Shown one piece after another: positions 1-64,000 of a DNA stretch of 64,000 nucleotides. The notes under the pieces are model-generated. The model did no database searches and was not told the origin of the DNA. It was given only the letters and a program-made list of their open reading frames with translations. Numbering within the stretch: position 1 is the first letter of the stretch; each line of letters opens with the position of its first letter. Origin of the DNA: an uncultured Clostridia bacterium. GTDB lineage: Bacteria > Bacillota > Clostridia > TANB77 > CAG-508. Position numbers and translations under genes: made by a program. The stretch covers positions 768-64,767 of the forward strand of contig CAUWFE010000005.1 of the NCBI GenBank assembly GCA_963558185.1, written 5' to 3'.

Positions 1-49
1 AATATTAAAAGATTTTAAAGTACCAGATTTTAAATTTCCAAAAATAAAA

Positions 50-1870
50 ATGAAAGATGTAGAAGAAATAGAAGAAGTAAAAGTAGACTATGAAGCATTA
101 AAAAACAAACAAGAAAGCGTAAAAAATAAAAATAAAGAATATGAAGGTACAAACTATCAAACAGTAAAAGAAATATTTTTATATTCAAAAGAAAAATTTG
201 CAAACGAAGTGTTTATGCTTCAAAAATTCAATTCAAAAGAACCATTTACAGAAATAACATATAAGCAATTTACAGATGATGTTATTTCTTTAGGAACAGC
301 TTTAACTAATATATATAACTTAAAAAATGAAAGAATTGTTATTATAGGAGAAAATACATATAATTGGTATGTATCTTATATGGCAATGCTTTGTGGAGTT
401 GGAATAGCAGTTCCTGTTGATAAAGAACTTCCAGCAAATGAAATTGAAAATGTAATAAAACGTTCTAAAGCAACTGCAATAATTTATTCAACAAAAAAGA
501 AAGAAGTAATAAAAAAATTACAAGATAATTTACCAAGTATAAAATATTTTATACAAATGAACTCTGATGAAGAATTAGAAGGTAGAGAAGTTGGATTTAA
601 TACAATATTAAAACAGGGTCAAGAACGAGTAGAAAATGGAGATGACTCTTTCCTAAAAATAGAAATAGATCCAGAAGAATTTAAAGTATTAATATTTACT
701 TCAGGAACAACATCTAATGCAAAAGGTGTAATGTTATGTAATAGAAACTTAGCAGCAAATATAAATGCTGTTACACCATATGTATACATAGACCAAAAAG
801 ATAGACTATTTTCAGTTCTTCCATTACATCATACATATGAATCATCTATTGGATTTTTATTACCATTTGCAAGGGGGTCTTCAATAGTAATATGCCAAGG
901 TTTAAAATATATAGTTCCAGACTTAAAAGAAACACATCCAACAGCTATGCTTACAGTTCCTTTATTAGTTGAAAATTTATATAAAAAAATAAATGCAACT
1001 ATAGCAAAAAGTGGAAAAACAGGATTAGTAAATTCTATGATACACGTAACTAATGCATTAAAAAGTGTGGGTGTAGATATAAAGAAAAAGGTATTTAAAG
1101 AAATATATGATAACTTAGGTGGAAATTTAAGAATAATAGTTTCAGCAGCAGCACCAATTGATCCTAAAATTGGTAAATGGGTTCAAGATATTGGAATATT
1201 ATTTTTACAAGGATATGGTTTAACCGAAACTGCACCAATAGCTGCATTAACTCCAGATTTTGACCAAAGAGTAGGTTCAGCAGGAAAAGCAGTTGCTGGA
1301 GCTAAAGCAGAATTGAAAATAGATTCTCCAAATGAAAATGGAGAAGGAGAAGTTTTAATAAAAAGTGAAACATTAATGTTAGGTTACTATGAAGATGAAG
1401 AAGCTACAAATGAAGTTATATTCGAAGATGAAAATAAAAATAGATGGTTCCATTCAGGAGATGTTGGCTATTTAGATGAAGATGGATTTTTATACATTAC
1501 AGGAAGAAGTAAAAATGTTATTGTAACTCAAAATGGAAAAAATATTTATCCAGAAGAAATAGAATTAATGCTTGGAAAAATTCCAGAAATAGCAGAATGT
1601 ATGGTTTATGGAAAACCAGAAGAAGGACAAAAAGAACTTATAATTACAGCTAGAGTTATTCCTAACTATGAAGAAATAGAACAAAGGCATGGAAAAGATT
1701 TAACAGATGACCAAATAAAAGATATAATATGGAATCAAATTAAAAATGTAAATCACGAATTAACATCTTATAAAGCCATAAAAAAATTAGAAATAAAAAA
1801 AGATGAATTTGTTAAAACAACAACTATGAAAATCAAAAGATATGTAGAAATAAATAAAGCAAATAACTAA
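50..1870 (+). CDS. AMP-dependent long-chain acyl-CoA synthetase/ligase
   Basis: 606-aa ORF with AMP-binding signatures (IFTSGTTSNAKGV, QGYGLTETAP, C-terminal TTTMKIKR). Paralog of 14392..16134 and 16214..17944. The frame stays open back to base 2, so the true start may lie upstream of the window. Confidence 0.85.
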   Translation: MKDVEEIEEVKVDYEALKNKQESVKNKNKEYEGTNYQTVKEIFLYSKEKFANEVFMLQKFNSKEPFTEITYKQFTDDVISLGTALTNIYNLKNERIVIIGENTYNWYVSYMAMLCGVGIAVPVDKELPANEIENVIKRSKATAIIYSTKKKEVIKKLQDNLPSIKYFIQMNSDEELEGREVGFNTILKQGQERVENGDDSFLKIEIDPEEFKVLIFTSGTTSNAKGVMLCNRNLAANINAVTPYVYIDQKDRLFSVLPLHHTYESSIGFLLPFARGSSIVICQGLKYIVPDLKETHPTAMLTVPLLVENLYKKINATIAKSGKTGLVNSMIHVTNALKSVGVDIKKKVFKEIYDNLGGNLRIIVSAAAPIDPKIGKWVQDIGILFLQGYGLTETAPIAALTPDFDQRVGSAGKAVAGAKAELKIDSPNENGEGEVLIKSETLMLGYYEDEEATNEVIFEDENKNRWFHSGDVGYLDEDGFLYITGRSKNVIVTQNGKNIYPEEIELMLGKIPEIAECMVYGKPEEGQKELIITARVIPNYEEIEQRHGKDLTDDQIKDIIWNQIKNVNHELTSYKAIKKLEIKKDEFVKTTTMKIKRYVEINKANN

Positions 1871-1875
1871 TCATA

Positions 1876-1901
1876 AGTCGTTCTTAATTTTAAGAACGAC
1901 T
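1876..1901 (+). terminator. Hairpin after acyl-CoA synthetase stop
   Basis: Perfect 12-bp inverted repeat agtcgttcttaa/ttaagaacgact with a 2-nt loop, 6 nt after the stop. No clear U-tract. Confidence 0.45.
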
Positions 1902-2052
1902 AAAATATTACATTTATATTACATTTGTTTTTTCTATTGACTTTTATAAATAAGTTGTATAAAATAAAATAGAAGTGAAAAAAGAGTTATATTGTAGTTT
2001 TTTGTAGAAAAGCAATAATAATATACATAATTGACAAAGGAGGAGATTTACA

Positions 2053-2910
2053 ATGTCTAGATCTGGCATAGTAAATGTTAGAATGGTAATTACAGAGGAA
2101 AAGATATTATCAAATATTGAAAAAGTTCATAGAATGATTAATCCAAAAAGTAAAAAGCAAATAGTACAATTTGAAGATGACAGTTACTTTAAAGATTTAA
2201 TAGAATCTATAAAAACATATTTAATTGAATATCCGAAGAAAAAGAACTTTCCAGTAAGTGTATATAAGGCTGCTTACAATTTAGTAGAATTTGCTACAAA
2301 TCAATTTGAAGAAAACACAAAACAAATAGAAGGTTTAATTCGTCAAAGAGAGGCTAATATTGCTTCTGCAAGGGTGCTAAAAGATGCTTTAGAAATTGTA
2401 GAAAATAAAGAAGATGGATGGAAAGAAAGTATAAAAGAGATACAAGAAGATTTCCAAGAAGATATTATAGAAACACTTGAAGTAATAGGAAAATCAAAAA
2501 ATGATAAATCTCAAAATTATGAAGATGCTGTAAAATTAATAAATGCAAGAATTGTTAATTTAGAGTCTAATTTACATATAGAGATAGATATGGAAAGAAT
2601 AGAAGACCGTTCAAAAGCTTTAAGCTATATAGGAATAGAAGTTGCTGATGCATTAAAATTAATTCCAACACCAGAAGAAGAAATAATAAATGCAGAACAA
2701 ACAGAACAAGAAAGAGAAGAAAATGTAAATATTCAAGCAGTAGAAGAGAATAATAAAGAACAAGAAGCATATGAACAGGAAACTACTTTTGAAGCTAAAC
2801 CTTCATTATGGCAAAGATTTAAACAAAGTAAATTTGTTAGAGCTATTAAATATGCATTTAAAATTAGAGTTGTATTGGATATTCCAGCATTACCAGAGGG
2901 AAAAGAATAA
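2053..2910 (+). CDS. Hypothetical acidic coiled-coil protein
   Basis: 285-aa ORF with strong SD (aaaggagg) 8 nt upstream. E/K/Q-rich. No motif recognised. Confidence 0.55.
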   Translation: MSRSGIVNVRMVITEEKILSNIEKVHRMINPKSKKQIVQFEDDSYFKDLIESIKTYLIEYPKKKNFPVSVYKAAYNLVEFATNQFEENTKQIEGLIRQREANIASARVLKDALEIVENKEDGWKESIKEIQEDFQEDIIETLEVIGKSKNDKSQNYEDAVKLINARIVNLESNLHIEIDMERIEDRSKALSYIGIEVADALKLIPTPEEEIINAEQTEQEREENVNIQAVEENNKEQEAYEQETTFEAKPSLWQRFKQSKFVRAIKYAFKIRVVLDIPALPEGKE

Positions 2911-2933
2911 TTTTAAATTTAATAAAATAAATA

Positions 2934-2965
2934 AAAACTGTAGATTATACTACAGTTTTATTTAT
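2934..2965. terminator. Bidirectional rho-independent terminator
   Basis: aaaactgtag/ctacagtttt 10-bp stem flanked by an A-run and a T-run, between convergent genes. Confidence 0.7.
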
Positions 2966-3300
2966 TTCCATATTCTATTACAATTTTTAATTTCTTTTTC
3001 TTTAAATGCTTTAAAAATATCCACATTATTCATATTTGCTATGTTAAGTAAGTAGATAAAACAATCTGCTAACTCTTCTTCAACACTAGTATTGTATTGT
3101 TTTGATACATCTAATTGTCCATTAGTGTGTTTCCTTATTGCTTTTGCAAGTTCACCTATTTCTTCTAAAAAAAGCATCATTTCTCGTTCAATAGTAACAT
3201 TATCAAATTTCCTAGCTTTTTTCATATCTTTTATATAATTTTGAATTTCTGAAACAGAACTTTTTTCATTTAATAATTCTAATTTTTCTCTTAATTCCAT
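2962..3300 (-). CDS. MazG-like nucleotide pyrophosphohydrolase (small all-alpha NTP-PPase)
   Basis: 112 aa. EExGEL...EELAD motif pair (LEEIGELAKAIRK, EEELADCFIYLLNIAN) typical of the MazG family. SD aggag. Confidence 0.65.
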   Translation of the reverse strand: MELREKLELLNEKSSVSEIQNYIKDMKKARKFDNVTIEREMMLFLEEIGELAKAIRKHTNGQLDVSKQYNTSVEEELADCFIYLLNIANMNNVDIFKAFKEKEIKNCNRIWK

Positions 3301-3368
3301 ATATTACTCCTATAATTTTTTTGTTAAAATAAAGCTAAAAGCATGTACAATTTTTATTCTACCATTTA

Positions 3369-3743
3369 TCAATTAAAAAATATATTATATATTCCCAAAA
3401 TAAATACAAAACAAGGGGCAATATAAGATTTTGCAAATGGGCGTACAACAGCCTGCTCTGGGTTATTTCTATTATATGCTATTAATTGTTGTTTCCCGAT
3501 TATACCAGTAGTTAAATTTTTAACTTTTGTTTGTATGTGATATTCTTTACCATCAACTACATATTTAATAGAGCAAATGCGAACTCTATTGTTATGTGAA
3601 TTAATTTGGTAGTTAGAAAGTTTTACAGATTCTATATTGTCAATAATACCTATAGTTTTTACAGCATTAGGAACTCTTTTAAACGCTCCTAAAATAAATA
3701 ATAAAAATATTGAAAAAATAATACAAATAATTCCAAATGGCAT
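3369..3743 (-). CDS. Small membrane protein (N- and C-terminal TM helices, DUF3592-like architecture)
   Basis: 124 aa. Hydrophobic N-terminus FGIICIIFSIFLLFILGAF and C-terminus CFVFILGIYNIFF flank a soluble core. SD aaagga. Confidence 0.5.
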   Translation of the reverse strand: MPFGIICIIFSIFLLFILGAFKRVPNAVKTIGIIDNIESVKLSNYQINSHNNRVRICSIKYVVDGKEYHIQTKVKNLTTGIIGKQQLIAYNRNNPEQAVVRPFAKSYIAPCFVFILGIYNIFFN

Positions 3744-3856
3744 TGCAAAAAATCCTTTCTAATTATTAACTTTAACGATAAATCTTATATATGTATATCA
3801 TAAGCTATTATAATTGTCAAATAAATTTTGGAACATAGAACTTGTAGATATTAATA

Positions 3857-3896
3857 AAACCGTAGAATATTGATAATTCAATTAATCTACGGTTTT
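3857..3896. terminator. Hairpin terminator
   Basis: aaaaccgtaga/tctacggtttt 11-bp stem with A/T-runs on both sides. Confidence 0.55.
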
Positions 3897-4219
3897 ATTA
3901 TGGGTACGTTGAAGATTTCGGCTCTAGTTAACTTTATATATTATTTTATTTCTGTTCCGCCTCATTCAACGACTGAAAACCATTTTTTTTATCCATTTTT
4001 ATTTCTTGCTGTATTAAATCTATAATAACATATATTTTCTTAATTTTATCTAATTTGTATTTGAACCATTACTATTTTACAATATTTAGTGTGCTAATAT
4101 TCTATTTGCATCATAATATTAAGTTTCTATGCGCCATTACCGATAAAATATAATATAGAAGAAATTGCTCCAAATATAACACAAAATTCACAATTTAGAA
4201 AAAAATACATAAGTTTTGA

Positions 4220-4336
4220 AATACTTTTGAAAAGTTTATCTCTTAGATTTGCAGGAAATTTCTAATTATCAAAGAAGCTAATTTAGTTAGAGATTTTCAA
4301 AAGGAAACAAATACTTTTATAAATCCAGAAAAATAA
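4220..4336 (+). pseudogene. Relic 3' fragment of a MobV-type relaxase gene
   Basis: Translates to NTFEKFIS*ICRKFLIIKEANLVRDFQKETNTFINPEK*. This is collinear with the C-terminus of the intact relaxase at 36341..37510 (NTFEKTIKKFIIWVCKKFAISEEDNLIRDFQKETDTFINPEK) but carries an internal stop. Confidence 0.75.
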
Positions 4337-4408
4337 ATTAAACACGAAGAAAGAGAAAAAGAGTAAATTTAGAAATATAAATAAAAGCATCATTAAAGAT
4401 GCTTTTAT

Positions 4409-6538
4409 TTATATTTTTAAGGTAGTATTTGTAGTTATTTCTTTTCCATTTACTATTACTATATGCTTTAGCACGTTATTGTTTAATTGTAAAAATTTAA
4501 AATTGTCAAAGGTATTATTATTAAAAATAATTTTTTGTTGGTAACTATCTTGTAAGTTGTTTAAATATATTAATCTCTGAATATTTGATTGATTTTCTAC
4601 TCTAATAGTATTATTAGTTATACTCACATTAATATTATTTATTTTGGTTAAAGCAAATTGAACAAAATTTTTACTATTTTCTCCCCATAAATTACTATCA
4701 GATAATGTAACTATATTATTCGAAATATCTATATCTTCTGACATTACATATTCTCCATAGTTAAATAACGTGTTTGGAGATTTCCCATTTAAATTAATTG
4801 TATTTCCTGTTATTTTTGTGGAGCCTCCTGTTAACTTATAAACTAAATCACTATTTATAGTAATTTGATTATTAATAATTTGTGGTGCGCCATACTCTAT
4901 TGTATTATCATTATCTGTAAAACTTATAAGATAATTACTAGTTATATCAATTTTATTATTCTCTAATGTTATTTTTCCAAAAATAAAACTACTATTAGTT
5001 GTTTTGGCAATATTAATGCTATTAGAGCTAATTATCACATTTTTTGTTTTTGAATAATTCTGTATAAATGCACTATTATAATTTAAGTTTTCTTGTTCAT
5101 ATTCTAATTTATTATTTTGTATAAATATATTATTTGAACCATCGTCTCCTGCAATATAGGCGAAAATTCCAGCATATTTAGAAGATATTTCGTTATTTAT
5201 AAATTTGATATTAGAAACTTTCCCACCTGTTTGTCCAAATGTAAAATTCATGTAACTAGGCTTCTCAACTTTTCCATCATCTAATTTGAAAGTATTACTG
5301 TCAATAATTATATTATCAATATTTCCATCCCAAATTCCAATTGATTCATCATGGCAACTTTTCTCTATATAATTGTTTTTTATTATAGCATTTTTTGAAA
5401 TATAGCTGTCATTAGTAGTTGCATCACTTAAGAAGATATTTCCACCGACATTACTATTAGTTAAATTGATAAATTCACAATTTTGTATTGTTATATTTTC
5501 CCATTCTGTTCTAAACCATAAATTAGTTAATTTTCTTAATGAATTTTCATTTATTTCATAAATATTAAAAGTACAATCACTTATATTAATATTGTTACAA
5601 TAGTCCCCTACTACCTGACAACTTGATTCATCATCTTTTATCTTAACATTTCCATTTTCAAATTTTAAATTAGTAACCATAATATTTTGAATATGATTTG
5701 TTTCTGTTCCTGCTATATAGACTTGAGCATATGATGAATATTCAATTTGTTCTGATAAAAATAGTGTAGCATCATTTCCAATAATAGCTAAATTGCTTGT
5801 ATTTATTTTTATTATTGTATCATATTTATATCTTTCACTTTCAAACGTAACATTTCCATACCCAGCATTTAGAGCTAATTGTATAGCTCCTGCATCATTA
5901 TGATTTCCATCTCCATAAGCGCCAAATTGATTTACAGTAACTGTATTATTTATTGCATGTAATTCTGCATATAATCCATTATCTAATTGAATACATTTTC
6001 CTTCATCTACTGCTAAACTCGTACTATTTACTATATCATAATAAGCACTTCCACCATACTGTTTATCCCAGTAGCTTTCTGTTTGAACCAACTGTCCATC
6101 TGTTAATTCAGTATCTGTCTTCATACTTGCTACATTAGGATATGTTTTATCTACTTCTAATTTAAATTCTTCTATACTTATTACTTCATTTTCATTTGTT
6201 ACTATTTGCCATTTATCTAATATAAAAGAATAAGTATTGTCTTCATTTTGTGCTACTCCTACTTGTAAGTTCTTTCTTAAGAAGTTTGTAAAATCTGAAC
6301 TTTGATTTGTTGTTTTTTCTATTCCATATTGTGTCAATAATAAAGATACTTTTTCTTTAGCTTCTGCTTTACTATATTCTTCTCCTGCTTTTGTTGCTTG
6401 TCTAAATATTCCATTTTCTCCTATTGTTAAGTTAATTGTTACTCCTACTAATATTAAAAGCACTATTATTGTTATAATAAGTGCTATTAAGGTAATACCT
6501 TTTTTACCATATTTTAGTCCTTCTTTTAATTTCTTCAT
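4409..6538 (-). CDS. Pilin-like N-terminal module fused to a right-handed beta-helix (pectate-lyase/tailspike-like) domain
   Basis: N-terminus MKKLKEGLKYGKKG|ITLIALIITIIVLLIL..GENGIF (prepilin-type). Followed by VNQFGAYGDGNHNDAGAIQLALNAG (Pectate_lyase_3-like) and long N/I-rich beta-helix repeats. The ORF is open to 6613; the start at 6538 was chosen for a short pilin-like leader. Confidence 0.75.
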   Translation of the reverse strand: MKKLKEGLKYGKKGITLIALIITIIVLLILVGVTINLTIGENGIFRQATKAGEEYSKAEAKEKVSLLLTQYGIEKTTNQSSDFTNFLRKNLQVGVAQNEDNTYSFILDKWQIVTNENEVISIEEFKLEVDKTYPNVASMKTDTELTDGQLVQTESYWDKQYGGSAYYDIVNSTSLAVDEGKCIQLDNGLYAELHAINNTVTVNQFGAYGDGNHNDAGAIQLALNAGYGNVTFESERYKYDTIIKINTSNLAIIGNDATLFLSEQIEYSSYAQVYIAGTETNHIQNIMVTNLKFENGNVKIKDDESSCQVVGDYCNNINISDCTFNIYEINENSLRKLTNLWFRTEWENITIQNCEFINLTNSNVGGNIFLSDATTNDSYISKNAIIKNNYIEKSCHDESIGIWDGNIDNIIIDSNTFKLDDGKVEKPSYMNFTFGQTGGKVSNIKFINNEISSKYAGIFAYIAGDDGSNNIFIQNNKLEYEQENLNYNSAFIQNYSKTKNVIISSNSINIAKTTNSSFIFGKITLENNKIDITSNYLISFTDNDNTIEYGAPQIINNQITINSDLVYKLTGGSTKITGNTINLNGKSPNTLFNYGEYVMSEDIDISNNIVTLSDSNLWGENSKNFVQFALTKINNINVSITNNTIRVENQSNIQRLIYLNNLQDSYQQKIIFNNNTFDNFKFLQLNNNVLKHIVIVNGKEITTNTTLKI

Positions 6539-6677
6539 AATTAAATTCATTCCTTTCATTTTTTTCTTTTGATTTTCTGAAATTATAATATCATAGTAGT
6601 AAAATATTTGCAAGTATAAATAGGTGCATATTTATTTTATTTTTTAATATAGAATATCTTGCAAGGAGGTTGCAAAT

Positions 6678-6878
6678 ATGAACAAGTTAAAAATACCAGA
6701 AAATCATAGTGGGATTAGCAAAACTCTTAGACTGCCAGAAAATATAGTAAATGATATACAAAATCTTGCTAATCTTAAAAACTTATCTTTTAATAAAGTT
6801 GTAATTTCTTTATTAGAATTTAGCCTAAATAATTTAGATGAAAAAGATAAAGAAGAATTAGAAAAATTGCAAAAATAA
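6678..6878 (+). CDS. Small ribbon-helix-helix (CopG-like) protein
   Basis: 66 aa. KTLRLPENIVNDIQNLANLKNLSFNKVVISLLEFSL fits a beta-strand/helix/helix pattern. Strong SD aaggagg. Confidence 0.5.
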   Translation: MNKLKIPENHSGISKTLRLPENIVNDIQNLANLKNLSFNKVVISLLEFSLNNLDEKDKEELEKLQK

Positions 6879-6911
6879 TTTTTTATCTAGGTAGACTTGA
6901 AGTCTATCTTT

Positions 6912-7181
6912 TTAAATATCAAGACAAATTATTGTATCATTATCTAAATATAATGTAATACCCTTCTCATTAATTTCTACTTCATATATTTGATTTAAAT
7001 TTATCTTTAAATAATTTTGGCTTTCTTCATCTGTGATGTTCAAAATTTCATATTCAATAAAATATTTTAGTTTATGTATTGAATATTTATTTTTCAAAAA
7101 TCCATCATGAGTTATAACTACATTTTTCCCTATAAACTCATTTAATTTTTCTTCTAAACTATTATTTGTATTTTGTATCAT
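6912..7181 (-). CDS. Hypothetical protein
   Basis: 89-aa ORF with SD gaggt. No motif recognised. Confidence 0.4.
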   Translation of the reverse strand: MIQNTNNSLEEKLNEFIGKNVVITHDGFLKNKYSIHKLKYFIEYEILNITDEESQNYLKINLNQIYEVEINEKGITLYLDNDTIICLDI

Positions 7182-7374
7182 TATTATTACCTCATTTCAC
7201 CAATTTATATTATTCTGTTCATTTATTGAATAATTATACTACTTTTATTAGTGGTTATAACATATTTAATAAATTTATATAATTTGGCAAATTGAAATGA
7301 TTTAATTATAGCGTAACAAAAATTTCAATGCAACGAATCAGTTCGATGAATTGAAAATATTTTATGATTTTTCA

Positions 7375-7393
7375 ATGTACCAAAGTGGTACAT
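7375..7393. promoter_or_regulatory. 19-bp palindrome, candidate operator upstream of XRE gene
   Basis: atgtacca-aag-tggtacat perfect inverted repeat ~60 nt upstream of 7451. Confidence 0.35.
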
Positions 7394-7450
7394 GATTGCA
7401 TTTATATATAATTTTATTGATTTTTAGCGATTTTATGGAGGATTAAAAAA

Positions 7451-7687
7451 ATGAAATTATCAGATGCAATTAGAAAAAGAATTAAATTTTATTTGAAAGA
7501 AAAAAATATGAATGTATGGAAGTTATGTAAGATGTCTGGAATTCCTTGTTCTACTATTTCAACTTTCATGAGTAGTAAAACAGAGTTAATAAAATTAGAT
7601 ACCTTATTACATATTTGTGAAGGATTTGAAATTACCTTAGGAGAATTTTTTACAGATTCAACATTTGACATGGCAGAACAAGATTAA
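7451..7687 (+). CDS. XRE-family HTH transcriptional regulator
   Basis: 78 aa. Collinear paralog of the IME regulator at 33083..33319 (shared ...TLLHICEGFEITLGEFFTD vs TLLHLCEGLGIELNEFFTD). SD ggagg. Confidence 0.8.
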   Translation: MKLSDAIRKRIKFYLKEKNMNVWKLCKMSGIPCSTISTFMSSKTELIKLDTLLHICEGFEITLGEFFTDSTFDMAEQD

Positions 7688-7771
7688 TAATAAAAATACG
7701 GTTCTATAATAAATGTTGGTGTGGTTAAATAATGTACTGAACCCAAAAAAACGGACATTTTTGATTAGGTA

Positions 7772-7875
7772 TTAGGCAACTTCTAAGGAGTGAATTCTGT
7801 ATTGAACAGGATTCATTTCTTTTAGTTCGCTCTTTATCCTTTTATTGTTATAATAATCTATATATTCTATTATGA
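7772..7875 (-). mobile_element. IS3-family transposase (OrfB) C-terminal fragment
   Basis: The reverse strand translates to IEYIDYYNNKRIKSELKEMNPVQYRIHSLEVA*, the typical IS3/IS150 integrase C-terminus. No upstream remainder is present. Confidence 0.7.
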
Positions 7876-7953
7876 GTATATAGATTAATTTGTGTAAAGT
7901 TAAAAAATAAACCTTCTTATAATAAAATAAAAATGTCATAAGGAGATTTAAAA

Positions 7954-8113
7954 TATGGCAAAGAAAGAAAAAATAAGTGAAGAAAGAAGAAAATTAATAC
8001 AAGAATTTATTAAAAGTAATGAATTAAAAACAGCATGAGATATTCAAGAAGCAATAAAAGATTTGTTTAAAGATACAATCCAAGGAATGTTAAATGCAGA
8101 ATTAACAGAATAT
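7954..8113 (+). mobile_element. IS256/Mutator-family transposase N-terminal fragment with in-frame stop
   Basis: MAKKEKISEERRKLIQEFIKSNELKTA*DIQEAIKDLFKDTIQGMLNAELTEY matches the conserved N-terminal region of IS256-family transposases. It has a TGA at 8035..8037 and is truncated after ~53 codons. Confidence 0.7.
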
Positions 8114-8176
8114 CATTTTATATCTTTTTTCATTTGTCCCCCTGCCTATTATATCAAAAAAAGAAGAAATTTTATA

Positions 8177-8362
8177 TTAAAACTTCTTCTTTTTCTTAAG
8201 TTGTTGACATTGATATGTAAGATTAGTTTTATCTAACTTTCTAATACTACCATTTATAAAAGTGGGACTAACTTTAGCAAATTCACATATAAATTCAAGC
8301 CTTTGTTTTAGACATTCCTCAAATTGTAATTCTTCTTTAATTATCTTCATTATTAACACCAT
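8177..8362 (-). CDS. Hypothetical small protein (doubtful)
   Basis: 61-aa ORF inside the degraded region. No motif, weak SD. Confidence 0.25.
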   Translation of the reverse strand: MVLIMKIIKEELQFEECLKQRLEFICEFAKVSPTFINGSIRKLDKTNLTYQCQQLKKKKKF

Positions 8363-8475
8363 CCTTTCGTTTAGATGATTTTAATATTGTTTTTAGGAAA
8401 CACAAAAATCAACCAGATTTTTTCTGATTGATTTTTGTATCAATTCTGTTCTATTAGTTCGAACAGATACATCAT

Positions 8476-8561
8476 TGGTGGGCAGAGATGGATTCGAACC
8501 ATCGTACTCGTATGAGAACAGATTTACAGTCTGCCGCCTTTAGCCACTCGGCCACCTACCC
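8476..8561 (-). tRNA. tRNA-Tyr (GTA)
   Basis: The reverse complement gggtaggtggccgagtgg...cagactGTAaatctg...ggttcgaatcc...cccacca folds as a cloverleaf with a long variable arm and encoded CCA. Confidence 0.9.
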
Positions 8562-8576
8562 GTATCATAAATAAAA

Positions 8577-8653
8577 TGGTGCTCCCTCAAGGATTCGAAC
8601 CTTGGACCCACCGGTTATGAGCCGGTTGCTCTGACCAACTGAGCTAAGGGAGC
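8577..8653 (-). tRNA. tRNA with CAT anticodon (Met by code; loop CTCATAA suggests lysidine-type tRNA-Ile2)
   Basis: Reverse complement gctcccttagctcagttggtcagagc...ggCTCATAAcc...ggttcgaatcc..gggagcacca. Lacks the initiator GGG/CCC anticodon stem. The loop differs from the elongator-Met-like tRNA at 30436. Confidence 0.85.
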
Positions 8654-8682
8654 ATATATATTATTTTCCTAACGCGATTTTT

Positions 8683-8711
8683 ATTATACTTGATTTTTTA
8701 TATAATGTCAA
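8683..8711 (-). promoter_or_regulatory. Sigma-A-type promoter for the tRNA pair
   Basis: Minus strand reads TTGACA-17 nt-TATAAT, ~30 nt upstream of the tRNA 5' end. Confidence 0.7.
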
Positions 8712-8836
8712 TACTTTTATAAAATTTTTATAGGAAAATGAACAAAAAATTTTATATTTAAGTGAAATTAAATTGTAACCATTGAACAAAGCAAGAATAT
8801 AATATAAAAAATGTGATTAATGATAAGGAGGAAAAA

Positions 8837-9835
8837 ATGTATAAAGGAGTAGATGTATCTTTTGCAAATGGCAAGATAAACTGGGAAATTGCAAAAGATA
8901 ATATAGATTTTGCAATTATTAGATGTGGTTTTGGAATGAATGAACAGGACCAAGATGATGTTCAATATAAAAGAAATGTAGAAGAATGTATACGACTAAG
9001 AATACCGTTTGGAATATATATATATTCGTATGCAACAAATGAATCAAAAGCAGAATCAGAAGCAGAGCACGTACTAAGACTTATTGAACCATATGCAAGC
9101 AAAATGCAATTAAATATCTGGTATGATGTAGAAGATGAGATACAGGCTGAAATATCAAAATCAGAATTAGCAAAAATAATCAGAAGATTTTGTAATAGAA
9201 TAGAGGAAAATGGATATAGTGTAGGAATATATGCTAATAATTCGTGGCTTAGAAATAAAATAGAAAGTCAACTACAAGATAGATATATGATATGGTCTGC
9301 TGGCTATGGAGCAAATGATGGTAATGCTCATGAAGAAGCAAAATATAATCATAGTAATGTACGAATGTGGCAATATACATCTAATGGTAGAATAGAAGGG
9401 ATAGGAAGATGTGACATAAACTACTTCTATGATGAAATACCAAGTAATTTACCAGATTTACAATATCAAGTGCACTTGCAAGATTTAGGCTGGCAAAAAG
9501 TACAAAATGCAGGAGAAGGAGCAGGAACAGAAGGACAGAATAGAAGATTAGAAGCTGTTAAATTTTTTGCAAATAATGGTTTAACAATTAAATATAGAGC
9601 TCATGTAGGAGAAGTTGGATGGCAAGACTGGAAAAATACAGGAGAAATAGCAGGGACAACAGGAGAAAGTAAAAGAATTGAAGCATTAGAAATAAAATGT
9701 AATAAATTATTAGAAGTACAAGAGCACATTCAAGACGTGGGCTGGATGCCTAAAACTATAGCAAAAGAATTTACTATAGGAACAGTTGGAAAATCATTAA
9801 GAATGGAAGCTTTTAGAATGAATGTAATAGAATAA
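8837..9835 (+). CDS. GH25 muramidase (lysozyme) with three C-terminal ChW repeats
   Basis: GVDVSFANGKINW..DFAIIRCGFG..IYIYSY GH25 pattern. Three ~45-aa repeats contain the conserved GW (LGWQ, VGWQ, VGWM), i.e. ChW-like. SD aaggagg precedes the ATG at 8837. No signal peptide. Confidence 0.8.
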   Translation: MYKGVDVSFANGKINWEIAKDNIDFAIIRCGFGMNEQDQDDVQYKRNVEECIRLRIPFGIYIYSYATNESKAESEAEHVLRLIEPYASKMQLNIWYDVEDEIQAEISKSELAKIIRRFCNRIEENGYSVGIYANNSWLRNKIESQLQDRYMIWSAGYGANDGNAHEEAKYNHSNVRMWQYTSNGRIEGIGRCDINYFYDEIPSNLPDLQYQVHLQDLGWQKVQNAGEGAGTEGQNRRLEAVKFFANNGLTIKYRAHVGEVGWQDWKNTGEIAGTTGESKRIEALEIKCNKLLEVQEHIQDVGWMPKTIAKEFTIGTVGKSLRMEAFRMNVIE

Positions 9836-9925
9836 AATGAATAAATGGTAATAGGCACTACTCAATATAAATAATATTCTCCTATTACCATTTTTAATAT
9901 TTTCTAAATATAGATATAAATAAAT

Positions 9926-10064
9926 GCTACTAGATAATGCTTTCTGTAGATTAATGCAAGGAATGCCTTGAAATATGAGATTCTTAGGTTTATTACAAAA
10001 TTTAAGAAATTCTAATTTATTTTATGGCACCATTCCACTAAAAGCGAACTCTTTCCATAAAATT
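9926..10064 (+). mobile_element. MITE-like element, copy A (left half only)
   Basis: Starts gctactagataatg...aatgcaaggaatgccttgaaatat and is collinear with copy B up to ctttccataaaatt, then joins unrelated sequence. Confidence 0.75.
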
Positions 10065-10078
10065 TTAAGAATGTTTTT

Positions 10079-10105
10079 AAAAATTTTTTTCATGTCTTTA
10101 TCCTG
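10079..10105 (+). repeat. 27-bp direct repeat (left copy) flanking the BRO-N-like gene
   Basis: aaaaatttttttcatgtctttatcctg recurs at 11312..11339. Confidence 0.8.
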
Positions 10106-10190
10106 AAAATAAACAAATTTTTGTTGAAAAATATGAATAAAATTGATACAATTGGGCATAATAAAAATTTTATAAAGGATTGATGAAATA

Positions 10191-11078
10191 TTGAAAAATG
10201 ATAAATTAGATACAATTTCAAATCTTTTTGAAGATAGTGAAATAAGAAGTATTTGGGATAGTGAGAAGGAAGAATATTATTTTAGTGTAGTTGATGTGAT
10301 TGGTGCATTAACAAATAGTAATATTCCAAGAAACTATTGGAGTGACTTAAAAAGAAAACTTAAACAAGAAGGAAGTCAGTTGCACGAAAATATCGTGCAA
10401 CTGAAAATGAAATCTCAAAAAGATGGAAAGAATTATTTAACAGATACATTAGATACAAAAGGAATACTAAGATTAATTGAATCAATACCAAGTCAAAAAG
10501 CAGAACCATTCAAACTTTGGCTTGCACAAATGGGAAATGACAGAATAGACGAAGTATTTGATCCAGAACTTGCTATTAATCGTGCTGTTGATTATTATAG
10601 AAGCCGTGGATATGATGACAATTGGATTAAAGCAAGAATGACAGGAGTTGTAGATAGACGTAAATTAACTGATGTATGGAAAGAAAATGGAATAACAAAA
10701 AATATTGAATATGCTGTTTTAACAAATGAAATATATCAGGCTTGGTCTGGAATGAAAGCATCAGAATATAAAGAGTTTAAAGGTATTAGAAAAGAATCAT
10801 TAAGAGATAATATGACAGATATTGAAGTTGCTTTAACTGATTTGGGAGAAATCGCTACAAGAGAGCTAGCTAAAAAGCATAGACCTTATGGTTTAGAACA
10901 AAACAAAGAAATTGCAAAACGTGGTGGAAAAATAGCTAAAAATACTCGTGATAACTTGGAAGAAGAACTAGGAGAAAGTGTTATAACTAGAAAGAATGCA
11001 TTGAATTATAAATACATAGATTCTAACAATATAGATAAGAAGCAATTACCAAAAGGAAAAAGTGATGAAAGCAAGTAA
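10191..11078 (+). CDS. BRO-N domain / DinD-like DNA-damage-inducible protein
   Basis: 295 aa. N-terminal IRSIWDSEKEEYYFSVVDVIGAL fits the BRO-N pattern, and the C-terminal half is DinD-like. TTG start. No in-frame ATG with an SD upstream. Confidence 0.6.
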   Translation: MKNDKLDTISNLFEDSEIRSIWDSEKEEYYFSVVDVIGALTNSNIPRNYWSDLKRKLKQEGSQLHENIVQLKMKSQKDGKNYLTDTLDTKGILRLIESIPSQKAEPFKLWLAQMGNDRIDEVFDPELAINRAVDYYRSRGYDDNWIKARMTGVVDRRKLTDVWKENGITKNIEYAVLTNEIYQAWSGMKASEYKEFKGIRKESLRDNMTDIEVALTDLGEIATRELAKKHRPYGLEQNKEIAKRGGKIAKNTRDNLEEELGESVITRKNALNYKYIDSNNIDKKQLPKGKSDESK

Positions 11079-11311
11079 AATTATTTATTTATAATTTTCT
11101 TTTTCTAAATATAAGTCGGGAACGAAAAAATCTCCTTCTTTATGATAAGTTATCTCTAACATAATTAAAACCTCCAAAAATTGATTTTCAATACAAATAA
11201 TCTTTTACAAAATTTTAGGCAAAAGAAAAAATGCTTATATTTCAATGCTTACAGCGTGATTTTGATGTTAAAAAATTTTGTAACCATTGATAATTCTTTG
11301 ATACAAAGCAC

Positions 11312-11339
11312 AAAAAATTTTTTTCATGTCTTTATCCTG
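11312..11339 (+). repeat. 27-bp direct repeat (right copy) flanking the BRO-N-like gene
   Basis: aaaaaatttttttcatgtctttatcctg matches 10079..10105. Confidence 0.8.
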
Positions 11340-11501
11340 TGTAAATTCCCTATGTAAATTCAAAACACTATTTACATTTTATACAAAAAATGGTATAAAT
11401 AATAAGATAGATTAAAATTAAGAGATGTAAAATTAAAAACTTGTGTACTTTCATTGAAATATGGAGCATAAGTGAAGGTTAAGAAAGGGAGATTATAAGT
11501 A

Positions 11502-12377
11502 ATGGATAAAATACAAAAATTTTTAGCATATAACGGAAAAATAAATATTACTTGTGTAAATACAACAAACTTAGTAGAAGAAGCAAGAAAAGTACATAAC
11601 TTAAGTCCAGTTGCAACAGCTGCTTTAGGTAGAACACTAACAATGGGGGCAATATTAGGAGCTACTTTAAAAGAAAAAGATGAAACAATAACAATTCAAA
11701 TAAAAGGAAATGGCCCAATAGGTGGAATTACAGTAGTAGCAAATCAAAATTTAAACATAAAAGGATATGTATCAAATCCATATGTAGATGTTCCACTACG
11801 TGATGATGGAAAATTAAATGTTGGCCAAGCAGTTGGCAATAATGGATTTTTATATGTAATAAAAGATATAGGGCTAAAAGAACCATATGTAGGAATGTCA
11901 AAGTTAGTAACAGGAGAAATAGCAGAAGATTTTGCACAGTATTTTTATACATCAGAACAAGATAGTGCAGCTGTAGCTTTAGGAGTATTAGTAGATAAAA
12001 ATGGAGTACGAGCTAGTGGGGGATATGTAATTAAAGCTATGCCAGATGCTACAGAAGATGAACTATTTATATTAGAGCAAAGAATTAAAGAAGCAAAACC
12101 AATTAGTAAAATGCTAGATGAAAAATATTCATTAGAAGAAATTGCAAAAGATATTACAGGAGATGAAAATTTAGTTACATTAGAAACAAATTTAGAACCT
12201 ACATATAAATGTAATTGTAGTAAAGAAAAAATGGAAAGAGCATTGTACTCAATAGGAAAAGCTGAATTAGAAGATATAATAAAAAATGATAAAAAAGCGG
12301 AACTTGTATGTCATTTTTGCAATAAAAAATATCAATTTTCAGAAGAAGAATTAAAAAATATTTTACAAAAACAATAA
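11502..12377 (+). CDS. hslO: Hsp33 redox-regulated chaperone
   Basis: 291 aa. Conserved N-terminus and C-terminal zinc centre CNCS...CHFC. Confidence 0.9.
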   Translation: MDKIQKFLAYNGKINITCVNTTNLVEEARKVHNLSPVATAALGRTLTMGAILGATLKEKDETITIQIKGNGPIGGITVVANQNLNIKGYVSNPYVDVPLRDDGKLNVGQAVGNNGFLYVIKDIGLKEPYVGMSKLVTGEIAEDFAQYFYTSEQDSAAVALGVLVDKNGVRASGGYVIKAMPDATEDELFILEQRIKEAKPISKMLDEKYSLEEIAKDITGDENLVTLETNLEPTYKCNCSKEKMERALYSIGKAELEDIIKNDKKAELVCHFCNKKYQFSEEELKNILQKQ

Positions 12378-12391
12378 TGGAGTGAAAAAAT

Positions 12392-12949
12392 ATGTATTTA
12401 ATAATAGGTTTAGGAAATCCAGGAATAGAGTATGAAAAAACAAGGCATAATATGGGATTTCAAACAATTGATATAATATCAAAAAAATATAACATAAATT
12501 TAACAAGACAAAAGTTTGAAGGAATTTACGGAGAAGGGTTTGTTGAAAAAGAAAAAGTTATGCTATTAAAACCACAAACATACATGAACTTAAGTGGAAA
12601 ATGTATTTCACAATTTGTACAATTTTACAAGATTCCTTGGGAAAATATTTTAATAATTTATGATGATATGGATATTTTACCAGGAACAATAAAAATTAGA
12701 AAACAAGGTGGGCCAGGTTCTCATAATGGAATGAAATCAGTTGTACAAGAGTTAAATTGTAAAGAATTTCCACGTATACGAATAGGTATAGGAAAACCAG
12801 AAAATAAAGAAGAAATGGTATCTTATGTTATAGGCAAAGTTGAAAAAGAAGAATGGAATGTATTAGAAAAGGGAATAGAAACGGCAGCAAAGGCTATAAA
12901 TGACTATTTAATAAATGGAATTGATTATACTATGAATACATATAATTAG
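12392..12949 (+). CDS. pth: Peptidyl-tRNA hydrolase
   Basis: 185 aa. LIIGLGNPG..Y..TRHN signature. Confidence 0.93.
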   Translation: MYLIIGLGNPGIEYEKTRHNMGFQTIDIISKKYNINLTRQKFEGIYGEGFVEKEKVMLLKPQTYMNLSGKCISQFVQFYKIPWENILIIYDDMDILPGTIKIRKQGGPGSHNGMKSVVQELNCKEFPRIRIGIGKPENKEEMVSYVIGKVEKEEWNVLEKGIETAAKAINDYLINGIDYTMNTYN

Positions 12950-12963
12950 AAGAGGAGAAAAAA

Positions 12964-14172
12964 TTGCAAGAAATATTTATACATAAACAAGGAAAAGATA
13001 AAAAAATAATGCTAGTTCAAGATGGGCATTTAAGGGAATATTATGAAGAAAATGAAGAGAAAATACGATTAGAAGGAAATATCTATTTAGGTAAGGTAAA
13101 AGATGTATTGCCAGGTATGCAAGCTGCATTTGTTGATATAGGAGAGGAAAAAAATAGCTATATTCATATAAGTGACATATTACCTAAAATGAGTGAATCC
13201 ACAGGAAATAAAGAAGAAGATTTTAGCAAATATCCAATTAAGGAATATATAAAACAAAATGATAATATTTTAGTACAAGTTAGAAAAGATGAAAATAACC
13301 ATAAAGGAGCAAGAATTACAACACATATTCACATTTCTGGTAAATTTGTAGTACTCATGACTGAATGTAAATTTATTACAGTATCTCAAAAAATAGAAAA
13401 AGAGGAAGAAAGAGAAAGATTAAAAGGAATATTAGAAAATATATTAGCAAATGAACCAACAAAATATGGTTTTATAATTAGAACAGCAGCTTTAGGAAAA
13501 GATGAAGAATTAATAAAAAAAGATGTAGAACAACTAATCAAAAAATGGAATAAAATAAAAGAACAAGCTTCAAAACTACAAAAACAAGAAGCTCCAATTG
13601 CAATATTGAAAAAGAATTCTATTGTAGAAAAAATAATAATAGATTTAGCAGAAAAAGATTTAAATAAAATTTGGGTGAATGATAAAAATTTAAAAATATC
13701 AATAGAAAATATAATTAAAGAGCAAGAAATACAAAAAAAAATATCTGTAGAATTGCAAGAAAACAATTTATTAAAAGTATATGACTTAGAAGAACAGATA
13801 GAAAAATCTAAAAATAGAAAAATTTGGTTAAAATGTGGTGGCTTTATAACTATTGATAAAACAGAAGCATTAACTGCAATAGATGTTAATTCAGGTAAAT
13901 ACACTGGAAGTAAAGCAAATAAAGAATTAGAAAAAACAGTTCTTAAAGTAAATGAAGAAGCAACTGTTGAAATAGCAAAACAACTTAGATTAAAAGATAT
14001 AGGAGGAATAATAATAATTGACTATATCGATATGCAAGAAAAAGAACATAAAGAAAGAATTATAAAATTATTACAAGAAAACTTAAAAAAAGATAGAGCT
14101 AAAACTCAAATAATGGAATTTACACAATTAAATCTATTAGAAATGACACGAAAGCAAATGTTTATGAATTAA
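12964..14172 (+). CDS. rng: Rne/Rng-family ribonuclease (RNase G-like)
   Basis: 402 aa. S1-like N-terminus (GNIYLGKVKDVLPGMQAAFVDIG) and catalytic core (ALTAIDVNSGKY). TTG start with SD gaggag. Confidence 0.8.
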   Translation: MQEIFIHKQGKDKKIMLVQDGHLREYYEENEEKIRLEGNIYLGKVKDVLPGMQAAFVDIGEEKNSYIHISDILPKMSESTGNKEEDFSKYPIKEYIKQNDNILVQVRKDENNHKGARITTHIHISGKFVVLMTECKFITVSQKIEKEEERERLKGILENILANEPTKYGFIIRTAALGKDEELIKKDVEQLIKKWNKIKEQASKLQKQEAPIAILKKNSIVEKIIIDLAEKDLNKIWVNDKNLKISIENIIKEQEIQKKISVELQENNLLKVYDLEEQIEKSKNRKIWLKCGGFITIDKTEALTAIDVNSGKYTGSKANKELEKTVLKVNEEATVEIAKQLRLKDIGGIIIIDYIDMQEKEHKERIIKLLQENLKKDRAKTQIMEFTQLNLLEMTRKQMFMN

Positions 14173-14241
14173 AAAAATCTACATATATTAATATTGATTA
14201 AATTTCGATTGTGATAGAAGTACTTGTAATATTTTCTTTAT

Positions 14242-14290
14242 CTAAAAGGAATGAGGAAGCGGAAAATTCCGAGAGGCTCATTCCTTTTAG
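14242..14290. terminator. Strong bidirectional hairpin terminator
   Basis: ctaaaaggaatgag/ctcattccttttag perfect 14-bp stem between convergent genes. Confidence 0.7.
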
Positions 14291-14391
14291 ATTTAGAAAC
14301 TTTAATGCACATATTGAACCAAAGAAATTTATGAAATGTTAATATATATACATTTGTATTAACTATGTATAAACAGTGAATTGTAAAATGT

Positions 14392-16134
14392 TTAATATCC
14401 CATATTTTTTAATTCTACATTTCTTTTAATTTTTTGAGTTGTAGTTTTTATTAATGGTTCTGCCGTTACTATAATTTCTCGAATATATTTATATGCTGGC
14501 ATTGATTTATTTATATTATTTCTAATATCTTGCCAAATAATGTCATGATAATCATTAACATTTTTATCTGGATATAGTTCTTTCATAATATCTAAATTAT
14601 AAACTATTTTACAACTTAATCGCAAATCATCATCTTTTGGGTCTGGTTTTCCAAAAACCATAGATTCAGCAACATAAGGCAATTTATTAACTAACATTTC
14701 TAATTCTTCTGGATAGATATTTTTTCCATTTTTCAAAACAATAACATCTTTCTTTCTACCAGTTATAAATAAGAAACCATCTTTATCAAAATAACCTAAA
14801 TCACCAGTATAAAACCATTCGTCTTTAATAACTTCGCAAGTAGCTTCTTTATTACCATAGTAGCCTAACATTACTGTTGGAGCTTTTGCTTTTATTTCAC
14901 CAATACCATCTTCATTAGGAGAATCTATAGTAATTTCAATTCCAGGTAAAGGGAAGCCCACAGAACCTAACTTTTTATATTTATCATTTTCACCAGCAAG
15001 AACAGGGGAAGTTTCTGTTAAGCCATATCCTTGTAATAAATTAATACCTAAATCTAAAAATCCTTGTATAGCATCTTTACTCATAGGTGCTCCACCAGCA
15101 ATAAGCAAACGTAAATCAGGATCTAAATTATCTAAAATTTGTTTAAATATTTTTTTTCTAACATCAATGCCTAATTTTAATAAAGCATGAGAAATATGAT
15201 TCATATTTTTTACTAACTTTGTTTTTCCTTGTTTTGCAATTGTTTTATTAATTTGCTTGTACATAATTTCTAACATTAAAGGAACGCAAACAAACCCAGT
15301 AATTTTATATTCTTTTAAATTTTGAGCAACATGTCTAATACCATCACAAAATGCTATTGTAATACCGCAAGATGTACCATATAAAAAAGTACAAGTAGAT
15401 TCAAATGTATGATGTAATGGTAAGAAAGATAAAAATGTATCTTCTTTTGTTATTTTTGCCATTTGACTTAAGGAGTTTATATCAGCACATATATTTGCTT
15501 GTGAAAGACTAACAGCTTTAGATAAAGAAGTAGTACCAGAAGTAAATAGCATAATAGACATTTTATTGTTATCAATTACGATATTTTGATAATTATTATT
15601 TTGCTGTAAAAGAGTATTTCCTTTTTTTACAGCATCTGAATAGTAAATAATATCTAAATCAGAAAATTTGATATTATCCATACATATAAAATATTTTAAA
15701 TTACTATTGTTATTTTTATATAATTCTGAAAATGTAGATAAATAATCTTTATCAAATATTACTGCATCAGCTTCACTTCTGATAATAGAGTTTATAATTT
15801 CATTTTTGGGTAAAGATTTATCTAATGGAACAACAACTATATTAGAAGTGGTAACGGCTAAATAACTCACACACCATTCATAACGATTTGGACCAATAAT
15901 AGCAACTCTTTTATTCTGTAATTTTAAATTTAGTAAAAAACTTCCTAAACTTTCAATATCATGAGCAAATTCAGTATATGTTTTTTCAGTATATTTTTTT
16001 ACATCTGCATTTAATTTATATTTAAATGCAACTTTATCAGCATAAACATTTTTATATATATTTACAAGTTCACGGAAATTAGCTAAATTACTACCTTCAT
16101 ATAATTTTCTTCTTGAATCAATTTTAGTATCCAA
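14392..16134 (-). CDS. AMP-dependent long-chain acyl-CoA synthetase
   Basis: 580 aa. LFTSGTTSLSKAV, QGYGLTETSP, TTTQKIKR. Confidence 0.88.
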   Translation of the reverse strand: MDTKIDSRRKLYEGSNLANFRELVNIYKNVYADKVAFKYKLNADVKKYTEKTYTEFAHDIESLGSFLLNLKLQNKRVAIIGPNRYEWCVSYLAVTTSNIVVVPLDKSLPKNEIINSIIRSEADAVIFDKDYLSTFSELYKNNNSNLKYFICMDNIKFSDLDIIYYSDAVKKGNTLLQQNNNYQNIVIDNNKMSIMLFTSGTTSLSKAVSLSQANICADINSLSQMAKITKEDTFLSFLPLHHTFESTCTFLYGTSCGITIAFCDGIRHVAQNLKEYKITGFVCVPLMLEIMYKQINKTIAKQGKTKLVKNMNHISHALLKLGIDVRKKIFKQILDNLDPDLRLLIAGGAPMSKDAIQGFLDLGINLLQGYGLTETSPVLAGENDKYKKLGSVGFPLPGIEITIDSPNEDGIGEIKAKAPTVMLGYYGNKEATCEVIKDEWFYTGDLGYFDKDGFLFITGRKKDVIVLKNGKNIYPEELEMLVNKLPYVAESMVFGKPDPKDDDLRLSCKIVYNLDIMKELYPDKNVNDYHDIIWQDIRNNINKSMPAYKYIREIIVTAEPLIKTTTQKIKRNVELKNMGY

Positions 16135-16213
16135 AATAATACCTCCTAGGATTTATTTTGGATACTATTCTATAATAAAAAAATATATATTTCAATGCAT
16201 TCGACTACTTAGT

Positions 16214-17944
16214 TTAAAACTTGACAATTTTCATTTCTTCAAATCTTTTTGTTTTTTGAGTAGTAGTTTTTATTAAAGGTGTAGTAGAAATTTCAATATT
16301 TTTAATGTTTTTATAAGTTGGAGTTTTTTCATTTACTTTTTTAACTTCTTGTTTTAAAATATCAAAAATTTCTTCCTCTGATTTATTGGCTAATAATTCA
16401 TTAGTAGAATATATCAATTTACAAGAAAGTTTTCCATCACGTGCAAGATATACAAAGCTATCGTCAATATATTCAGAATCATTTAATAATAGTTCTATTT
16501 CTTGTGGAAATATTTTTTTGCCATTGTTAAGAACAATCATATCTTTTAATCTTCCAGTAACAAATAAATATCCATCATTATCTATATAACCTAAATCACC
16601 TGTATGAAAATAACCATCAATTAAAACTTCCTCTGTTTTTTGTGGTTCTTCATAATATCCAAGCATTACATTAGGACCTTTTACAGTAATTTCTCCAACA
16701 CCATTTTCATCAGGATTTATAATTTTAACATCTTCATTAAATAGTGGTCTACCAACACTTCCTAATCTAGTATATTTATCACTTTCACATGCTATAACAG
16801 GTGAAGTTTCAGTTAAACCATAACCTTGTAACATAGATATACCAATACTATTAAAGAATTTTGTTATTTTTGGGTCAGCAGAAGCTGCACCATATACAAT
16901 AACTCTTAATTTACCACCTAACTGCTCTAAAATAGATTTAAATAATTTTCTTCTTACATCTATATGGCAAGCATATAAAACGTTAGAAATTCCCATTAAT
17001 ATTTTTACAGGTATGCTTAAATGTTTTTGCTTAATTACTTTATTAATTTGTCTATACATTACTTCTAATACAGCAGGAACGCAAACTAATCCACTTATAC
17101 CATATTCTACCATGTTTTTCTGAATATGACGTAAACCATCACAATAGCAAATATTAAATCCAGAAAAATAAGCAAATAAATATGTAGCCGTACATTCAAA
17201 TGTATGATGAAGAGGTAGAAAAGATAAAACTTTGTCACCTTCTTTATATTTTATTAATGTAGTCATTGTAGAGGCATTTGAGCATATGTTTTTTTGAGAA
17301 AGCATAACAGCTTTTGACATACCAGTGGTTCCAGAAGTAAACAATAAAATAGACATTTTTTCTGGGTCAACTTTTATGTTATCATATGTAGTATCTCCAG
17401 ATTCTAAAAGTTTATATCCATCAGATAATAATTTATTAAAGGACAATATTTCATTATCATTTTCTTCTAAATCCATACAGATAAAATATTTTAGACTAGT
17501 AGAGTTATTTTTTGCTATATTTTTAAATATTTTTAAAAATGTACTATCAAAAATAATTGCTTCTGCTTTACTACGATTCAATAAATTAACAATTTCATTT
17601 TCTGGTAATAAATAATCTAAAGGTACAGCAATCATATTTCCAGTATTTATAGCCATATAACTTACAGGCCATTGATATTTATTATGACTTATAATAGCTA
17701 CTTTTTTACCTTCTAAACCTAAATGTAATAGTTGGCTTGAAAAGGCTTTTACATCTTGAGCATGTTTTGAATATGTAATATTAATATATTCTGGATTTTT
17801 TGCACTAGGATCCTTTTTATAAGTAAATGCAATCTTATCGTGAAATCTATTAGTAGCACTACTAATTAAATCTCTAAAATTATCTACAAGGATTCCTTCA
17901 TAAATTCTATTTGATTGTGGAACAAATTCTGACATAAATTTCAC
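16214..17944 (-). CDS. AMP-dependent long-chain acyl-CoA synthetase
   Basis: 576 aa. LFTSGTTGMSKAV, QGYGLTETSP, TTTQKTKR. Tandem paralog of the previous gene. Confidence 0.88.
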   Translation of the reverse strand: MKFMSEFVPQSNRIYEGILVDNFRDLISSATNRFHDKIAFTYKKDPSAKNPEYINITYSKHAQDVKAFSSQLLHLGLEGKKVAIISHNKYQWPVSYMAINTGNMIAVPLDYLLPENEIVNLLNRSKAEAIIFDSTFLKIFKNIAKNNSTSLKYFICMDLEENDNEILSFNKLLSDGYKLLESGDTTYDNIKVDPEKMSILLFTSGTTGMSKAVMLSQKNICSNASTMTTLIKYKEGDKVLSFLPLHHTFECTATYLFAYFSGFNICYCDGLRHIQKNMVEYGISGLVCVPAVLEVMYRQINKVIKQKHLSIPVKILMGISNVLYACHIDVRRKLFKSILEQLGGKLRVIVYGAASADPKITKFFNSIGISMLQGYGLTETSPVIACESDKYTRLGSVGRPLFNEDVKIINPDENGVGEITVKGPNVMLGYYEEPQKTEEVLIDGYFHTGDLGYIDNDGYLFVTGRLKDMIVLNNGKKIFPQEIELLLNDSEYIDDSFVYLARDGKLSCKLIYSTNELLANKSEEEIFDILKQEVKKVNEKTPTYKNIKNIEISTTPLIKTTTQKTKRFEEMKIVKF

Positions 17945-18061
17945 TCCTTTAAAAAATACTATTGTATATTTTATACAAATTTGTAAAATAAATCAAGAGC
18001 AAATTGACGTAGAGCTAAAAAAAATATATAATAATGTCATAAAAAATAAGTGAGGTATAAA

Positions 18062-19300
18062 ATGGCACGTTCAAGAAGAAATAAAAGAAATAATAAAAGT
18101 AAAATAGTAGACTATTTTTCAAAATTTGTAATTATATCAATTATAATAATTATTATATGTAGCATTATCCTTTCTGTACGTTATTATTTTGAAACAGTAG
18201 AAGTAGCAAACCAGAAAATAAAACTACAAGAAGAGATAAAAGCTATATATGAAAGGAAAACACCTGAAACAGTAGAAGAGAAAGAAGAAAAAGTAAAAGA
18301 TACAACTATAAACATATCAATAATAGGTGATATTTTGTGTGGAAATGGTATGTTAAATGATGCAAAAAAAGAAGATGGAAGTTATAATTTTGATTCAATG
18401 TTAAGTGAAATTAATGAAATAACAAAAACTTCAGATATTGTAATAGGAACTATGGAAACTAATTTTATACAAGAACATGAATACTCAGGGGTAAACAAGT
18501 ATAATGCACCAATTGAATTTGCACAAGCAATAAAAAATAGTGGAGTTGATGTTGTTTCAATTGCTCATAATCATAGTTTAGATTATGGGGTAGAAGGACT
18601 AAATACATCAAAACAACAATTAGAAAGTATTGGAATTGAAACAGTAGGAACACAAAATTATGTAGTGCGCAATATTAAGGGAGTAAAAGTTGCTTTATTA
18701 GCATATACATATGGTTTTAGTAATGAAAGCGATTTATCCACAGAAGATAAACAGAATGTTAACATATTTTCAAAAGAAAAGTCTGCAAATGATATTAATC
18801 AAGCAAAAAAAGAAGCAGATTATATAATGGTAATTATGCATTGGGGTGATGTAAATTCAACAAAGAAGAATGAAGAGCAAGAACAAGTAGCAGATTATTT
18901 AATAAGTATAGGTGCAAATGCGATTGTAGGTTCACACCCTTCAGTGCCACAAGCAATGGAAATGAAGAAAAATGCACAAGGCGAAGATGAATTTGTATCA
19001 TATTCTTTAGGAAATTATATATCTTCTTTAGCATATGAAAATTCAAAGTTACAAGTAATTGTAAATTTACAAATTAGGAAAGAAGCAAAAACAGAAAAAA
19101 TAGTGTTAGAAAAGGTAACATATACACCTTTATATGTATTAGATAGAGGAACTAAAGCAGAAAATCAATATCAAGTATTAGATATAAAAAAAGAAGCAAA
19201 AAAATATTTAGATGGAGAAAAAAATATAGATAAAAAAACATATGAAAAATTAATGAAATCATTGGAAAAAATAGAAAATATAATAAGGAGTAAACAGTAA
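18062..19300 (+). CDS. CapA-family metallophosphatase-like protein (poly-gamma-glutamate capsule synthesis family)
   Basis: N-terminal TM anchor, then GDILCG...SIAHNHSLDYG...VIMHWG motifs. ATG at 18062 has SD gaggt; the ORF track starts at GTG 18050. Confidence 0.75.
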   Translation: MARSRRNKRNNKSKIVDYFSKFVIISIIIIIICSIILSVRYYFETVEVANQKIKLQEEIKAIYERKTPETVEEKEEKVKDTTINISIIGDILCGNGMLNDAKKEDGSYNFDSMLSEINEITKTSDIVIGTMETNFIQEHEYSGVNKYNAPIEFAQAIKNSGVDVVSIAHNHSLDYGVEGLNTSKQQLESIGIETVGTQNYVVRNIKGVKVALLAYTYGFSNESDLSTEDKQNVNIFSKEKSANDINQAKKEADYIMVIMHWGDVNSTKKNEEQEQVADYLISIGANAIVGSHPSVPQAMEMKKNAQGEDEFVSYSLGNYISSLAYENSKLQVIVNLQIRKEAKTEKIVLEKVTYTPLYVLDRGTKAENQYQVLDIKKEAKKYLDGEKNIDKKTYEKLMKSLEKIENIIRSKQ

Positions 19301-20608
19301 ATGAAAGTAGGATTTATATCATTAGGTTGTAGTAAAAATTTAGTAGATACAGAAATGACAATAGGGTTATTTAAAAATCATGGATATGAGATTGTAAATA
19401 AGTCAGAAGAGGCTGATATTTTAGTAATTAATACATGTGGATTTATAGAATCTGCAAAAGAAGAGGCTATTAATACAATTCTTGAAATGGCAGAATATAA
19501 AAATAAAAAATGCAAATATTTAATAGTTATGGGCTGTTTAGTACAAAGATATAAAGAAGAATTAGAAAAGGCTATTCCAGAAGTAGATTTATGGATAAAA
19601 TATGATTCATATGAAACTATATGGGAGCAAATACAAACAGTACTTGCAAGACCAACTAATAATGATAAATTAAATTTTTTAGATAGGGTAATAACCACAG
19701 GTGAAAATTATGCATATTTAAGAATTGCAGAAGGTTGTAGTAATTTTTGTACATATTGTGCAATACCAAAAATAAGAGGTCCATTTATAAGTAGACCTAT
19801 AGAAGAAATAATAGAAGAAGCACAAAAATTAGCAAAAGAAGGATATCATGAATTAATAGTAATTGCACAAGATACTACAAAATATGGTATAGATATTTAT
19901 GGAAAACCACGTTTAGCAGAACTATTAAGAAAAATATCAGAAATTCCAGAAGTACATTGGATACGTTTTTTATATGCATATCCAGAAACTATTACAGAAG
20001 AATTAATTAACGAAGTAAAAAATAATGATAAGATATGTAAATATTTTGATATTCCAATACAACATATTTCAAATTCTGTATTAAAAAGAATGAACCGTAA
20101 AACAAATGGTGAAAGCATTAGAAATATAATTAAAAATTTAAGAAAAGAAATTCCAGAAGTAGTAATTAGAACTACAGTTATGGTAGGTTTCCCAGGAGAA
20201 ACTAAGGAAGATTTTAATGAATTATATGATTTTATAAAAGAAGCAAAATTTGATAAATTAGGCGCTTTTGCATATTCAAAAGAAGAAGGAACAGCAGCTG
20301 AAAAATTAAATGGTCAGATTCACCCAATGACAAAAAAATCTAGGTATAATAAGATTATGCTATTACAACAAGAAATAGCAAAAGAAAAACTACAAGAGCA
20401 AATAGGAAAAAGTTTAGAAGTACTTATAGAAACAAAAACCTTTGACGGAAAATATTATGTAGGAAGAAGTTATAGAGATGTTCCTGATATTGATGGATAT
20501 GTATATGTAAAAATGGTACCACAAGAGTTAGAAGGAAAATATGTAAAAGTAAAAATAATTGATAGTAAAGAATATGATTTAATAGGAGAAATAAAGGCTA
20601 CTAGATAA
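19301..20608 (+). CDS. rimO: Ribosomal protein S12 methylthiotransferase RimO
   Basis: 435 aa. UPF0004 N-domain (SLGCSKN), radical SAM CSNFCTYC, C-terminal TRAM. The last three codons and the stop lie inside a MITE insertion (see findings). Confidence 0.88.
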   Translation: MKVGFISLGCSKNLVDTEMTIGLFKNHGYEIVNKSEEADILVINTCGFIESAKEEAINTILEMAEYKNKKCKYLIVMGCLVQRYKEELEKAIPEVDLWIKYDSYETIWEQIQTVLARPTNNDKLNFLDRVITTGENYAYLRIAEGCSNFCTYCAIPKIRGPFISRPIEEIIEEAQKLAKEGYHELIVIAQDTTKYGIDIYGKPRLAELLRKISEIPEVHWIRFLYAYPETITEELINEVKNNDKICKYFDIPIQHISNSVLKRMNRKTNGESIRNIIKNLRKEIPEVVIRTTVMVGFPGETKEDFNELYDFIKEAKFDKLGAFAYSKEEGTAAEKLNGQIHPMTKKSRYNKIMLLQQEIAKEKLQEQIGKSLEVLIETKTFDGKYYVGRSYRDVPDIDGYVYVKMVPQELEGKYVKVKIIDSKEYDLIGEIKATR

Positions 20609-20852
20609 TGTTTTTTTAAAATTAATACAAGGAATGCCCTGGAATATAAGCTTTTCATTGCATTCCTTAGGTTTATTACGAAATTTAAGAAATTCTAATT
20701 TATTTTATGGCACCCTTCCACTAAAAGTGAACTCTTTCCATAAAATTGCACAGAATTTCTAAAATTTCTCCATAAACATTCGTCATTTCATTCAAAGCTT
20801 ATATTTCAAGGCATTCTAGCAAAAAAATAATAAAAAAACATTATCTAGTAAC
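20597..20852 (+). mobile_element. MITE-like element, copy B (full length, 256 bp)
   Basis: Termini gctactag...ctagtaac are inverted. An inner ~25-bp inverted repeat is gaatgccctggaatataagcttt / aaagcttatatttcaaggcattc. Flanked by a perfect 8-bp duplication aaataaag (20589..20596 and 20853..20860). Confidence 0.85.
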
Positions 20853-20933
20853 AAATAAAGTAAAAAAATATAACATATTCTCTTTTGTCGGAATATAATA
20901 TATTATAGAATAAAACAATGAAAAGAGGAGAAT

Positions 20934-21161
20934 ATGATAACTTTAAATCAAATAAAATTAAATCAAGAGGTAAAAATACATAAAATAGAATGTATTGAAA
21001 GTATAAAAAGAAGAATGTTAGACTTAGGAATGATAGAAGGAACAACTATCAAACCAGTTTTACAAAGTGCAATAGGAAATTTAGTGGCATATGAAATAAG
21101 AGGAACGCTAATTTCTATTAGAAATGAAGATGCTAAAAAAATTACAATAGAACTTAAGTAG
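20934..21161 (+). CDS. feoA: Ferrous iron transport protein FeoA
   Basis: 75 aa. SH3-like FeoA pattern (RRMLDLGMIEGTTI...EIRGTLISIR). Confidence 0.88.
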   Translation: MITLNQIKLNQEVKIHKIECIESIKRRMLDLGMIEGTTIKPVLQSAIGNLVAYEIRGTLISIRNEDAKKITIELK

Positions 21162-21186
21162 AAAATATTTAAGTTCTATTTTTTTG
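21147..21186 (+). terminator. Rho-independent terminator overlapping feoA stop
   Basis: atagaacttaa/ttaagttctat 11-bp stem followed by a T7 run. Confidence 0.65.
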
Positions 21187-21311
21187 TTATAAAATTTTAG
21201 GCACGCTTTTTTTATTACGGCCATAATATATTATAAAATAATAAGGTAATAAAGGTTGAAAAAGAATTATATCCAACTTAATTTGTGCCTTGAGGGAGGA
21301 ATGAGGTAAAT

Positions 21312-23429
21312 ATGGGGTTAACTGCAAAGGCAATGGGAACTAAATTATTAAATAAAGAAAAAAATGTAGAATATAATTATAAAGTTGCTATTGCTGGAAA
21401 TCCAAATGTGGGGAAGTCAACAATATTTAATAATTTAACAGGAATGAAACAACATACAGGAAACTGGCCAGGGAAAACAGTAGAAAATGCCACAGGAAGT
21501 TGCGATTTTCATAAAAATAAATATTTATTTGTAGATATTCCAGGTACATATTCTTTAATGTCAAATTCAGAAGAAGAGGAAATTGCAAGAGATTATATAT
21601 GTTTTACAAAATTAGATGCAACAATAGTAATTGTTGATGCAACAAGTTTAGAAAGAAGTTTAAATTTAGCTTATCAAATTATTGAAATGACAGATAATGT
21701 AATAATATGTGTAAATTTACTAGACGAAGCAAAGAAAAAAGGTATTAATATTAATTTAAAAAAACTACAAGAGATATTAGGAGTTCCAGTTGTAGGAACA
21801 ATAGCCAAAAAGAAATCTACATTAAAAAAGTTAATGGAAACATTGGAAAAAGTAGTAACATCAAAAGAAAAGAAAAAAGGAAATTTTATTCTATATCCAC
21901 AGCATATAGAAAATGTAGTGCAAGAAATTAAAGAAAAAATATCATTTAATGACGAATTGAAAAAAAGATGGGTAGCAATAAAAGTATTAGATGGAGATAG
22001 TAAAATATTAAAATCTATTGAAAATAATATACAAATAAGTATTAGCAAAAATAAGCAACTTGAAGAATACTTGAATGAAAAAAGAAAGATAAAAGAATTA
22101 AAAAAAGAAAATGTAAGAGATACAATAATAGGAACAATAGTAAAAAAAGCAGAAGACATTTGCAAAGAAGTAGTAAATTTTGAAAAAACAGACTATGATA
22201 AAACAAATAGAAAAATAGATAAAATATTAACATCTAAAACTTTTGGTATACCATTAATGATATTATTTTTAGGACTAATTTTATGGATTACGATAATAGG
22301 AGCTAACTATCCTTCGCAAATGCTATCTGATTTTTTTGGTTGTATACAAGAAAAATTATATATAATTGCAGATAATATTAATTTCCCCAATTGGTTAGAA
22401 AGTATACTAATAGATGGTGTATATAGAACACTTACGTGGATTATAGCAGTAATGTTACCTCCTATGGCTATATTTTTTCCATTATTTACACTATTAGAAG
22501 ATTTAGGGGTGTTACCAAGAATTGCATTTAATTTAGACAAATGTTTTGAAAAAGTATGTACATCTGGAAAACAGGCACTTACCATGTGCATGGGATTAGG
22601 GTGTAATGCAGCAGGTGTAATAGGGTGTAAAATCATGGACTCACCTAGAGAAAAAATAATAGGAATGATAACAAATTGTTTTATGCCATGTAATGGAAGA
22701 TTTCCATTTTTAATTACAGTTTCAACTATATTTATTGGTGGATATGTAGCAAATGGATTTAAATCAATAGTGTCAGCGTTAGCAGTTTTATTAGTTATAA
22801 TATTAGGCATAATATTTACTTTGTTAATATCTAAAATTTTATCTAAAACAATATTAAAAGGTGCTAATACAAGTTTTATGTTAGAGCTTCCACCATATCG
22901 TAAACCACAGATGGGTAAAATCCTAATAAGATCAATTTTTGATAGAACACTATTTGTGCTAGGTAGAGCAATATTAGTAGCAGCTCCTGCTGGAATTGTA
23001 ATTTGGATATTTGCTAATATTATGATAGGTGATAGTAGTATATTAACAATAGTAGCAAACTTTTTAAATCCTTTTGCTAAACTTATGGGATTAGATGGAT
23101 ATATATTAACGGCATTTATATTAGGATTACCAGCAAATGAAATTGTTTTACCAATTATTTTAATGAGTTATATGGGAAAGGGAATAATGGTAGATATAGA
23201 AAGTACATTTACAATAGGAGAAATTTTAATACAAAATGGCTGGACTTTATTAACAGCTATAAATGTTATGATATTCACATTATTACATTTTCCATGTAGT
23301 ACTACTTTATTAACAATAAAAAAAGAAACTGGAAAATGGAGATGGGCAATATTAGCATTTATAATTCCAACTTTATGTGGAATTATATTATGTATGTTAA
23401 CAACAGGAATATATAATATAATAATGTAG
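21312..23429 (+). CDS. feoB: Ferrous iron transporter FeoB
   Basis: 705 aa. N-terminal G-domain GNPNVGKST, DIPGTYS, then a polytopic permease. Confidence 0.93.
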   Translation: MGLTAKAMGTKLLNKEKNVEYNYKVAIAGNPNVGKSTIFNNLTGMKQHTGNWPGKTVENATGSCDFHKNKYLFVDIPGTYSLMSNSEEEEIARDYICFTKLDATIVIVDATSLERSLNLAYQIIEMTDNVIICVNLLDEAKKKGININLKKLQEILGVPVVGTIAKKKSTLKKLMETLEKVVTSKEKKKGNFILYPQHIENVVQEIKEKISFNDELKKRWVAIKVLDGDSKILKSIENNIQISISKNKQLEEYLNEKRKIKELKKENVRDTIIGTIVKKAEDICKEVVNFEKTDYDKTNRKIDKILTSKTFGIPLMILFLGLILWITIIGANYPSQMLSDFFGCIQEKLYIIADNINFPNWLESILIDGVYRTLTWIIAVMLPPMAIFFPLFTLLEDLGVLPRIAFNLDKCFEKVCTSGKQALTMCMGLGCNAAGVIGCKIMDSPREKIIGMITNCFMPCNGRFPFLITVSTIFIGGYVANGFKSIVSALAVLLVIILGIIFTLLISKILSKTILKGANTSFMLELPPYRKPQMGKILIRSIFDRTLFVLGRAILVAAPAGIVIWIFANIMIGDSSILTIVANFLNPFAKLMGLDGYILTAFILGLPANEIVLPIILMSYMGKGIMVDIESTFTIGEILIQNGWTLLTAINVMIFTLLHFPCSTTLLTIKKETGKWRWAILAFIIPTLCGIILCMLTTGIYNIIM

Positions 23430-23516
23430 AAGTTAAATAATTCTTAAATTTTGAAAATGAAATAAGTAATAATAGAAGAGAAGAACAGCATATAAACGCT
23501 GTTCTTAAATATATAT

Positions 23517-24380
23517 TTAGCTATTTAAATATGACTTTAAATCATTTAATAAATTACGAGTATCATTAATGCCGTCTTTATATAAATTTTCTAATTTCTT
23601 AGTATCTTTTTCTAATCTTGAAACTTCAACTGGTTTTTGAGGTCTAATTACGAAAATTGTACCTTCATTTTTTAATTTTTCAATTTTATTTTTTAAACGA
23701 TTATATCTTCTTGGCATTGTATAAATTTTTTTTATTAATTTAGGATATTTTTTATACTTTGTAGCATATATCTTTTTTAAACTGTTAGCAATTTCTGGCT
23801 TTTCATAACTTTTGTCCCTTGTAAGAACTACAATAATTTTATCAAATTTATTATTTATAGCCCAGTCTATAGGAATAGAAGTACTAACTGCTCCATCTAA
23901 GTATGGAATGTCATTAATAAATACCATGTCTGAAGCAAGTGGCATGCTAGCTGAAGCTTGTACACAAGGAAACATATCAGAAACTTTTCCATTTTCAAAA
24001 AATTCACTTTTTCCAGTAATGCAATTAGTAGCAACAGCAATAAATCTTTGCTCAGAATTATTAAATTTATCAAAGTCAAAAGGTACTAAATTATGAGAAA
24101 TTTCTCCGAATAGATAATCAAATCCAATTAAGCCTTTATTTGATTTTATGGCTTTTGCACCAATATATCTTGGATCATTATGATATTCTAAATTAATTTT
24201 GGCAGAGCGTCCTTTTTGCTTAGTAATATAATTCATACCATTTAAAGCTCCAGCAGATACACCAATTACGCAATCTGCAATGATATTTTCTTCTAATAAA
24301 ACATCTAATACGCCAGATGTATATACTCCTCTTAAGGCTCCACCTTCTAGAACTAATGCAATTTTTTTCAAATTTATCAA
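23517..24380 (-). CDS. Patatin-like phospholipase
   Basis: 287 aa. GGALRG oxyanion motif and GVSAG (GxSxG) nucleophile elbow. Confidence 0.85.
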   Translation of the reverse strand: MINLKKIALVLEGGALRGVYTSGVLDVLLEENIIADCVIGVSAGALNGMNYITKQKGRSAKINLEYHNDPRYIGAKAIKSNKGLIGFDYLFGEISHNLVPFDFDKFNNSEQRFIAVATNCITGKSEFFENGKVSDMFPCVQASASMPLASDMVFINDIPYLDGAVSTSIPIDWAINNKFDKIIVVLTRDKSYEKPEIANSLKKIYATKYKKYPKLIKKIYTMPRRYNRLKNKIEKLKNEGTIFVIRPQKPVEVSRLEKDTKKLENLYKDGINDTRNLLNDLKSYLNS

Positions 24381-24583
24381 CCCTTTCTAACTATATGTGA
24401 GTTATTCAATAAGAAAAGTGGCTTTGCCACATATAAAAAGCTTCGCTAAACATTTCACACAAATTTTATTTCATAAAATTTGGCGGGCGAACAAACATGA
24501 GGCATGAAAAGTTATTTAAAATGTGTAAAAATATTAATTATGCCTCTTTTGTTTTAACATAATGAAATTAAAATTGTTTTAAG

Positions 24584-24610
24584 TAAAAAAATAAGCGTAT
24601 AAACGCTTAT
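24584..24610 (-). terminator. Rho-independent terminator of rubrerythrin gene
   Basis: ataagcgt/acgcttat stem. The minus strand has a U-run after the hairpin. Confidence 0.65.
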
Positions 24611-24626
24611 TCCATATTAATATATT

Positions 24627-25160
24627 TTAATAATTTTCAGCTTTTACTTCAAAGAAAGATTGTGGATGTTTGCAAACTGGACAAATTTTTGGAGCTTCTG
24701 TTCCAACTACTATATGTCCACAATTTCTACATTTCCAAATAACGATACTTCCTTTTTTGAAAACTTCTCCATTTTCTAAGTTTTCTAATAATTTTCTGTA
24801 TCTTTCTTCATGCTCTTTTTCAATAGCAGCAATACCTCTAAAAGCTGCAGCTATTTCATTAAAACCTTCTTCTTCAGCTTCTTTAGCAAATGTATCATAC
24901 ATATCTGTCCATTCATAATTTTCACCAGCAGCAGCATCTGCTAAATTTTGTTTTGTATCTCCAATACCATTTAAAAATTTTAAATGTATTTTAGCATGTT
25001 CTTTTTCATTTTCAGCTGTTTCTAAGAATAAGTCAGCAATTTGTTCATATCCTTCTTTTCTTGCAACACTAGCAAAATATGTATATTTATTTCTAGCTTG
25101 AGATTCACCAGCAAAAGCTGCTTGTAAATTTGCTTCAGTTTTTGATCCTTTTAATTCCAT
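24627..25160 (-). CDS. rbr: Rubrerythrin
   Basis: 177 aa. Ferritin-like di-iron ExxH motifs plus C-terminal rubredoxin CRNC...CPVC. Confidence 0.92.
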
Positions 25161-25322
25161 AAATTATACCTCCTAAAATATTATTTACGATATATTTATA
25201 ATATAAAAAAGTAAAAAAGTCAAGTAGAAAAAAAGATTAGATTTATTTAAAATATCTATTGAAAAATATGTTTAAATTATATAAAATATAGTCGAATAAC
25301 AAATATGAAGGGAGAATTTTAA

Positions 25323-25784
25323 ATGGAAAAAATAAGAGGTTTTGAAGTAGCAAATGGTTTTGAAAATGAAAATATAAATTTGCCAAAAAGAAAAACAAAA
25401 TTTTCAGCTGGTTATGATGTTGAGGCTGCTGAAGATATTGTAATACCAAGCTTTAAAAAAGGAATGAATCCAACATTAGTAAAAACAGGAGTAAAAGCGT
25501 ATATGCAAGATGATGAAGTACTAATGCTATATAATAGAAGTTCAAATCCAAAAAAGAAAGGATTAATTCTTGCAAATAGTGTAGGAGTAATAGATAAAGA
25601 CTATTATGGAAACCAAGATAATGATGGACATATAATGTTTGCTTTCTACAATATAAAGGAAGAAGATATAGAAATAAAAAAAGGAGAATGTATAGGACAA
25701 GCAATATTTCAAAAATATTTTTTATCAGATGATGATAATGCTGAAGGCGAGAGAACTGGCGGATTTGGTTCAACAAACAAATAA
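25323..25784 (+). CDS. dut: dUTP diphosphatase
   Basis: 153 aa. SAGYDV.., GVIDKDYYG, GGFGST motifs of trimeric dUTPases. Confidence 0.85.
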   Translation: MEKIRGFEVANGFENENINLPKRKTKFSAGYDVEAAEDIVIPSFKKGMNPTLVKTGVKAYMQDDEVLMLYNRSSNPKKKGLILANSVGVIDKDYYGNQDNDGHIMFAFYNIKEEDIEIKKGECIGQAIFQKYFLSDDDNAEGERTGGFGSTNK

Positions 25785-25843
25785 AATTTACAATTTGACA
25801 AACTAAATAATATACATAAAATTAGAAAAAATTTGGTAAATGC

Positions 25844-25872
25844 TTTGACTTTTACCAAATTTTGTAGTATAA
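25844..25872 (+). promoter_or_regulatory. Sigma-A-type promoter upstream of carD-like gene
   Basis: TTGACT-17 nt-TATAAT. The -35 is embedded in the inverted repeat tttggtaaa/tttaccaaa. Confidence 0.55.
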
Positions 25873-25955
25873 TAGATACAGTGGTTGAAAAAGAGAATCG
25901 AAACCTTTCTTAACTTACAAAAAACAAAGTAAATGCGTAGAGGAGTTGATTTTAA

Positions 25956-26525
25956 ATGTTTAATGTAGGTGATAAAATTGTTTATCCAATGCACGGGGCA
26001 GGAACTATAGATGCTATAGAAGAAAAAGATATATTAGGTGAAAAACAAGCTTATTATATTATAAAAATGCCAGGAGAAGTTAAGGTAATGGTTCCAACAG
26101 CGAGAGCTGAAGAAATCGGAGTAAGAAATGTAATAAATAAAGAAAATGCCGCAAAAGTATTAGAAATACTAGAAGAAAATGAAACAGAAATGTCAAATAA
26201 TTGGAATAAAAGATATAGAGATAACATGGATAAAATGAAAAGTGGCGATATCTATGAAGTAGCAGATGTTGTTAGAAATTTAGCATTTAAACAAAAAGAA
26301 AAAGGCTTATCAACAGGTGAGAAAAAAATGTTAAATAATGCAAAACAAATATTAATAAGTGAACTTGTTTTAGCAGAACATGCATCACAAGAAGATGTAG
26401 AACAATTAGTTGATAATAAAATTCAAATGTCATTTAATGAATTCAAAAATCATGATGAAAATATTGCAGCAGTTGGAAATGATATAGTAAAAAAATTTAT
26501 TCCGTTTGATGGAACAAGCATATAA
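25956..26525 (+). CDS. carD: CarD/CdnL-family transcriptional regulator
   Basis: 189 aa. N-terminal FNVGDKIVYPMHGAGTI..I (RNAP-interacting Tudor-like domain). Confidence 0.85.
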   Translation: MFNVGDKIVYPMHGAGTIDAIEEKDILGEKQAYYIIKMPGEVKVMVPTARAEEIGVRNVINKENAAKVLEILEENETEMSNNWNKRYRDNMDKMKSGDIYEVADVVRNLAFKQKEKGLSTGEKKMLNNAKQILISELVLAEHASQEDVEQLVDNKIQMSFNEFKNHDENIAAVGNDIVKKFIPFDGTSI

Positions 26526-26650
26526 AGCAAAATGAAAAAGAGACTTTTATAAGAAAGTTTCTTTTTTTCGCAAAAAATGACATTACATAAAAGAAGGATT
26601 TATGTCTATTATGTCGAATAATATAATTATGATAAGAAAGGTAGCCAAAA

Positions 26651-28435
26651 ATGGTAAGATATAGTGATGAATTAATTGATGAAATAAGAAATCGAAATGA
26701 TATTGTAGATATCATATCACAATATGTAGTATTAAAAAGAAGTGGCAGAAACTTTTTTGGATTATGCCCTTTTCATAAAGAAAAGTCACCATCATTTGCT
26801 GTTTCACCAGACAAGCAAATTTTTCATTGTTTTGGGTGCGGAGTAGGTGGTAATGTATTCCACTTTATAAGTAAAGTAGAAAATATCAGTTTTATAGAAA
26901 CTGTACAAATGTTGGCAGAAAGAACAGGAGTGCAATTACCAACATTAGATAATAATGAAGATAATGAAAAAGCAATGTTAAAATCAAAAGTTTATGAAAT
27001 CAATAAATTGACAGCAGAATTTTATCACGAAAACTTATATAAACCGACTGCCAAATTAGCACAAGAATATGTAAAAAAAAGAAAATTAGACAATAGCACA
27101 TTAAAGAAATTTTTAATTGGATATTCGCCTGCAAGCAATAATGAATTATACCAATATTTAAAATCAAAAGGCTTTTCTGAAAAAGAAATTTTAGCATCTA
27201 CATTAGTAAATAAAACAAATGATGGACATTACATAGATAGATTTAGAGGAAGGTTAATGTTTACTATACAAGATACACGAGACAGAGTAATCGCTTTTGG
27301 AGGAAGAGTATTAGATGATAGTAAGCCAAAATATATAAATTCTTCAGAAAACATTGTATATAGTAAAGGCCGACATTTATTTGGTTTAAATATTGCAAAA
27401 AAATCAGAATCTAAAAAAATAATAATAGTAGAAGGATATATGGATGCTATTTCTTTACATCAAAGAGGAATTGATAATGCAGTTGCATCTTTAGGAACAG
27501 CAATGACTGAGGCTCAAGGAAGACTATTAAGAAATAGTGCAGAACAAGTTATTATAGGATATGATGCTGATGGAGCAGGACAAGCTGCAACAATGAGGGG
27601 CTTAGAAATTTTGCAAAGCTTAGGCTGTGACATAAGAATATTGCAAATAGAAGGAGCAAAAGATCCAGATGAATTTATTGTAAAGTATGGACCTGAAAGA
27701 TTTCAAAAATATGTTGATTCTGCAATTTCATTAGTAGAATATAAAGTAAAAATGCTAAAAAAAGACTTAAACTTAGAAATGGCAAATGATAAAATTAAGT
27801 TTTTAAAAGAAATAGCTAAAATATTGTCTACTGTAACAAATGAAATTGAAAGAGAAGTATATATTGAGAAAATATGCTCACAATATAATATTTCGAAAGA
27901 GGCTATATATTCAGAAATTTCAAAAATGCAACAAAGTAAAAAATCAAATGTAAAGTTATTGCAAAAATCAAGACCTCAAATTAATACTGAAAGTAATAAA
28001 ACATCTAATGAACAAGAAGATAAAACAGAAAGATTAGTAATTTATTTGCTAATAAATCACAAAGAAGAAGCATATGAGGCAATAAAAGCAAATATTAAAA
28101 TAGAGGATTTCAAAAGTGAAAAAAATAGACAGATAATAAAAAAATTGTATGAAGAATTTGAAAAAGGAGATAGTAATATAGATAATGTACTAAATTGGTT
28201 TGAAAATCAAGATATTATCAATTATATTTCATGGATTCTTGCATATGATTTTGAAATTACAGAAATACATAAATGCATAGAAGATGTTATTAATATTTAT
28301 AAAAAGAACAAATTAGTATCAAGAAGAAACGAAATTATCAAAGAACTAGAAAGTACAGCATTAAGTAGTGAAAATGTGACAGATTTGGAAAATGAATTAA
28401 ATAACATTATTATAAAATTAGCTAAATTAAAATAG
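26651..28435 (+). CDS. dnaG: DNA primase
   Basis: 594 aa. Zinc ribbon [16 protein letters not shown] and [19 protein letters not shown]. Confidence 0.95.
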
Positions 28436-28446
28436 GGGGTATAAAA

Positions 28447-29571
28447 ATGAGTGTGTCTGAAGAGCCAGCAGATTTAAAAAAAGAAGATAATGTAGCATCA
28501 AATGAAAAAAAAGTTAAAGAAATAATAGAAAAAGCAAAATCTAAAGGAAAGATAACATATGGAGAACTTGCAACTGAATTAGGAGATGTTAATCCAGAAC
28601 AAATAGATAAAGTATTTGATGCTTTTGAAGATTTAGGTGTTAACATTTTGCAAGAAGATATGGAAGAACCAGAATTAGAAGATTTAGAAGATGTAGAAGA
28701 TATTAAGTTAGAAGATATTGATTTAACTAATATGGACGGAATTAATGTTGATGATCCTGTAAGAATGTATTTAAGAGAAATTGGTAGAATTCCATTATTA
28801 TCATATGAAGAGGAGTTAGAATTAGCAAAAAGAGTTTTAAATGGGGAAGAAACAGCAAAGCAAAAATTAACAGAATCTAATTTAAGACTTGTTGTAAGTA
28901 TTGCAAAAAAATATGTAGGAAGAGGAATGTTATTTTTAGACCTTATACAAGAAGGAAATATGGGCTTAATAAAAGCAGTAGAGAAGTTTGATTATACAAA
29001 AGGATTCAAATTTAGCACATATGCTACTTGGTGGATAAGACAAGCCATAACAAGAGCTATTGCAGACCAAGCAAGAACTATAAGAATTCCAGTTCATATG
29101 GTTGAAACAATTAATAAACTAATACGTACATCAAGACATTTATTACAACAATTAGGTAGAGAACCAACACCAGAAGAAATTTCTAAAGAAATGGAAATTC
29201 CAGTAGAAAAGGTAATGGAAATACAAAAAATAGCTCAAGACCCTGTATCTCTTGAAACACCAATTGGAGAAGAAGATGATAGTCACTTAGGAGATTTTAT
29301 TCAAGATGATGATAGTCCTGCACCACAAGATTCAGCAGCATATACATTATTAAAAGAACAATTAGAAGATGTAATGAATACATTAACACCTCGTGAAGCT
29401 AAAGTTTTAAAATTAAGGTTTGGCTTAGAAGATGGAAAAGCAAGAACTTTAGAGGAAGTTGGAAAAGAATTTCAAGTAACAAGGGAAAGAATAAGACAAA
29501 TTGAAGCTAAAGCGTTAAGAAAATTAAGACATCCAAGTAGAAGTAAAAAATTAAGAGATTATATGAATTAA
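28447..29571 (+). CDS. rpoD: RNA polymerase primary sigma factor
   Basis: 374 aa. Regions 1.2-4.2 are recognisable ([45 protein letters not shown]). Confidence 0.95.
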
Positions 29572-29574
29572 AAT

Positions 29575-29620
29575 ATAAAGTACTATAAATTGTAAAACAA
29601 CTTTGTAGTACTTTATTATT
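29575..29620 (+). terminator. Terminator after rpoD
   Basis: ataaagtacta/tagtactttat 11-bp stem followed by a T-rich tract. Confidence 0.6.
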
Positions 29621-29664
29621 GTGCATAGAGGGGAAATTTTTACTATAATATTTTGAAAATGAAA

Positions 29665-29795
29665 GATACTAGTTAATGTTTTCTGTAAATTAATGCAAAG
29701 AATTTCTAAAATTTCTCCATAAACATTCGTCATTTTATTAAAAGTTTATATTCCAAGGCATTCTGGCAAAAAATAAAAAAATATTATCTAGTTAC
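29665..29795 (+). mobile_element. MITE-like element, copy C (internally deleted, 131 bp)
   Basis: Termini gatactag...ctagttac. Perfect 8-bp duplication aaatgaaa at 29657..29664 and 29796..29803. Lacks the central ~120 bp of copy B. Confidence 0.8.
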
Positions 29796-29908
29796 AAATG
29801 AAATAAAAAGGTTACATAAAAAACTTGCAAAATTAAAAAATATATGATAAAATTAAAATTGTTAATAAATGTAAAAGGAGGAAGCTACATTTATTGTAGT
29901 AAAAAATT

Positions 29909-30286
29909 ATGAAAAAAGCAATAAAAGAAAATAGAATAATTGCATTGTTTAAAAGAGTTATGCTTGATGAAGATATTCCAGATATAGAAAATGATAATGA
30001 AACAAAAATGACTGTAGATCCAAGAGTTAGTAAAAGTGACATAGATATTTTTAGAGAAGATAAAGAAATAAGAAAAAAAATGGAGGAACAGCAAGAAGAA
30101 AAAAGAAAGCAAGAAGGAATGCCAGAAAGACAAAAAGCAAAAATAGAGAAAGCAAATATTAATTCTAGAAAATCAAGTGAAAATATACCAAACCATGAAA
30201 TTAATAATCAAGTATTACAATCAAAAACTAAAATTAGAGATGATAATAGAATAAAACATGAAGATTATGATGAACGAGAACTATAA
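29909..30286 (+). CDS. Hypothetical K/E-rich protein (doubtful)
   Basis: 125-aa ORF, highly charged, with no nearby SD. Confidence 0.3.
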   Translation: MKKAIKENRIIALFKRVMLDEDIPDIENDNETKMTVDPRVSKSDIDIFREDKEIRKKMEEQQEEKRKQEGMPERQKAKIEKANINSRKSSENIPNHEINNQVLQSKTKIRDDNRIKHEDYDEREL

Positions 30287-30382
30287 TATATGTAATTATT
30301 GCATTTAAAAGATAAAAATTATCAAAAAAAGTTATTACATTTGCAATAAAATGTAAAAATATAAAAAAATTAAAAAATTATC

Positions 30383-30411
30383 TTGACAAATGACTTGAGA
30401 ACGATTATAAT
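30383..30411 (+). promoter_or_regulatory. Consensus sigma-A promoter for tRNA-Met
   Basis: TTGACA-17 nt-TATAAT, ~25 nt upstream of the tRNA. Confidence 0.75.
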
Positions 30412-30435
30412 AATAATCGTTCTTATAAAACATAT

Positions 30436-30512
30436 GGCGAGATAGCTCAGTTGGCTAGAGCAACTGGTTCATACCCAGTGGGTCGATGGTTCGAATCCAT
30501 TTCTCGCTACCA
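30436..30512 (+). tRNA. tRNA-Met (CAT), elongator-like
   Basis: ggcgagatagctcagttggctagagc...ggTTCATACcc...ggttcgaatcc...cgctacca. Loop and acceptor end resemble Firmicute elongator Met. Confidence 0.88.
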
Positions 30513-30528
30513 AAATATTAAAAAAGTA

Positions 30529-30557
30529 TTGACAAACTTTTTAATAGGTATTATAAT
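30529..30557 (+). promoter_or_regulatory. Consensus sigma-A promoter for tRNA-Leu
   Basis: TTGACA-17 nt-TATAAT, ~30 nt upstream of the tRNA. Confidence 0.75.
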
Positions 30558-30586
30558 AAACATTGTCACAAGAAAACCAGTTATAT

Positions 30587-30674
30587 GCAGATGTGGCGGA
30601 ACTGGTAGACGCACAGGACTTAAAATCCTGCGGTTGAATAAACCGTGCCGGTTCGATTCCGGCCATCTGCACCA
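30587..30674 (+). tRNA. tRNA-Leu (TAA)
   Basis: gcagatgtggcggaactggtagacgc..gaCTTAAAAtc..long variable arm..ggttcgattcc..catctgcacca. Confidence 0.92.
30619..30674 (+). repeat. attL core (3' 56 nt of tRNA-Leu)
   Basis: cttaaaatcctgcggttgaataaaccgtgccggttcgattccggccatctgcacca is identical to 39869..39924. Confidence 0.9.
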
Positions 30675-30678
30675 TTAG

Positions 30679-30720
30679 AACCTCAAGTGTTTCGTAAGAT
30701 TAAGCTTGAGGTTTTAATTT
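30679..30720 (+). terminator. Element-borne terminator replacing the native tRNA terminator
   Basis: aacctcaag/cttgaggtt stem followed by a T-rich tract, directly after attL. Confidence 0.55.
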
Positions 30721-30734
30721 ATAAAAAATTTTGT

Positions 30735-30758
30735 AGTTCTACAAAAAGTTCTACAAAA
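30735..30758 (+). repeat. Tandem AGTTCTACAAAA motif (candidate integrase arm-type site, attL side)
   Basis: agttctacaaaaagttctacaaaa. An almost identical tandem lies at 39695..39718. Confidence 0.5.
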
Positions 30759-30852
30759 TTCACAACATTTTATTTTTATAAAATCTTTATTTAGTGGCTT
30801 AAATAAGGATTTTTTTATTTCTAAATTTTCTAACATTTCTAATAATTTTTAT

Positions 30853-32127
30853 TTATAACTCCATTTCTTCATCTTCTTCGTCATTATCTTGACTAGGTTC
30901 AGTAAAGTTTAAACTATTGCCAATTACTAAAGCAGAATTTTGTTTTGATTCTATATCTACATGAGTATATATATTTGCTGTAGTATTATAACTAGAATGA
31001 CCTAGCCATATTTGAATATCTTTCATACTGATTTTATTAGATAATAATAAGCTAGCACAAGAATGTCTTAAATCGTGAAATCTAATAGGTTTTAAGTTAT
31101 TATCTTTTAGTATTTGATTAAACTTATGTGAAACATAGTCAGGTTTTAGTATAGAACCATCTATATTCACACAAACATAGTCATTATCATTTAAGTATGA
31201 TTTTTTAAATATTTTCTTATTATATTCTTGATTTGCTTTTTCTTCTAAAAGTATTTCTTCGATTTCTGGAATTAAAGGTAAAGTTCTATAACTTGATTGA
31301 TTTTTAGTTTTATCTTCTGCAACAATTTGCAATTTACCATCTACTTTTGTTTGTGAAATAGTATGTCTTATAATAATTGTTTTATTTCCAAAATCAACAG
31401 CATCCCATTTTATACCTAATGCTTCACTTCGCCTAAGTCCATAATATAAGGCTAGAAGAACAGGCAACTTAATAGGTGTATTTTTTATTGCAACTAATAA
31501 TTCATTTAATTGTGCTTTATTATAATAGGTCGCTATGTATTGTTCTTTTTTAGGCTTATCTATTTTGTCTGCTGGATTTGTTAATATTAATTCACATTTT
31601 ACTGCATATTGTAAGGCCTTTCTAATATTAGCATGATAGCGAAGAATTGTATTTCCTTTTAAGCCTAAATTATATAATTCTGTGTAAAAATCTTGAATAT
31701 GATACGGTTTTAAATCTTTTAAGGAAACATCTAATTTCTTAAAATAATTATATACTTTACCTTTTACAATTCTTTCATAACCTGCATAAGTTGTTTTTAC
31801 TACTCTAGGTTTTATAATATCTAACCAATTTATCATAAAATCACAAAACTTTATATTAGCTTTATTATTAATATCTAAGTTAGAAATCGTAGGTTTTTCA
31901 TTTAGAGTTTTTTCATATTCATGTCTTATTTCTTCAACTTTTCTTTCTGCAAGTTTTTTATTATTCTTTACTTTTAATTTCGTGGAAATCCACTTTCGTT
32001 GTATATTATTAAATTCGTCTTTATAATATAAAACAGCATAATAAATATTTTTCTTTTGCTGTAATGTAGCTGTTACTGTTATCACAAAATGACCTCCGTA
32101 TTCCCGTGTAAATGTATTTATTTTCAA
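30853..32127 (-). CDS. int: Tyrosine site-specific recombinase (integrase)
   Basis: 424 aa. R..HDLRHSCASLLL..GHSSYNTTANIYTHV catalytic pattern and an N-terminal SAM-like/arm-binding region. Confidence 0.93.
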   Translation of the reverse strand: MKINTFTREYGGHFVITVTATLQQKKNIYYAVLYYKDEFNNIQRKWISTKLKVKNNKKLAERKVEEIRHEYEKTLNEKPTISNLDINNKANIKFCDFMINWLDIIKPRVVKTTYAGYERIVKGKVYNYFKKLDVSLKDLKPYHIQDFYTELYNLGLKGNTILRYHANIRKALQYAVKCELILTNPADKIDKPKKEQYIATYYNKAQLNELLVAIKNTPIKLPVLLALYYGLRRSEALGIKWDAVDFGNKTIIIRHTISQTKVDGKLQIVAEDKTKNQSSYRTLPLIPEIEEILLEEKANQEYNKKIFKKSYLNDNDYVCVNIDGSILKPDYVSHKFNQILKDNNLKPIRFHDLRHSCASLLLSNKISMKDIQIWLGHSSYNTTANIYTHVDIESKQNSALVIGNSLNFTEPSQDNDEEDEEMEL

Positions 32128-32330
32128 TTTTGACTTATTATATATGAAATTATATTAGCTTTTGGAATTTTATATTGTCTGCCTATTTTCATGGCTTTTA
32201 TTTTGTTTTCCTTAATAAGCCTATAGGCTAGTGTTAAACTAATTCCACCTAACATATTTCGCATTTGTTCAATGTTTATAATATCTGGATAATTAGTAAA
32301 CATGATAGAATATTCTTCTTTGATATCCAT
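32124..32330 (-). CDS. xis: Excisionase-type HTH DNA-binding protein
   Basis: 68 aa. MerR/excisionase-like IEQMRNMLGGISLTLAYRLIKENKIKAMKIGRQYKIPK. 4-nt overlap with int. Confidence 0.8.
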   Translation of the reverse strand: MDIKEEYSIMFTNYPDIINIEQMRNMLGGISLTLAYRLIKENKIKAMKIGRQYKIPKANIISYIISQN

Positions 32331-32351
32331 TTTAACTGTACCTCCTTTTTG

Positions 32352-32759
32352 TTAATATACTGCTTTTGGAACATCTATTGAAACAGTCAATTTTCTATCT
32401 ATTTCAAATCTTTTTCTTTTAGCATTATACTTGTAAGCACTAGAATTAAACTTTCTAAAACTACGATCTGAAATGTCAAAATAATAAGATAGTTCTTCAG
32501 CATCTTGTTTCAATTGAGCTTTAAGAGCTTCATAACTATCTCTATTAGATTTTTGTTTTAACTTCATGTATTCAACGGTTCGTTTTTTATGCTTTTGTTT
32601 GTTTTGTTGTTTCCTTTGATTTTTTTCTACATGATACCTAAAATCTTTCTTTATTACTTTTGATACATAGGCATTACTTACATTTAGTTCAAAAGCAATA
32701 TCAATAGGCTTTAAATGTTTATTGTAAAATAAATCAATGATTTTTTCTTTATTTGACAT
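32352..32759 (-). CDS. HTH protein (sigma-70 region-4-like N-terminus), element regulator
   Basis: 135 aa. KPIDIAFELNVSNAYVSKVIKK HTH, basic C-terminus. SD aggagg. Confidence 0.6.
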   Translation of the reverse strand: MSNKEKIIDLFYNKHLKPIDIAFELNVSNAYVSKVIKKDFRYHVEKNQRKQQNKQKHKKRTVEYMKLKQKSNRDSYEALKAQLKQDAEELSYYFDISDRSFRKFNSSAYKYNAKRKRFEIDRKLTVSIDVPKAVY

Positions 32760-33082
32760 GATAAAAGTACCTCCTTGTGATTGGTTAAATTTTTGCTAAT
32801 AAATTTTAAGCATAGTAATCTAAATGAATATTTATAGCTAAATACTCATTTTTAAATTTATTTGTTTAAAGAATTATATTATCATAATTAGTAATAATCA
32901 ATTTCCTTTTTTCTAAAAACTTAAAAATACTTAAAATCAATTGTAACTAGATTGCAGCAGGGAATAAAAAATAAATCAATGAATGTTTTTTGAACAATTT
33001 TTGAAAAAATTAGAGGTAAAAAAAATGATAAATAGATACAAAAAAAGTAGCCATATAGCTACTAAATAAATTTATAGAAATA

Positions 33083-33319
33083 TTAATCTTCCTCTACATC
33101 TTTAAATAATTTATCTGTAAAAAATTCATTTAATTCAATACCTAATCCTTCACATAGATGTAATAAAGTAACAAGTTTAGGACTTTGACTTTTTCCATTT
33201 ATAAAACTACTTAATGTAGAATATGATATTCCAGATTCTAAAGATAACCTATGTAAAGTTATATTTCTTTCATCTGTTAAATTTATAATTCTTCTTCTAA
33301 CAGCTTCTGAAAGTTGCAT
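33083..33319 (-). CDS. XRE-family HTH repressor
   Basis: Start at ATG 33319 (SD agagggg); the ORF track extends to 33355. HTH LHRLSLESGISYSTLSSFING. Confidence 0.82.
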   Translation of the reverse strand: MQLSEAVRRRIINLTDERNITLHRLSLESGISYSTLSSFINGKSQSPKLVTLLHLCEGLGIELNEFFTDKLFKDVEED

Positions 33320-33360
33320 AATACCCCTCTTTTCTTTATATAAAAAGTATAGCAAAATAG

Positions 33361-33442
33361 ACGAAATAACGCTGACGAAAAATCGTCAAAATACTATTGC
33401 AAAATCTCTTTATTAGAGATATAATATAAACGAAATATCGTT
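33361..33442. promoter_or_regulatory. Operator-like ACGA-N4-TCGT palindromes in divergent intergenic region
   Basis: gacgaaaaatcgtc (33374..33387) and aacgaaatatcgtt (33429..33442) are perfect 14-bp palindromes. acgaaataacg (33361..33371) is a half-site variant. Confidence 0.55.
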
Positions 33443-33459
33443 AAACAAGGAGGTGTAAT

Positions 33460-33756
33460 GTGTTAAAAATAGAAGATATTAATAAATATATAGAAGATTC
33501 AATATTAGATACTATTTTTAGAAATCGACAAGAAGAATTGTATAAAGAAAACAAAAAAGAGGATTTAGAAATTATTAAAATAAAAGAAGAATATACAGTA
33601 GATTATGAAAGACTTTTAATAGCAATAAAAAATCTTCCACCTCATTTTCAAAATACGAGAGAAGGAATTATAGAGGCATTAGAAAATTATTTAATAAGAG
33701 AAAATTTAATTGTTGCTCACGATAATGAAAAGTTTTATAAAGCACGGTTTCTGTGA
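33460..33756 (+). CDS. Hypothetical protein
   Basis: 98 aa. GTG start 6 nt after SD aggagg. No motif recognised. Confidence 0.45.
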   Translation: MLKIEDINKYIEDSILDTIFRNRQEELYKENKKEDLEIIKIKEEYTVDYERLLIAIKNLPPHFQNTREGIIEALENYLIRENLIVAHDNEKFYKARFL

Positions 33757-33818
33757 TGGTATTAGAACTATATTAGAAAGTATAGAAAACACCAGTAGCA
33801 AATAATATTTATTTACTA

Positions 33819-34067
33819 CTAGCAGTTTAACTTTTTATTAAATACATCAGCTGATACATTAAAAATTTTAGCAAATGCAAACAATTCAAAATCTTGAACT
33901 AACCTATTATCATTTTCTATTTTTGAAATTTCTTTTGATGTTAGTTCTATACCTAATAACTGTAATTTTTCTGCTAAATCTTGTTGAGATAAGTTAGCTT
34001 TTAATCTCAATTCTTTTAGAACAGAGCCAGATATATTTCTAAAGTTATTGTATTTGTTAATTTTCAT
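33819..34067 (-). CDS. XRE-family HTH regulator (divergent from the peptide operon)
   Basis: 82 aa. LKELRLKANLSQQDLAEKLQLLGIELTSKEISKIENDNR classic Cro/C1 HTH. Confidence 0.85.
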   Translation of the reverse strand: MKINKYNNFRNISGSVLKELRLKANLSQQDLAEKLQLLGIELTSKEISKIENDNRLVQDFELFAFAKIFNVSADVFNKKLNC

Positions 34068-34160
34068 ATTCTCACCTTATTCGCTTTATTATAGATATTA
34101 TTTTACTATTATTTTTTTATATACATATCTCTAATAAAGCGAAAAATTAACAAATATATA

Positions 34161-34189
34161 TTGACAAATTATTCCAAATATGATATTAT
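34161..34189 (+). promoter_or_regulatory. Near-consensus sigma-A promoter of the peptide/rSAM operon
   Basis: TTGACA-17 nt-TATTAT, ~90 nt upstream of the 71-aa ORF. Confidence 0.65.
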
Positions 34190-34278
34190 GGTAACTGTAA
34201 TACATTAATTGTATTATTTAGAGTAGTAACTAATACTCTAAGCAACCAGTTGAAATTTTATGGAAAGGAGAATGCACT

Positions 34279-34494
34279 ATGACTAGAATGGCACGGACAA
34301 ATTACTGGAATCCTAGTGTAAACTACATTGGGAAAAACTCTGCTCAGAACTTTATGAAGTCTGCAAAGGCTAAATTAGTCGGGGCTGGAGTAAAAGTAGT
34401 AGCTGCAGATTGCTCTTGTAACTGTTCAAGCGGTTGCTCTGCATGCAGTAGTTCCTGTGGATCTTGCACATCTTGCAGTACATCTTGTAGTTAA
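34279..34494 (+). CDS. Cys/Ser-rich putative RiPP precursor peptide
   Basis: 71 aa. SD ggaaaggag. A 44-aa leader-like part is followed by CSCNCSSGCSACSSSCGSCTSCSTSCS (9 Cys). Sits directly upstream of a radical SAM/SPASM gene. Confidence 0.75.
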   Translation: MTRMARTNYWNPSVNYIGKNSAQNFMKSAKAKLVGAGVKVVAADCSCNCSSGCSACSSSCGSCTSCSTSCS

Positions 34495-34598
34495 TACAAG
34501 TGGACGAATAATGTGTATCGTCGACAGCACACATTAGTTTCAACAAAGCAGAGGCATCTCTTTTAGAGGTGTCTCTTGCACTAAAAGGAGGATTTATA

Positions 34599-35633
34599 AT
34601 GGCAGAAAGAACAAAATTTAGTATGCAATGGCATATTACTGACAGATGTGACCAACGGTGTAAACATTGCTATATCTATGAGGGAAAGGACAAAAAATGT
34701 AGTCTTGAACTTGATTTAGACACCTTGAAAGATATCTTGGAAGATTTTCTTCAAAGTTGTGAAAAGTTAGAAAGAGATCCATTTCTTGTAATTACAGGAG
34801 GCGACCCATTACTCTATGAAAAGATTTGGGATTTTCTTCAAATTCTTAAAAAGAAGAAAGTTCATTTTGGACTTTTAGGAAATCCATTCCACTTGAATTA
34901 TGAGGTCGTAAAGAGACTGGAAGATTTAGGATGTATAAACTTCCAAATGTCTTTGGATGGATTAAGAGAAACACATGATTACATTCGTAAGCCTGGTTCC
35001 TTTGATGCTACCTTAGATGCTCTTAAGTATTTTGAAGGAAGCAAAATTAAAACAGCTATCATGACAACTGTTTCCAAGACAAATATTGAGGAAATTCCAG
35101 AATTGGTAGATATTGTGGTAAAACATAAGGTAAGCAATTTTGGATTTGCAAGATATTGTCCTAATCCAGAAGATTTTGATTTGATGGTTTCTCCTGAAGA
35201 ATACAGAGAATTTTTAGACAAAATGTGGGAAAAATATATGCAAAATCAGGAATGTGATACAAGATTTGCATTAAAAGACCATCTTTGGAAACTGTATCTG
35301 TACGAGAAAGGATTATTCAATCCTGATGAGATTGACAATCCCAATAATTTAATTCTTGATGGTTGTCACTGTGGAATTACTCATATTACAACTTTAGCAG
35401 ATGGAACAGTGTATGCTTGTAGAAGAAGCGAAACTCCTGTTGGCAAAGTTCCAGATGAGTCCTTCTACGATATTTTTACAGGAGAAGAAATGGAAAAATA
35501 TCGTCAGTATGACAAGTTTGAACATTGTTCTAAATGTGAAATCAAGAACTTTTGCAGAGGATGTCCTTCAATAGCAAAATGTTTAACAGGTGACTTTTAT
35601 TCAAAAGATCCTCAGTGCTGGAAAAAGTTTTGA
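34599..35633 (+). CDS. Radical SAM/SPASM-domain peptide-modifying enzyme (putative maturase)
   Basis: 344 aa from ATG 34599 (SD aaaaggagg; the ORF track starts at GTG 34569). CDQRCKHCY = CX3CX2C near the N-terminus. C-terminal CHCG..GTVYAC..CSKCEIKNFCRGC..C..C auxiliary-cluster pattern. Confidence 0.85.
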   Translation: MAERTKFSMQWHITDRCDQRCKHCYIYEGKDKKCSLELDLDTLKDILEDFLQSCEKLERDPFLVITGGDPLLYEKIWDFLQILKKKKVHFGLLGNPFHLNYEVVKRLEDLGCINFQMSLDGLRETHDYIRKPGSFDATLDALKYFEGSKIKTAIMTTVSKTNIEEIPELVDIVVKHKVSNFGFARYCPNPEDFDLMVSPEEYREFLDKMWEKYMQNQECDTRFALKDHLWKLYLYEKGLFNPDEIDNPNNLILDGCHCGITHITTLADGTVYACRRSETPVGKVPDESFYDIFTGEEMEKYRQYDKFEHCSKCEIKNFCRGCPSIAKCLTGDFYSKDPQCWKKF

Positions 35634-35641
35634 AAGCACAA

Positions 35642-35685
35642 AGGAGAGTGAAAAATAAAATTTTCACTCTCCTGTTACTTTTTAT
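35642..35685 (+). terminator. Strong terminator closing the two-gene cassette
   Basis: aggagagtgaaaa/ttttcactctcct 13-bp stem followed by a T-rich tract, 9 nt after the stop. Confidence 0.75.
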
Positions 35686-35735
35686 ATTATTATATGTTAT
35701 AATGTTTGTTAATATATGGAAAGGAAATGATTTTG

Positions 35736-36318
35736 ATGGGCGATATAAAAAAATACTATGAAAATACAGAAAATGCTTTACCAAATCCAAATGTAAGAAA
35801 TTTTATAGAAATGAATATAAAACCAACAAATGCTATCGATTTAGGATGTGGAGCAGGTAGAGATACAATATATTTAATAAAAAATGGATGGAATGTTCTA
35901 GCAATAGATAGAGAAGATACCAAAGATATTATATCTAGCAAATTAGATAAAAATGAATTAGAGAAATTTAGATTTGATAGTCAAAGTTTTGAAAATATTG
36001 AGTTAGAAAAAACTGATTTAATAGTTGCTAATTTCTGTATTCCTTTTTGTAACAAGCAATTTTTTAGTGAATTTTGGAATAAAGTAACTGATAGTATTCT
36101 AAAAGATCGGATATTTTGTGGGAAACTTTTTTGGACTAAATGATTCATGGGCAAAAATAAAAAAAGAAATGACATTTTTATCTAAAGAACAAACATTAGA
36201 TTTATTTAAAAATTCTTTTGAATTAATACACTTTAATGAAATTGAAAAAGATGGAAAGACCGGACTAGGAAAAATGAAACATTGGCATATTTATAATGTT
36301 ATTGCAAAGAAAAAATAG
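35736..36318 (+). pseudogene. Class I SAM-dependent methyltransferase, frameshifted
   Basis: Motif I AIDLGCGAGRDTIYL. The reading frame breaks near the A4 run at 36101..36104. Continuation in the other frame (KIGYFVGNFFGLNDSWAK...) restores a typical ~195-aa enzyme. Confidence 0.7.
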
Positions 36319-36340
36319 TATAAAGAAACAGAAAGAAGTC

Positions 36341-37510
36341 TTATAAAGACAATTCGTCTGTTTCTTTTTCTAATTCATATTCAATTTGCTTTTCAGGGTT
36401 AATAAAAGTATCAGTTTCTTTTTGAAAATCTCTAATAAGGTTATCTTCTTCACTAATAGCAAATTTTTTACAAACCCAAATTATAAACTTTTTGATAGTT
36501 TTCTCAAATGTATTTATAATTTTATTCAAATAGATATTTTCACTTAATAACTCATCATATTTTTTATTAAAATTTCTTTTTAGTTCAATTTCTTTATTAT
36601 GAAAATCTTTTTCTAATCTAACACATTTATTTTCAAGATTTAATTTTTCTTGTAAAATTACTTGTTTTTCATTTTCAAATTTTTCAGCTTTATCTATAAC
36701 ATTTATTTGTTTTTCTAATGCTTGATGTAATTTTTTATTGTCAGAGCATAACATATTAATAATCTTATCTTTTGGCTCTATTATTTCCTTTTGTATTTTT
36801 TCATCTCTTTTTACAGTAAGTTTTCCAAAATCTTTAATGCTAGGGACATTAGGTAATTCAATTTTAATATCTTCTAAAGTTTTTTTGTTTTTTTCATAAT
36901 TTGTAATTTCTTTATAGTCTTTTACTGATAAATGTTCTCTTGATGATTTTCCTCTTTCTAAATCAAAGCCCTTTTCAGTTATATAAGAATAAAAGGCATT
37001 TTGTAATTGAATATAACTATCTTTTTCTTTCCAAAACTCACTACAAGCAATTTTATCAATAGCATTTCCTTTTTTATCTGTAGTATGAACAACAGGAATA
37101 AAAGCTAAATGTAAATGAGGAGTTTCTTCATCTAGGTGTACTTTAGCAGATAAAATGTATTGTTCACCTAAGTTTTTATATTCACAGACAAATTTGTATG
37201 CCGTTTCAAAATATCTTTTTGTTTCGTTTTCTCCAATAGATTCAAAAAACTCTTTATCAGATGTAATTATATATTCACATACTATATTACTAACTGTTTT
37301 GACTTGTCCTTTTAAATTATATTTTTTTCTTATTTTATCAAATTCTTTTTCATAACTATAGGTAGGCTCTTTAATAGAATAATTAAGATATGATTTTGAT
37401 GTATCTATATTTTTATTAGAATAGCTTTTATTTCTTCTTTCATTATGACGATATATTCCTTTTAAATTCTCTCTTTTATATTTTTCATTTCTTATTATTG
37501 CATAACTCAT
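36341..37510 (-). CDS. mob: MobV-family (Mob_Pre) relaxase
   Basis: 389 aa. N-terminal MSYAIIRNEKYK...YRHNERR and HxDExxPHxH motif (HLDEETPHLHLAFIPV). Coiled-coil C-terminus. Confidence 0.9.
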   Translation of the reverse strand: MSYAIIRNEKYKRENLKGIYRHNERRNKSYSNKNIDTSKSYLNYSIKEPTYSYEKEFDKIRKKYNLKGQVKTVSNIVCEYIITSDKEFFESIGENETKRYFETAYKFVCEYKNLGEQYILSAKVHLDEETPHLHLAFIPVVHTTDKKGNAIDKIACSEFWKEKDSYIQLQNAFYSYITEKGFDLERGKSSREHLSVKDYKEITNYEKNKKTLEDIKIELPNVPSIKDFGKLTVKRDEKIQKEIIEPKDKIINMLCSDNKKLHQALEKQINVIDKAEKFENEKQVILQEKLNLENKCVRLEKDFHNKEIELKRNFNKKYDELLSENIYLNKIINTFEKTIKKFIIWVCKKFAISEEDNLIRDFQKETDTFINPEKQIEYELEKETDELSL

Positions 37511-37584
37511 ATTTTAAGACCTCCTTGTTTAACTTTATAAGAAAACACAAAATGTTATTTTTGACTTTTGGTTATTTGGCGATT

Positions 37585-37608
37585 AGTGTTGTAACACACT
37601 ACAACACT
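37585..37608 (-). promoter_or_regulatory. Candidate oriT (nick region) of the IME
   Basis: Perfect hairpin agtgttgta-acacac-tacaacact. On the minus strand the loop reads GTAGTGTGTTAC, matching the pMV158/MobM nick-region core TAGTGTG/TTA. Confidence 0.65.
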
Positions 37609-37814
37609 TTTTTAGCTGTTAGCAAAAAGTGTCAGTGTGGCAGGGAAAATTTTTTTCCCCACACCCCTTGCATACAAAATACACCAAGTGAATTTTGTAT
37701 GTTTTCAATAAAATTGCTCAATGCAATTTATTGAAAAAAAGAATCAAGAAAAACACTTTTTAAGTTTTTTCTTGACTCTATGAAACCTAGCTCGGTTTCA
37801 AACTTCCACGCGTA

Positions 37815-37913
37815 CTGACAAAAAATTTATATAGTCATATAAACTTTTTGTCAGTTTAGGCAAGGAAAATTGACATCCAATATCGGCGATACGCCAACAT
37901 TGGACATCAATTT
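37815..37913 (-). other. Two long imperfect hairpins (possible single-strand origin/structured T-strand region)
   Basis: 18-bp stem at 37815..37854 and 22-bp stem at 37867..37913. All five mismatches are A.C on the plus strand but G.T wobbles on the minus strand. Confidence 0.4.
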
Positions 37914-38443
37914 CGCACAAAAATAACTATATTACAATATTTTAAATTAGATATTTGTTAAAATATAAAAAATTTATATATATTTTTTATATTAAATTTT
38001 AATGACTAGAAACCAGAGGGAGGGAGCATAAGAGAAATAGGTGCAATAATCCCATAGTGAGAAAAAAGGATTATTACACCTAATATTTTAGAAACCGTCG
38101 GTCAGTCGCTTTCGGTCATAGGTAGTCTAGTATGTAGTAAAACTACTGTAATTGCTAACATATTTCTATGTTTTGTTCATACTTGCCCAAACTTTTTACA
38201 ATTACAAATCCATATCAAGTTTTGCCTCCCAATACTCTTTTATTATTGTGAGTCTGTGTTGTAAAATCTCACTCACGCATTTTGTGTAAATAGACCGTTT
38301 ACACGAATACGAATGAATTTTATAGCATTGGCTCATTACACCTAACACTTTTTAAGAGGTGTTGCATTTCTCTGTATAATAAAAAAATCCTACTAACAAT
38401 TTGAATTGTATAGTAGAATCTTTTAGAATATTATTCATTATAT

Positions 38444-39583
38444 TTAATTAGTTTTTTTGACTTCAGTATATCTATTATAAAGCTTATTTATTAATCCATC
38501 TATTTCTTCTGTCTTTTCAATTTCATTATGGTAATATTGTTTTATAAGTTTTAATTCGCTAGCAGTTACAAAAATATCAAGGAAAGTTAGCCCTTGACAA
38601 TAACTTTCATCTGGATTTCCTGTAAAATGAGGATCAATACTTCTTTCGTATAAAACAGTAACTATGTACTCTATTAACTCATCTTTAGTAAAGTTTCCTT
38701 GTTTAAATTTTTCTAATAAAGGAGATGTTTTAAGAAATATTTTTTTCATTAGTTTTAAATTCACATGAATATCATTTCCTAAATCTAAATATGCATCATC
38801 TGGAATTATTCTATCATTTGTAATAGTTCCAGAATAATCTGCTTTTTTTATTTTCTCAGCATACCCCATTAGATTGACTGGTGGAAGAACTATATTATTT
38901 ATAGCTGTCATCATTAACAAATAAAATAAATATAAATTATTTTCTAATTTATCTTCGTGAGTAACTAAGATAGTGTTATTACTAGGAATTATTTCAATTT
39001 CTTTAAATCCATGTCTATTAATGCCAAAAATTAAACCTTTATCTAATACACATACAATACTTAATCTATTTCTTAAATCTATATTGTTATTAAATTCATC
39101 GATTTTTTTTACAATATTATTTAAACTTGTATCACTAGAATAAGCAAATATCATACAAATTGGTGGTGTAATAGAAGAAGATATTAAAGGCATTGAAAAC
39201 GGTTTTGTTTTTTCTAATTTTTTTACACTTTCTATATTTTTAATGCTTTTTTCTAATTCAGCAATTGTTAGTGTCGATTTTACTTCGATAGTGGCATAGA
39301 CACTTTCAATAGGAATAACTTGAATACTTTCAGTTTCCATTAATTTGGGACTATTAAAATTGTCATAAATTATAAAGTCTTGTTGATTACTTTGAGTTTC
39401 ATTGGAATCCACGATAATTCCATTTCCAATTACATATTTAGTTGGAAATAATTTAGAAATATATTCTTTTAATTTTTCTTCACGAACAGTTCCTTTTAAT
39501 CCATTATGATTGATTTTACTACTTAATTTTTCATAATCACTTTGTAAATTTCTTGCCATTTCTTGCAAATTATATATAAACAT
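38444..39583 (-). CDS. PD-(D/E)xK nuclease-like protein (DUF6602-like N-terminus) with unknown C-terminal domain
   Basis: 379 aa. HNGLKGTVREEKLKEYISKLFPTKYVIGNGIIVDS..SNQQDFIIYD...ATIEVKS gives a D...E-x-K arrangement. SD ggagg. Confidence 0.6.
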   Translation of the reverse strand: MFIYNLQEMARNLQSDYEKLSSKINHNGLKGTVREEKLKEYISKLFPTKYVIGNGIIVDSNETQSNQQDFIIYDNFNSPKLMETESIQVIPIESVYATIEVKSTLTIAELEKSIKNIESVKKLEKTKPFSMPLISSSITPPICMIFAYSSDTSLNNIVKKIDEFNNNIDLRNRLSIVCVLDKGLIFGINRHGFKEIEIIPSNNTILVTHEDKLENNLYLFYLLMMTAINNIVLPPVNLMGYAEKIKKADYSGTITNDRIIPDDAYLDLGNDIHVNLKLMKKIFLKTSPLLEKFKQGNFTKDELIEYIVTVLYERSIDPHFTGNPDESYCQGLTFLDIFVTASELKLIKQYYHNEIEKTEEIDGLINKLYNRYTEVKKTN

Positions 39584-39694
39584 AATTAACCTCCAATTAT
39601 ATAATTGTGCGAGAATCTCTTATACAATAGTATTATAGCATAAATTCCTGAAAATTGTCATTTTTTAGTGGAAATAATAAAAGAATCCTTTTTT

Positions 39695-39718
39695 AGTTCT
39701 ACAAAAGTTCTACAAAAA
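39695..39718 (+). repeat. Tandem AGTTCTACAAAA motif (candidate arm-type site, attR side)
   Basis: agttctacaaaagttctacaaaaa, same orientation as 30735..30758. Confidence 0.5.
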
Positions 39719-39868
39719 TTTAAAAATTTTTGATAGTTGCCAAAAATAAAAAAATATTGTATAATCTAAATGAAATTGAAAGAAAGTTAGAAAAAAAAGG
39801 CTTATTTGATGTTTATAAATGGTGCTAAATAATGCTAAAAAATTTTAAGTAATAATTATTTGATTTTT

Positions 39869-39924
39869 CTTAAAATCCTGCGGTTGAATAAACCGTGCCG
39901 GTTCGATTCCGGCCATCTGCACCA
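39869..39924 (+). repeat. attR core (duplicate of tRNA-Leu 3' 56 nt)
   Basis: Identical to 30619..30674. The upstream tRNA part is absent here. Confidence 0.9.
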
Positions 39925-39933
39925 CACAATAAA

Positions 39934-39978
39934 AACCTTGTAAAAATTGGAATGACAATATTTACAAGGTTAATTTTA
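39934..39978 (+). terminator. Probable original tRNA-Leu terminator
   Basis: aaccttgtaaa/tttacaaggtt 11-bp stem followed by a T-rich tract, right after attR. Confidence 0.6.
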
Positions 39979-40226
39979 TGTCTAAATATCAATATTTAGA
40001 CTTCTATCCACTTTAACTAATATTATAGAACCTAAAAAATAATTCAATAGTATCTTTTATAATTATTAAAATATTCAAAAAAGCAATTACTATATAAAAA
40101 GTAATTGTTTTTTTGTGAATAAAATGTAAATCCTTTCATAAAATACTTAATTCAAGCCATTTTTTAATTGACAATAAATAGTTTTCTGATATAATTTCAA
40201 TATATAATTAGAAAAGTGGAGATAAA

Positions 40227-40973
40227 ATGTTATATAATATAGAAGGAAAAAAAGTTAATATAATAGTAAAAAATGAAAAATTTGAATTATCAGAAAATAT
40301 TAAAGAAAAGATGTTAGAAAATTTTAAAAGTATGAAGCAAAAAGGGTTAAATATTTGGAATGGAGAAATCTTTTGTGTTTCAAGTATGGATATCAAGAAA
40401 AGAGAGATTAACTTAGTTTGCAAAATGAGCGATTATGCACACTATTTATATGAACAAAAAGTAGGTTGCCCTAAAGAATATAAATGCATGGCCTTAAGTG
40501 CAGGTTGCTTAATTGAAACTATAGATGGATATTATGTAATAGGAGAACAAGATGAAACTACTTCACATCCAAATATGCTGCAAACAGTTGGAGGAGGAAT
40601 TGATAAAAAAGATATTTCACAAAACATAATTAATGTAGAGCAAACAATTTTAAGAGAAACACTAGAAGAAGTTAATATAAATTTAAATGATAAAGATATA
40701 GTTATATGTAATTACCTAAAATATATATTTATTTCAGGTAAAAATGAAAAGCCAGGAATAAAAATTTTTTCAAAAGTTAAAATAAAAATGACTGCCAAAC
40801 AAATGGAAGAATATTTTAATAAATATAATGAATATTTAAGGACAAATAATTTAGAAGTTGAATTTAAGAAAATATATCTATTAAAAAAGGAAAAGGCAAT
40901 ATTAGAACTAGAAAACTTGAATAAACCTAAAAGACCATATTTAGAAGCAATATTATTAGATGATATAAAATAA
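40227..40973 (+). CDS. Nudix-hydrolase-like protein
   Basis: 248 aa. Degenerate Nudix box GGGIDKKD...QTILRETLEEVNI. Confidence 0.45.
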   Translation: MLYNIEGKKVNIIVKNEKFELSENIKEKMLENFKSMKQKGLNIWNGEIFCVSSMDIKKREINLVCKMSDYAHYLYEQKVGCPKEYKCMALSAGCLIETIDGYYVIGEQDETTSHPNMLQTVGGGIDKKDISQNIINVEQTILRETLEEVNINLNDKDIVICNYLKYIFISGKNEKPGIKIFSKVKIKMTAKQMEEYFNKYNEYLRTNNLEVEFKKIYLLKKEKAILELENLNKPKRPYLEAILLDDIK

Positions 40974-40997
40974 TAGAGTAATGCTAAGGAGAAATAC

Positions 40998-41579
40998 ATG
41001 AATATAGATTTAATAAAAAATAGCAAGACTACATATATTGGTAAACAAATTGAATATTTTCAGCAAATAGATTCTACACATAATTATGTATTAAGAGAAA
41101 TAAAAAATAAAAATTGGAATAATGGAACTATAGTTATAGCAAATAAACAAACAAATGCCATAGGAACAAAAGGAAGAACATGGTATACACAAGAAGGTAA
41201 TATTTCAATGTCTATTATTTTATTTCCAAATTGCGAAATACAACAATTACAAGGTTTAACAATTAATGTTGCAATTGCGATAAAAAAGGCAATAAAAGAA
41301 CTTTATGGATATGAGTTAATAATAAAAGAACCTAATGATTTACTATGTAATGGAAAAAAGATTTGCGGAATTTTAATACAAAGTTCTACAAGTGATAAAA
41401 AAGTAAATTATATAGTTATAAGTATAGGAATGAATATAAATACAACAGAATTTACAAATGAAATAGAGAATATAGCAACATCATTAAAAAGAGAATACAA
41501 TAAGGAATATTCTTGTGAAGAAATAATAAAAGGAATTATAGAAGAAATAGAAAAATTAATATATTTTGCAAATATATAA
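40998..41579 (+). CDS. Biotin-protein ligase family protein (catalytic domain only)
   Basis: 193 aa. QTNAIGTKGRTWYTQEGNISMSIIL resembles the BirA GRGRxGRxW motif region. No HTH or C-terminal domain. Confidence 0.6.
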   Translation: MNIDLIKNSKTTYIGKQIEYFQQIDSTHNYVLREIKNKNWNNGTIVIANKQTNAIGTKGRTWYTQEGNISMSIILFPNCEIQQLQGLTINVAIAIKKAIKELYGYELIIKEPNDLLCNGKKICGILIQSSTSDKKVNYIVISIGMNINTTEFTNEIENIATSLKREYNKEYSCEEIIKGIIEEIEKLIYFANI

Positions 41580-41585
41580 ATAATT

Positions 41586-41656
41586 TTGTCATTTTATTCA
41601 AAACTTATATTTCAAATCATTCTGGTAAAAATTACTAGAAAACATTAAATTGTAAC
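41586..41656 (+). mobile_element. MITE-like element, copy F (right-end fragment)
   Basis: ttgtcattttattcaaaacttatatttcaaatcattctgg...attgtaac is collinear with the right arm of copies B/D. Confidence 0.65.
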
Positions 41657-41736
41657 AATAAATAAGAAAAATAACACTTGACATACATACAAACAGATGT
41701 ATAATCACATTAAAAATGAAAAAGGTTGGATAAAAA

Positions 41737-42018
41737 ATGCAAGAAATATCTATAGAAGAAAATAAATTAGAAAATATAGAATTAAAAAAATGTACAATAG
41801 ATAGCTATAAAAACAGTAAACAAGAATTAATAAATTATATTTATATAAATGATAAAAATCCAAGTGAAAAAATATGGAATGAAATAGCTATTAATAAAAA
41901 TTTATTATCAAGTAAAACATTAGGATATATAGAAGGAGCTGGATTTAATAAACTTTGTAAAAACATAAGGAAGAATTTAAAAAAAATATTAAAATTTAAA
42001 AATTCTATAGACAATTAA
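41737..42018 (+). CDS. Hypothetical protein
   Basis: 93-aa ORF. No motif, weak SD. Confidence 0.35.
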   Translation: MQEISIEENKLENIELKKCTIDSYKNSKQELINYIYINDKNPSEKIWNEIAINKNLLSSKTLGYIEGAGFNKLCKNIRKNLKKILKFKNSIDN

Positions 42019-42067
42019 TAAAAAATGAAATAAAATAATAAAGTCAAAAATGAAAGGAATGATATAT

Positions 42068-42598
42068 ATGAATATTTGGCATGATATAAATCCAGAAAGA
42101 ATAAAAAAAGATGACTTTACAGCAGTAATTGAAATATCTAAAGGCGGAAAAAACAAATATGAATTAGACAAAGAAACAGGAATGTTAAAATTAGATAGAG
42201 TATTATATACTTCTACACATTATCCAGCAAATTATGGATTCATTCCTAGAACATATGCAGATGATAATGATCCTTTAGATGTATTAGTGCTATGTGAAGA
42301 AAAGATTTTATCTATGACATTAGTAGAAGCATATCCTATTGGAGTTCTAAAAATGGTAGATAATAATGAAGGCGATGAAAAAATTATTGCTATTGCAAAG
42401 CAAGATCCATATTTAAATGAATATAAAGACATAACAGAAATACCAAATCAATTATCAGCAGAAATTATGCATTTTTTTGAAGTATATAAGCAATTAGAAG
42501 GAAAACAAACAACAGTAGATAAAATTATGGGTAGGGAAGAAGCAGAAAAAATAATAGAAAAAAGCATAAAAAATTATGAAGAAAAATTTGGAAAATAG
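42068..42598 (+). CDS. ppa: Inorganic pyrophosphatase (family I)
   Basis: EISKGGKNKYELDKE, YPANYGFIP.T...DGDPLDVLV-like motifs. Start at MNIWHD; the ORF track starts at 42050. Confidence 0.9.
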   Translation: MNIWHDINPERIKKDDFTAVIEISKGGKNKYELDKETGMLKLDRVLYTSTHYPANYGFIPRTYADDNDPLDVLVLCEEKILSMTLVEAYPIGVLKMVDNNEGDEKIIAIAKQDPYLNEYKDITEIPNQLSAEIMHFFEVYKQLEGKQTTVDKIMGREEAEKIIEKSIKNYEEKFGK

Positions 42599-42615
42599 AT
42601 AAAGGATAAATAAAT

Positions 42616-43821
42616 ATGATAATAAAAATATTATTAACATTATTAGCTTTTGTACTATTTTTCATCATATTTGTAAAATTAATTAAAAAAAATGATACAA
42701 GCTATGTATACATATTATTACTACAAGCTATAGGTATTACAGTAGAATTTTTAGAAATAGTAACTAAAAATAATTATAATATAATAATTACAGCAATTAT
42801 GTATATTTTTTCAATAATTATTCCAATAATAATATGCATACTGGAAAAAAAGTGGGCAAACTTATCAGAAGTTATATCATTTATTAAAGCAAAAATGTAT
42901 GAAAAAAAAGGAAATCAAGACAAAGCAAGAAATATACTTTTAAAATTAATTGATAAATATCCAAATAGCTATTATGCACATAAATATTTAGCAAATTTAT
43001 ATGAAAAAAGTGAAAAAATTGAAACAGCAATAGAAGAATATATAAGAGCAGTAGATATAAATAAAAAGGATTATGAATCATATTTTAAAATAGCTAATTT
43101 GTTAAATACAGTTGATAAAAAAGAATCTGCAAAAGAAATGCTATATGAACTGTTAAGAAAATCTCCTCAATATTATGAAGCTTCTATTTTATTAGGAGAT
43201 ATTTTATATGAGCAAGAAAATTTTAAAGAAGCTACAAATGTATATTTAGAAGCTTTAAAATATCATCCAGAAATGTATGAAATATATTATAACTTAGGAA
43301 TGACATATACTAGATTAAACGATTTTCAAAACGCAAAAGAATACTATGAACAAGCAGCACAATTAAATACATTATTATATGTTGCAAATTTTAGTTTAGC
43401 ACAAATTGCTCTCATGTATAATGAAAGAGAAGAAGCAAAACAATATTTAATGAAAATTATGCAAGCTCAAGAGGCTGATGCAGCAACATACTATTATTTA
43501 GCATATATATGTGTTTTAAATGGAGAATTAGATAAAGCTATACAATATTTAAATGAAGCTATAAGTGAAGATGAAAAGTACTACGAAAAAGCAGAAAAAC
43601 AAATTGCTTTTCACATAATAATAAGAAAAGTAGATAAACCTACTAAAGAACAAAAAAAGGAAAACAAAAGTAAACTAAATGAAAAAGAAAAACAAACAAT
43701 ATTACACTTAGAGGAAATGTATGAATTAGTAGGAAATCTTAACAAAAATGATATTAAAGCAATGAAATTAAAAAGCAGTATAGCATTAGAACAAGAAAAA
43801 AAGGAAAAAGAAAAGGAATAA
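42616..43821 (+). CDS. Membrane-anchored TPR-repeat protein
   Basis: 401 aa. Three N-terminal TM helices, then repeated A..Y..A/L TPR-like units. Confidence 0.65.
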   Translation: MIIKILLTLLAFVLFFIIFVKLIKKNDTSYVYILLLQAIGITVEFLEIVTKNNYNIIITAIMYIFSIIIPIIICILEKKWANLSEVISFIKAKMYEKKGNQDKARNILLKLIDKYPNSYYAHKYLANLYEKSEKIETAIEEYIRAVDINKKDYESYFKIANLLNTVDKKESAKEMLYELLRKSPQYYEASILLGDILYEQENFKEATNVYLEALKYHPEMYEIYYNLGMTYTRLNDFQNAKEYYEQAAQLNTLLYVANFSLAQIALMYNEREEAKQYLMKIMQAQEADAATYYYLAYICVLNGELDKAIQYLNEAISEDEKYYEKAEKQIAFHIIIRKVDKPTKEQKKENKSKLNEKEKQTILHLEEMYELVGNLNKNDIKAMKLKSSIALEQEKKEKEKE

Positions 43822-43875
43822 TGATAAAAATAAGAAATATACTATTAGAAAAAGCAAAAAGGGGAGTGTAATATA

Positions 43876-44745
43876 GTGAAAAATAATATTGCTGTTATAG
43901 GTGGAGACTTAAGAATGGTAAAATTAGTAGAAATGCTAGCAAATGATGATTATAAAGTAAATACATATGCATTAGAAAAGGCAGAAAGCATCCATCATAT
44001 AGCAAATGTTAAAATTTGTAAAACTTTAGAAGAGGCGATAGACAATATAGAAGTAATTGTAGGACCGATACCATTATCTGCAAATAATATTCAAATTAAT
44101 ACGCCGTTTAGTGAAAAAACAGTAACTTTAGAGGAACTAAAAAAATCTTTAGTGGGAAAAAAATTTATAGCAGGAAATATGAAGGCAGAGCTAGTAGAAG
44201 AAATGCAAGAAAAAAATATAGAAGTAACAGATTTACTTAAAAGAGAGGAATTAGTTGTATTAAATACAATTTCTACAGCAGAAGGTGCAATACAAATTGC
44301 AATGGAAGAGACAATAAAAACTATATATGGTAGTAAAATATTAGTTTTAGGATATGGAAAAGTAGGCAAAATTTTAGCTAATATGCTAAAAGGAATTGGG
44401 GCAGAAGTATATTGTGAAGCTAGAAAAAATGTTGATTTAGCATGGATTAAAGCATATGGATATAATCCAGTTCATTTAAGTGAATTAGAAGAATACTTAC
44501 CAAAAATGGATATTATTATTAATACAATACCATCTTTAATATTAGATAAAGAAAGACTAAAAATAGTAAATAAAGAAAGTCTAATAATAGACTTAGCATC
44601 TAATCCGGGAGGAGTAGATAAATTAGAAGCAAAAAAAGCTGGAATAAAAACTATATGGGCATTATCTTTACCAGGAAAAGTAGCACCATTAACATCAGCA
44701 GAATTTATAAAAGATACAATATATAATGTATTAAAAGAAATATAA
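43876..44745 (+). CDS. dpaA: Dipicolinate synthase subunit A
   Basis: 289 aa. Collinear with SpoVFA (IAVIGGDLR.., NTISTAEGAI, VLGYGKVG, IINTIPS, IDLAS.PGG). GTG start with SD aggggag. Confidence 0.85.
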   Translation: MKNNIAVIGGDLRMVKLVEMLANDDYKVNTYALEKAESIHHIANVKICKTLEEAIDNIEVIVGPIPLSANNIQINTPFSEKTVTLEELKKSLVGKKFIAGNMKAELVEEMQEKNIEVTDLLKREELVVLNTISTAEGAIQIAMEETIKTIYGSKILVLGYGKVGKILANMLKGIGAEVYCEARKNVDLAWIKAYGYNPVHLSELEEYLPKMDIIINTIPSLILDKERLKIVNKESLIIDLASNPGGVDKLEAKKAGIKTIWALSLPGKVAPLTSAEFIKDTIYNVLKEI

Positions 44746-44759
44746 AGGAGATAATAAAA

Positions 44760-45545
44760 ATGGATATATTACAAGCAATTATATTAGGAATAGTACAAGG
44801 AGTAACAGAATTATTACCGATTTCTAGTTCAGCACATTTATATATAATTCCATGGTTATTTGGATGGGCAGAACAAGAAGCATTTGATGTGGCACTTCAC
44901 TTTGGAACGCTACTTGCAATTGTATTATTCTTTTACAAAGACTGGATAAAACTTATATCTGGAGGATATAAATTAGTAGTAAAAAAACAAAAATCTTTTG
45001 AAGGAAGAATGTTTTGGTATTTAGTAGCAGCAACAATTCCAGGTGGAATTATAGGTTTAGTATTAGATAAATTTGCAGGAGATGTTTTAAAACAACCTTT
45101 AATAATAGCAACAGCATTATTTGTTATGGGAATTCTTTTATACTTTGCAGATAAAAAATGCAAATCAAATGTAAAATATGAAAAAATGAATTTTAAACAA
45201 ACATTTTTAATAGGACTTTCACAATGTTTAGCATTTATACCAGGAGTTTCTCGCTCAGGTGTAACAATGACTACAGGAAGATTAATGGGAATTGATAGAG
45301 AATCTACTGCGAAATACACATTTTTATTAGCAACACCAATAGTCTTTGCAGCTACATTATTCAAAATTAAAGATTTTGTATTTAACTTACCATTTATAAT
45401 TGGAGTTTTAGTAAGTTTTATAGTAGGAGCATTTGTAATTAAATTCTTATTAAATTACTTAAAAAAAGGAAGTTTTAAAATATTTGCAATATATAGAGTT
45501 TTATTTGCAATATTAATTGTAATTGTATATTTTATAAGATTATAA
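44760..45545 (+). CDS. uppP: Undecaprenyl-diphosphate phosphatase
   Basis: 261 aa. GVTELLPISSSAHL and PGVSRSG motifs. Confidence 0.92.
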   Translation: MDILQAIILGIVQGVTELLPISSSAHLYIIPWLFGWAEQEAFDVALHFGTLLAIVLFFYKDWIKLISGGYKLVVKKQKSFEGRMFWYLVAATIPGGIIGLVLDKFAGDVLKQPLIIATALFVMGILLYFADKKCKSNVKYEKMNFKQTFLIGLSQCLAFIPGVSRSGVTMTTGRLMGIDRESTAKYTFLLATPIVFAATLFKIKDFVFNLPFIIGVLVSFIVGAFVIKFLLNYLKKGSFKIFAIYRVLFAILIVIVYFIRL

Positions 45546-45788
45546 AAATAAAAAGATAGTAGAAGTAAAAAAAAACTTATTACTATCTTTTTTAATATAA
45601 TAGAAAAATATTACAGAAATATTACAATTAAATTACGGTTATGTTAAAACTATTGACTTTTTAGAAAAAAAATATAAAATAAGTATAGATAGAAATTTGT
45701 CAAAAAAATACAAAAAATGAAAAAATATAAAGTATTTTATATTAACTTTTGTAGAAAATAAAAGTATAAAAAAATCAAAGGAGTTAAC

Positions 45789-46946
45789 ATGTCTAGTTGT
45801 TTAGGATTATATATAGAAAAAAACTTAATTAAATATGCAAAAGTTTCAAAAGAAAAAGACATGATAAAAGTAGATGCTTTTGGAGTAAAATTTTATGAAA
45901 ACATAGGGGAAGCTATTTCGCAAATTATTTCTGAAACTTACAGTTATCATACTCCTATTAGTATAAATTTATCAGAAGAAATATATAGTTATTTTTATTT
46001 TTTTAATTTATTAAGTAAAAATGATTTAAAAAAAGCAATAGAAACTGAATTTTCATCTTTTTGCAGTGAAAAAGGTTATAACCGTAATGCACTAGAAAGC
46101 AGATATGCTTTGACTCCAGAAATAGATAATAAAGAAAAAATAAGAGCTATATATATATATGTTAACAAAACAGAAATAAATAGAAAAATACAAGATTTTG
46201 GTGAAAACCCAGTTTCAATGATTACTACATTACCAATGGCAATAAGCAATGTTGCAGAAATAAAAGAAAAAGAAAATATATTAATAGTAAACATAGAAAA
46301 TAACACATCAGTTACAAAAATAATAAATGGAAGTATATATGAAGTACAAAAAATGGAAGAAGGTATGGATCAAATACTTTATAACATAAATACAAAAGAA
46401 AATTCATACTCAAAAGCATATGAAATTTGTAAAAATACTACAATATATACAGCAGATGGAAGAGAACTATTACAACAAGAAATTGATAGTAACACAGATT
46501 ACTTAGAAGATATAATGCCAACATTATATACAATTGCTAATAATGTAAAGACATATATAGAATCATCTACAGATAGAATTGACAAAGTGTATATAACAGG
46601 TAGTGGAAGTATAATTAACAATATAGATTTATATTTTCAAGAATTTTTACCAGATAGCAAATGTGAAATATTAAAGCCATATTTTATTAAAAATAGTGTA
46701 AAGATAAATATTAAAGATTATATTGAGGTCAATTCAGCTATTGCGTTAGCTATGCAGCAATTAGGATATGGAATAAAGGAATTAAATTTTAAAAGAAAAA
46801 CAATTGCAAATTCTTTGCAAGACTTAGCTAAACGTGATATTAAACCAGGAAATAAAAAAACAGGAAATAAAAAGAATAATGACTTTGGAGGAAAAGTTAA
46901 GAATTTCTTTAATTTCAAAGAAGGCTTAAAAGGGCGGACTAGATAA
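45789..46946 (+). CDS. pilM: Type IV pilus assembly protein PilM (actin-like ATPase fold)
   Basis: 385 aa. LGLYIEKNLIKYAKV start, ...ITGSGS... phosphate-2-like motif. First gene of the pilus cluster. The C-terminus probably continues into pilN (see findings). Confidence 0.7.
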   Translation: MSSCLGLYIEKNLIKYAKVSKEKDMIKVDAFGVKFYENIGEAISQIISETYSYHTPISINLSEEIYSYFYFFNLLSKNDLKKAIETEFSSFCSEKGYNRNALESRYALTPEIDNKEKIRAIYIYVNKTEINRKIQDFGENPVSMITTLPMAISNVAEIKEKENILIVNIENNTSVTKIINGSIYEVQKMEEGMDQILYNINTKENSYSKAYEICKNTTIYTADGRELLQQEIDSNTDYLEDIMPTLYTIANNVKTYIESSTDRIDKVYITGSGSIINNIDLYFQEFLPDSKCEILKPYFIKNSVKINIKDYIEVNSAIALAMQQLGYGIKELNFKRKTIANSLQDLAKRDIKPGNKKTGNKKNNDFGGKVKNFFNFKEGLKGRTR

Positions 46947-47472
46947 TTTTGAAAAATGGTTATTAAGAATAGCAATTAGCTTTTTAGAAATAACAATTAT
47001 TTATTGTGTTATTTCAGGTTTTCTAAATACACAAATACAAAATAAAATTGATGAAGTAAATAAAAAACAACAACAAGAACAAACACAAATCTCAAAGGCA
47101 GATAGTGACTTACAAAAGATAAAATCAAAAACAGCAAGTTATACATCAATTATAGAAAATTTAGAAAAATTTGATGCAGCTGAACATGAAAGTCAAATAC
47201 AGAAAGATAAAATACCAGAATTATTAAGTAAAGTTATGTTCGCAATTCCACAAGGTGTTACAATAACATCTATTGAAAATACAACACAAGCAACAACTAA
47301 TAATGAAACAAAAAATCATATTGTAATAAATGCAGAATCTTCAAGATATGATTTTCTAGGATATTTTATTGGAAATATTAAAAATGATCAAATTTTAATA
47401 GATGTAAAAACAACAGATGGAAAAAATGTAAATGGAACAGTTAAAATTGTAATTGAAGGAGATATACCATGA
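46930..47472 (+). CDS. pilN: PilN-like protein, open frame without canonical start codon
   Basis: The frame is open from 46930. It shows a TM helix (LLRIAISFLEITIIYCVISGF), a coiled coil, then IPELLSKVMFAIPQGVTITSIEN (PilN consensus). No ATG/GTG/TTG in frame before 47236. The ORF track shows only 47236..47472. Confidence 0.6.
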   Translation, partial: KGGLDNFEKWLLRIAISFLEITIIYCVISGFLNTQIQNKIDEVNKKQQQEQTQISKADSDLQKIKSKTASYTSIIENLEKFDAAEHESQIQKDKIPELLSKVMFAIPQGVTITSIENTTQATTNNETKNHIVINAESSRYDFLGYFIGNIKNDQILIDVKTTDGKNVNGTVKIVIEGDIP

Positions 47473-48188
47473 AAAAAATATTATTAATGATTCTAATTAT
47501 CTTACTTGCAACTTTAACATATTTTGCAATTGCTGACGGATTAGAAATAGGAACTTTTCAGATACTAAGTGTATCCCAAATTCAAGAAAAGAATGAATCT
47601 TTAGATAAAGGTATTGAAATTTTAAATAATACCATAACTAAAGCTTTTCCACAAAAAATATCAGAAGTAAAAACATCAACTGAAGCTTTGCAAACAGCTA
47701 AAAAGGCATATTTAGATAAAACAACATCTTACACAGATGAGCAAATATTAGCAGCAACACAAGAAGAAAAATATGATATAGAATTTTTATGGACAAGAGT
47801 AGGACAACATGCAACAGAAAAAGGTGTAAACATAAAAATGGATATAGGAAAAGGAGATACAGAAGAAGTAAGAGATTTGAACTTTACAGTGCAAGGTAGT
47901 TATATAGGAATTACTGATTTTATATATGCAGTTGAAGAAGATGAAGACTTAAATTTTAGAGTGAAAAATTTTAAAATGTTACCAGACAAAGGAGAAATTT
48001 TAAAAGCCACTTTTATAGTTAAGAATATTAAAATTTTAGGAAATACATCATCAGCAACGGTAAACACAACAAGTAATGAAAATAATAGTAATAATACTGT
48101 AAACTCAAATACAACAAAACAAAATGAAGCAAATAATATAAGTAGTAATACTACAACTAATAATGTAAGTAATACTACAAGTAATTAA
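47469..48188 (+). CDS. pilO: PilO-like pilus assembly protein with N/T/S-rich tail
   Basis: 239 aa. N-terminal TM, coiled coil, ferredoxin-like core. ATGA overlap with pilN. A 50-aa Asn/Thr/Ser tail. Confidence 0.6.
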   Translation: MKKILLMILIILLATLTYFAIADGLEIGTFQILSVSQIQEKNESLDKGIEILNNTITKAFPQKISEVKTSTEALQTAKKAYLDKTTSYTDEQILAATQEEKYDIEFLWTRVGQHATEKGVNIKMDIGKGDTEEVRDLNFTVQGSYIGITDFIYAVEEDEDLNFRVKNFKMLPDKGEILKATFIVKNIKILGNTSSATVNTTSNENNSNNTVNSNTTKQNEANNISSNTTTNNVSNTTSN

Positions 48189-48207
48189 TATAAAGGAGTT
48201 ATTCTTT

Positions 48208-48603
48208 ATGGGAAAAACAATTTTTAAGGAAGTTATTATAACAATATTATTATTGATTGCGATTGTATTAATTATGATGGTTATATTTTATGATTACAAT
48301 CCAATTAATAAAATTGTTCCTGAAGTAGAACCATACAAAACTTCAGAAGAAATAAAAAATGAATTAGATGCACAAGATGGAAATTTTCAACTAGAAACAA
48401 TAGAAAAAACATATTCACTTGATAGTGCGGATTTAAGTAAATATAAAAATAGCGATTTGTATGTTCAAGGAAAGGCAAATCCATTTGCAAGTAGCAATAC
48501 TGTTACAAATAATCAAGTAAATAATAGTACTATTACAAATAAAGTTACAAATACTAATTCAAATTCAACAGGAACATTTTTCAACAACACAGGAACAAAA
48601 TAA
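48208..48603 (+). CDS. Membrane-anchored pilus-cluster protein with N/T-rich tail
   Basis: 131 aa. Single TM (VIITILLLIAIVLIMMVIF) and a C-terminal NNQVNNSTITNKVTNTNSNSTG tail. SD aaggag. Confidence 0.55.
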   Translation: MGKTIFKEVIITILLLIAIVLIMMVIFYDYNPINKIVPEVEPYKTSEEIKNELDAQDGNFQLETIEKTYSLDSADLSKYKNSDLYVQGKANPFASSNTVTNNQVNNSTITNKVTNTNSNSTGTFFNNTGTK

Positions 48604-48664
48604 AATATCGGTTATATTTATAAAATAAATATATACAAAAAATACTAATAAGGAGGAGTTTTTT

Positions 48665-48880
48665 ATGTTAAAAGGACAAAAAGGTGTTACATTAATCGCT
48701 TTAGTAGTTACAATTGTAATCTTAATCATTTTAGCAGCAGTAAGTATGACAATGGTATTAGGCGAAAATGGAATATTTGATCAAGCAAAAAAAGGTGCAA
48801 ATTCACAAGCTGCTGCAGAAACTAACACAGCTGCTGGATTCAATACTTTATATGATCAAATGGAAGATTTACAAAAATAA
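48665..48880 (+). CDS. Minimal type IV pilin-like protein (candidate major pilin)
   Basis: 71 aa. Leader MLKGQKG|VTLIALVVTIVILIIL. Strongest SD in the cluster (aaggagg) and its own attenuator/terminator downstream. Confidence 0.75.
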   Translation: MLKGQKGVTLIALVVTIVILIILAAVSMTMVLGENGIFDQAKKGANSQAAAETNTAAGFNTLYDQMEDLQK

Positions 48881-48907
48881 AATAAAATATTATTTTAAAC
48901 TAAATAT

Positions 48908-48958
48908 AGGGGTACCTTGAAATCAATATAACAGATTATTTAGGTAACCCCTTATTTT
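48908..48958 (+). terminator. Hairpin/attenuator after the pilin gene
   Basis: aggggtacc...ggtaacccct imperfect stem followed by a T-rich tract, between the pilin gene and pilD. Confidence 0.5.
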
Positions 48959-48972
48959 AAAAGGAAAAACAG

Positions 48973-49776
48973 ATGGAAACAATAATTTTTTATATTATGA
49001 TTTTTTGCATAGGCACAATGTTTGGAAGTTTTTTTACTTTGGCAGTATATAGATTACCATTACATGAAGATATTACGCATGAGCGTTCTTTCTGCCCAAT
49101 ATGTAATCATAAGCTATCTTTTTGGGATATGATACCAATTTTAAGCTACATATTTTTAGGTGGAAAATGTAGATATTGCAAAAGTAAAATACGACCACGT
49201 TATTTAATTTTAGAAATATGTTCAGGAATAGTATTTTTATTAATGGCTATTTCTATTTGTGCTACACTACCAATAACAATAGATAAATTAGTTTATTTAG
49301 TATTAGCATTATTATACATTGCTGGATTATTCATAATTGCAGGTATAGATAAAGAAAAAGTGCAAATTCATATGGGAGTATTATTTTATGAAATGATAGT
49401 AGTTGCCATGTATATGATGTATCTATACATATTATCGAATGTTAATGTTTATAGATATGTTATATATTTATTCTTTTTATGTGTTTTACTAATATTAGAA
49501 ACATGTTATTTAAGAAAAAATTTAAAAAGTAATTATACACTACAAATATTAATGATTTCTTTATTAATGATTGCTTTTGCAGGTAGATGGCAATTTATAT
49601 TAACAGTAATATTAACTTTATTATCAATAGCAATAGATAAAGCAATAGAAAAAATATGCGGTAGAGGACAAAATAGTACAAAAGAAAAATCACATAAAAT
49701 ACCAGTTGCATATTTTATGTGTGTATGTCATATTGTGGTTTTAATTATAATGAATTTTATAATTTGTAGGTGGTAG
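48973..49776 (+). CDS. pilD: Prepilin peptidase-like protein (A24 family)
   Basis: 267 aa. N-terminal FGSFFTLAVYRLP and two Cys pairs CPICNHKL..CRYCKSKI. Polytopic membrane protein. The canonical GxGD(V/I)K motif was not seen. Confidence 0.75.
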   Translation: METIIFYIMIFCIGTMFGSFFTLAVYRLPLHEDITHERSFCPICNHKLSFWDMIPILSYIFLGGKCRYCKSKIRPRYLILEICSGIVFLLMAISICATLPITIDKLVYLVLALLYIAGLFIIAGIDKEKVQIHMGVLFYEMIVVAMYMMYLYILSNVNVYRYVIYLFFLCVLLILETCYLRKNLKSNYTLQILMISLLMIAFAGRWQFILTVILTLLSIAIDKAIEKICGRGQNSTKEKSHKIPVAYFMCVCHIVVLIIMNFIICRW

Positions 49777-49779
49777 AAA

Positions 49780-50190
49780 ATGAAAAAAATTAAAAGGAAT
49801 GAAGGTTTTTCTCTGGCAGATTTAGCAATTGCTATTATAGTAATTTCTATATTTACAGGAGTAATAGCAAGTTTATATATACAAATATCATATAATACAG
49901 CAATAACTAGAATGCAGAGTGTAGCATATAACTATGCTATACAAGCATTAGAATTAGCAGATAAATTAGATTATAGCAAAGTTGATAATTCATTAAATAA
50001 TTCACTTCATCAAACGTTAAACTTAAAAGAAGGCTTTGATATAAATATGGATGTAGAAAAATATGCAAGCTCTAATAGTGGGAAAAAAGATATAATAAAA
50101 ACAGTTAATGTTACAGTAAGTTATAATTTAAAAAATGAAAATTTTACAATTAATTTGGCTAAATTAAAGATAAGAGAACCAGAAAAATAG
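49780..50190 (+). CDS. Minor pilin / pseudopilin
   Basis: 136 aa. Leader MKKIKRNEG|FSLADLAIAIIVISIF. Confidence 0.7.
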   Translation: MKKIKRNEGFSLADLAIAIIVISIFTGVIASLYIQISYNTAITRMQSVAYNYAIQALELADKLDYSKVDNSLNNSLHQTLNLKEGFDINMDVEKYASSNSGKKDIIKTVNVTVSYNLKNENFTINLAKLKIREPEK

Positions 50191-50209
50191 TAAATGGAAA
50201 GGGAAAAAG

Positions 50210-50650
50210 ATGCTAAAAAATAATCGAGGAGTTACTTTATTATCATTAATTATATATATTTTAGTGTTAACAATTGTATTATCAGTACTTACTACAATAG
50301 TAACTAATTTTGACAGAAATAAAGAGTTTCTTAAAGACCAAGGAAAATATATTGGTGAACTGGATAAATTTGCATTATACTTTATTCGTGATGTAAAAAG
50401 CAACTCTTATGCTAATATAACTGCAAATCAAGTAGTTTTTAGTAATGGAGCCGTGTACAGATATGAAAAAAATGAAAAAAGTATTTATAAAGATAAAGTA
50501 AAAATTGCACATAATATAGAATATTGCAATTTTGTAAAAAAAGAAATTAAATCTGGAAATATTACTAAAATTATAATAAATGTTGATATTATTCCAACTG
50601 GTTATGATATAAATAGAAGAACAACAGATTATGTGTTAAAATATTGGTAA
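50210..50650 (+). CDS. Minor pilin / pseudopilin
   Basis: 146 aa. Leader MLKNNRG|VTLLSLIIYILVL. Confidence 0.65.
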   Translation: MLKNNRGVTLLSLIIYILVLTIVLSVLTTIVTNFDRNKEFLKDQGKYIGELDKFALYFIRDVKSNSYANITANQVVFSNGAVYRYEKNEKSIYKDKVKIAHNIEYCNFVKKEIKSGNITKIIINVDIIPTGYDINRRTTDYVLKYW

Positions 50651-50694
50651 TTGTTGTAATATTACTATTTACGATAGTAAAGAAAGGAGTTTTT

Positions 50695-52320
50695 ATGGCT
50701 AAACAAACACAACCAATAGGTATAGAATTGGCAAAAAGAAATTTGGTAACAGAAGACGATATAAATCGTGCATTGGAGTACCAAAAAAAATATCCTAATA
50801 AAAAGTTAGGAGATATATTAAATATATTACAAATATGTGATTCTAAAAAACTTATTACAGCTATAGGTGAAATTTTAGATGAAAAAACAATTTTATTAGA
50901 AACTGAAGATATAAAAATAAATGTTTCAGAGTATATTTCACCAGATATAGTAAGAGAAAATAAAGCAATACCTTTTGAAGTATCAAATGGAAAAGTTAAA
51001 GTATGTTTTGCTGATACATCAAATAAACGTGCAGTAGATACAATAAGACTATTGTTATTAAATAAAGGTCTTGTTATGGAAAAATACATTACATTTGAAA
51101 CAAATATAGATAGGGTATTGAATTCATTAGGTGGTTCATCACAAACAAATATAGATAATAGTAATGATATTACAGGACTAGTAGATAGTATTATAAAAAC
51201 AGCAATAGAAAAAAGAGCAAGTGATATTCATATAGAGCCATTAGAGGACCAAGTACGAATACGTTTCAGAATAGATGGAATATTAGTTACAGAAGCTATG
51301 CTAAGTAATGAAAAACAAAGTCAAATTATAGGTAGGTTAAAAGCAATTTCTAATATGCATCAAGAAAAACAAATATCACAGGATGGTAGAATTTTGCTAT
51401 ATCCAGACTATAATATCCGTGTATCTTCACAGAAAAATGTATATGGAGAAAAATTTGTTTTAAGACTTTTAAAGAAAAATGCAGGTATTAAACAAATATT
51501 TGATTTAGGATTTCCAAAAGATGAAAAACTACTAAAAGATTGTTTTAATAAAAGAAATAGTATAGCAATTATAGCAGCACCAACAGGAGAAGGTAAAACT
51601 ACGACTTTATACAGTGTAATTGACTATTTAAATAAGCCAGAAATAAATATTACAACAATAGAAGACCCAGTGGAAATTCGTATTCCAGGATTAAATCAAA
51701 TAGAAATAGATTCTAAAACAAGTTTTGCAGATTCATTAAGAACAGTATTAAGACAAGATCCAGATATAGTATTAGTAGGAGAAATTAGAGATAATGAAAC
51801 CGCAGAAATAGCAATGCAATCTGGACAAACAGGACACTTTGTATTATCAACAATACACACAATAGATAGTGTAGAAGTTATTACAAGATTAAGAAAAATG
51901 GGAATTTCAAATTATGATATATCTAGCACATTAGCAACATCAATTTCTCAAAGATTAGTAAGGAAAGTTTGCAAACGCTGTGCAATAGAAAGAGAATTTA
52001 ATGATTTTGAAAAGGAAAAAATGCAACAAATAGCACAATATTATGGAAAGACGATTGATTTTACAAATAAAAAAACATATGATATAGTCGGATGTAAAGA
52101 ATGTAATTATACTGGATTTTATGATAGAATAGCAGTATTTGAAATATTATTAATAACAGAAAAAATCCGCGAAATGATTGTAAATAATGAGTCTAGTATT
52201 GAAATACGTAAACAAGCTTTAAAAGAAGGCTTTAATCCTATAGTAATGGATGGAATAAATAAAGTATTAGAGGGATATACAACACTAGATGAATTAAATC
52301 AAAAATTAGTTATTTATTAA
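50695..52320 (+). CDS. pilB: Type IV pilus assembly ATPase PilB (GspE family)
   Basis: Start MAKQTQ with SD aaaggag; the ORF track starts at 50644. Walker A APTGEGKTT, Asp box, Walker B DPDIVLVGEIRD, His box, tetracysteine CKRC...CKEC. Confidence 0.92.
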   Translation: MAKQTQPIGIELAKRNLVTEDDINRALEYQKKYPNKKLGDILNILQICDSKKLITAIGEILDEKTILLETEDIKINVSEYISPDIVRENKAIPFEVSNGKVKVCFADTSNKRAVDTIRLLLLNKGLVMEKYITFETNIDRVLNSLGGSSQTNIDNSNDITGLVDSIIKTAIEKRASDIHIEPLEDQVRIRFRIDGILVTEAMLSNEKQSQIIGRLKAISNMHQEKQISQDGRILLYPDYNIRVSSQKNVYGEKFVLRLLKKNAGIKQIFDLGFPKDEKLLKDCFNKRNSIAIIAAPTGEGKTTTLYSVIDYLNKPEINITTIEDPVEIRIPGLNQIEIDSKTSFADSLRTVLRQDPDIVLVGEIRDNETAEIAMQSGQTGHFVLSTIHTIDSVEVITRLRKMGISNYDISSTLATSISQRLVRKVCKRCAIEREFNDFEKEKMQQIAQYYGKTIDFTNKKTYDIVGCKECNYTGFYDRIAVFEILLITEKIREMIVNNESSIEIRKQALKEGFNPIVMDGINKVLEGYTTLDELNQKLVIY

Positions 52321-52335
52321 GAAAGGAGTATACAC

Positions 52336-53472
52336 GTGATAAATATAGATGAAATTTTGAAATTAGCAAAACAAAAAGATGCATCAGATGTACACTTAAT
52401 TTCTGGAATAAAGCCCATGTTAAGAATTGCAAGAGATCTAATTGAAATAGAAGAAATGGATATCTTAGAAGAAGAAGACATGTATCAAGCATATGACTAT
52501 TTTGTAAGAGGAAATTTGGATGAAGATGAGGTATTTAAAGAAACAAGAAAATTAGATGCTTCTTTTGAATTTGAAGATATTAGATTAAGAGTAAATATTT
52601 CTTATTCAGATAATGTGCCAATTTTTACATTAAGATTAGTAAAAAAAGATTTACCAAAATATGAAGATTTAGGAGTACCAGATATAGTTAGAAGAATGAC
52701 TTATCAACCTCAAGGGTTAATTTTAGTTACAGGAAAAACAAACTCAGGAAAAACCACAACATTAAATGCATTAATTAATGAAATAAATGAAAAACAAAAT
52801 AAAAAGATATTAACACTAGAAAACCCAATAGAATATAAACATAAATGCAAAAAATCTGTAATAGTACAAAAAGAAATAGGAAGAGGGCGTGATAGTTTAT
52901 GCTTCAGTGATGGTGTAAAAAACTCATTAAGAGAAGACTGCGACATAGTAGTAGTAGGGGAAATTAGAGATAGAGAAACAATGGAAGCAGCTATAGAAAC
53001 AGCAGAATCAGGACATTTAGTAATAGGAACACTTCATACAAAGTCATGTGCTGAAACAATAGATAGAATGATAAACTTTTATGATATTTCAGATCAACAG
53101 AGTGTTAAATATTTAATTGCATCATTACTAAAACTAGTAATATCACAAAGGTTATTAAAAGGAAGAAATGGTAAATTAGTATTAGTACCAGAAGTTATGG
53201 TAGTAGATAATATAATAGCTGGAATTATAAGAAAACAAAAAATAAGTGTATCTGAAATTGAAGATGCAATACAAAGTAATTTAGAAAAAGGTAGTATAGG
53301 ATTAATAAATTCTTTAGCAGAATTATTTGTAAATGACCAAATTACTTTAGAACAAGCAAAATCACAAATAGAAGAAAAGAATTTAGAAATATTAAACAGA
53401 ACTATTATGCAACTAAAGATAAAAAAGGAAAATGGAAATAAGAATATTATGAATGGATATATGCACAATTAG
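52336..53472 (+). CDS. pilT: Twitching-motility retraction ATPase PilT
   Basis: 378 aa. ASDVHL, GKTNSGKTTT Walker A, DIVVVGEIRD, GHLVIGTLHT. GTG start with SD aaaggag. Confidence 0.9.
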   Translation: MINIDEILKLAKQKDASDVHLISGIKPMLRIARDLIEIEEMDILEEEDMYQAYDYFVRGNLDEDEVFKETRKLDASFEFEDIRLRVNISYSDNVPIFTLRLVKKDLPKYEDLGVPDIVRRMTYQPQGLILVTGKTNSGKTTTLNALINEINEKQNKKILTLENPIEYKHKCKKSVIVQKEIGRGRDSLCFSDGVKNSLREDCDIVVVGEIRDRETMEAAIETAESGHLVIGTLHTKSCAETIDRMINFYDISDQQSVKYLIASLLKLVISQRLLKGRNGKLVLVPEVMVVDNIIAGIIRKQKISVSEIEDAIQSNLEKGSIGLINSLAELFVNDQITLEQAKSQIEEKNLEILNRTIMQLKIKKENGNKNIMNGYMHN

Positions 53473-53483
53473 GAGGTAAAAAG

Positions 53484-54836
53484 ATGCCAGAATATGTATA
53501 TAGAGCAGTAACCGATAAAGGGCAAATTGTTCGTAATCGTGTAGAAGAAGCTAGTAAACAAGCTTTAATTAAAAAATTGAAAAAGAATGATTTAATGCCA
53601 ATTGACGTTAAACAAGCATCATATGCTGCTAAAAAACAAAAAAAAGCAAGAAGAAATAGCATAGATATAGATGAAATTATGAAAACAGCTAGTACATCTA
53701 ATTTATTAAATAAAAATATGAAAAAAGAAATTAGCTTTTCAGAAAAAATGAATGCAACTCTTTCAGGGACAGAAAAAATTACAAGTAGAGATTTAGTTAT
53801 ATTTACACAAAATTTTTATTTACTAAAAAAAGCAAATTTCAATAATATTCATGCTCTAAATACTATTATAGATAGTACAGAAAATTTGTCTTTAAAAGGG
53901 GTTTTACAAGATATTTTAGCAGGTGTCGAAGCTGGTGAATATATGTATACTACAATGGAATACTATTCTAACATTTTTCCATATATATATGTTAATATGA
54001 TTAAAGTTGGAGAATTATCAGGTTCACTAACAACTTCTTTAGAGCAAGCTGTTAAATACTTAGATGACAATAATGCTATTCTTAAAAAAGTAAAAAGAGC
54101 AATTATTCCAAATATTTTACAATTTATCGCTATTTTTGCATTACTAATTGCAGGAACATTTTTGGCAGTTCCAGCCATTCAAGGTTTATACGAGCAAGTA
54201 GGAAGTACAGATGAATTACCAGGACCTACAATATGGTTCTTCAATTTAGCTACAGCAGTATTCCAAGTATGGTATATACCAGTAGGATTAATAGCAATAA
54301 TTGCAGCACTTATTATTTATTATATAAATACACCAAAAGGAAGATATAACTTTGATTATTTTAAATATAGAATGCCAATTTTTGGCTCATTGATATTCTC
54401 GATGGATTTTGAAAGATTTATAAAAGCTATGTCTTTAAACTTAGATAATGGAATGAGAATTCAAGATTCATTGGAAGTTAGTAAAAATGTTGTAAAAAAT
54501 TACGTGTTTTTATCTATGGTAGAAACTTCTATAAATAACATACTAATTGGTGGATCATGGATAGAACCTTTTGAAAAATCAGGATTAGCATCATCAATGA
54601 TGACAGAAATGTTAAAAATAGGTATGCAAACAGACCTTTCTGAAATGATGAAGAAATTAGTAGAATATATGAGAATGGATATTGATAATATTCTTACTAA
54701 AATAATGAAAGTATTACCAGAAATTTCATATTCTATAGTAGGAGTGGTATTAATATTCTTTGTAATAGTAGTACTTGTTCCATGTTTACAAGTATACATG
54801 GGAGGTTTCTTATTATCAGCAGGAGGAGTAGTATAG
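53484..54836 (+). CDS. pilC: Type IV pilus platform protein PilC (GspF family)
   Basis: 450 aa. Two GspF-type repeats and three TM segments. Confidence 0.88.
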   Translation: MPEYVYRAVTDKGQIVRNRVEEASKQALIKKLKKNDLMPIDVKQASYAAKKQKKARRNSIDIDEIMKTASTSNLLNKNMKKEISFSEKMNATLSGTEKITSRDLVIFTQNFYLLKKANFNNIHALNTIIDSTENLSLKGVLQDILAGVEAGEYMYTTMEYYSNIFPYIYVNMIKVGELSGSLTTSLEQAVKYLDDNNAILKKVKRAIIPNILQFIAIFALLIAGTFLAVPAIQGLYEQVGSTDELPGPTIWFFNLATAVFQVWYIPVGLIAIIAALIIYYINTPKGRYNFDYFKYRMPIFGSLIFSMDFERFIKAMSLNLDNGMRIQDSLEVSKNVVKNYVFLSMVETSINNILIGGSWIEPFEKSGLASSMMTEMLKIGMQTDLSEMMKKLVEYMRMDIDNILTKIMKVLPEISYSIVGVVLIFFVIVVLVPCLQVYMGGFLLSAGGVV

Positions 54837-54862
54837 AAATAGCAAGAAAAGAGGAATAAATA

Positions 54863-55777
54863 TTGCAAATAGGAATAGATATAGGAGGAAGTCACATAGG
54901 GGCAGGCTTAGTAAATGAAAATGGAAAAATTATAATAAAAAAAGAATGCAATTTATGTGATGATTTTAAAGATAAAGAAAATAGAAAACAAGAAATAAGG
55001 GATATTGTGATATCCCTTATTCGCAATATATTACAAGAAGTGGGAGCACCAAAATGTGTAATAAAAAAAATAGGCATTGCATGTCCTGGTAAAATAAAAA
55101 ATGGGGTAGCATATGATTTATATAATTTAAATTTAAAATCTTTAGAATTGAAAAGTGAATTAGAAGAATATTATAAAACTAATGTTACAATTCACAATGA
55201 TGCAAAGTGTGCAGGCATTGCAGAAAAAAAATATGGGTCATTACAAAAATATGAAGACTGCGTATTTCTATGTTTAGGAACTGGAATTGGAGGAGCTACT
55301 TTTCTTAATAATGAAATGCTAATTCCAGAAAAGAATGAAGGTTTTGAATATGGACATATGATTATTGAAAAAGCTGGCAGACAATGTAGATGTGGAAACT
55401 GTGGATGTTTTGAGAAATATGCATCAATGAGTGCATTTAAACAAGGTTTTATAAGTGAAGTATTAGAAAATAAAGAAGAATATATGTTTTTTACTTCTGA
55501 ACAAATATTAAGTTATATATTAGAAAATAGAAATGAACCTAAAATTCAAAATTATATAGATGAATATATAGATAATTTGATATTAGGAATTTGTAATATT
55601 TGTAAAGTAATGGAACCACAAGCAATTAGCTTAGGAGGAAGCTTTGTACATTTTCATAAAGTATTATATACAAGGCTAATTGAAAAATTAAATGAGCATA
55701 ATTATAAATTTGATGTACCAGATATTGTACTTGCAACATTAGGAAATGATGCAGGGATAATAGGGGCAGTGTGTTAA
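54863..55777 (+). CDS. ROK-family sugar kinase (glucokinase-like)
   Basis: 304 aa. IGIDIGGSHIG, LGTGIGGA, CxCGxxGC zinc motif (CRCGNCGCFE). TTG start. The stop codon lies inside MITE copy D. Confidence 0.85.
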   Translation: MQIGIDIGGSHIGAGLVNENGKIIIKKECNLCDDFKDKENRKQEIRDIVISLIRNILQEVGAPKCVIKKIGIACPGKIKNGVAYDLYNLNLKSLELKSELEEYYKTNVTIHNDAKCAGIAEKKYGSLQKYEDCVFLCLGTGIGGATFLNNEMLIPEKNEGFEYGHMIIEKAGRQCRCGNCGCFEKYASMSAFKQGFISEVLENKEEYMFFTSEQILSYILENRNEPKIQNYIDEYIDNLILGICNICKVMEPQAISLGGSFVHFHKVLYTRLIEKLNEHNYKFDVPDIVLATLGNDAGIIGAVC

Positions 55778-56022
55778 TAGATAATAGTTTTGTAAATTAA
55801 TGCAAGGAATGCCTTGAAATATATGTTTTTCATAACATTCATTAGGTTTATTACAAAATTTAAGAAATTCTAATTTATTTTATGGCACCCTTCCACTAAA
55901 GTGAACTCTTTCCATAAAATTACACAGAATTTCTAAAATTTCTCCATAAACATTCGTCATTTTATTCAAAACATATATTTCAAGGCATTCTAGCAAAAAA
56001 ATAAAAAAACTTATACAGTAAC
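55773..56022 (+). mobile_element. MITE-like element, copy D (full length, 250 bp)
   Basis: Collinear with copy B. Termini gttaatag...acagtaac. Flanking 8-mers are ggcagtgt / cacagtgt (6/8 identical). Confidence 0.8.
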
Positions 56023-56108
56023 CACAGTGTTATAATAAATGTATAAAATATAGCAAATTTTACTAATTTATGCTATACTAATGTAAAATTAGTAAATAGT
56101 GGAGGAAA

Positions 56109-56969
56109 ATGATGATAGATTTTACCAATGCAATAGAGGAGTTTAATGGCTATAAAGGCTCTGAAAAAAAGAAAACATTGATATATAATAATAAAAAGTA
56201 TTTAGTAAAATTTCCAGATCCAATTAGAGAAAAAAATAAAAATATTTCATATATAAACAATGCTTTTTCTGAGTATGTAGGTAGTAATATATTTAAAATA
56301 GTAGGCTTCAAAACACAAAATACAATTTTAGGAAAATATGAATATAATGGCAAAGAAAAAATTGTATGTGCATGTGAAGACTTTACAGATAATGAAAATA
56401 TTTTGTATGAATTTGAAAATTTAGCATTAAGTACAAATCCAGATAAAAAAATTGATACAGAATTAAAAGATATAATTGAAGTAATAGAAACAAATAAAAT
56501 GATTAATATAGAAGAAACAAAGAAAAAATTTTGGGATATGTTTATTATTGATAGCTTAATAGGTAATACAGACAGACATAATGGTAATTGGGGATTTTTG
56601 ATAAATACAGAAACAAAAAAAGCAGAATTTTCACCAATATATGATTGTGGTTCATGTTTAAATCCAATTCTTGAAGATGAACAAATAGAAAAAATGGATA
56701 AAACAGAATTAAAAAATCTAGCAATAAATTGTTATTCTTGCATAAAAGAAGATGGTAAAAAAATAAATTATTTTACATTTATAAAACAAAGTAAAAATGT
56801 AGAATGCAATAATGCTATAAAGAGAATATTCCCACATATTAATATGAATAAAATAGCAGAATTTATAGACAATATAGAATGCATATCTAATATAAGAAAA
56901 AAATTCTATAAAGAAATTTTAGAAAAAAGATATAATACAATAAAAGATGTTTATGAAAATATAAAATAA
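56109..56969 (+). CDS. HipA_C-like serine/threonine kinase domain protein
   Basis: 286 aa. IGNTDRHNGNWGF and SPIYDCGS match the HipA C-terminal catalytic-loop/activation motifs. No adjacent HipB-like gene. Confidence 0.65.
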   Translation: MMIDFTNAIEEFNGYKGSEKKKTLIYNNKKYLVKFPDPIREKNKNISYINNAFSEYVGSNIFKIVGFKTQNTILGKYEYNGKEKIVCACEDFTDNENILYEFENLALSTNPDKKIDTELKDIIEVIETNKMINIEETKKKFWDMFIIDSLIGNTDRHNGNWGFLINTETKKAEFSPIYDCGSCLNPILEDEQIEKMDKTELKNLAINCYSCIKEDGKKINYFTFIKQSKNVECNNAIKRIFPHINMNKIAEFIDNIECISNIRKKFYKEILEKRYNTIKDVYENIK

Positions 56970-57203
56970 ATAGAAATGAAATTGAAAATCTAAAAAATGG
57001 TAATATGTACTACTCATTATAAATGAGATTCTCTTATTACCATTTTTAATATTTTATAGATTTTATATCTATTGTAGTATATATAAAATTGAAAAATATA
57101 TACAAAATTAATGTAATATAAATGTAATAAAAAAGTAAAAAAACAGATATAGAAAAATACTAATATATGTTGTATAATAAGAAAAAAGAAAAGGAGAAAT
57201 ACT

Positions 57204-58428
57204 ATGAAAAAATTAGTAAAAGAACAAAAAGGTGTAACCTTAATAGCATTAGTAGTAACAATAGTAATATTAATCATTTTAGTGGCAGTAAGTATGACAA
57301 TGGTGTTAGAAAATAACGGAATATTTGAGCAAGCAAAAAAAGGAGCAAATGCAATGGCTGACGCAGAGACAAATGAGCAAAAAGGATTTAACAGTATGTC
57401 AGAGGAAATAGATAAAATATTAGTTGGAAATGCAAGTTCAGAAAATCCAAGTGAGCCAGAGGAGAAACCAAAAAAAATAGAAGATGCAAAGAATTCAGGA
57501 GAAGAATTTACAAATAATAGAAATATTTTGGAAGATTCAAAAGGAAATAGAGTAGTGATTCCTGGAGGATTTAAAATATCTTCTGATTCAGGAAATACAG
57601 TTGGACAAGGGATAGTAATTGAAGATGTAAGTGCATCAGGAGATGGAGATGTAAAAGGAAGCCAATTTGTATGGGTACCAGTTGGAAAATTTATTACTGA
57701 TGATGGTACAGAAAAAAATATCAAACTAGGTAGATACAGTTTTGACATGAAATCAGTACAATTAATACAAGATGCAAAAGACTATAAACAAAAAGTATAT
57801 ATTCAACGGTAATATATTAGAAGAAACCAAATTTAGAGAAGGATGTGAATATACAAAAGAAACTGCTACAGCTAAAGATTTAAGAGAATTTATTGAATCA
57901 GCAGAGTATAATGGAGGATATTACATTGCAAGATATGAATCCACATATGCTTTAGATACAGGTACAATTGAAACTAGTAAAGCAGCATCAAAAATTTCTT
58001 CATATTTTAATTATGGACCTAACGAAAATGGAAAATTATGGAACAATATAACTCAAATAAATGCATCAAAAGTATGTATAAATACATATTTTGATGCAGA
58101 TAGTGTAGAAAGTGATTTAATTAATAGTTATGCGTGGGATACAGCAAGACTATTTATCCAAGAGAGTGGAAATACAGGATATGGAAACGAAAGAATTAAT
58201 AGTGAAATAGAAAATACAGGTACTAGAAATGATGAAGTATGTAAAATAAATGATATGGGGGGAAATCTGCAAGAATATTTAACAGAAACAACAAACAATA
58301 AAAATGGAATATTGATGGGGGCACATGGATATAACTTAAATTTTTTAAATGAATTTAATATTGATAAGAAAGATGAAAAGACAGGATTTAGAATGCTTTT
58401 ATATTTAAGAGTTTCATATAAAAAATAA
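57204..58428 (+). pseudogene. Pilin-N-terminal-module protein fused to an FGE-sulfatase/C-type-lectin-like domain, frameshifted
   Basis: ORFs 57204..57812 and 57772..58428 overlap in different frames around an A-rich stretch. N-terminus MKKLVKEQKG|VTLIALVVTIVILIIL. Downstream SQFVWVPVGKF, GGYYIARYE, NSYAWDTA. Confidence 0.65.
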
Positions 58429-58458
58429 TATAATAAAAGATGTTTATATAAAATAAAT

Positions 58459-58499
58459 AAAACGAAATTGCTAAAAGTTAATTTTAACAATTTCGTTTT
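58459..58499. terminator. Bidirectional terminator
   Basis: aaaacgaaattg/caatttcgtttt 12-bp stem with flanking A/T runs between convergent genes. Confidence 0.7.
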
Positions 58500-58519
58500 T
58501 TATGATAATGTAACAAAAC

Positions 58520-58813
58520 TTATTTCCTCATATTATCACTACTTGTATTCGAAACTTTACTATTACCACATAATTTTTCATATTCCTTGCATTTAATCTT
58601 ATAATCTAATTGCTGAGATAAACAACGATAATACATATATGCTTGCTCATATTGCATCATAGGGTTAAAAAAATCATAATCATCAAGCTTACCATCTGTA
58701 AAATTCATTTGTTCAAAATTCCCATAAGGAGCATATCCATACGGAGAAAATGCACCAGAAAATCCGCTTGCAAATCCATTCATATTAGGATTAAATTCAT
58801 TATTTCTTTCCAT
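58520..58813 (-). CDS. Hypothetical G/F/Y/N-rich small protein
   Basis: 97 aa. Strong SD aaggagg. Downstream of ylbJ on the same strand. Confidence 0.5.
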   Translation of the reverse strand: MERNNEFNPNMNGFASGFSGAFSPYGYAPYGNFEQMNFTDGKLDDYDFFNPMMQYEQAYMYYRCLSQQLDYKIKCKEYEKLCGNSKVSNTSSDNMRK

Positions 58814-58825
58814 AAAAACCTCCTT

Positions 58826-59893
58826 CTAAAGATTTAAATTAAAAATAGGAAAACAATATATAAATATATACGTATAAAATGCAGCAAAAATACCTTGCAT
58901 AAATTTTCCTATTATATATGGTTTAATAGAAACATCAGATTTTGAAGTAATACTAAAAACTTGTAGCAAAATAGATATACCACCAAAACCAAGCAAAAAA
59001 GCACAAATAATAATACTAAAAGAGATATTTTTAATTGGAATTTGAGCTATTAAAGAAATTCCATTTGTAAGTTCTAAAATTCCAGATAAAAAGCCACAAG
59101 GAAATTGAATGTTAGATACACCAAAAAGTTGAAATATAGGTTGTAACATATTAGAAAATAGTCCTAAAATATGGCTTTTAGCTAAAATAGAAAGGATAAC
59201 ACTAAATAGTACAACAAATCCACCTATCATAACAATAGTTTGAATAGAAGACATAATACTTTTGCTGATAACTTCTCCTAAATTAGAAAATGTAGCTACA
59301 GTTTTCTTTGTATGTACAGAAGTATTTACAACGTGTTTAGTAGTATTAGTAGAATGTAACTTCCAAAATCTAAAACAAAAACCAGTTGTAAGTCCTGCTA
59401 AAATATGAGTAATAAATAAAAGAAAGCCGATTAAAGTATTACCCAAAAGACTAATACCAACAGTACCTATAATAAAAAGAGGACCAGAATTATTAGTAAA
59501 ACTAAGTAAACGTTCGCCTTCTTCTTTAGTACACATATTTTCTTCTCTAAAACGAGTTACAATTTTAGCACCAACAGGATATCCACTTATCATACCCATA
59601 ATTAAAGCATATGCTCCACATCCAGGAACATTAAACAAAGGACGCATACACCAATTAAATAATTCCCCCACTTTATTTACAACATTTGTATAAGAAAGTA
59701 ATTCAGTAGCAATAAAAAATGGTAGAAGAGAGGGTATTACATTATTAGCCCATAATAACAAACCATTTTTTGCAGCTGCTAAATTACTCTGAGAAAAAAG
59801 TAATAAAAATAATACAAACAAGCAAAAAAATATAGGTAAGATATTTCGTCGCAATGATAAAAATAAAAAACGTGGTTTTGTTAAAGTAGTCAT
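58826..59893 (-). CDS. ylbJ: Sporulation integral membrane protein YlbJ (nucleoside-recognition-domain family)
   Basis: 355 aa. GLLLWANNVIPSLLPFFIATELL and repeated Gate-like hydrophobic modules. Confidence 0.65.
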   Translation of the reverse strand: MTTLTKPRFLFLSLRRNILPIFFCLFVLFLLLFSQSNLAAAKNGLLLWANNVIPSLLPFFIATELLSYTNVVNKVGELFNWCMRPLFNVPGCGAYALIMGMISGYPVGAKIVTRFREENMCTKEEGERLLSFTNNSGPLFIIGTVGISLLGNTLIGFLLFITHILAGLTTGFCFRFWKLHSTNTTKHVVNTSVHTKKTVATFSNLGEVISKSIMSSIQTIVMIGGFVVLFSVILSILAKSHILGLFSNMLQPIFQLFGVSNIQFPCGFLSGILELTNGISLIAQIPIKNISFSIIICAFLLGFGGISILLQVFSITSKSDVSIKPYIIGKFMQGIFAAFYTYIFIYCFPIFNLNL

Positions 59894-60004
59894 ATTAAAA
59901 TCTATCCCTTCTAAAAAAGTATTGCATAGTATTAGTATTTGCTAATATATATGTAAAAAATAAATATTTATGATATTATTATAAATTAAGGTATATAATA
60001 CTGT

Positions 60005-60173
60005 GAAATATAAGCTTTTCATTACATTCCTTAGGTTTACTACAAAACTTAAGAAATTCTAATTTATTTTATGGCACCCTTCCACTAAAGTGAACTCTTT
60101 CCATAAAATTGCAAAGAATTTCTAAAATTTCTCCATAAACATTCGTCATTTCATTCAAAGCTTATATTTCAAA
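60005..60173 (+). mobile_element. MITE-like element, copy E (both termini missing)
   Basis: Collinear with the interior of copies B/D, from gaaatataagcttttcatt to cttatatttcaa. Confidence 0.75.
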
Positions 60174-60285
60174 GTGTTGTAGCATAAATTATTAATTAAT
60201 AAACAAAAAATTTGTTCTTTACATATTGCATAAAGTTAAAATTTGATATAAAATATATAAAGAAAAATGAGTGAGGAGAAAACAC

Positions 60286-63200
60286 ATGAATGAGATTATA
60301 ACAAGGCTTCAAACTCTCCCAAAATTTGAAGAATACACACAAAGCTTAAAACAAAATAGCCAGATAGTAATATCTGGTTTATCTGACGTGGGAAAATTGC
60401 AATTTAGCTATGCAACTAAAAGAAATACAAAAAAGCCAATATTTATAATTACATATAATGAAATACAAGCTAAAAATATAATAAAAGATTTAAGTTATTT
60501 TGCAGAAAATGATGATATTGTATATTTTCCAAAAAGGGATATAGTTCCATATGACTATGTAGCTGAAAGTAAAGACATTTTATATGAAAGAATGGAAATA
60601 TTAAATAAAATACATGAAAATAGTGCAGATATAGTCGTTACAACTATTGAAGCAATTATGCAAAAAATGATATTGCCAGAAGAACTATATAAAACAAAAC
60701 TAAACTTTGAAGTAGGAAAAACATATTCATTACAAACACTAAAAGAAGAACTAATAATGCTAGGCTATGAAAGAAATGACATAGTAGAAAATAAAGGACA
60801 ATTTAGCATTAGAGGTGGAATTTTAGATATAGGAACAACAGAAAATATAGGAATAAGAATTGAATTTTGGGGAGACGAAGTAGACTCAATAAGGGAATTT
60901 CAAATATCTTCTCAACGTTCAGAAAAAATGTTACAAAAAATAAAAATATATGCAGCACATGAATTTATTTTACAAGATACTACGGCAAATATCATAAAAA
61001 AAATAGAAAATAAAGATGAAACAATAAATAGCAAAAGTTTTGAAGTATCAGAAAAAGCACGTATAAACTATTTTTCAAAAATGCAAGAAATAAAAAAAGC
61101 AGATATAGAAATTATTAGCCAAGGTGAATATATAAGTAAAATAGATAAATATTTTAATTGCTTTTATGAAAATGCAAATAATTTTATGAAATATATTCCA
61201 GAAGATGCAATTATTTTTTATGATGAATATTCTAAAATAAAACAAAGAATAGAAAACATTATAATTGATAATAATAATTTAATAAAATCATTAATAGAAA
61301 AAGAAAAAATGGTTCCACAAGCAATCCACAATATTAGCATATATGAAGAAGACTTTGAAACAAATAATAATCCATCTGTATTTTTAGAAAGACAAGATTT
61401 TGGACTTTCTAAAAATTCAAACATTAAATTCAACTTTCAATATAGAGAAGTAAATTATCATAAAAGCGAAATAGATTTATTAATAGAAGATATAAAAAGA
61501 TATATATCAGAAAAAAAACAAGTAATTGTTCTTGCAGGAAACAATGACAATGTAGAAAAGTTTAATAAACTATTAAGTGAAAAAGAAATAGTAAGTAATA
61601 AAATTACAGTAAAAACTGGTAGATTATCTGCGGGATTTGAATGCTATGACTTAAACATGGTAATTATTTCCGGTGAAGAACTATTTGAAATAGATGTTAA
61701 AAAAAGAAGAAAAACAAGCAATGCATTTAAACAAGCTGAAAAAGTTGTATATGCAGACTTAAAAGTAGGAGATTATGTAGTTCATAAATCTCATGGTATA
61801 GGACAATTCATAGGTGTAAATACTATAAAAGCAGATGGAGTAACAAAAGACTATATAAAAATTCGTTATCAAAACAATGACTTATTATATATCCCAACAA
61901 ACGATTTAGACAATGTAAGAAAATATGTGGGTGGAGGAGAAGCTACACCAAAGGTAAATAAATTAGGAAGCAAAGAATGGCAAAATACTAAAAATAAAGT
62001 AAAAAAGAATTTACAAGAAGTAGCAAAAGAATTAATAGAACTATACGCAAAAAGACAAAAAAGTAAAGGCTTTGCATTCTCTAAAGATACACCATGGCAA
62101 AAACAATTTGAAGATAATTTTCCATACCAAGAAACAGATGATCAGATTAGATGCATTTCAGAAGTAAAAAAAGATATGGAAAGCCAAAGACCTATGGATA
62201 GACTATTATGTGGAGATGTAGGTTATGGAAAAACAGAAGTAGCAATAAGGGCAGCATTTAAAGCTGTAATGGATCAAAAGCAAGTAGCATATTTAGTTCC
62301 AACTACAGTTTTAGCTAATCAACAGTATTCAGATTTTTATGAAAGAATGCAAGAATTTCCTATACGCGTAGAAGTACTAAATCGTTTTAAAACAAAAAAA
62401 CAGCAACAAGAAATTATACGAAAATTAAAATTAGGAGAAATAGATGTTATAATAGGAACACATAGATTATTAAGCAAAGATGTTGAATTTAAAGACCTAG
62501 GCTTATTAATTATAGATGAAGAGCAAAGGTTTGGAGTAAAAGATAAAGAAAAAATAAAACAATATAAATCATCAATAGATGTACTTACAATGACAGCCAC
62601 TCCAATACCAAGAACTTTACATATGTCTATAGTTGGAGTAAGAGATATGTCTGTAATATATGAACCACCACAAAATAGAAAGCCAGTTCAAACATATGTA
62701 TTAGAATATGACGAAGAAGTAATAAAAGAAGCAATAACAAAAGAATTAGAAAGAAAAGGTCAAGTATTTTATTTGTTCAACAATGTAGAACAAATAGAAA
62801 AAAAAGAAATTCAAGTTTCAAACTTAGTACCTGAAGCAAAAGTAGCTTTTGCACATGGAAAGATGAGTGGTGCAGAACTAGAAGAAATAATGATGGACTT
62901 TATTGAAGGTAAAATTGATGTATTAGTATGTACAACAATTTTAGAGTCTGGAATAGATATTCCAAATGCTAACACAATAATTGTAGAAAATGCAGATAGG
63001 CTAGGCTTAGCACAACTATATCAAATTAGAGGAAGAGTTGGAAGAGCAAGTAAACAAGGTTATGCATATGTTACATATAAAAGGGACAAAATACTATCAG
63101 AAGTTGCAGATAAAAGACTAAAAGCAATTAAAGAATTTACTGAATTTGGTTCAGGTTTTAAAATTGCTATGCGTGACTTAGAAATTCGTGGAGCTGGAAG

Positions 63201-63786
63201 CATGGTTGGAGAAATACAACATGGGCATATGGAACAAGTTGGATATGACACATATTGTAAACTTTTAGATGAAGTTATCAAAGAAATGCAAGGAATTAAA
63301 GTAGAAGAAGAACATGAAGTACAAATTGATTTAAATGTATCTAGCTATATTCCAGAGGAATTTATTGAAAACAGTAGCCAAAAAATTGAAATTTATCAAG
63401 ATATAGCATTATGCAAAACAGAATTAGATATTCAAAATGTGACAGATGAAATAATAGATAGATATGGGCAAATACCAAAAGAAGTAGAAAATTTATTAGA
63501 TATTGCACGAATTAAAAATTTATGTAAAAAACGAGGTGTTAATAAAATATCACAAAGAAAAGATGGCATAATATTCTTATATGATAAAGGTAAATTTGAT
63601 AATACTATAATAGATACATTATTACATACATATGGCCCTCGTGTACGTTTTTCTCCAGGAACAGAACCATATATTACATTAAAAATAGATTTTACAAAAA
63701 CAAATGGAGATAAAAAACTTTTAAATGAGGTAATTTCATATTTAAAAATAGAAGGGGGAAAGGAAAATGCAGATAATAACAAGTAA
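60286..63786 (+). CDS. mfd: Transcription-repair coupling factor
   Basis: ATG 60286 has SD gaggag; the ORF track starts at GTG 60271. CarD-like RID domain (GDYVVHKSHGIGQF), SF2 helicase GDVGYGKTEV, DEEQRFG, TATPIPRT, TRG motif. Confidence 0.95.
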   Translation: MNEIITRLQTLPKFEEYTQSLKQNSQIVISGLSDVGKLQFSYATKRNTKKPIFIITYNEIQAKNIIKDLSYFAENDDIVYFPKRDIVPYDYVAESKDILYERMEILNKIHENSADIVVTTIEAIMQKMILPEELYKTKLNFEVGKTYSLQTLKEELIMLGYERNDIVENKGQFSIRGGILDIGTTENIGIRIEFWGDEVDSIREFQISSQRSEKMLQKIKIYAAHEFILQDTTANIIKKIENKDETINSKSFEVSEKARINYFSKMQEIKKADIEIISQGEYISKIDKYFNCFYENANNFMKYIPEDAIIFYDEYSKIKQRIENIIIDNNNLIKSLIEKEKMVPQAIHNISIYEEDFETNNNPSVFLERQDFGLSKNSNIKFNFQYREVNYHKSEIDLLIEDIKRYISEKKQVIVLAGNNDNVEKFNKLLSEKEIVSNKITVKTGRLSAGFECYDLNMVIISGEELFEIDVKKRRKTSNAFKQAEKVVYADLKVGDYVVHKSHGIGQFIGVNTIKADGVTKDYIKIRYQNNDLLYIPTNDLDNVRKYVGGGEATPKVNKLGSKEWQNTKNKVKKNLQEVAKELIELYAKRQKSKGFAFSKDTPWQKQFEDNFPYQETDDQIRCISEVKKDMESQRPMDRLLCGDVGYGKTEVAIRAAFKAVMDQKQVAYLVPTTVLANQQYSDFYERMQEFPIRVEVLNRFKTKKQQQEIIRKLKLGEIDVIIGTHRLLSKDVEFKDLGLLIIDEEQRFGVKDKEKIKQYKSSIDVLTMTATPIPRTLHMSIVGVRDMSVIYEPPQNRKPVQTYVLEYDEEVIKEAITKELERKGQVFYLFNNVEQIEKKEIQVSNLVPEAKVAFAHGKMSGAELEEIMMDFIEGKIDVLVCTTILESGIDIPNANTIIVENADRLGLAQLYQIRGRVGRASKQGYAYVTYKRDKILSEVADKRLKAIKEFTEFGSGFKIAMRDLEIRGAGSMVGEIQHGHMEQVGYDTYCKLLDEVIKEMQGIKVEEEHEVQIDLNVSSYIPEEFIENSSQKIEIYQDIALCKTELDIQNVTDEIIDRYGQIPKEVENLLDIARIKNLCKKRGVNKISQRKDGIIFLYDKGKFDNTIIDTLLHTYGPRVRFSPGTEPYITLKIDFTKTNGDKKLLNEVISYLKIEGGKENADNNK

Positions 63787-64000
63787 AGACAATGAAACTG
63801 TAAAAGCTATAAAAAAATTAAAAGAAAAAAAGTATCGCAATGAAAGTGGAAAATTTATTGTTGAAGGAATAAAAATGTTAGAAGAGGCTTTACAAGAAAA
63901 AGCTTCAATAGAGAAAATTATTTTGTGTGAAGACTGCCAAAACGACTATTCTCACGAATTAGATGTGTATGAAATTGCTAAAAATGAAATTATAACAGTA
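63767..64000 (+). CDS. TrmH/SpoU-family RNA 2'-O-methyltransferase, 5' part (runs off window)
   Basis: ATG at 63767 (SD gggggaaagga) overlaps the mfd end. MQIITSKDNETVKAIKKLKEKKYRNESGKFIVEGIKMLEEAL is the typical SpoU substrate-binding N-terminus. No stop before 64000. Confidence 0.6.
   Translation, partial: MQIITSKDNETVKAIKKLKEKKYRNESGKFIVEGIKMLEEALQEKASIEKIILCEDCQNDYSHELDVYEIAKNEIITV

What the first reader, a model, noticed from the sequence alone, without database searches (positions are those of the whole stretch)
4409..6538. A conserved pilin-type N-terminal module is reused as an anchor for large, unrelated extracellular domains
Seen:
- Three genes share a ~45-aa N-terminus with consensus K-G-(V/I)-T-L-I-A-L-(V/I)2-T-I-(V/I)2-L-(I/L)-I-L...(L/I)-G-E-N-G-I-F-x-Q-A-x-K.
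- The first is this 700-aa protein, whose body is a right-handed beta-helix (pectate-lyase/tailspike-like, NQFGAYGDGNHNDAGAIQLALNAG).
- The second is the 71-aa minimal pilin at 48665.
- The third is the FGE/lectin-like protein at 57204.
- The latter two also share high nucleotide identity over the module.
- The module lacks the canonical Phe+1 and Glu+5 of type IV pilins (position +5 is Ala).

Established: pilin-like class III leaders target proteins to the prepilin peptidase and pilus machinery. Archaea use such leaders to display sugar-binding proteins.

Inference: this organism may use its T4P/pseudopilus machinery to display or secrete enzymes (a polysaccharide depolymerase-like beta-helix and a lectin-like domain). 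They could sit as pilus-tip or membrane-tethered cargo. That arrangement is little described in Firmicutes.
Basis: partly seen in the sequence, partly recalled or inferred. Interest (0 to 1): 0.65.

Follow-up and report, generated by a model that had tools for sequence, protein, structure and literature searches.

The report
Glu5-less pilin head on surface proteins
An uncultured gut Clostridia lineage puts the same unusual type IV pilin N-terminal helix (Ile/Val at +1, Ala instead of Glu at +5) on its pilus subunit and on many large surface proteins, including this tailspike-like beta-helix protein. This is a new variant of the already described "modular pilin" idea, and its processing enzyme is unclear.

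Summary
Three genes share a pilin-type N-terminal module: A (4409-6538, minus strand, 709 aa), B (48665-48880, 71 aa) and C (57204-58428).

- **Bodies.** A's body is a tailspike-like right-handed beta-helix. B is the pilin gene of a type IV pilus operon. C is one gene split by a real frameshift, and its domain is only weakly FGE-like.
- **Origin of the module.** It is a type IV pilin alpha-1 helix with Gly-1, Ile/Val+1 and Ala+5. In 66 of 70 related species loci it heads the pilin next to the PilD homologue.
- **Spread.** It heads at least 31,627 protein clusters carrying LRR, lipase, GH5, deacetylase, beta-helix and other domains.
- **Source.** The lineage is uncultured gut Clostridia, probably TANB77.

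Best reading: A is a surface-displayed, polysaccharide-directed protein carried by a pilin-derived class III-type head, that is, a non-canonical modular pilin.

Caveats:
- The operon's PilD homologue has no recognisable peptidase domain and no second catalytic Asp.
- pilMN is frameshifted in this species.
- No pilin globular fold was detected in A.
- Modular pilins are already described in Firmicutes.

Cleavage and pilus dependence remain untested. I rate it a new variant of a known kind, of moderate interest.

The parts
4409..6538 (-). Gene A: 709-aa protein with a pilin-type head and a tailspike-like beta-helix body (the longest ORF runs to 6613; orthologues start at MKKLKE...)
   Evidence: ORF. 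All of about 120 best homologues carry the same head. AF2 model pLDDT 85.6. Foldseek hits to tailspike depolymerases and lyases. dN/dS 0.27 against the orthologue in L007.
6383..6538 (-). A residues 1-52: 13-residue Lys-rich leader ending in Gly14, hydrophobic helix ITLIALIITIIVLLILVGVTI, then the GENGIF motif
   Evidence: The AF2 models place a helix at residues 14-38 or 17-39. Pfam N_methyl scores 13.0 bits, below threshold.
5939..6382 (-). A residues 53-200: continuation of the alpha-1 helix (to about residue 76), a short helix, a small four-stranded sheet and a tailspike-type N-terminal cap domain
   Evidence: AF2. hhalign to the operon pilins covers A residues 8-79. Foldseek finds only tailspike N-domains and no pilin. 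Residues 109-293 are about 30% identical to SPO1-like phage tail fibre gp17.2.
4409..5938 (-). A residues 201-709: right-handed parallel beta-helix (pectate-lyase-3 / tailspike depolymerase type), plus the stop codon
   Evidence: PF12708 is recorded on homologues P0012 and P0061.
48665..48880 (+). Gene B: 71-aa pilin (64 aa mature if cleaved after Gly7), in the major-pilin slot of the type IV pilus operon
   Evidence: (N_methyl 21.2 bits, equal to the threshold). The same slot and the same head occur in 66 of 70 related loci.
57204..58428 (+). Gene C: pilin-headed protein with a weakly FGE-sulfatase-like domain, split by a frameshift near 57785-57797 into ORFs 57204-57812 and 57772-58428
   Evidence: intact homologues, e.g. 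P0220 at 431 aa, align across the junction; SUMF2, E=0.018; the same split in L090 and L091.
45789..47472 (+). pilMN fusion gene, broken by a frameshift at about 46927-46936 (ORFs 45789-46946 and 47236-47472)
   Evidence: tblastn against the 545-aa L002 orthologue shows two frames. The site is identical in five other assemblies. The gene is intact in 75 of 80 related species loci.
47469..48603 (+). Two membrane-anchored operon genes (239 aa PilO-position protein; 131 aa unknown)
   Evidence: ORFs. Syntenic in L002. No Pfam hit.
48973..49776 (+). PilD homologue: A24_N_bact domain plus a polytopic C-terminal half with no recognisable Peptidase_A24 domain
49780..50650 (+). Two minor pilins: 136 aa (G|FSLAD, acidic +5) and 146 aa (G|VTLLS)
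   Evidence: weak ComGF/ComGE-type hits; Asp at +5 in 64 of 69 loci.
50644..54836 (+). PilB-type assembly ATPase, PilT-type ATPase and PilC-type platform protein
   Evidence: Pfam T2SSE + MshEN, T2SSE, and T2SSF respectively.

Best explanation
Gene A encodes a cell-surface protein of an uncultured, low-GC gut Clostridia bacterium, probably of the order TANB77.

**Head.** Its first ~65 mature residues are a type IV pilin alpha-1 helix: a short basic leader ending in Gly, about 21 hydrophobic residues, a GxNG kink, then an amphipathic helix. This lineage has diverged from the canonical G|FTLIE to G|(I/V)TL(I/V)A. The same head forms the major pilin of the lineage's type IV pilus operon.

**Spread (shown).** The head has been fused to tens of thousands of different extracellular bodies: adhesin-like repeats, lipases, glycosidases, deacetylases and beta-helices.

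**Mechanism (inferred).** The head inserts the protein into the membrane with the body outside. It is probably cut after the conserved Gly. It then either holds the body at the cell surface or lets the pilus machinery lift it into, or onto the tip of, a filament, as described for modular pilins.

**Body (fold and homology shown; activity inferred).** The body is a tailspike-like beta-helix related to phage depolymerases. It most likely binds or cuts a polysaccharide: host mucin, dietary glycan, or another bacterium's capsule.

**Status of each step.** Homology of the head to pilins, its linkage to the operon, its reuse and the beta-helix fold are shown. Cleavage, methylation, filament incorporation and enzymatic activity are inferred.
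For: **The head is pilin-derived**
- N_methyl is at threshold for B and just below it for C; 21 of 70 family members hit N_methyl.
- A profile of the operon pilins matches the solved Geobacter PilA-N over 62 residues, E=0.0023.
- A's N-terminus aligns to the operon pilins over 72 columns at 99.5% probability.

**Linkage to the pilus operon**
- B lies between the pilMN/pilO-like genes and the PilD homologue, followed by two minor pilins and pilB, pilT and pilC.
- The same arrangement and head occur in 66 of 70 related species loci.
- Large head-bearing genes sit just downstream of the operon in the window and in L018, L031, L038, L058 and L074; a homologue of C lies in the same position in L070.

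**Conservation typical of a recognised signal, not a plain anchor**
- Gly-1 in 143 of 144, Ile+1 in 141 of 144 and Ala+5 in 142 of 144 top hits.
- B against C: 9 synonymous and 1 non-synonymous differences.

**Reuse**
- 31,627 cluster representatives at E<=1e-3, with diverse Pfam bodies.
- Three head-bearing genes in a row in L005.

**Body**
- AF2 and Foldseek; homology to phage gp17.2.
- A is under purifying selection, dN/dS 0.27.
Against: - Ala at +5 breaks the defining acidic residue of bacterial class III signals (PMC4471445). It also breaks the PilFind cleavage motif (PMC3244431).
- TIGR02532 does not hit.
- The PilD homologue has no Peptidase_A24 match and no conserved second acidic catalytic residue. 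The window's protein has Arg and Gln where many relatives have Glu or Asp.
- pilMN is frameshifted in every assembly of this species that I examined, yet A stays intact.
- Foldseek found no pilin fold in A's N-terminal 197 residues.
- A lies 42 kb from the operon, among mobile-element scraps.
Confidence: 0.6

Rival explanations
1. The head is an uncleaved N-terminal signal-anchor. It descends from a pilin but now serves only to tether extracellular domains to the membrane, independently of the pilus machinery and of any prepilin peptidase.
For: - The PilD homologue lacks the peptidase domain and the second catalytic Asp.
- Glu5, which pairs with the new N-terminus in assembled pili, is absent.
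- pilMN is broken in this species while A is intact and constrained.
- No pilin globular fold was found in A.
- The very large number of carriers fits a general anchoring device better than pilus subunits.
Against: - Near-invariant Gly-1 and Ile+1/Thr+2/Leu+3 have no obvious reason in a plain anchor.
- The same head is the only candidate major pilin of a conserved operon with assembly and retraction ATPases.
- One minor pilin keeps Phe+1/Asp+5, which implies that class III processing still operates.
Confidence: 0.22
2. The head is a long Gram-positive Sec-type signal peptide. Signal peptidase I cuts it after the hydrophobic helix, at the conserved small residue before (E/D)NG, and the bodies are released as soluble secreted proteins.
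For: - It has a basic n-region, a hydrophobic stretch and a conserved x-x-G|(E/D)NG junction.
- The junction has residues acceptable at -3 and -1. This is my own reading of the alignment and was not tested.
- Many bodies are typical secreted enzymes.
Against: - For the 71-aa operon pilin this cut would leave a peptide of about 35 residues with no assembly helix, so the operon would have no major pilin.
- Homology to true pilins continues across the junction, through the whole alpha-1 helix.
- Some members lack the Gly at that junction; C has ENNG.
Confidence: 0.1
3. Gene A is a leftover of a prophage tailspike or tail-fibre gene, not a cellular surface protein.
For: - Residues 109-293 resemble SPO1-like phage tail fibre gp17.2.
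- The best structural matches are phage tailspikes.
- The neighbours include an IS fragment, an HTH regulator, a Bro-N protein and a GH25 lysin.
Against: - No phage structural genes are adjacent.
- The pilin-type head was not found in 50,697 phage records.
- Orthologues sit in different chromosomal contexts, always with the same head.
- The gene is under purifying selection.
Confidence: 0.05

Closest known systems
Modular type IV pilins (Streptococcus sanguinis PilB/PilC; Raynaud et al. 2021, PMC8179133)
   Same: An N-terminal pilin element is fused to a bulky functional module (vWA, lectin, peptidase and others) that is presented outside the cell. They are widespread in monoderms and diderms and have many architectures.
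   Different: - Canonical modular pilins have Glu5 and a complete pilin fold (alpha-1 plus beta-meander), and a canonical PilD processes them.
- Here +5 is Ala and +1 is Ile/Val.
- Only the alpha-1 helix is demonstrably pilin-like.
- The operon peptidase homologue lacks the peptidase domain.
- The family is far larger: at least 31,627 clusters, against about 1,200 proteins catalogued through InterPro.
Archaeal class III signal peptide substrates (Sulfolobus bindosome sugar-binding proteins; reviewed in PMC4471445)
   Same: A pilin-type signal carries non-pilin extracellular proteins. Glu5 is often absent. Surface localisation depends on a type IV filament-like system, and no visible filament is required.
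   Different: That system is archaeal, with a bona fide two-Asp peptidase (PibD). No homology of the machinery beyond the shared superfamily was tested here.
Geobacter-type short pilins (PilA-N, 'geopilin domain 1', PDB 9egp)
   Same: These are very short pilins of about 60-65 mature residues that consist essentially of the alpha-1 helix. This was the best solved-structure sequence match to the operon pilins.
   Different: Geobacter PilA-N has Phe1 and Glu5 and comes from a diderm. In relatives of the window's organism the pilin in this slot is either short (62-71 aa) or long (131-183 aa).
Phage tailspike depolymerases and pectate-lyase-3 proteins (e.g. PDB 8oq0, 8iq9, 6w4q; SPO1 gp17.2)
   Same: Right-handed parallel beta-helix with an N-terminal cap domain. 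About 30% sequence identity over residues 109-293.
   Different: There is no virion-attachment domain; a pilin-type membrane head stands in its place. Trimerisation and catalytic residues were not examined.
TANB77 Tad-like pilus cluster (PMC11680825)
   Same: The same uncultured gut lineage, according to that paper's placement of CAG-245. It also concerns pilin-like proteins of interest for host interaction.
   Different: That cluster is Tad-type (CpaB, TadZ, TadA, TadB/C and proteins 932-938). The operon here is PilB/PilT/PilC/PilMN-type. In the passages I searched by keyword, the paper mentions neither this head nor any prepilin peptidase.

Membership tests
Type IV pilin / class III signal peptide | Short hydrophilic leader (6-26 aa) ending in Gly | tested here: met
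   A has a 13-residue leader plus Gly14; B has MLKGQK-G; C has MKKLVKEQK-G. Gly-1 is present in 143 of 144 family members. Definition from PMC4471445.
Type IV pilin / class III signal peptide | About 21 predominantly hydrophobic residues directly after the Gly | tested here: met
   ITLIALIITIIVLLILVGVTI in A, with equivalents in B and C. Predicted helix at residues 14-38 or 17-39.
Type IV pilin / class III signal peptide | Acidic residue (Glu, rarely Asp) at +5; PilFind motif [GAS]-x4-[DE] | tested here: not met
   Ala at +5 in A, B and C. Ala in 142 of 144 family members and in 66 of 70 operon pilins. Motif from PMC3244431.
Type IV pilin / class III signal peptide | Match to the curated models (Pfam N_methyl PF07963; NCBIfam TIGR02532) | tested here: inconclusive
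   PF07963 scores: B 21.2 bits (equal to the cut-off), C 17.4, A 13.0. TIGR02532 is not among the NCBIfam hits.
Type IV pilin / class III signal peptide | Encoded with a type IV filament machinery | tested here: met
   B lies inside the operon and C 2.4 kb downstream; A is 42 kb away. The arrangement is conserved in related species.
Type IV pilin / class III signal peptide | Cleavage after Gly by a prepilin peptidase (with or without N-methylation) | not testable with these tools
   This needs protein chemistry. The only peptidase homologue in the window lacks the peptidase domain.
Modular pilin (sensu Raynaud 2021) | Complete pilin module (alpha-1 plus beta-meander) joined by a linker to a functional module | tested here: inconclusive
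   The secondary structure of A (long helix to residue 76, short helix, four strands at 95-124) has a pilin-like order. Foldseek returned no pilin in its top 50. hhalign homology to the operon pilins stops at residue 79.
Prepilin peptidase (MEROPS A24, PilD/ComC) | N-terminal A24_N_bact (IPR010627) domain | tested here: met
   PF06750 at E=1.3e-28; present in all 120 homologues.
Prepilin peptidase (MEROPS A24, PilD/ComC) | Peptidase_A24 domain (PF01478 / IPR000045) with two catalytic Asp, the second in GxGD | tested here: not met
   0 of 30 members hit PF01478 at E<=10. Asp126 is conserved in 118 of 120 homologues (one has Glu) and Glu128 in all 120, but no second conserved Asp exists. Positions 191 and 205 are acidic in 81 and 94 of 120 relatives but are Gln and Arg in the window. 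The two-Asp requirement is from PMC3244431 and PMC4471445.
Pectate-lyase-3 / tailspike-type beta-helix | Right-handed parallel beta-helix fold | tested here: met
   AF2 pLDDT above 90 over most of residues 210-709. Foldseek probability 1.00 to tailspike depolymerases and polysaccharide lyases.
Pectate-lyase-3 / tailspike-type beta-helix | Pfam PF12708 match and catalytic acidic residues | tested here: inconclusive
   The window protein has no PF12708 hit at E<=0.1. Homologues P0012 and P0061 carry the annotation. Catalytic residues were not examined.
FGE-sulfatase / SUMF fold (gene C) | Match to PF03781 or to solved SUMF proteins | tested here: inconclusive
The family profile hits SUMF2 (1y4j) at E=0.018, over the C-terminal YDxxGNxxEW...RG...FR motifs only.

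The most novel reading that the evidence does not exclude
TANB77-type gut Clostridia may run a distinct bacterial branch of type IV filament systems.
- A Glu5-less pilin helix would serve as the general export and display signal for dozens of surface proteins per small genome.
- One Asp5-bearing minor pilin would act as primer.
- The PilD homologue has lost the canonical two-Asp protease site. It would then be a methyltransferase, a scaffold or a protease of new mechanism, or processing would be handed to another enzyme.

This would be a bacterial counterpart of the archaeal bindosome.
Probability: 0.25. Interest if true: 0.75.

Novelty: new variant of a known kind. Interest (0 to 1): 0.55.

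Why it matters
- **Annotation gap.** The signature defines a very large set of surface proteins in an abundant, uncultured human-gut lineage. Most are unannotated: nearly all of the 120 listed homologues of A have no precomputed Pfam domain.
- **Host interaction.** The lineage is under study because its abundance correlates with response to cancer immunotherapy (PMC11680825). These proteins are what such cells show to mucus, diet and the host.
- **Pilus biology.** A bacterial major pilin without Glu5, paired with a PilD homologue without a recognisable protease site, questions two features treated as near-universal.
- **Practical use.** The signature G|(I/V)TL(I/V)AL...GxNG would allow a cheap surfaceome prediction for these genomes.

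Tried and rejected
- **hhalign of the PilD-like family against E. coli K-12 GspO**. Uninformative: a single divergent sequence, probability 0.3%.
- **First genome-contig scan.** It failed and was repeated.
- **Literature search for the literal peptide strings.** Nothing found.
- **tblastn of a consensus head against plasmids and phages.** No match. BLAST's low-complexity filter may have masked the query, so this is weak evidence of absence.
- **Cluster look-up for names of head-bearing proteins.** It gave none.
- **Promoter and terminator scans.** Not informative in 26% GC DNA.
- **Search for a canonical GxGDxK peptidase in the ~1.45 Mb of related DNA held.** None found, but that DNA covers only a small part of any genome.
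- **Sequencing error as the cause of the two frameshifts.** Rejected: both are present in L090 and L091. L090 is base-identical to the window over 20.2 kb and may be the same assembly; L091 differs by 11 SNPs. The pilMN frameshift site is also identical in L092-L094.
- **Selection test on the PilN part after the frameshift.** Impossible: the strains are 100% identical there.
Full report
**1. What is in the window**

The window is 25.8% GC. It carries housekeeping genes (primase, sigma-70, Mfd, FeoB, dipicolinate synthase A), so it is chromosomal DNA of a low-GC Firmicute.

A six-frame scan finds the described N-terminal module in three ORFs:
- A: 4409-6538 on the minus strand, 709 aa.
- B: 48665-48880, 71 aa.
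- C: starting at 57204.

B and C are about 85% identical in DNA over about 160 nt. In the 26 codons after the Gly they differ by nine synonymous changes and one non-synonymous change. The peptide is therefore conserved by selection, not by a recent copy. A is 50% identical to B over the module. In all three, +1 is Ile or Val and +5 is Ala.

**2. The pilus operon**

B lies in a type IV pilus operon. The gene order is:
- a pilMN fusion gene;
- two membrane proteins;
- B;
- a PilD homologue;
- a minor pilin with G|FSLAD;
- a minor pilin with G|VTLLS;
- PilB (T2SSE + MshEN), PilT (T2SSE) and PilC (T2SSF).

A scan of one genome per GTDB species with the PilD homologue found 291 species. All 80 listed loci come from uncultured gut Clostridia MAGs (human, rabbit, mouse, ruminant), including Clostridium sp. 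CAG:273. The best match is 69% identical.

In 66 of the 70 loci where I could place the genes, the gene just upstream of the PilD homologue is a pilin with Ile/Val+1 and Ala+5. It is 62-71 aa or 131-183 aa long, and some loci have up to seven tandem copies. The first minor pilin downstream has Asp at +5 in 64 of 69 loci and Phe at +1 in 41. The module is therefore the head of this lineage's major pilin.

A profile of the longer operon pilins matches the solved Geobacter PilA-N over 62 residues (E=0.0023). This ties the module to true pilin alpha-1 helices. A's orthologue P0092 is named from Clostridium sp. CAG:245, and PMC11680825 places the genus CAG-245 in the order TANB77. TANB77 is therefore my inference for the source.

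**3. How far the module is reused**

A profile of twelve modules, searched against 1.84 billion cluster representatives, gave 31,627 hits at E<=1e-3 and 18,732 at E<=1e-10.
- The top 144 are 56-727 aa long. They have Gly-1 in 143, Ile+1 in 141 and Ala+5 in 142.
- Seventy of them, each 170 aa or longer, carry BspA-type LRR, GDSL lipase, DUF285, GLUG, RCC1, GH5 cellulase, polysaccharide deacetylase, beta-helix, fn3 and Big_2 domains. Most have no Pfam domain beyond a weak N_methyl match.
- In a CAG:245-like contig, three head-bearing genes lie in a row next to a GH5/DUF285 gene.
- Large head-bearing genes lie just downstream of the pilus operon in the window and in L018, L031, L038, L058 and L074. 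A homologue of C lies in the same position in L070.

**4. Gene A**

All of about 120 best homologues keep the same head.

The AF2 model (pLDDT 85.6) shows:
- a membrane helix;
- a low-confidence GENG break;
- a helix to residue 76 and a short helix;
- a small sheet;
- a long right-handed beta-helix.

Foldseek's best matches are phage tailspike depolymerases, polysaccharide lyases (RbmB, K1 lyase) and the adhesin PfbA. Residues 109-293 are about 30% identical to the tail fibre gp17.2 of SPO1-like Bacillus phages, which explains the public name 'gp17.2'.

A is not in a prophage. Its neighbours are a DUF3592 protein, a MazG-like protein, small regulators, an IS fragment, a GH25-ChW lysin and a Bro-N protein.

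Against its orthologue in L007, dN/dS is 0.27. dS falls from 1.1 in the head to 0.2 in the beta-helix, which hints at a mosaic history.

A separate model of residues 1-197 (pLDDT 79) has a pilin-like order of elements. Foldseek nevertheless returned only tailspike N-domains and no pilin. hhalign to the operon pilins covers residues 8-79 only. The demonstrably pilin-like part is therefore the complete alpha-1 helix, not a whole pilin.

**5. Gene C**

The two overlapping ORFs are one gene. Homologues such as P0220 (431 aa) align across the junction. The frameshift lies in an A-rich run near 57785-57797. It is present in two other assemblies, one of them identical to the window and one differing by 11 SNPs over 20 kb.

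The domain has no Pfam match. The family profile gives a weak hit to SUMF2, over the GNxxEW...RG...FR motifs (E=0.018). The 'FGE-like' label is plausible but not established.

**6. Two complications for the pilus-display idea**

*The PilD homologue.*
- It has the N-terminal A24_N domain. The review cited here (PMC4471445) considers this domain almost certainly responsible for pilin N-methylation.
- Its membrane half matches Peptidase_A24 in 0 of 30 members, even at E<=10. All 120 best homologues have PF06750 only.
- Asp126 is near-invariant (118 of 120 homologues; one has Glu) and Glu128 is invariant. No second Asp is conserved.
- The positions that could correspond to the GxGD Asp are acidic in 81 and 94 of 120 relatives, but are Gln191 and Arg205 in the window and its closest relatives.

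*The pilMN frameshift.*
- It lies at 46927-46936.
- It is present in every assembly of this species that I fetched. These come from different studies, although the pilMN region is 100% identical in four of them.
- pilMN is intact in 75 of 80 other species.
- The downstream PilN frame is still open for about 180 codons, which is notable in 26% GC DNA. No start codon precedes it. I cannot tell a recent inactivation from translational frameshifting.
- In another species (L002) pilC is the gene that is split.

**7. Interpretation**

The near-invariant Gly-1 and the first residues after it, together with the retention of one Phe1/Asp5 minor pilin, argue that class III-type recognition still operates. 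The missing Glu5 and the missing protease signature argue that it does not operate in the textbook way.

According to PMC4471445:
- Glu5 is dispensable for cleavage;
- it is needed for homopolymer assembly in the systems tested;
- it is often absent in archaea.

I therefore favour (0.6) a pilin-derived head that targets and holds extracellular bodies at the surface, possibly through the pilus machine. The rivals are an uncleaved anchor (0.22), a Sec-type cleaved signal (0.1) and a prophage remnant (0.05).

**8. Comparison with what is known**

Grafting functional modules onto pilins is established in Firmicutes and beyond (PMC8179133). The general idea is therefore not new.

What I did not find described is:
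- this Glu5-less signature;
- its scale;
- its pairing with a PilD homologue that lacks the protease domain.

The one TANB77 pilus paper concerns a different, Tad-like cluster. I rate the finding as a new variant of a known kind, with interest 0.55.

Noticed in passing
window 46927-46936 (pilMN, 45789-47472): A single-base frameshift splits the pilMN fusion gene. It is identical in five other assemblies of this species and absent in 75 of 80 related species. The downstream frame stays open for about 180 codons with no start codon, so it is either a recent pseudogene or a candidate for translational frameshifting.
   Followed up: partly
window 48973-49776 and 120 homologues (P0296-P0415): A large clade of PilD homologues keeps the A24_N domain and a conserved GIDKE motif. 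It has no Peptidase_A24 match and no conserved second catalytic Asp.
   Followed up: partly
L002 14866-16216: In a related species the pilC platform gene is the one split into two ORFs (176 and 292 aa). Different lineages seem to break different pilus genes.
   Followed up: no
L079 2926-6734; L023 6528-7499: Some relatives carry three to seven tandem paralogues of the operon pilin (131-183 aa). Their heads are identical and their C-terminal parts divergent, which suggests pilin variation.
   Followed up: no
window 4409-6538 versus L007 10001-12109: Synonymous divergence between the A orthologues drops from about 1.1 in the head to about 0.2 in the beta-helix. This suggests recombination or exchange of the body independently of the head.
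   Followed up: no
window 6678-11078: Next to A lies a patch of mobile-element debris: a CopG-like and an HTH_26 regulator, an IS3-type transposase C-terminal fragment (7772-7939), a GH25 muramidase with three ChW repeats (8813-9835) and a Bro-N protein (10191-11078).
   Followed up: partly
window 56109-56969: A stand-alone HipA_C-type kinase gene lies between the pilus operon/ROK gene and gene C. No HipB-like partner was seen.
   Followed up: no
window 30853-32127: A tyrosine integrase gene on the minus strand. The region from about 30 to 40 kb was not annotated further and may be an integrated element.
   Followed up: no
P0152 (706 aa): One database protein carries the head twice (residues ~8-50 and ~388-435) with similar bodies after each. 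It is probably two adjacent genes fused by a gene-calling or assembly error, or a read-through.
   Followed up: no

Follow-up and report, generated by a model that had tools for sequence, protein, structure and literature searches.

What does a short stretch of DNA make when it sets a peptide dense in cysteine and serine beside a radical SAM/SPASM enzyme, and where does such a cassette begin and end? These questions are raised by a locus within the 64,000-nt stretch of DNA from an uncultured Clostridia bacterium that was analysed here (referred to as the window). A preliminary description, made from the letters, saw a minimal two-gene cassette, placed the precursor in no named family, and had the cassette spread horizontally under the guard of a divergent XRE repressor. 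The analysis below gives a different outline. The cassette is quite probably a genuine, self-contained three-gene unit with its own promoter, consisting of a Cys-rich precursor, a radical SAM/SPASM enzyme and a TehB-like methyltransferase, and having a modified peptide as its product (Table 1). The locus stands for a divergent branch within the ACGX family, which databases define but which is apparently uncharacterised, and it is new in its core and in its methyltransferase.

Table 1. Features of the cassette and of the island that carries it (positions in the window)
Feature	Position	Strand	Basis
Integrative mobilisable island, ~9.25 kb, carrying the cassette	30619..39924		Exact 56-nt direct repeats at the ends
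XRE-family HTH gene, divergent	33819..34067	-	PF01381; island gene, outside the conserved cassette
Conserved mobile unit, outer DNA-homology limits	34142..36335	+	blastn against loci in unrelated contexts
Sigma-70-type promoter TTGACA-17-(TG)-TATTAT	34161..34189	+	11/12 consensus matches, TG extension
Two tandem 5' untranslated hairpins	34197..34217 and 34218..34241	+	RNAalifold consensus
Precursor peptide gene, 71 aa	34279..34494	+	ORF; conserved upstream of the enzyme; leader motif common to ACGX peptides
Intercistronic structures: hairpin 34510..34535 and 11-bp hairpin 34550..34576	34510..34576	+	Consensus in 12 loci
Radical SAM/SPASM maturase, 344 aa, TIGR04340 (ACGX system)	34599..35633	+	470.2 bits (cutoff 400)
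Intrinsic terminator-like hairpin, 13 pairs, T-rich tail	35642..35683	+	Terminator scan
TehB-like SAM-dependent methyltransferase part A, frame 0, 124 codons	35736..36107	+	Pfam TehB; conserved 3' of the enzyme
In-frame CGG, proposed +1 frameshift site	36108..36110	+	CGG here in 12/12 window-type loci
Methyltransferase part B, +1 frame, 69 codons plus stop	36109..36318	+	+1 frame open in all loci

Boundaries of the cassette and its carrier

How far does the unit reach? Comparison by blastn with loci in at least six unrelated contexts gave homology that starts at 34142-34161 and stops at 36311-36335, with unrelated flanks beyond these limits. The left edge is the -35 box and the right edge is the methyltransferase stop codon, so that from promoter to stop (34161..36318) the unit measures ~2.16 kb. 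As the homology spans both of these landmarks in at least six contexts, three genes belong to the unit, and the two-gene outline has to be given up: the conserved DNA reaches 36318 and takes in the TehB-like methyltransferase. Horizontal spread, on the other hand, is borne out by the recurrence of the promoter-to-stop unit in at least six differing flanking contexts. The three-gene order recurs in a transposon-like element with a serine recombinase, TnpV/TnpW and Mob_Pre, and also at two chromosomal sites. A search for the cassette on sequenced plasmids or phages found none.

The signals within the unit were largely read correctly at first sight. The near-consensus promoter is confirmed, and its TTGACA and TATTAT hexamers are unchanged in 11 of the 11 aligned loci. 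Both the peptide gene (42% G+C) and the radical SAM gene (34%) are richer in G+C than the ~24% around them. The terminator is present too, its stem occupying 35642..35673, but it is not the end of the unit as had been claimed, since the methyltransferase beyond it belongs to the conserved DNA. What of the RNA itself? In the second of the two 5' hairpins, seven pairs are kept through two-sided changes. The spacer between the peptide and enzyme genes (34495..34598) has the 104 nt first given, and the intercistronic RNA has an MFE of -27.8 kcal/mol (z -3.15). The two 'mutually exclusive' hairpins proposed for this spacer fared unevenly: the one formed by AATGTGT/ACACATT (34510..34535) is conserved, the other is not, and a stronger conserved hairpin (34550..34576) had been missed. 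The latter stands just before the Shine-Dalgarno sequence of the enzyme gene, and distant loci carry a GC-rich hairpin of other sequence in the same intercistronic position. Within 33700..36500, no credible Rfam match was obtained and no known RNA or riboswitch was found.

And what carries the cassette in this genome? The direct repeats of the island lie at 30619..30674, which is the 3' end of a tRNA-Leu-UAA gene (30587..30674), and at 39869..39924. Island genes include an integrase (30853..32127), an HTH_17 excisionase-like gene (32124..32330) and a Mob_Pre relaxase (36341..37510), all on the minus strand. A Phage_integrase beside a tRNA gene, the flanking direct repeats and a relaxase, together with the lack of conjugation machinery, make the island an integrative mobilisable element, and the same island is present in loci L005, L012 and L108. 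YcaO, lanthionine synthetase, peptidase and exporter genes are all missing from the island ORFs, as stated before. The XRE gene is found solely in loci with this same island. Since its position is beyond the conserved unit and the other contexts do not have it, the claim of a repressor guarding the cassette is unsupported, and the homology boundaries rule this gene out as a part of the system.

The precursor peptide, its enzyme and the candidate product

Is the small ORF the gene of a real substrate? It has a good Shine-Dalgarno sequence (AAAGGAG), and its product is divided into a leader (codons 1-43) and a Cys/Ser-rich core (codons 44-71; 34408..34491) with the sequence DCSCNCSSGCSACSSSCGSCTSCSTSCS. 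The last 27 residues hold nine Cys at CX1-3 spacing and use C/S/T/G/A/N alone, and the Ser residues of the peptide are written with five codons (tct, tca, agc, agt and tcc). Comparison of the core codons of 11 loci gives 491 synonymous against 44 nonsynonymous differences, which indicates that the pattern is maintained at the protein level, in agreement with the preliminary description. Purifying selection on the core is very strong (dN 0.012, dS 0.50; 11 loci); the values for the leader are dN 0.058 and dS 0.61. DNA slippage was considered as the origin of the core and rejected, as Tandem Repeats Finder shows one 2 x 12-nt repeat (34468..34491) and synonymous changes dominate.

The leader connects the peptide to a known family. 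It carries the motif N-Y-W…S-A-Q-x-F-M and is homologous to the leaders of ACGX-repeat peptides; in the general form N-[YFAG]-W…[ST]-[AV]-Q-x-[FYV]-[ML] the motif is common to 20 peptides, ACGX-repeat ones included, with an invariant Gln (Gln23 in the window). The core does not follow. It is without ACG anywhere and has no tandem A-C-G-[SAT] repeats, and the window peptide gives no match even at E <= 10 to TIGR04341, the ACGX-repeat peptide model (cutoff 28 bits), with which the L019 peptide, the positive control, scores 40.6 bits. The CXXX-repeat target peptide model TIGR04117 gives 11.4 bits (E 0.26) against a cutoff of 50 bits, and the SCIFF peptide models give no match at E <= 10. The statement that the precursor cannot be placed in a named family thus holds for its core, which is new and fails TIGR04341, and falls for its leader.

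How constant is the pairing with the enzyme? In 17 of the 17 loci whose enzyme is 82-93% identical to that of the window and whose upstream region is included, the 71-aa ORF lies upstream of the enzyme, which rules out a chance ORF. On a wider scale, a Cys-rich ORF is found 15-210 nt upstream of the enzyme in almost all of ~100 loci, taken from at least 595 species-level hits. A leader-bearing peptide that co-occurs strictly with the enzyme and shares a conserved leader motif bears the signature of a substrate. The RiPP-like pair of precursor and maturase suggested at the outset therefore stands, as the small ORF is conserved beside homologues and the enzyme, in searches with family HMMs, scores neither as an anSME nor as a housekeeping radical SAM protein.

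To which family does the enzyme belong, then? Far from being an unplaced orphan, it passes the TIGR04340 cutoff over its full length (E 3.8e-141; residues 6-343 aligned with model positions 2-340 of 341) and, by this HMM evidence, belongs over its whole length to this NCBIfam family, which is named 'radical SAM/SPASM domain protein, ACGX system'. It contains the domains PF04055 and PF13186. The radical SAM cluster (C17-X3-C21-X2-C24) and the SPASM pattern (C256, C274, C310, C313, C319, C322 and C340) are as described earlier, and all ten cysteines are invariant in 18-23 aligned relatives. The AlphaFold2 model (pLDDT 88.7) has SkfB, SuiB, anSME and PqqE as its best folds (TM 0.65-0.76), and beside these folds it has no stretch of residues to spare for an RRE. 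The missing RRE is confirmed in this way, but it is not peculiar to the locus, as the whole family of ~340-aa enzymes does without one. Relatives of the enzyme are carried by at least 595 species genomes, nearly all with a short Cys-rich ORF just upstream, and their hosts include gut Clostridia, Bacteroidales, methanogens, Patescibacteria and DPANN archaea. The exact enzyme sequence was met with in 52 blocks of the assembly collection; its 92%-identity cluster has 1054 members.

The literature on ACGX/TIGR04340 yielded no biochemical work on any member of the system, and that on SPASM, cysteine-rich and RiPP yielded nothing relevant. The locus is like the ACGX system (TIGR04340 plus TIGR04341) in the full-length enzyme match, in the leader-bearing Cys-rich peptide gene directly upstream, in the leader motif and in the lack of an RRE, a protease and an exporter. 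It is unlike that system in its core, which has neither ACG[SAT] repeats nor PEEKP-type spacers, and in the added TehB-like methyltransferase.

What would such an enzyme do with nine cysteines? Any chemistry proposed for the cassette would be deduced from remote homology, its sole basis. By HMM score, the second-best family and the closest characterised one is SbtM/SbtMa (TIGR04082), with 187 bits (cutoff 350); all others give at most 126 bits. SbtM turns Gly-Cys/Sec into a thio(seleno)oxazole by abstraction of a Cys beta-H (Lewis et al. 2021, summarised in PMC9204691). The alignment covers the radical SAM and SPASM parts at model positions 198-515 alone: SbtM has an N-terminal extension of ~195 residues, whereas the window enzyme is without this N-terminal domain. 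Both systems have a substrate motif of a small residue and Cys, and in both three Fe-S clusters are expected. They differ in the selenocysteine of the SbtM peptide; no Sec peptide was found at the locus, the enzyme falls outside TIGR04082, and a methyltransferase is not described for the SbtM system in the account cited. A 5-thio-oxazole from core Cys, as made by SbtM, is the leading candidate product, proposed tentatively. Thio-oxazoles are also formed from several Cys of a ribosomal peptide in the metallophores made by MNIO enzymes, bufferins and relatives (PMC11626156, PMC12668002). MNIO enzymes are unrelated and oxygen-dependent, and the likeness could be one of function, a purely inferential analogy; if true, the thio-oxazole route would match, under anaerobic conditions, the oxygen-dependent one of the MNIO enzymes.

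Could the core be cross-linked instead? The enzyme might form intramolecular thioethers of the sactionine or ranthionine type, from the S of core Cys to carbons of nearby Ser/Thr/Gly/Ala residues, giving a compact knotted peptide of the SCIFF/ranthipeptide kind. This is the main alternative to the thio-oxazole, though less likely than not. Most characterised SPASM maturases of Cys-rich peptides do form thioethers, SkfB is among the best structural matches, and the CteB-type entry 5wgg is also found among the matches. The PapB, StsB and SkfB models match as well, although with scores far below both the 187 bits of SbtM and their own cutoffs (76 against 340, 57 against 625 and 57 against 300 bits, respectively). 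A peptide and an enzyme with neither protease nor exporter presumably resemble SCIFF loci. SCIFF/ranthipeptide systems (CteB, PapB) likewise consist of a clostridial Cys-rich peptide of ~45-70 aa with a SPASM maturase, have no dedicated protease or exporter and show similar spacing of the core Cys. Their maturases have an N-terminal RRE, and the maturase models give the window enzyme at most 76 bits; on the side of the peptide, the SCIFF match is missing and the CXXX-repeat one is at E 0.26 only. Finally, thioether formation would leave the linked methyltransferase no free nucleophile.

The methyltransferase and its frame break

Why would the third gene be out of frame? Frame 0 runs on via the CGG to a stop at 36141..36143, and the rest of the protein is encoded in the +1 frame. 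The C at 36108 is extra with respect to intact homologues, one of which reads AAA GAT GGA TAT at this site, and the +1 codon is GGA. Once the frames are joined, the protein aligns across the junction with Pfam TehB positions 20-170 and scores 47.5 bits against 20.4 with PF03848; the NCBIfam TehB equivalogs give 40-52 bits against cutoffs of 218-303, which makes the membership one of fold level only. The predicted trans-frame methyltransferase would have ~193 aa and the predicted junction peptide …SILKD-GYFVGNFFGLNDSWAK.

Both parts are constrained, with a dN/dS of 0.16-0.40 for part A and of 0.05-0.17 for part B (dS 0.66-2.6; window-type lineage). In a second lineage (L113, L122 and L125) the break lies four codons later, also at a CGG, and part B has a dN/dS of 0.11. 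Of the 382 Arg codons among 12,288 host codons counted, one is CGG. The break is kept by selection in two lineages, each with a site of its own, and this conservation points to putative +1 ribosomal frameshifting. Against this counts that the peptide and enzyme genes also hold one CGG codon each, so that CGG must be decodable in some measure. As a general explanation, an independent start of part B was rejected, because several loci offer it no start codon after the +1-frame stop and before the conserved GYFVGNFFG segment, and so was AAA-to-AAG tRNA-Lys slippage as the shift site, as AAA is missing there in many loci.

Is there a precedent for such a site? In glass-sponge mitochondria, +1 frameshifting takes place at CGG_(A) (Atkins et al. 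2016, PMC5009743). The two cases are alike in the extra C directly 5' of GGA, which creates a very rare in-frame CGG, and in the conserved downstream frame; here, unlike in the sponges, the genes are bacterial and on mobile elements, two independent sites are found in one methyltransferase family, and the shift is putative, being read from sequence. Further +1 frameshift comparisons are offered by prfB and Ty3-type sites; to our knowledge, a shift at a hungry CGG_A has been documented for glass-sponge mitochondria only. If real, the frame break would provide a clear-cut case, in bacteria, of a +1 shift at a rare sense codon and, having arisen twice in one gene family, would bear on the origin of recoding sites.

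Does the methyltransferase belong to the working system at all? It might be an unrelated passenger or a decaying pseudogene, with the two-gene pair as the functional unit, which we consider unlikely. The terminator parts it from the enzyme gene, its G+C is host-like (25% against 34% for the enzyme gene), it is out of frame, and intact homologues with 63-77% identity stand alone elsewhere, unrelated to radical SAM genes. ACGX-repeat loci, moreover, do without it. Yet in at least six contexts its stop codon is precisely where the homology ends, and in distant lineages the gene, its sequence co-diverged, is again found after the enzyme (L037, L038, L039, L062, L063, L083, L084, L113, L122 and L125). 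The pseudogene version has to face purifying selection on both halves (dN/dS 0.05-0.40, dS 0.6-2.6) in two lineages with differing break sites. The methyltransferase is tied only to family members with a core of the non-ACGX-repeat kind: it lies 3' of the enzyme in 23 of 33 loci with a non-ACGX core and in 0 of 51 ACGX-repeat loci, counts to be read as coming from phylogenetically non-independent loci of ~seven lineages, with 80 loci kept per scan. The gene could also have been added later and play a part of its own.

A possible mechanism and weaker alternatives

How might the three genes act together? The strong promoter would give one transcript, on which the intercistronic hairpins would favour an excess of precursor over enzyme. 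Having no RRE, the enzyme would itself recognise the N-Y-W…S-A-Q-x-F-M leader, and 5'-deoxyadenosyl radicals would abstract hydrogen from core Cys residues. The methyltransferase might then methylate the modified product; methylation on sulfur is a guess, made because TehB-type enzymes methylate chalcogen nucleophiles. As the full-length methyltransferase would depend on a +1 shift at the very rare CGG (C|GGA), it would be expected in small or conditional amounts. Taken to its full extent, this would amount to a new RiPP class, in which an RRE-less enzyme turns many of the nine Cys into 5-thio-oxazoles, a TehB-like enzyme S-methylates them, and the methyltransferase is gated by +1 frameshifting at a hungry CGG_A; the whole combination is a distinctly unlikely one. 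As for the role of the product, the lack of a protease and an exporter together with the highly conserved core make an intracellular or physiological factor, related to metals or redox, more likely than a diversifying bacteriocin.

What if the core Cys meet another fate? The enzyme might oxidise core Cys/Ser to formylglycine-type aldehydes as anSME does, or the peptide, rather than being a substrate, might only be a partner that binds metal or Fe-S, suggestions that we find improbable. anSME is a good fold match (TM-score ~0.7) with a similar RRE-less radical SAM plus SPASM architecture of ~340-370 aa, and the SbtM chemistry is itself described as an anSME-like thiol oxidation. Its model TIGR03942 gives the enzyme, however, 70.8 bits against a cutoff of 349, no sulfatase gene was found on the island, and anSME acts on a sulfatase protein where the window has a leader peptide. 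A stretch of 27 residues with nine Cys would bind metals without any modification too, but a partner that is not a substrate fits poorly with a leader-bearing peptide beside the enzyme in hundreds of genomes and with its conserved leader motif. An anti-phage defence module with a viperin-like radical SAM enzyme and a methyltransferase on a mobile element is hardly credible: the cassette does lie on a mobile island, next to a NucC/PD-DExK-like nuclease, and pVip (prokaryotic viperin) models match the enzyme at 56-63 bits, but this match is to the generic radical SAM core (residues 9-215), lies ~400 bits below TIGR04340, and viperins have neither a SPASM domain nor a partner peptide.

The preferred reading, a modified peptide made by a three-gene cassette, has a bearing beyond this locus. 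With at least 595 species genomes, the enzyme-peptide family of the ACGX system is a large one, and the module is common in gut metagenomes; being compact (~2.2 kb) and having its own promoter, the cassette is a convenient entry for finding the product of the family.

A minor observation concerns codon usage in the enzyme gene, where Arg20 is written CGG in 30 of 94 loci, compared with 14% of the other Arg codons pooled; a preference for CGG at this position in the low-GC clade is suggestive, not compelling.

Enzyme family and peptide cores

The feature exists, is under selection and moves horizontally. Within a named family the cassette is a distinct variant, set apart by its new core, by the addition of a methyltransferase and by a frame break that is conserved. 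At the level of its genes, a leader-bearing peptide, the radical SAM/SPASM partner specific to its family, and a linked methyltransferase are shown to be present. Which family is this? The radical SAM/SPASM ORF is as first described, with 344 aa, a CX3CX2C motif beginning at C17 and a 104-nt spacer upstream. The earlier difficulty of placement is resolved: NCBIfam assigns the enzyme to TIGR04340, 'radical SAM/SPASM domain protein, ACGX system', with 470 bits (curated cutoff 400 bits) and an end-to-end alignment. The second-best family, SbtM, reaches 187 bits, under its own cutoff, and the sactipeptide, ranthipeptide, anSME and heme-pathway models give 126 bits or less each. The Pfam domains are Radical_SAM and SPASM, and alignments of 18-23 relatives show no variation at C17, C21, C24 or seven SPASM cysteines. 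In an AlphaFold2 model (pLDDT 88.7; TM 0.65-0.76 to SkfB, SuiB, anSME and PqqE) the chain is taken up entirely by the catalytic and SPASM parts, so the reported absence of a leader-recognition domain (RRE) is real; it is not specific to the locus, being true of the whole family of ~340-aa enzymes.

Two scans, in which each species was represented by a single genome, brought up at least 595 enzyme relatives, hosted by Clostridia, Bacteroidales, Methanobrevibacter and other archaea, Patescibacteria and others. The proposed pairing with a small Cys-rich ORF holds at nearly all loci, the ORF having a Cys-rich C-terminus and ending 15-210 nt upstream of the enzyme. One Synergistales locus (L020) carries two tandem enzyme paralogues (4001..5032 and 6383..7402; 45% and 37% identity), and the scan found no obvious Cys-rich ORF upstream of them. 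Members at ~50% identity occur in Methanobrevibacter (L041, L045, L048, L054, L079), Patescibacteria (L039, L083) and Micrarchaeota (L062); archaeal and ultra-small episymbiont members each have their own core type (in Methanobrevibacter, for example, TACGSDINTACGSD repeats), and the presence of such members in these hosts implies wide inter-domain transfer. A literature search turned up no experimental work on members of the ACGX system.

The 71-aa ORF ends in CSCNCSSGCSACSSSCGSCTSCSTSCS, with nine cysteines at CX1-3 spacing, and its promoter (TTGACA-17-TATTAT), which carries a TG extension, agrees with the consensus at 11 of 12 positions. Two other early observations also stand: Ser is encoded by five different codons, and both genes are richer in G+C than their surroundings (42% in the peptide gene and 34% in the radical SAM gene, against ~24%). 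The sole repeat detected by Tandem Repeats Finder is 2 x 12 nt at the extreme end. TIGR04341, the ACGX-repeat peptide family, gives no match to the window peptide even at E ≤ 10 (the peptide of L019, used as positive case, scores 40.6 bits), and a protein-database search returns only 19 clusters, none named and none from NCBI annotation. The leader aligns with ACGX-repeat leaders via N-[YF]-W…[ST]-[AV]-Q-x-[FYV]-[ML], in which the Gln is invariant. Loci whose enzyme is ~50% identical have ACGX-repeat peptides (…PSACGSACGAGDK) with PEEKP-type spacers, which TIGR04341 detects; in the branch closer to the window (at least 58% identity, and a few others) the cores differ from ACGX repeats, examples being the window type, SCGCSGDCSCSGPCSGGCGDG, CSSCSCGVGGCGSGGGCDGY, ECGDGPCGIGGCGESGCDNY and SCNCGGGCNGSCSTSCE. 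The window core is nearly invariant (dN 0.012, dS 0.50) and the leader less constrained (dN 0.058, dS 0.61). Such a core, nearly invariant and more constrained than its leader, is unusual among antimicrobial RiPPs, which argues for a conserved physiological product.

What might this product be? The characterised relative closest to the enzyme is SbtM, in whose reaction two abstractions of the Cys beta-hydrogen lead to a 5-thio(seleno)oxazole that includes the carbonyl of the preceding residue (PMC9204691). Cys neighbours in the window core are all small (S, G, A, N, T, D), so the core is compatible with an SbtM-type reaction. If the product were an aromatic thiol, a TehB-type methyltransferase could plausibly accept it. 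Thioether cross-linking is a serious alternative, though less likely than not. The biochemical question raised by the preliminary description is now better framed.

Extent of the conserved unit

The cassette had been headlined as a minimal two-gene system. Where does the conserved unit end? The 13-pair terminator hairpin reported after the enzyme gene is present, and directly past it lies a gene for a TehB-like SAM methyltransferase. DNA homology to loci in unrelated contexts (a different integrase, queA, an MT-A70-like gene and others) runs from the −35 hexamer to the methyltransferase stop codon, with unrelated outer flanks. Of the 16 distinct window-type loci (L001-L018), 14 have the methyltransferase after the enzyme, and the three-gene order is repeated at 60-62% enzyme identity in three more settings: a transposon-like element with serine-recombinase, TnpV/TnpW and Mob_Pre genes, a chromosomal locus flanked by penicillin-binding-protein and TruB genes, and another flanked by phosphoglucomutase-family and PP-loop ATPase (PF01171) genes. 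In a profile search of all fetched loci, 33 had non-ACGX cores and 23 of these carried the methyltransferase 3' of the enzyme, versus none of 51 with ACGX repeats (Fisher p = 4e-13, with only about seven independent lineages); within this sample, the methyltransferase marks the sub-branch without ACGX repeats. Homology boundaries, recurring order and profile search thus make the cassette one of three genes. The divergent XRE gene once cast as its guard lies outside the unit and is seen only with the same island.

Two conserved hairpins occupy the 5' untranslated region, the second with seven covarying pairs; an Rfam search of this region matched no family. The peptide-enzyme spacer holds two further conserved hairpins, the latter stronger, and distant loci have GC-rich hairpins of unrelated sequence at the same position. 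Hairpins between precursor and enzyme genes are a common layout for precursor excess over enzyme, and those seen here would yield more precursor than enzyme.

Coordinates of the cassette, its island and neighbouring genes in the window
Feature	Position	Remark
Direct repeat, left	30619..30674	tRNA-Leu(UAA) 3' end
Divergent XRE gene	33819..34067	
Start of DNA homology	34142-34161	
Promoter	34161..34189	
5' untranslated region hairpins	34197..34241	
Peptide gene	34279..34494	
CGG, peptide codon 6	34294..34296	
Spacer hairpin, first	34510..34535	
Spacer hairpin, second	34550..34576	
Enzyme gene	34599..35633	
CGG, enzyme codon 20	34656..34658	Arg20 (CDQ-R-C)
Terminator hairpin	35642..35673	
Methyltransferase gene	35736..36318	
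Methyltransferase, frame 0	35736..36143	
CGG at the break	36108	11 codons before the frame 0 stop
Methyltransferase, +1 frame	36109..36318	
End of DNA homology	36311-36335	
DUF6602 protein gene	38444..39583 (-)	
Direct repeat, right	39869..39924	copy of left repeat
Host gene with DpaA_N domain	43876..44745 (+)	dipicolinate synthase subunit A-like

The methyltransferase frame break

Past the break, the remainder of the methyltransferase is open in the +1 frame only. Stand-alone intact homologues (192-195 aa, 63-77% identity) read …SILKD GYFVGNFFG… (AAA GAT GGA TAT), where the window has AAA GAT C GGA TAT, one C more. CGG is found at the break codon in 12 of 12 window-type loci examined, both halves are under purifying selection (dN/dS 0.05-0.17 and dS 0.66-2.6 for part B, the half after the break), and a start codon for an independent part B is absent in several loci. 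Joined, the halves cover Pfam TehB 20-170 through the junction, and part A alone 20-116. In a second lineage (L113, L122, L125) the break lies four codons later, at GTN CGG AAA with the +1 reading (C)GGA AAY; this too is an extra C 5' of GGA, kept down to 53% protein identity, and part B has a dN/dS of 0.11. Among the window's host genes, a single one of 382 Arg codons is CGG. The signature is the same as at the +1 frameshift site of glass-sponge mitochondria, where an extra C 5' of GGA gives the rare CGG_(A) (PMC5009743). Conserved CGG, selected halves, second lineage, codon rarity and sponge likeness together make a programmed, or at least tolerated, +1 ribosomal frameshift the best reading, which we hold with slightly better than even confidence; the conserved C plus GGA at two codons in two lineages is a candidate for bacterial +1 frameshifting at a rare CGG_A. 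Such a requirement would keep the full-length methyltransferase scarce or conditional.

In a further locus (L038, 4073..4706) the methyltransferase is broken further upstream, at about model position 51, with the GYFVG site intact; misassembly, a pseudogene and a third site of recoding are all conceivable causes. CGG also occurs once in the peptide gene, where the next base is A, so that a +1 shift would abort after 14 residues, and once in the enzyme gene, at Arg20, where it is retained in most low-GC relatives (30 of 94 loci overall). These codons may gate the cassette as a whole through their rarity, or may simply be inherited.

Mobile island and host

Exact 56-nt direct repeats bound an island of 9.25 kb encoding a tyrosine integrase, an HTH_17 excisionase-like protein, two XRE proteins, a Mob_Pre relaxase and a DUF6602 protein; as previously described, its ORFs, when searched, include no YcaO, lanthionine synthetase, protease or transporter. 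An enzyme of identical sequence occurs in 52 blocks of the assembly collection, and the island follows rpoD at the same chromosomal site in both of the two places covered, out of a set with 22 further similar places. The DUF6602 protein hits the PADLOC PD_DExK model (135.6 bits), a NucC-type endonuclease effector model (110.6 bits) and a NucC nuclease model (99.5 bits), and its gene may be cargo with a role in defence or addiction. A second island version (L109, 13017..21035) has a right-hand part with RepA_N, an HTH gene, LemA and DUF3137, unlike the window right of 37510, which shows modular exchange beyond the relaxase gene. Outside the island, the DpaA_N gene and the ~24% G+C suggest a spore-forming, very low-GC Clostridia-type gut bacterium.
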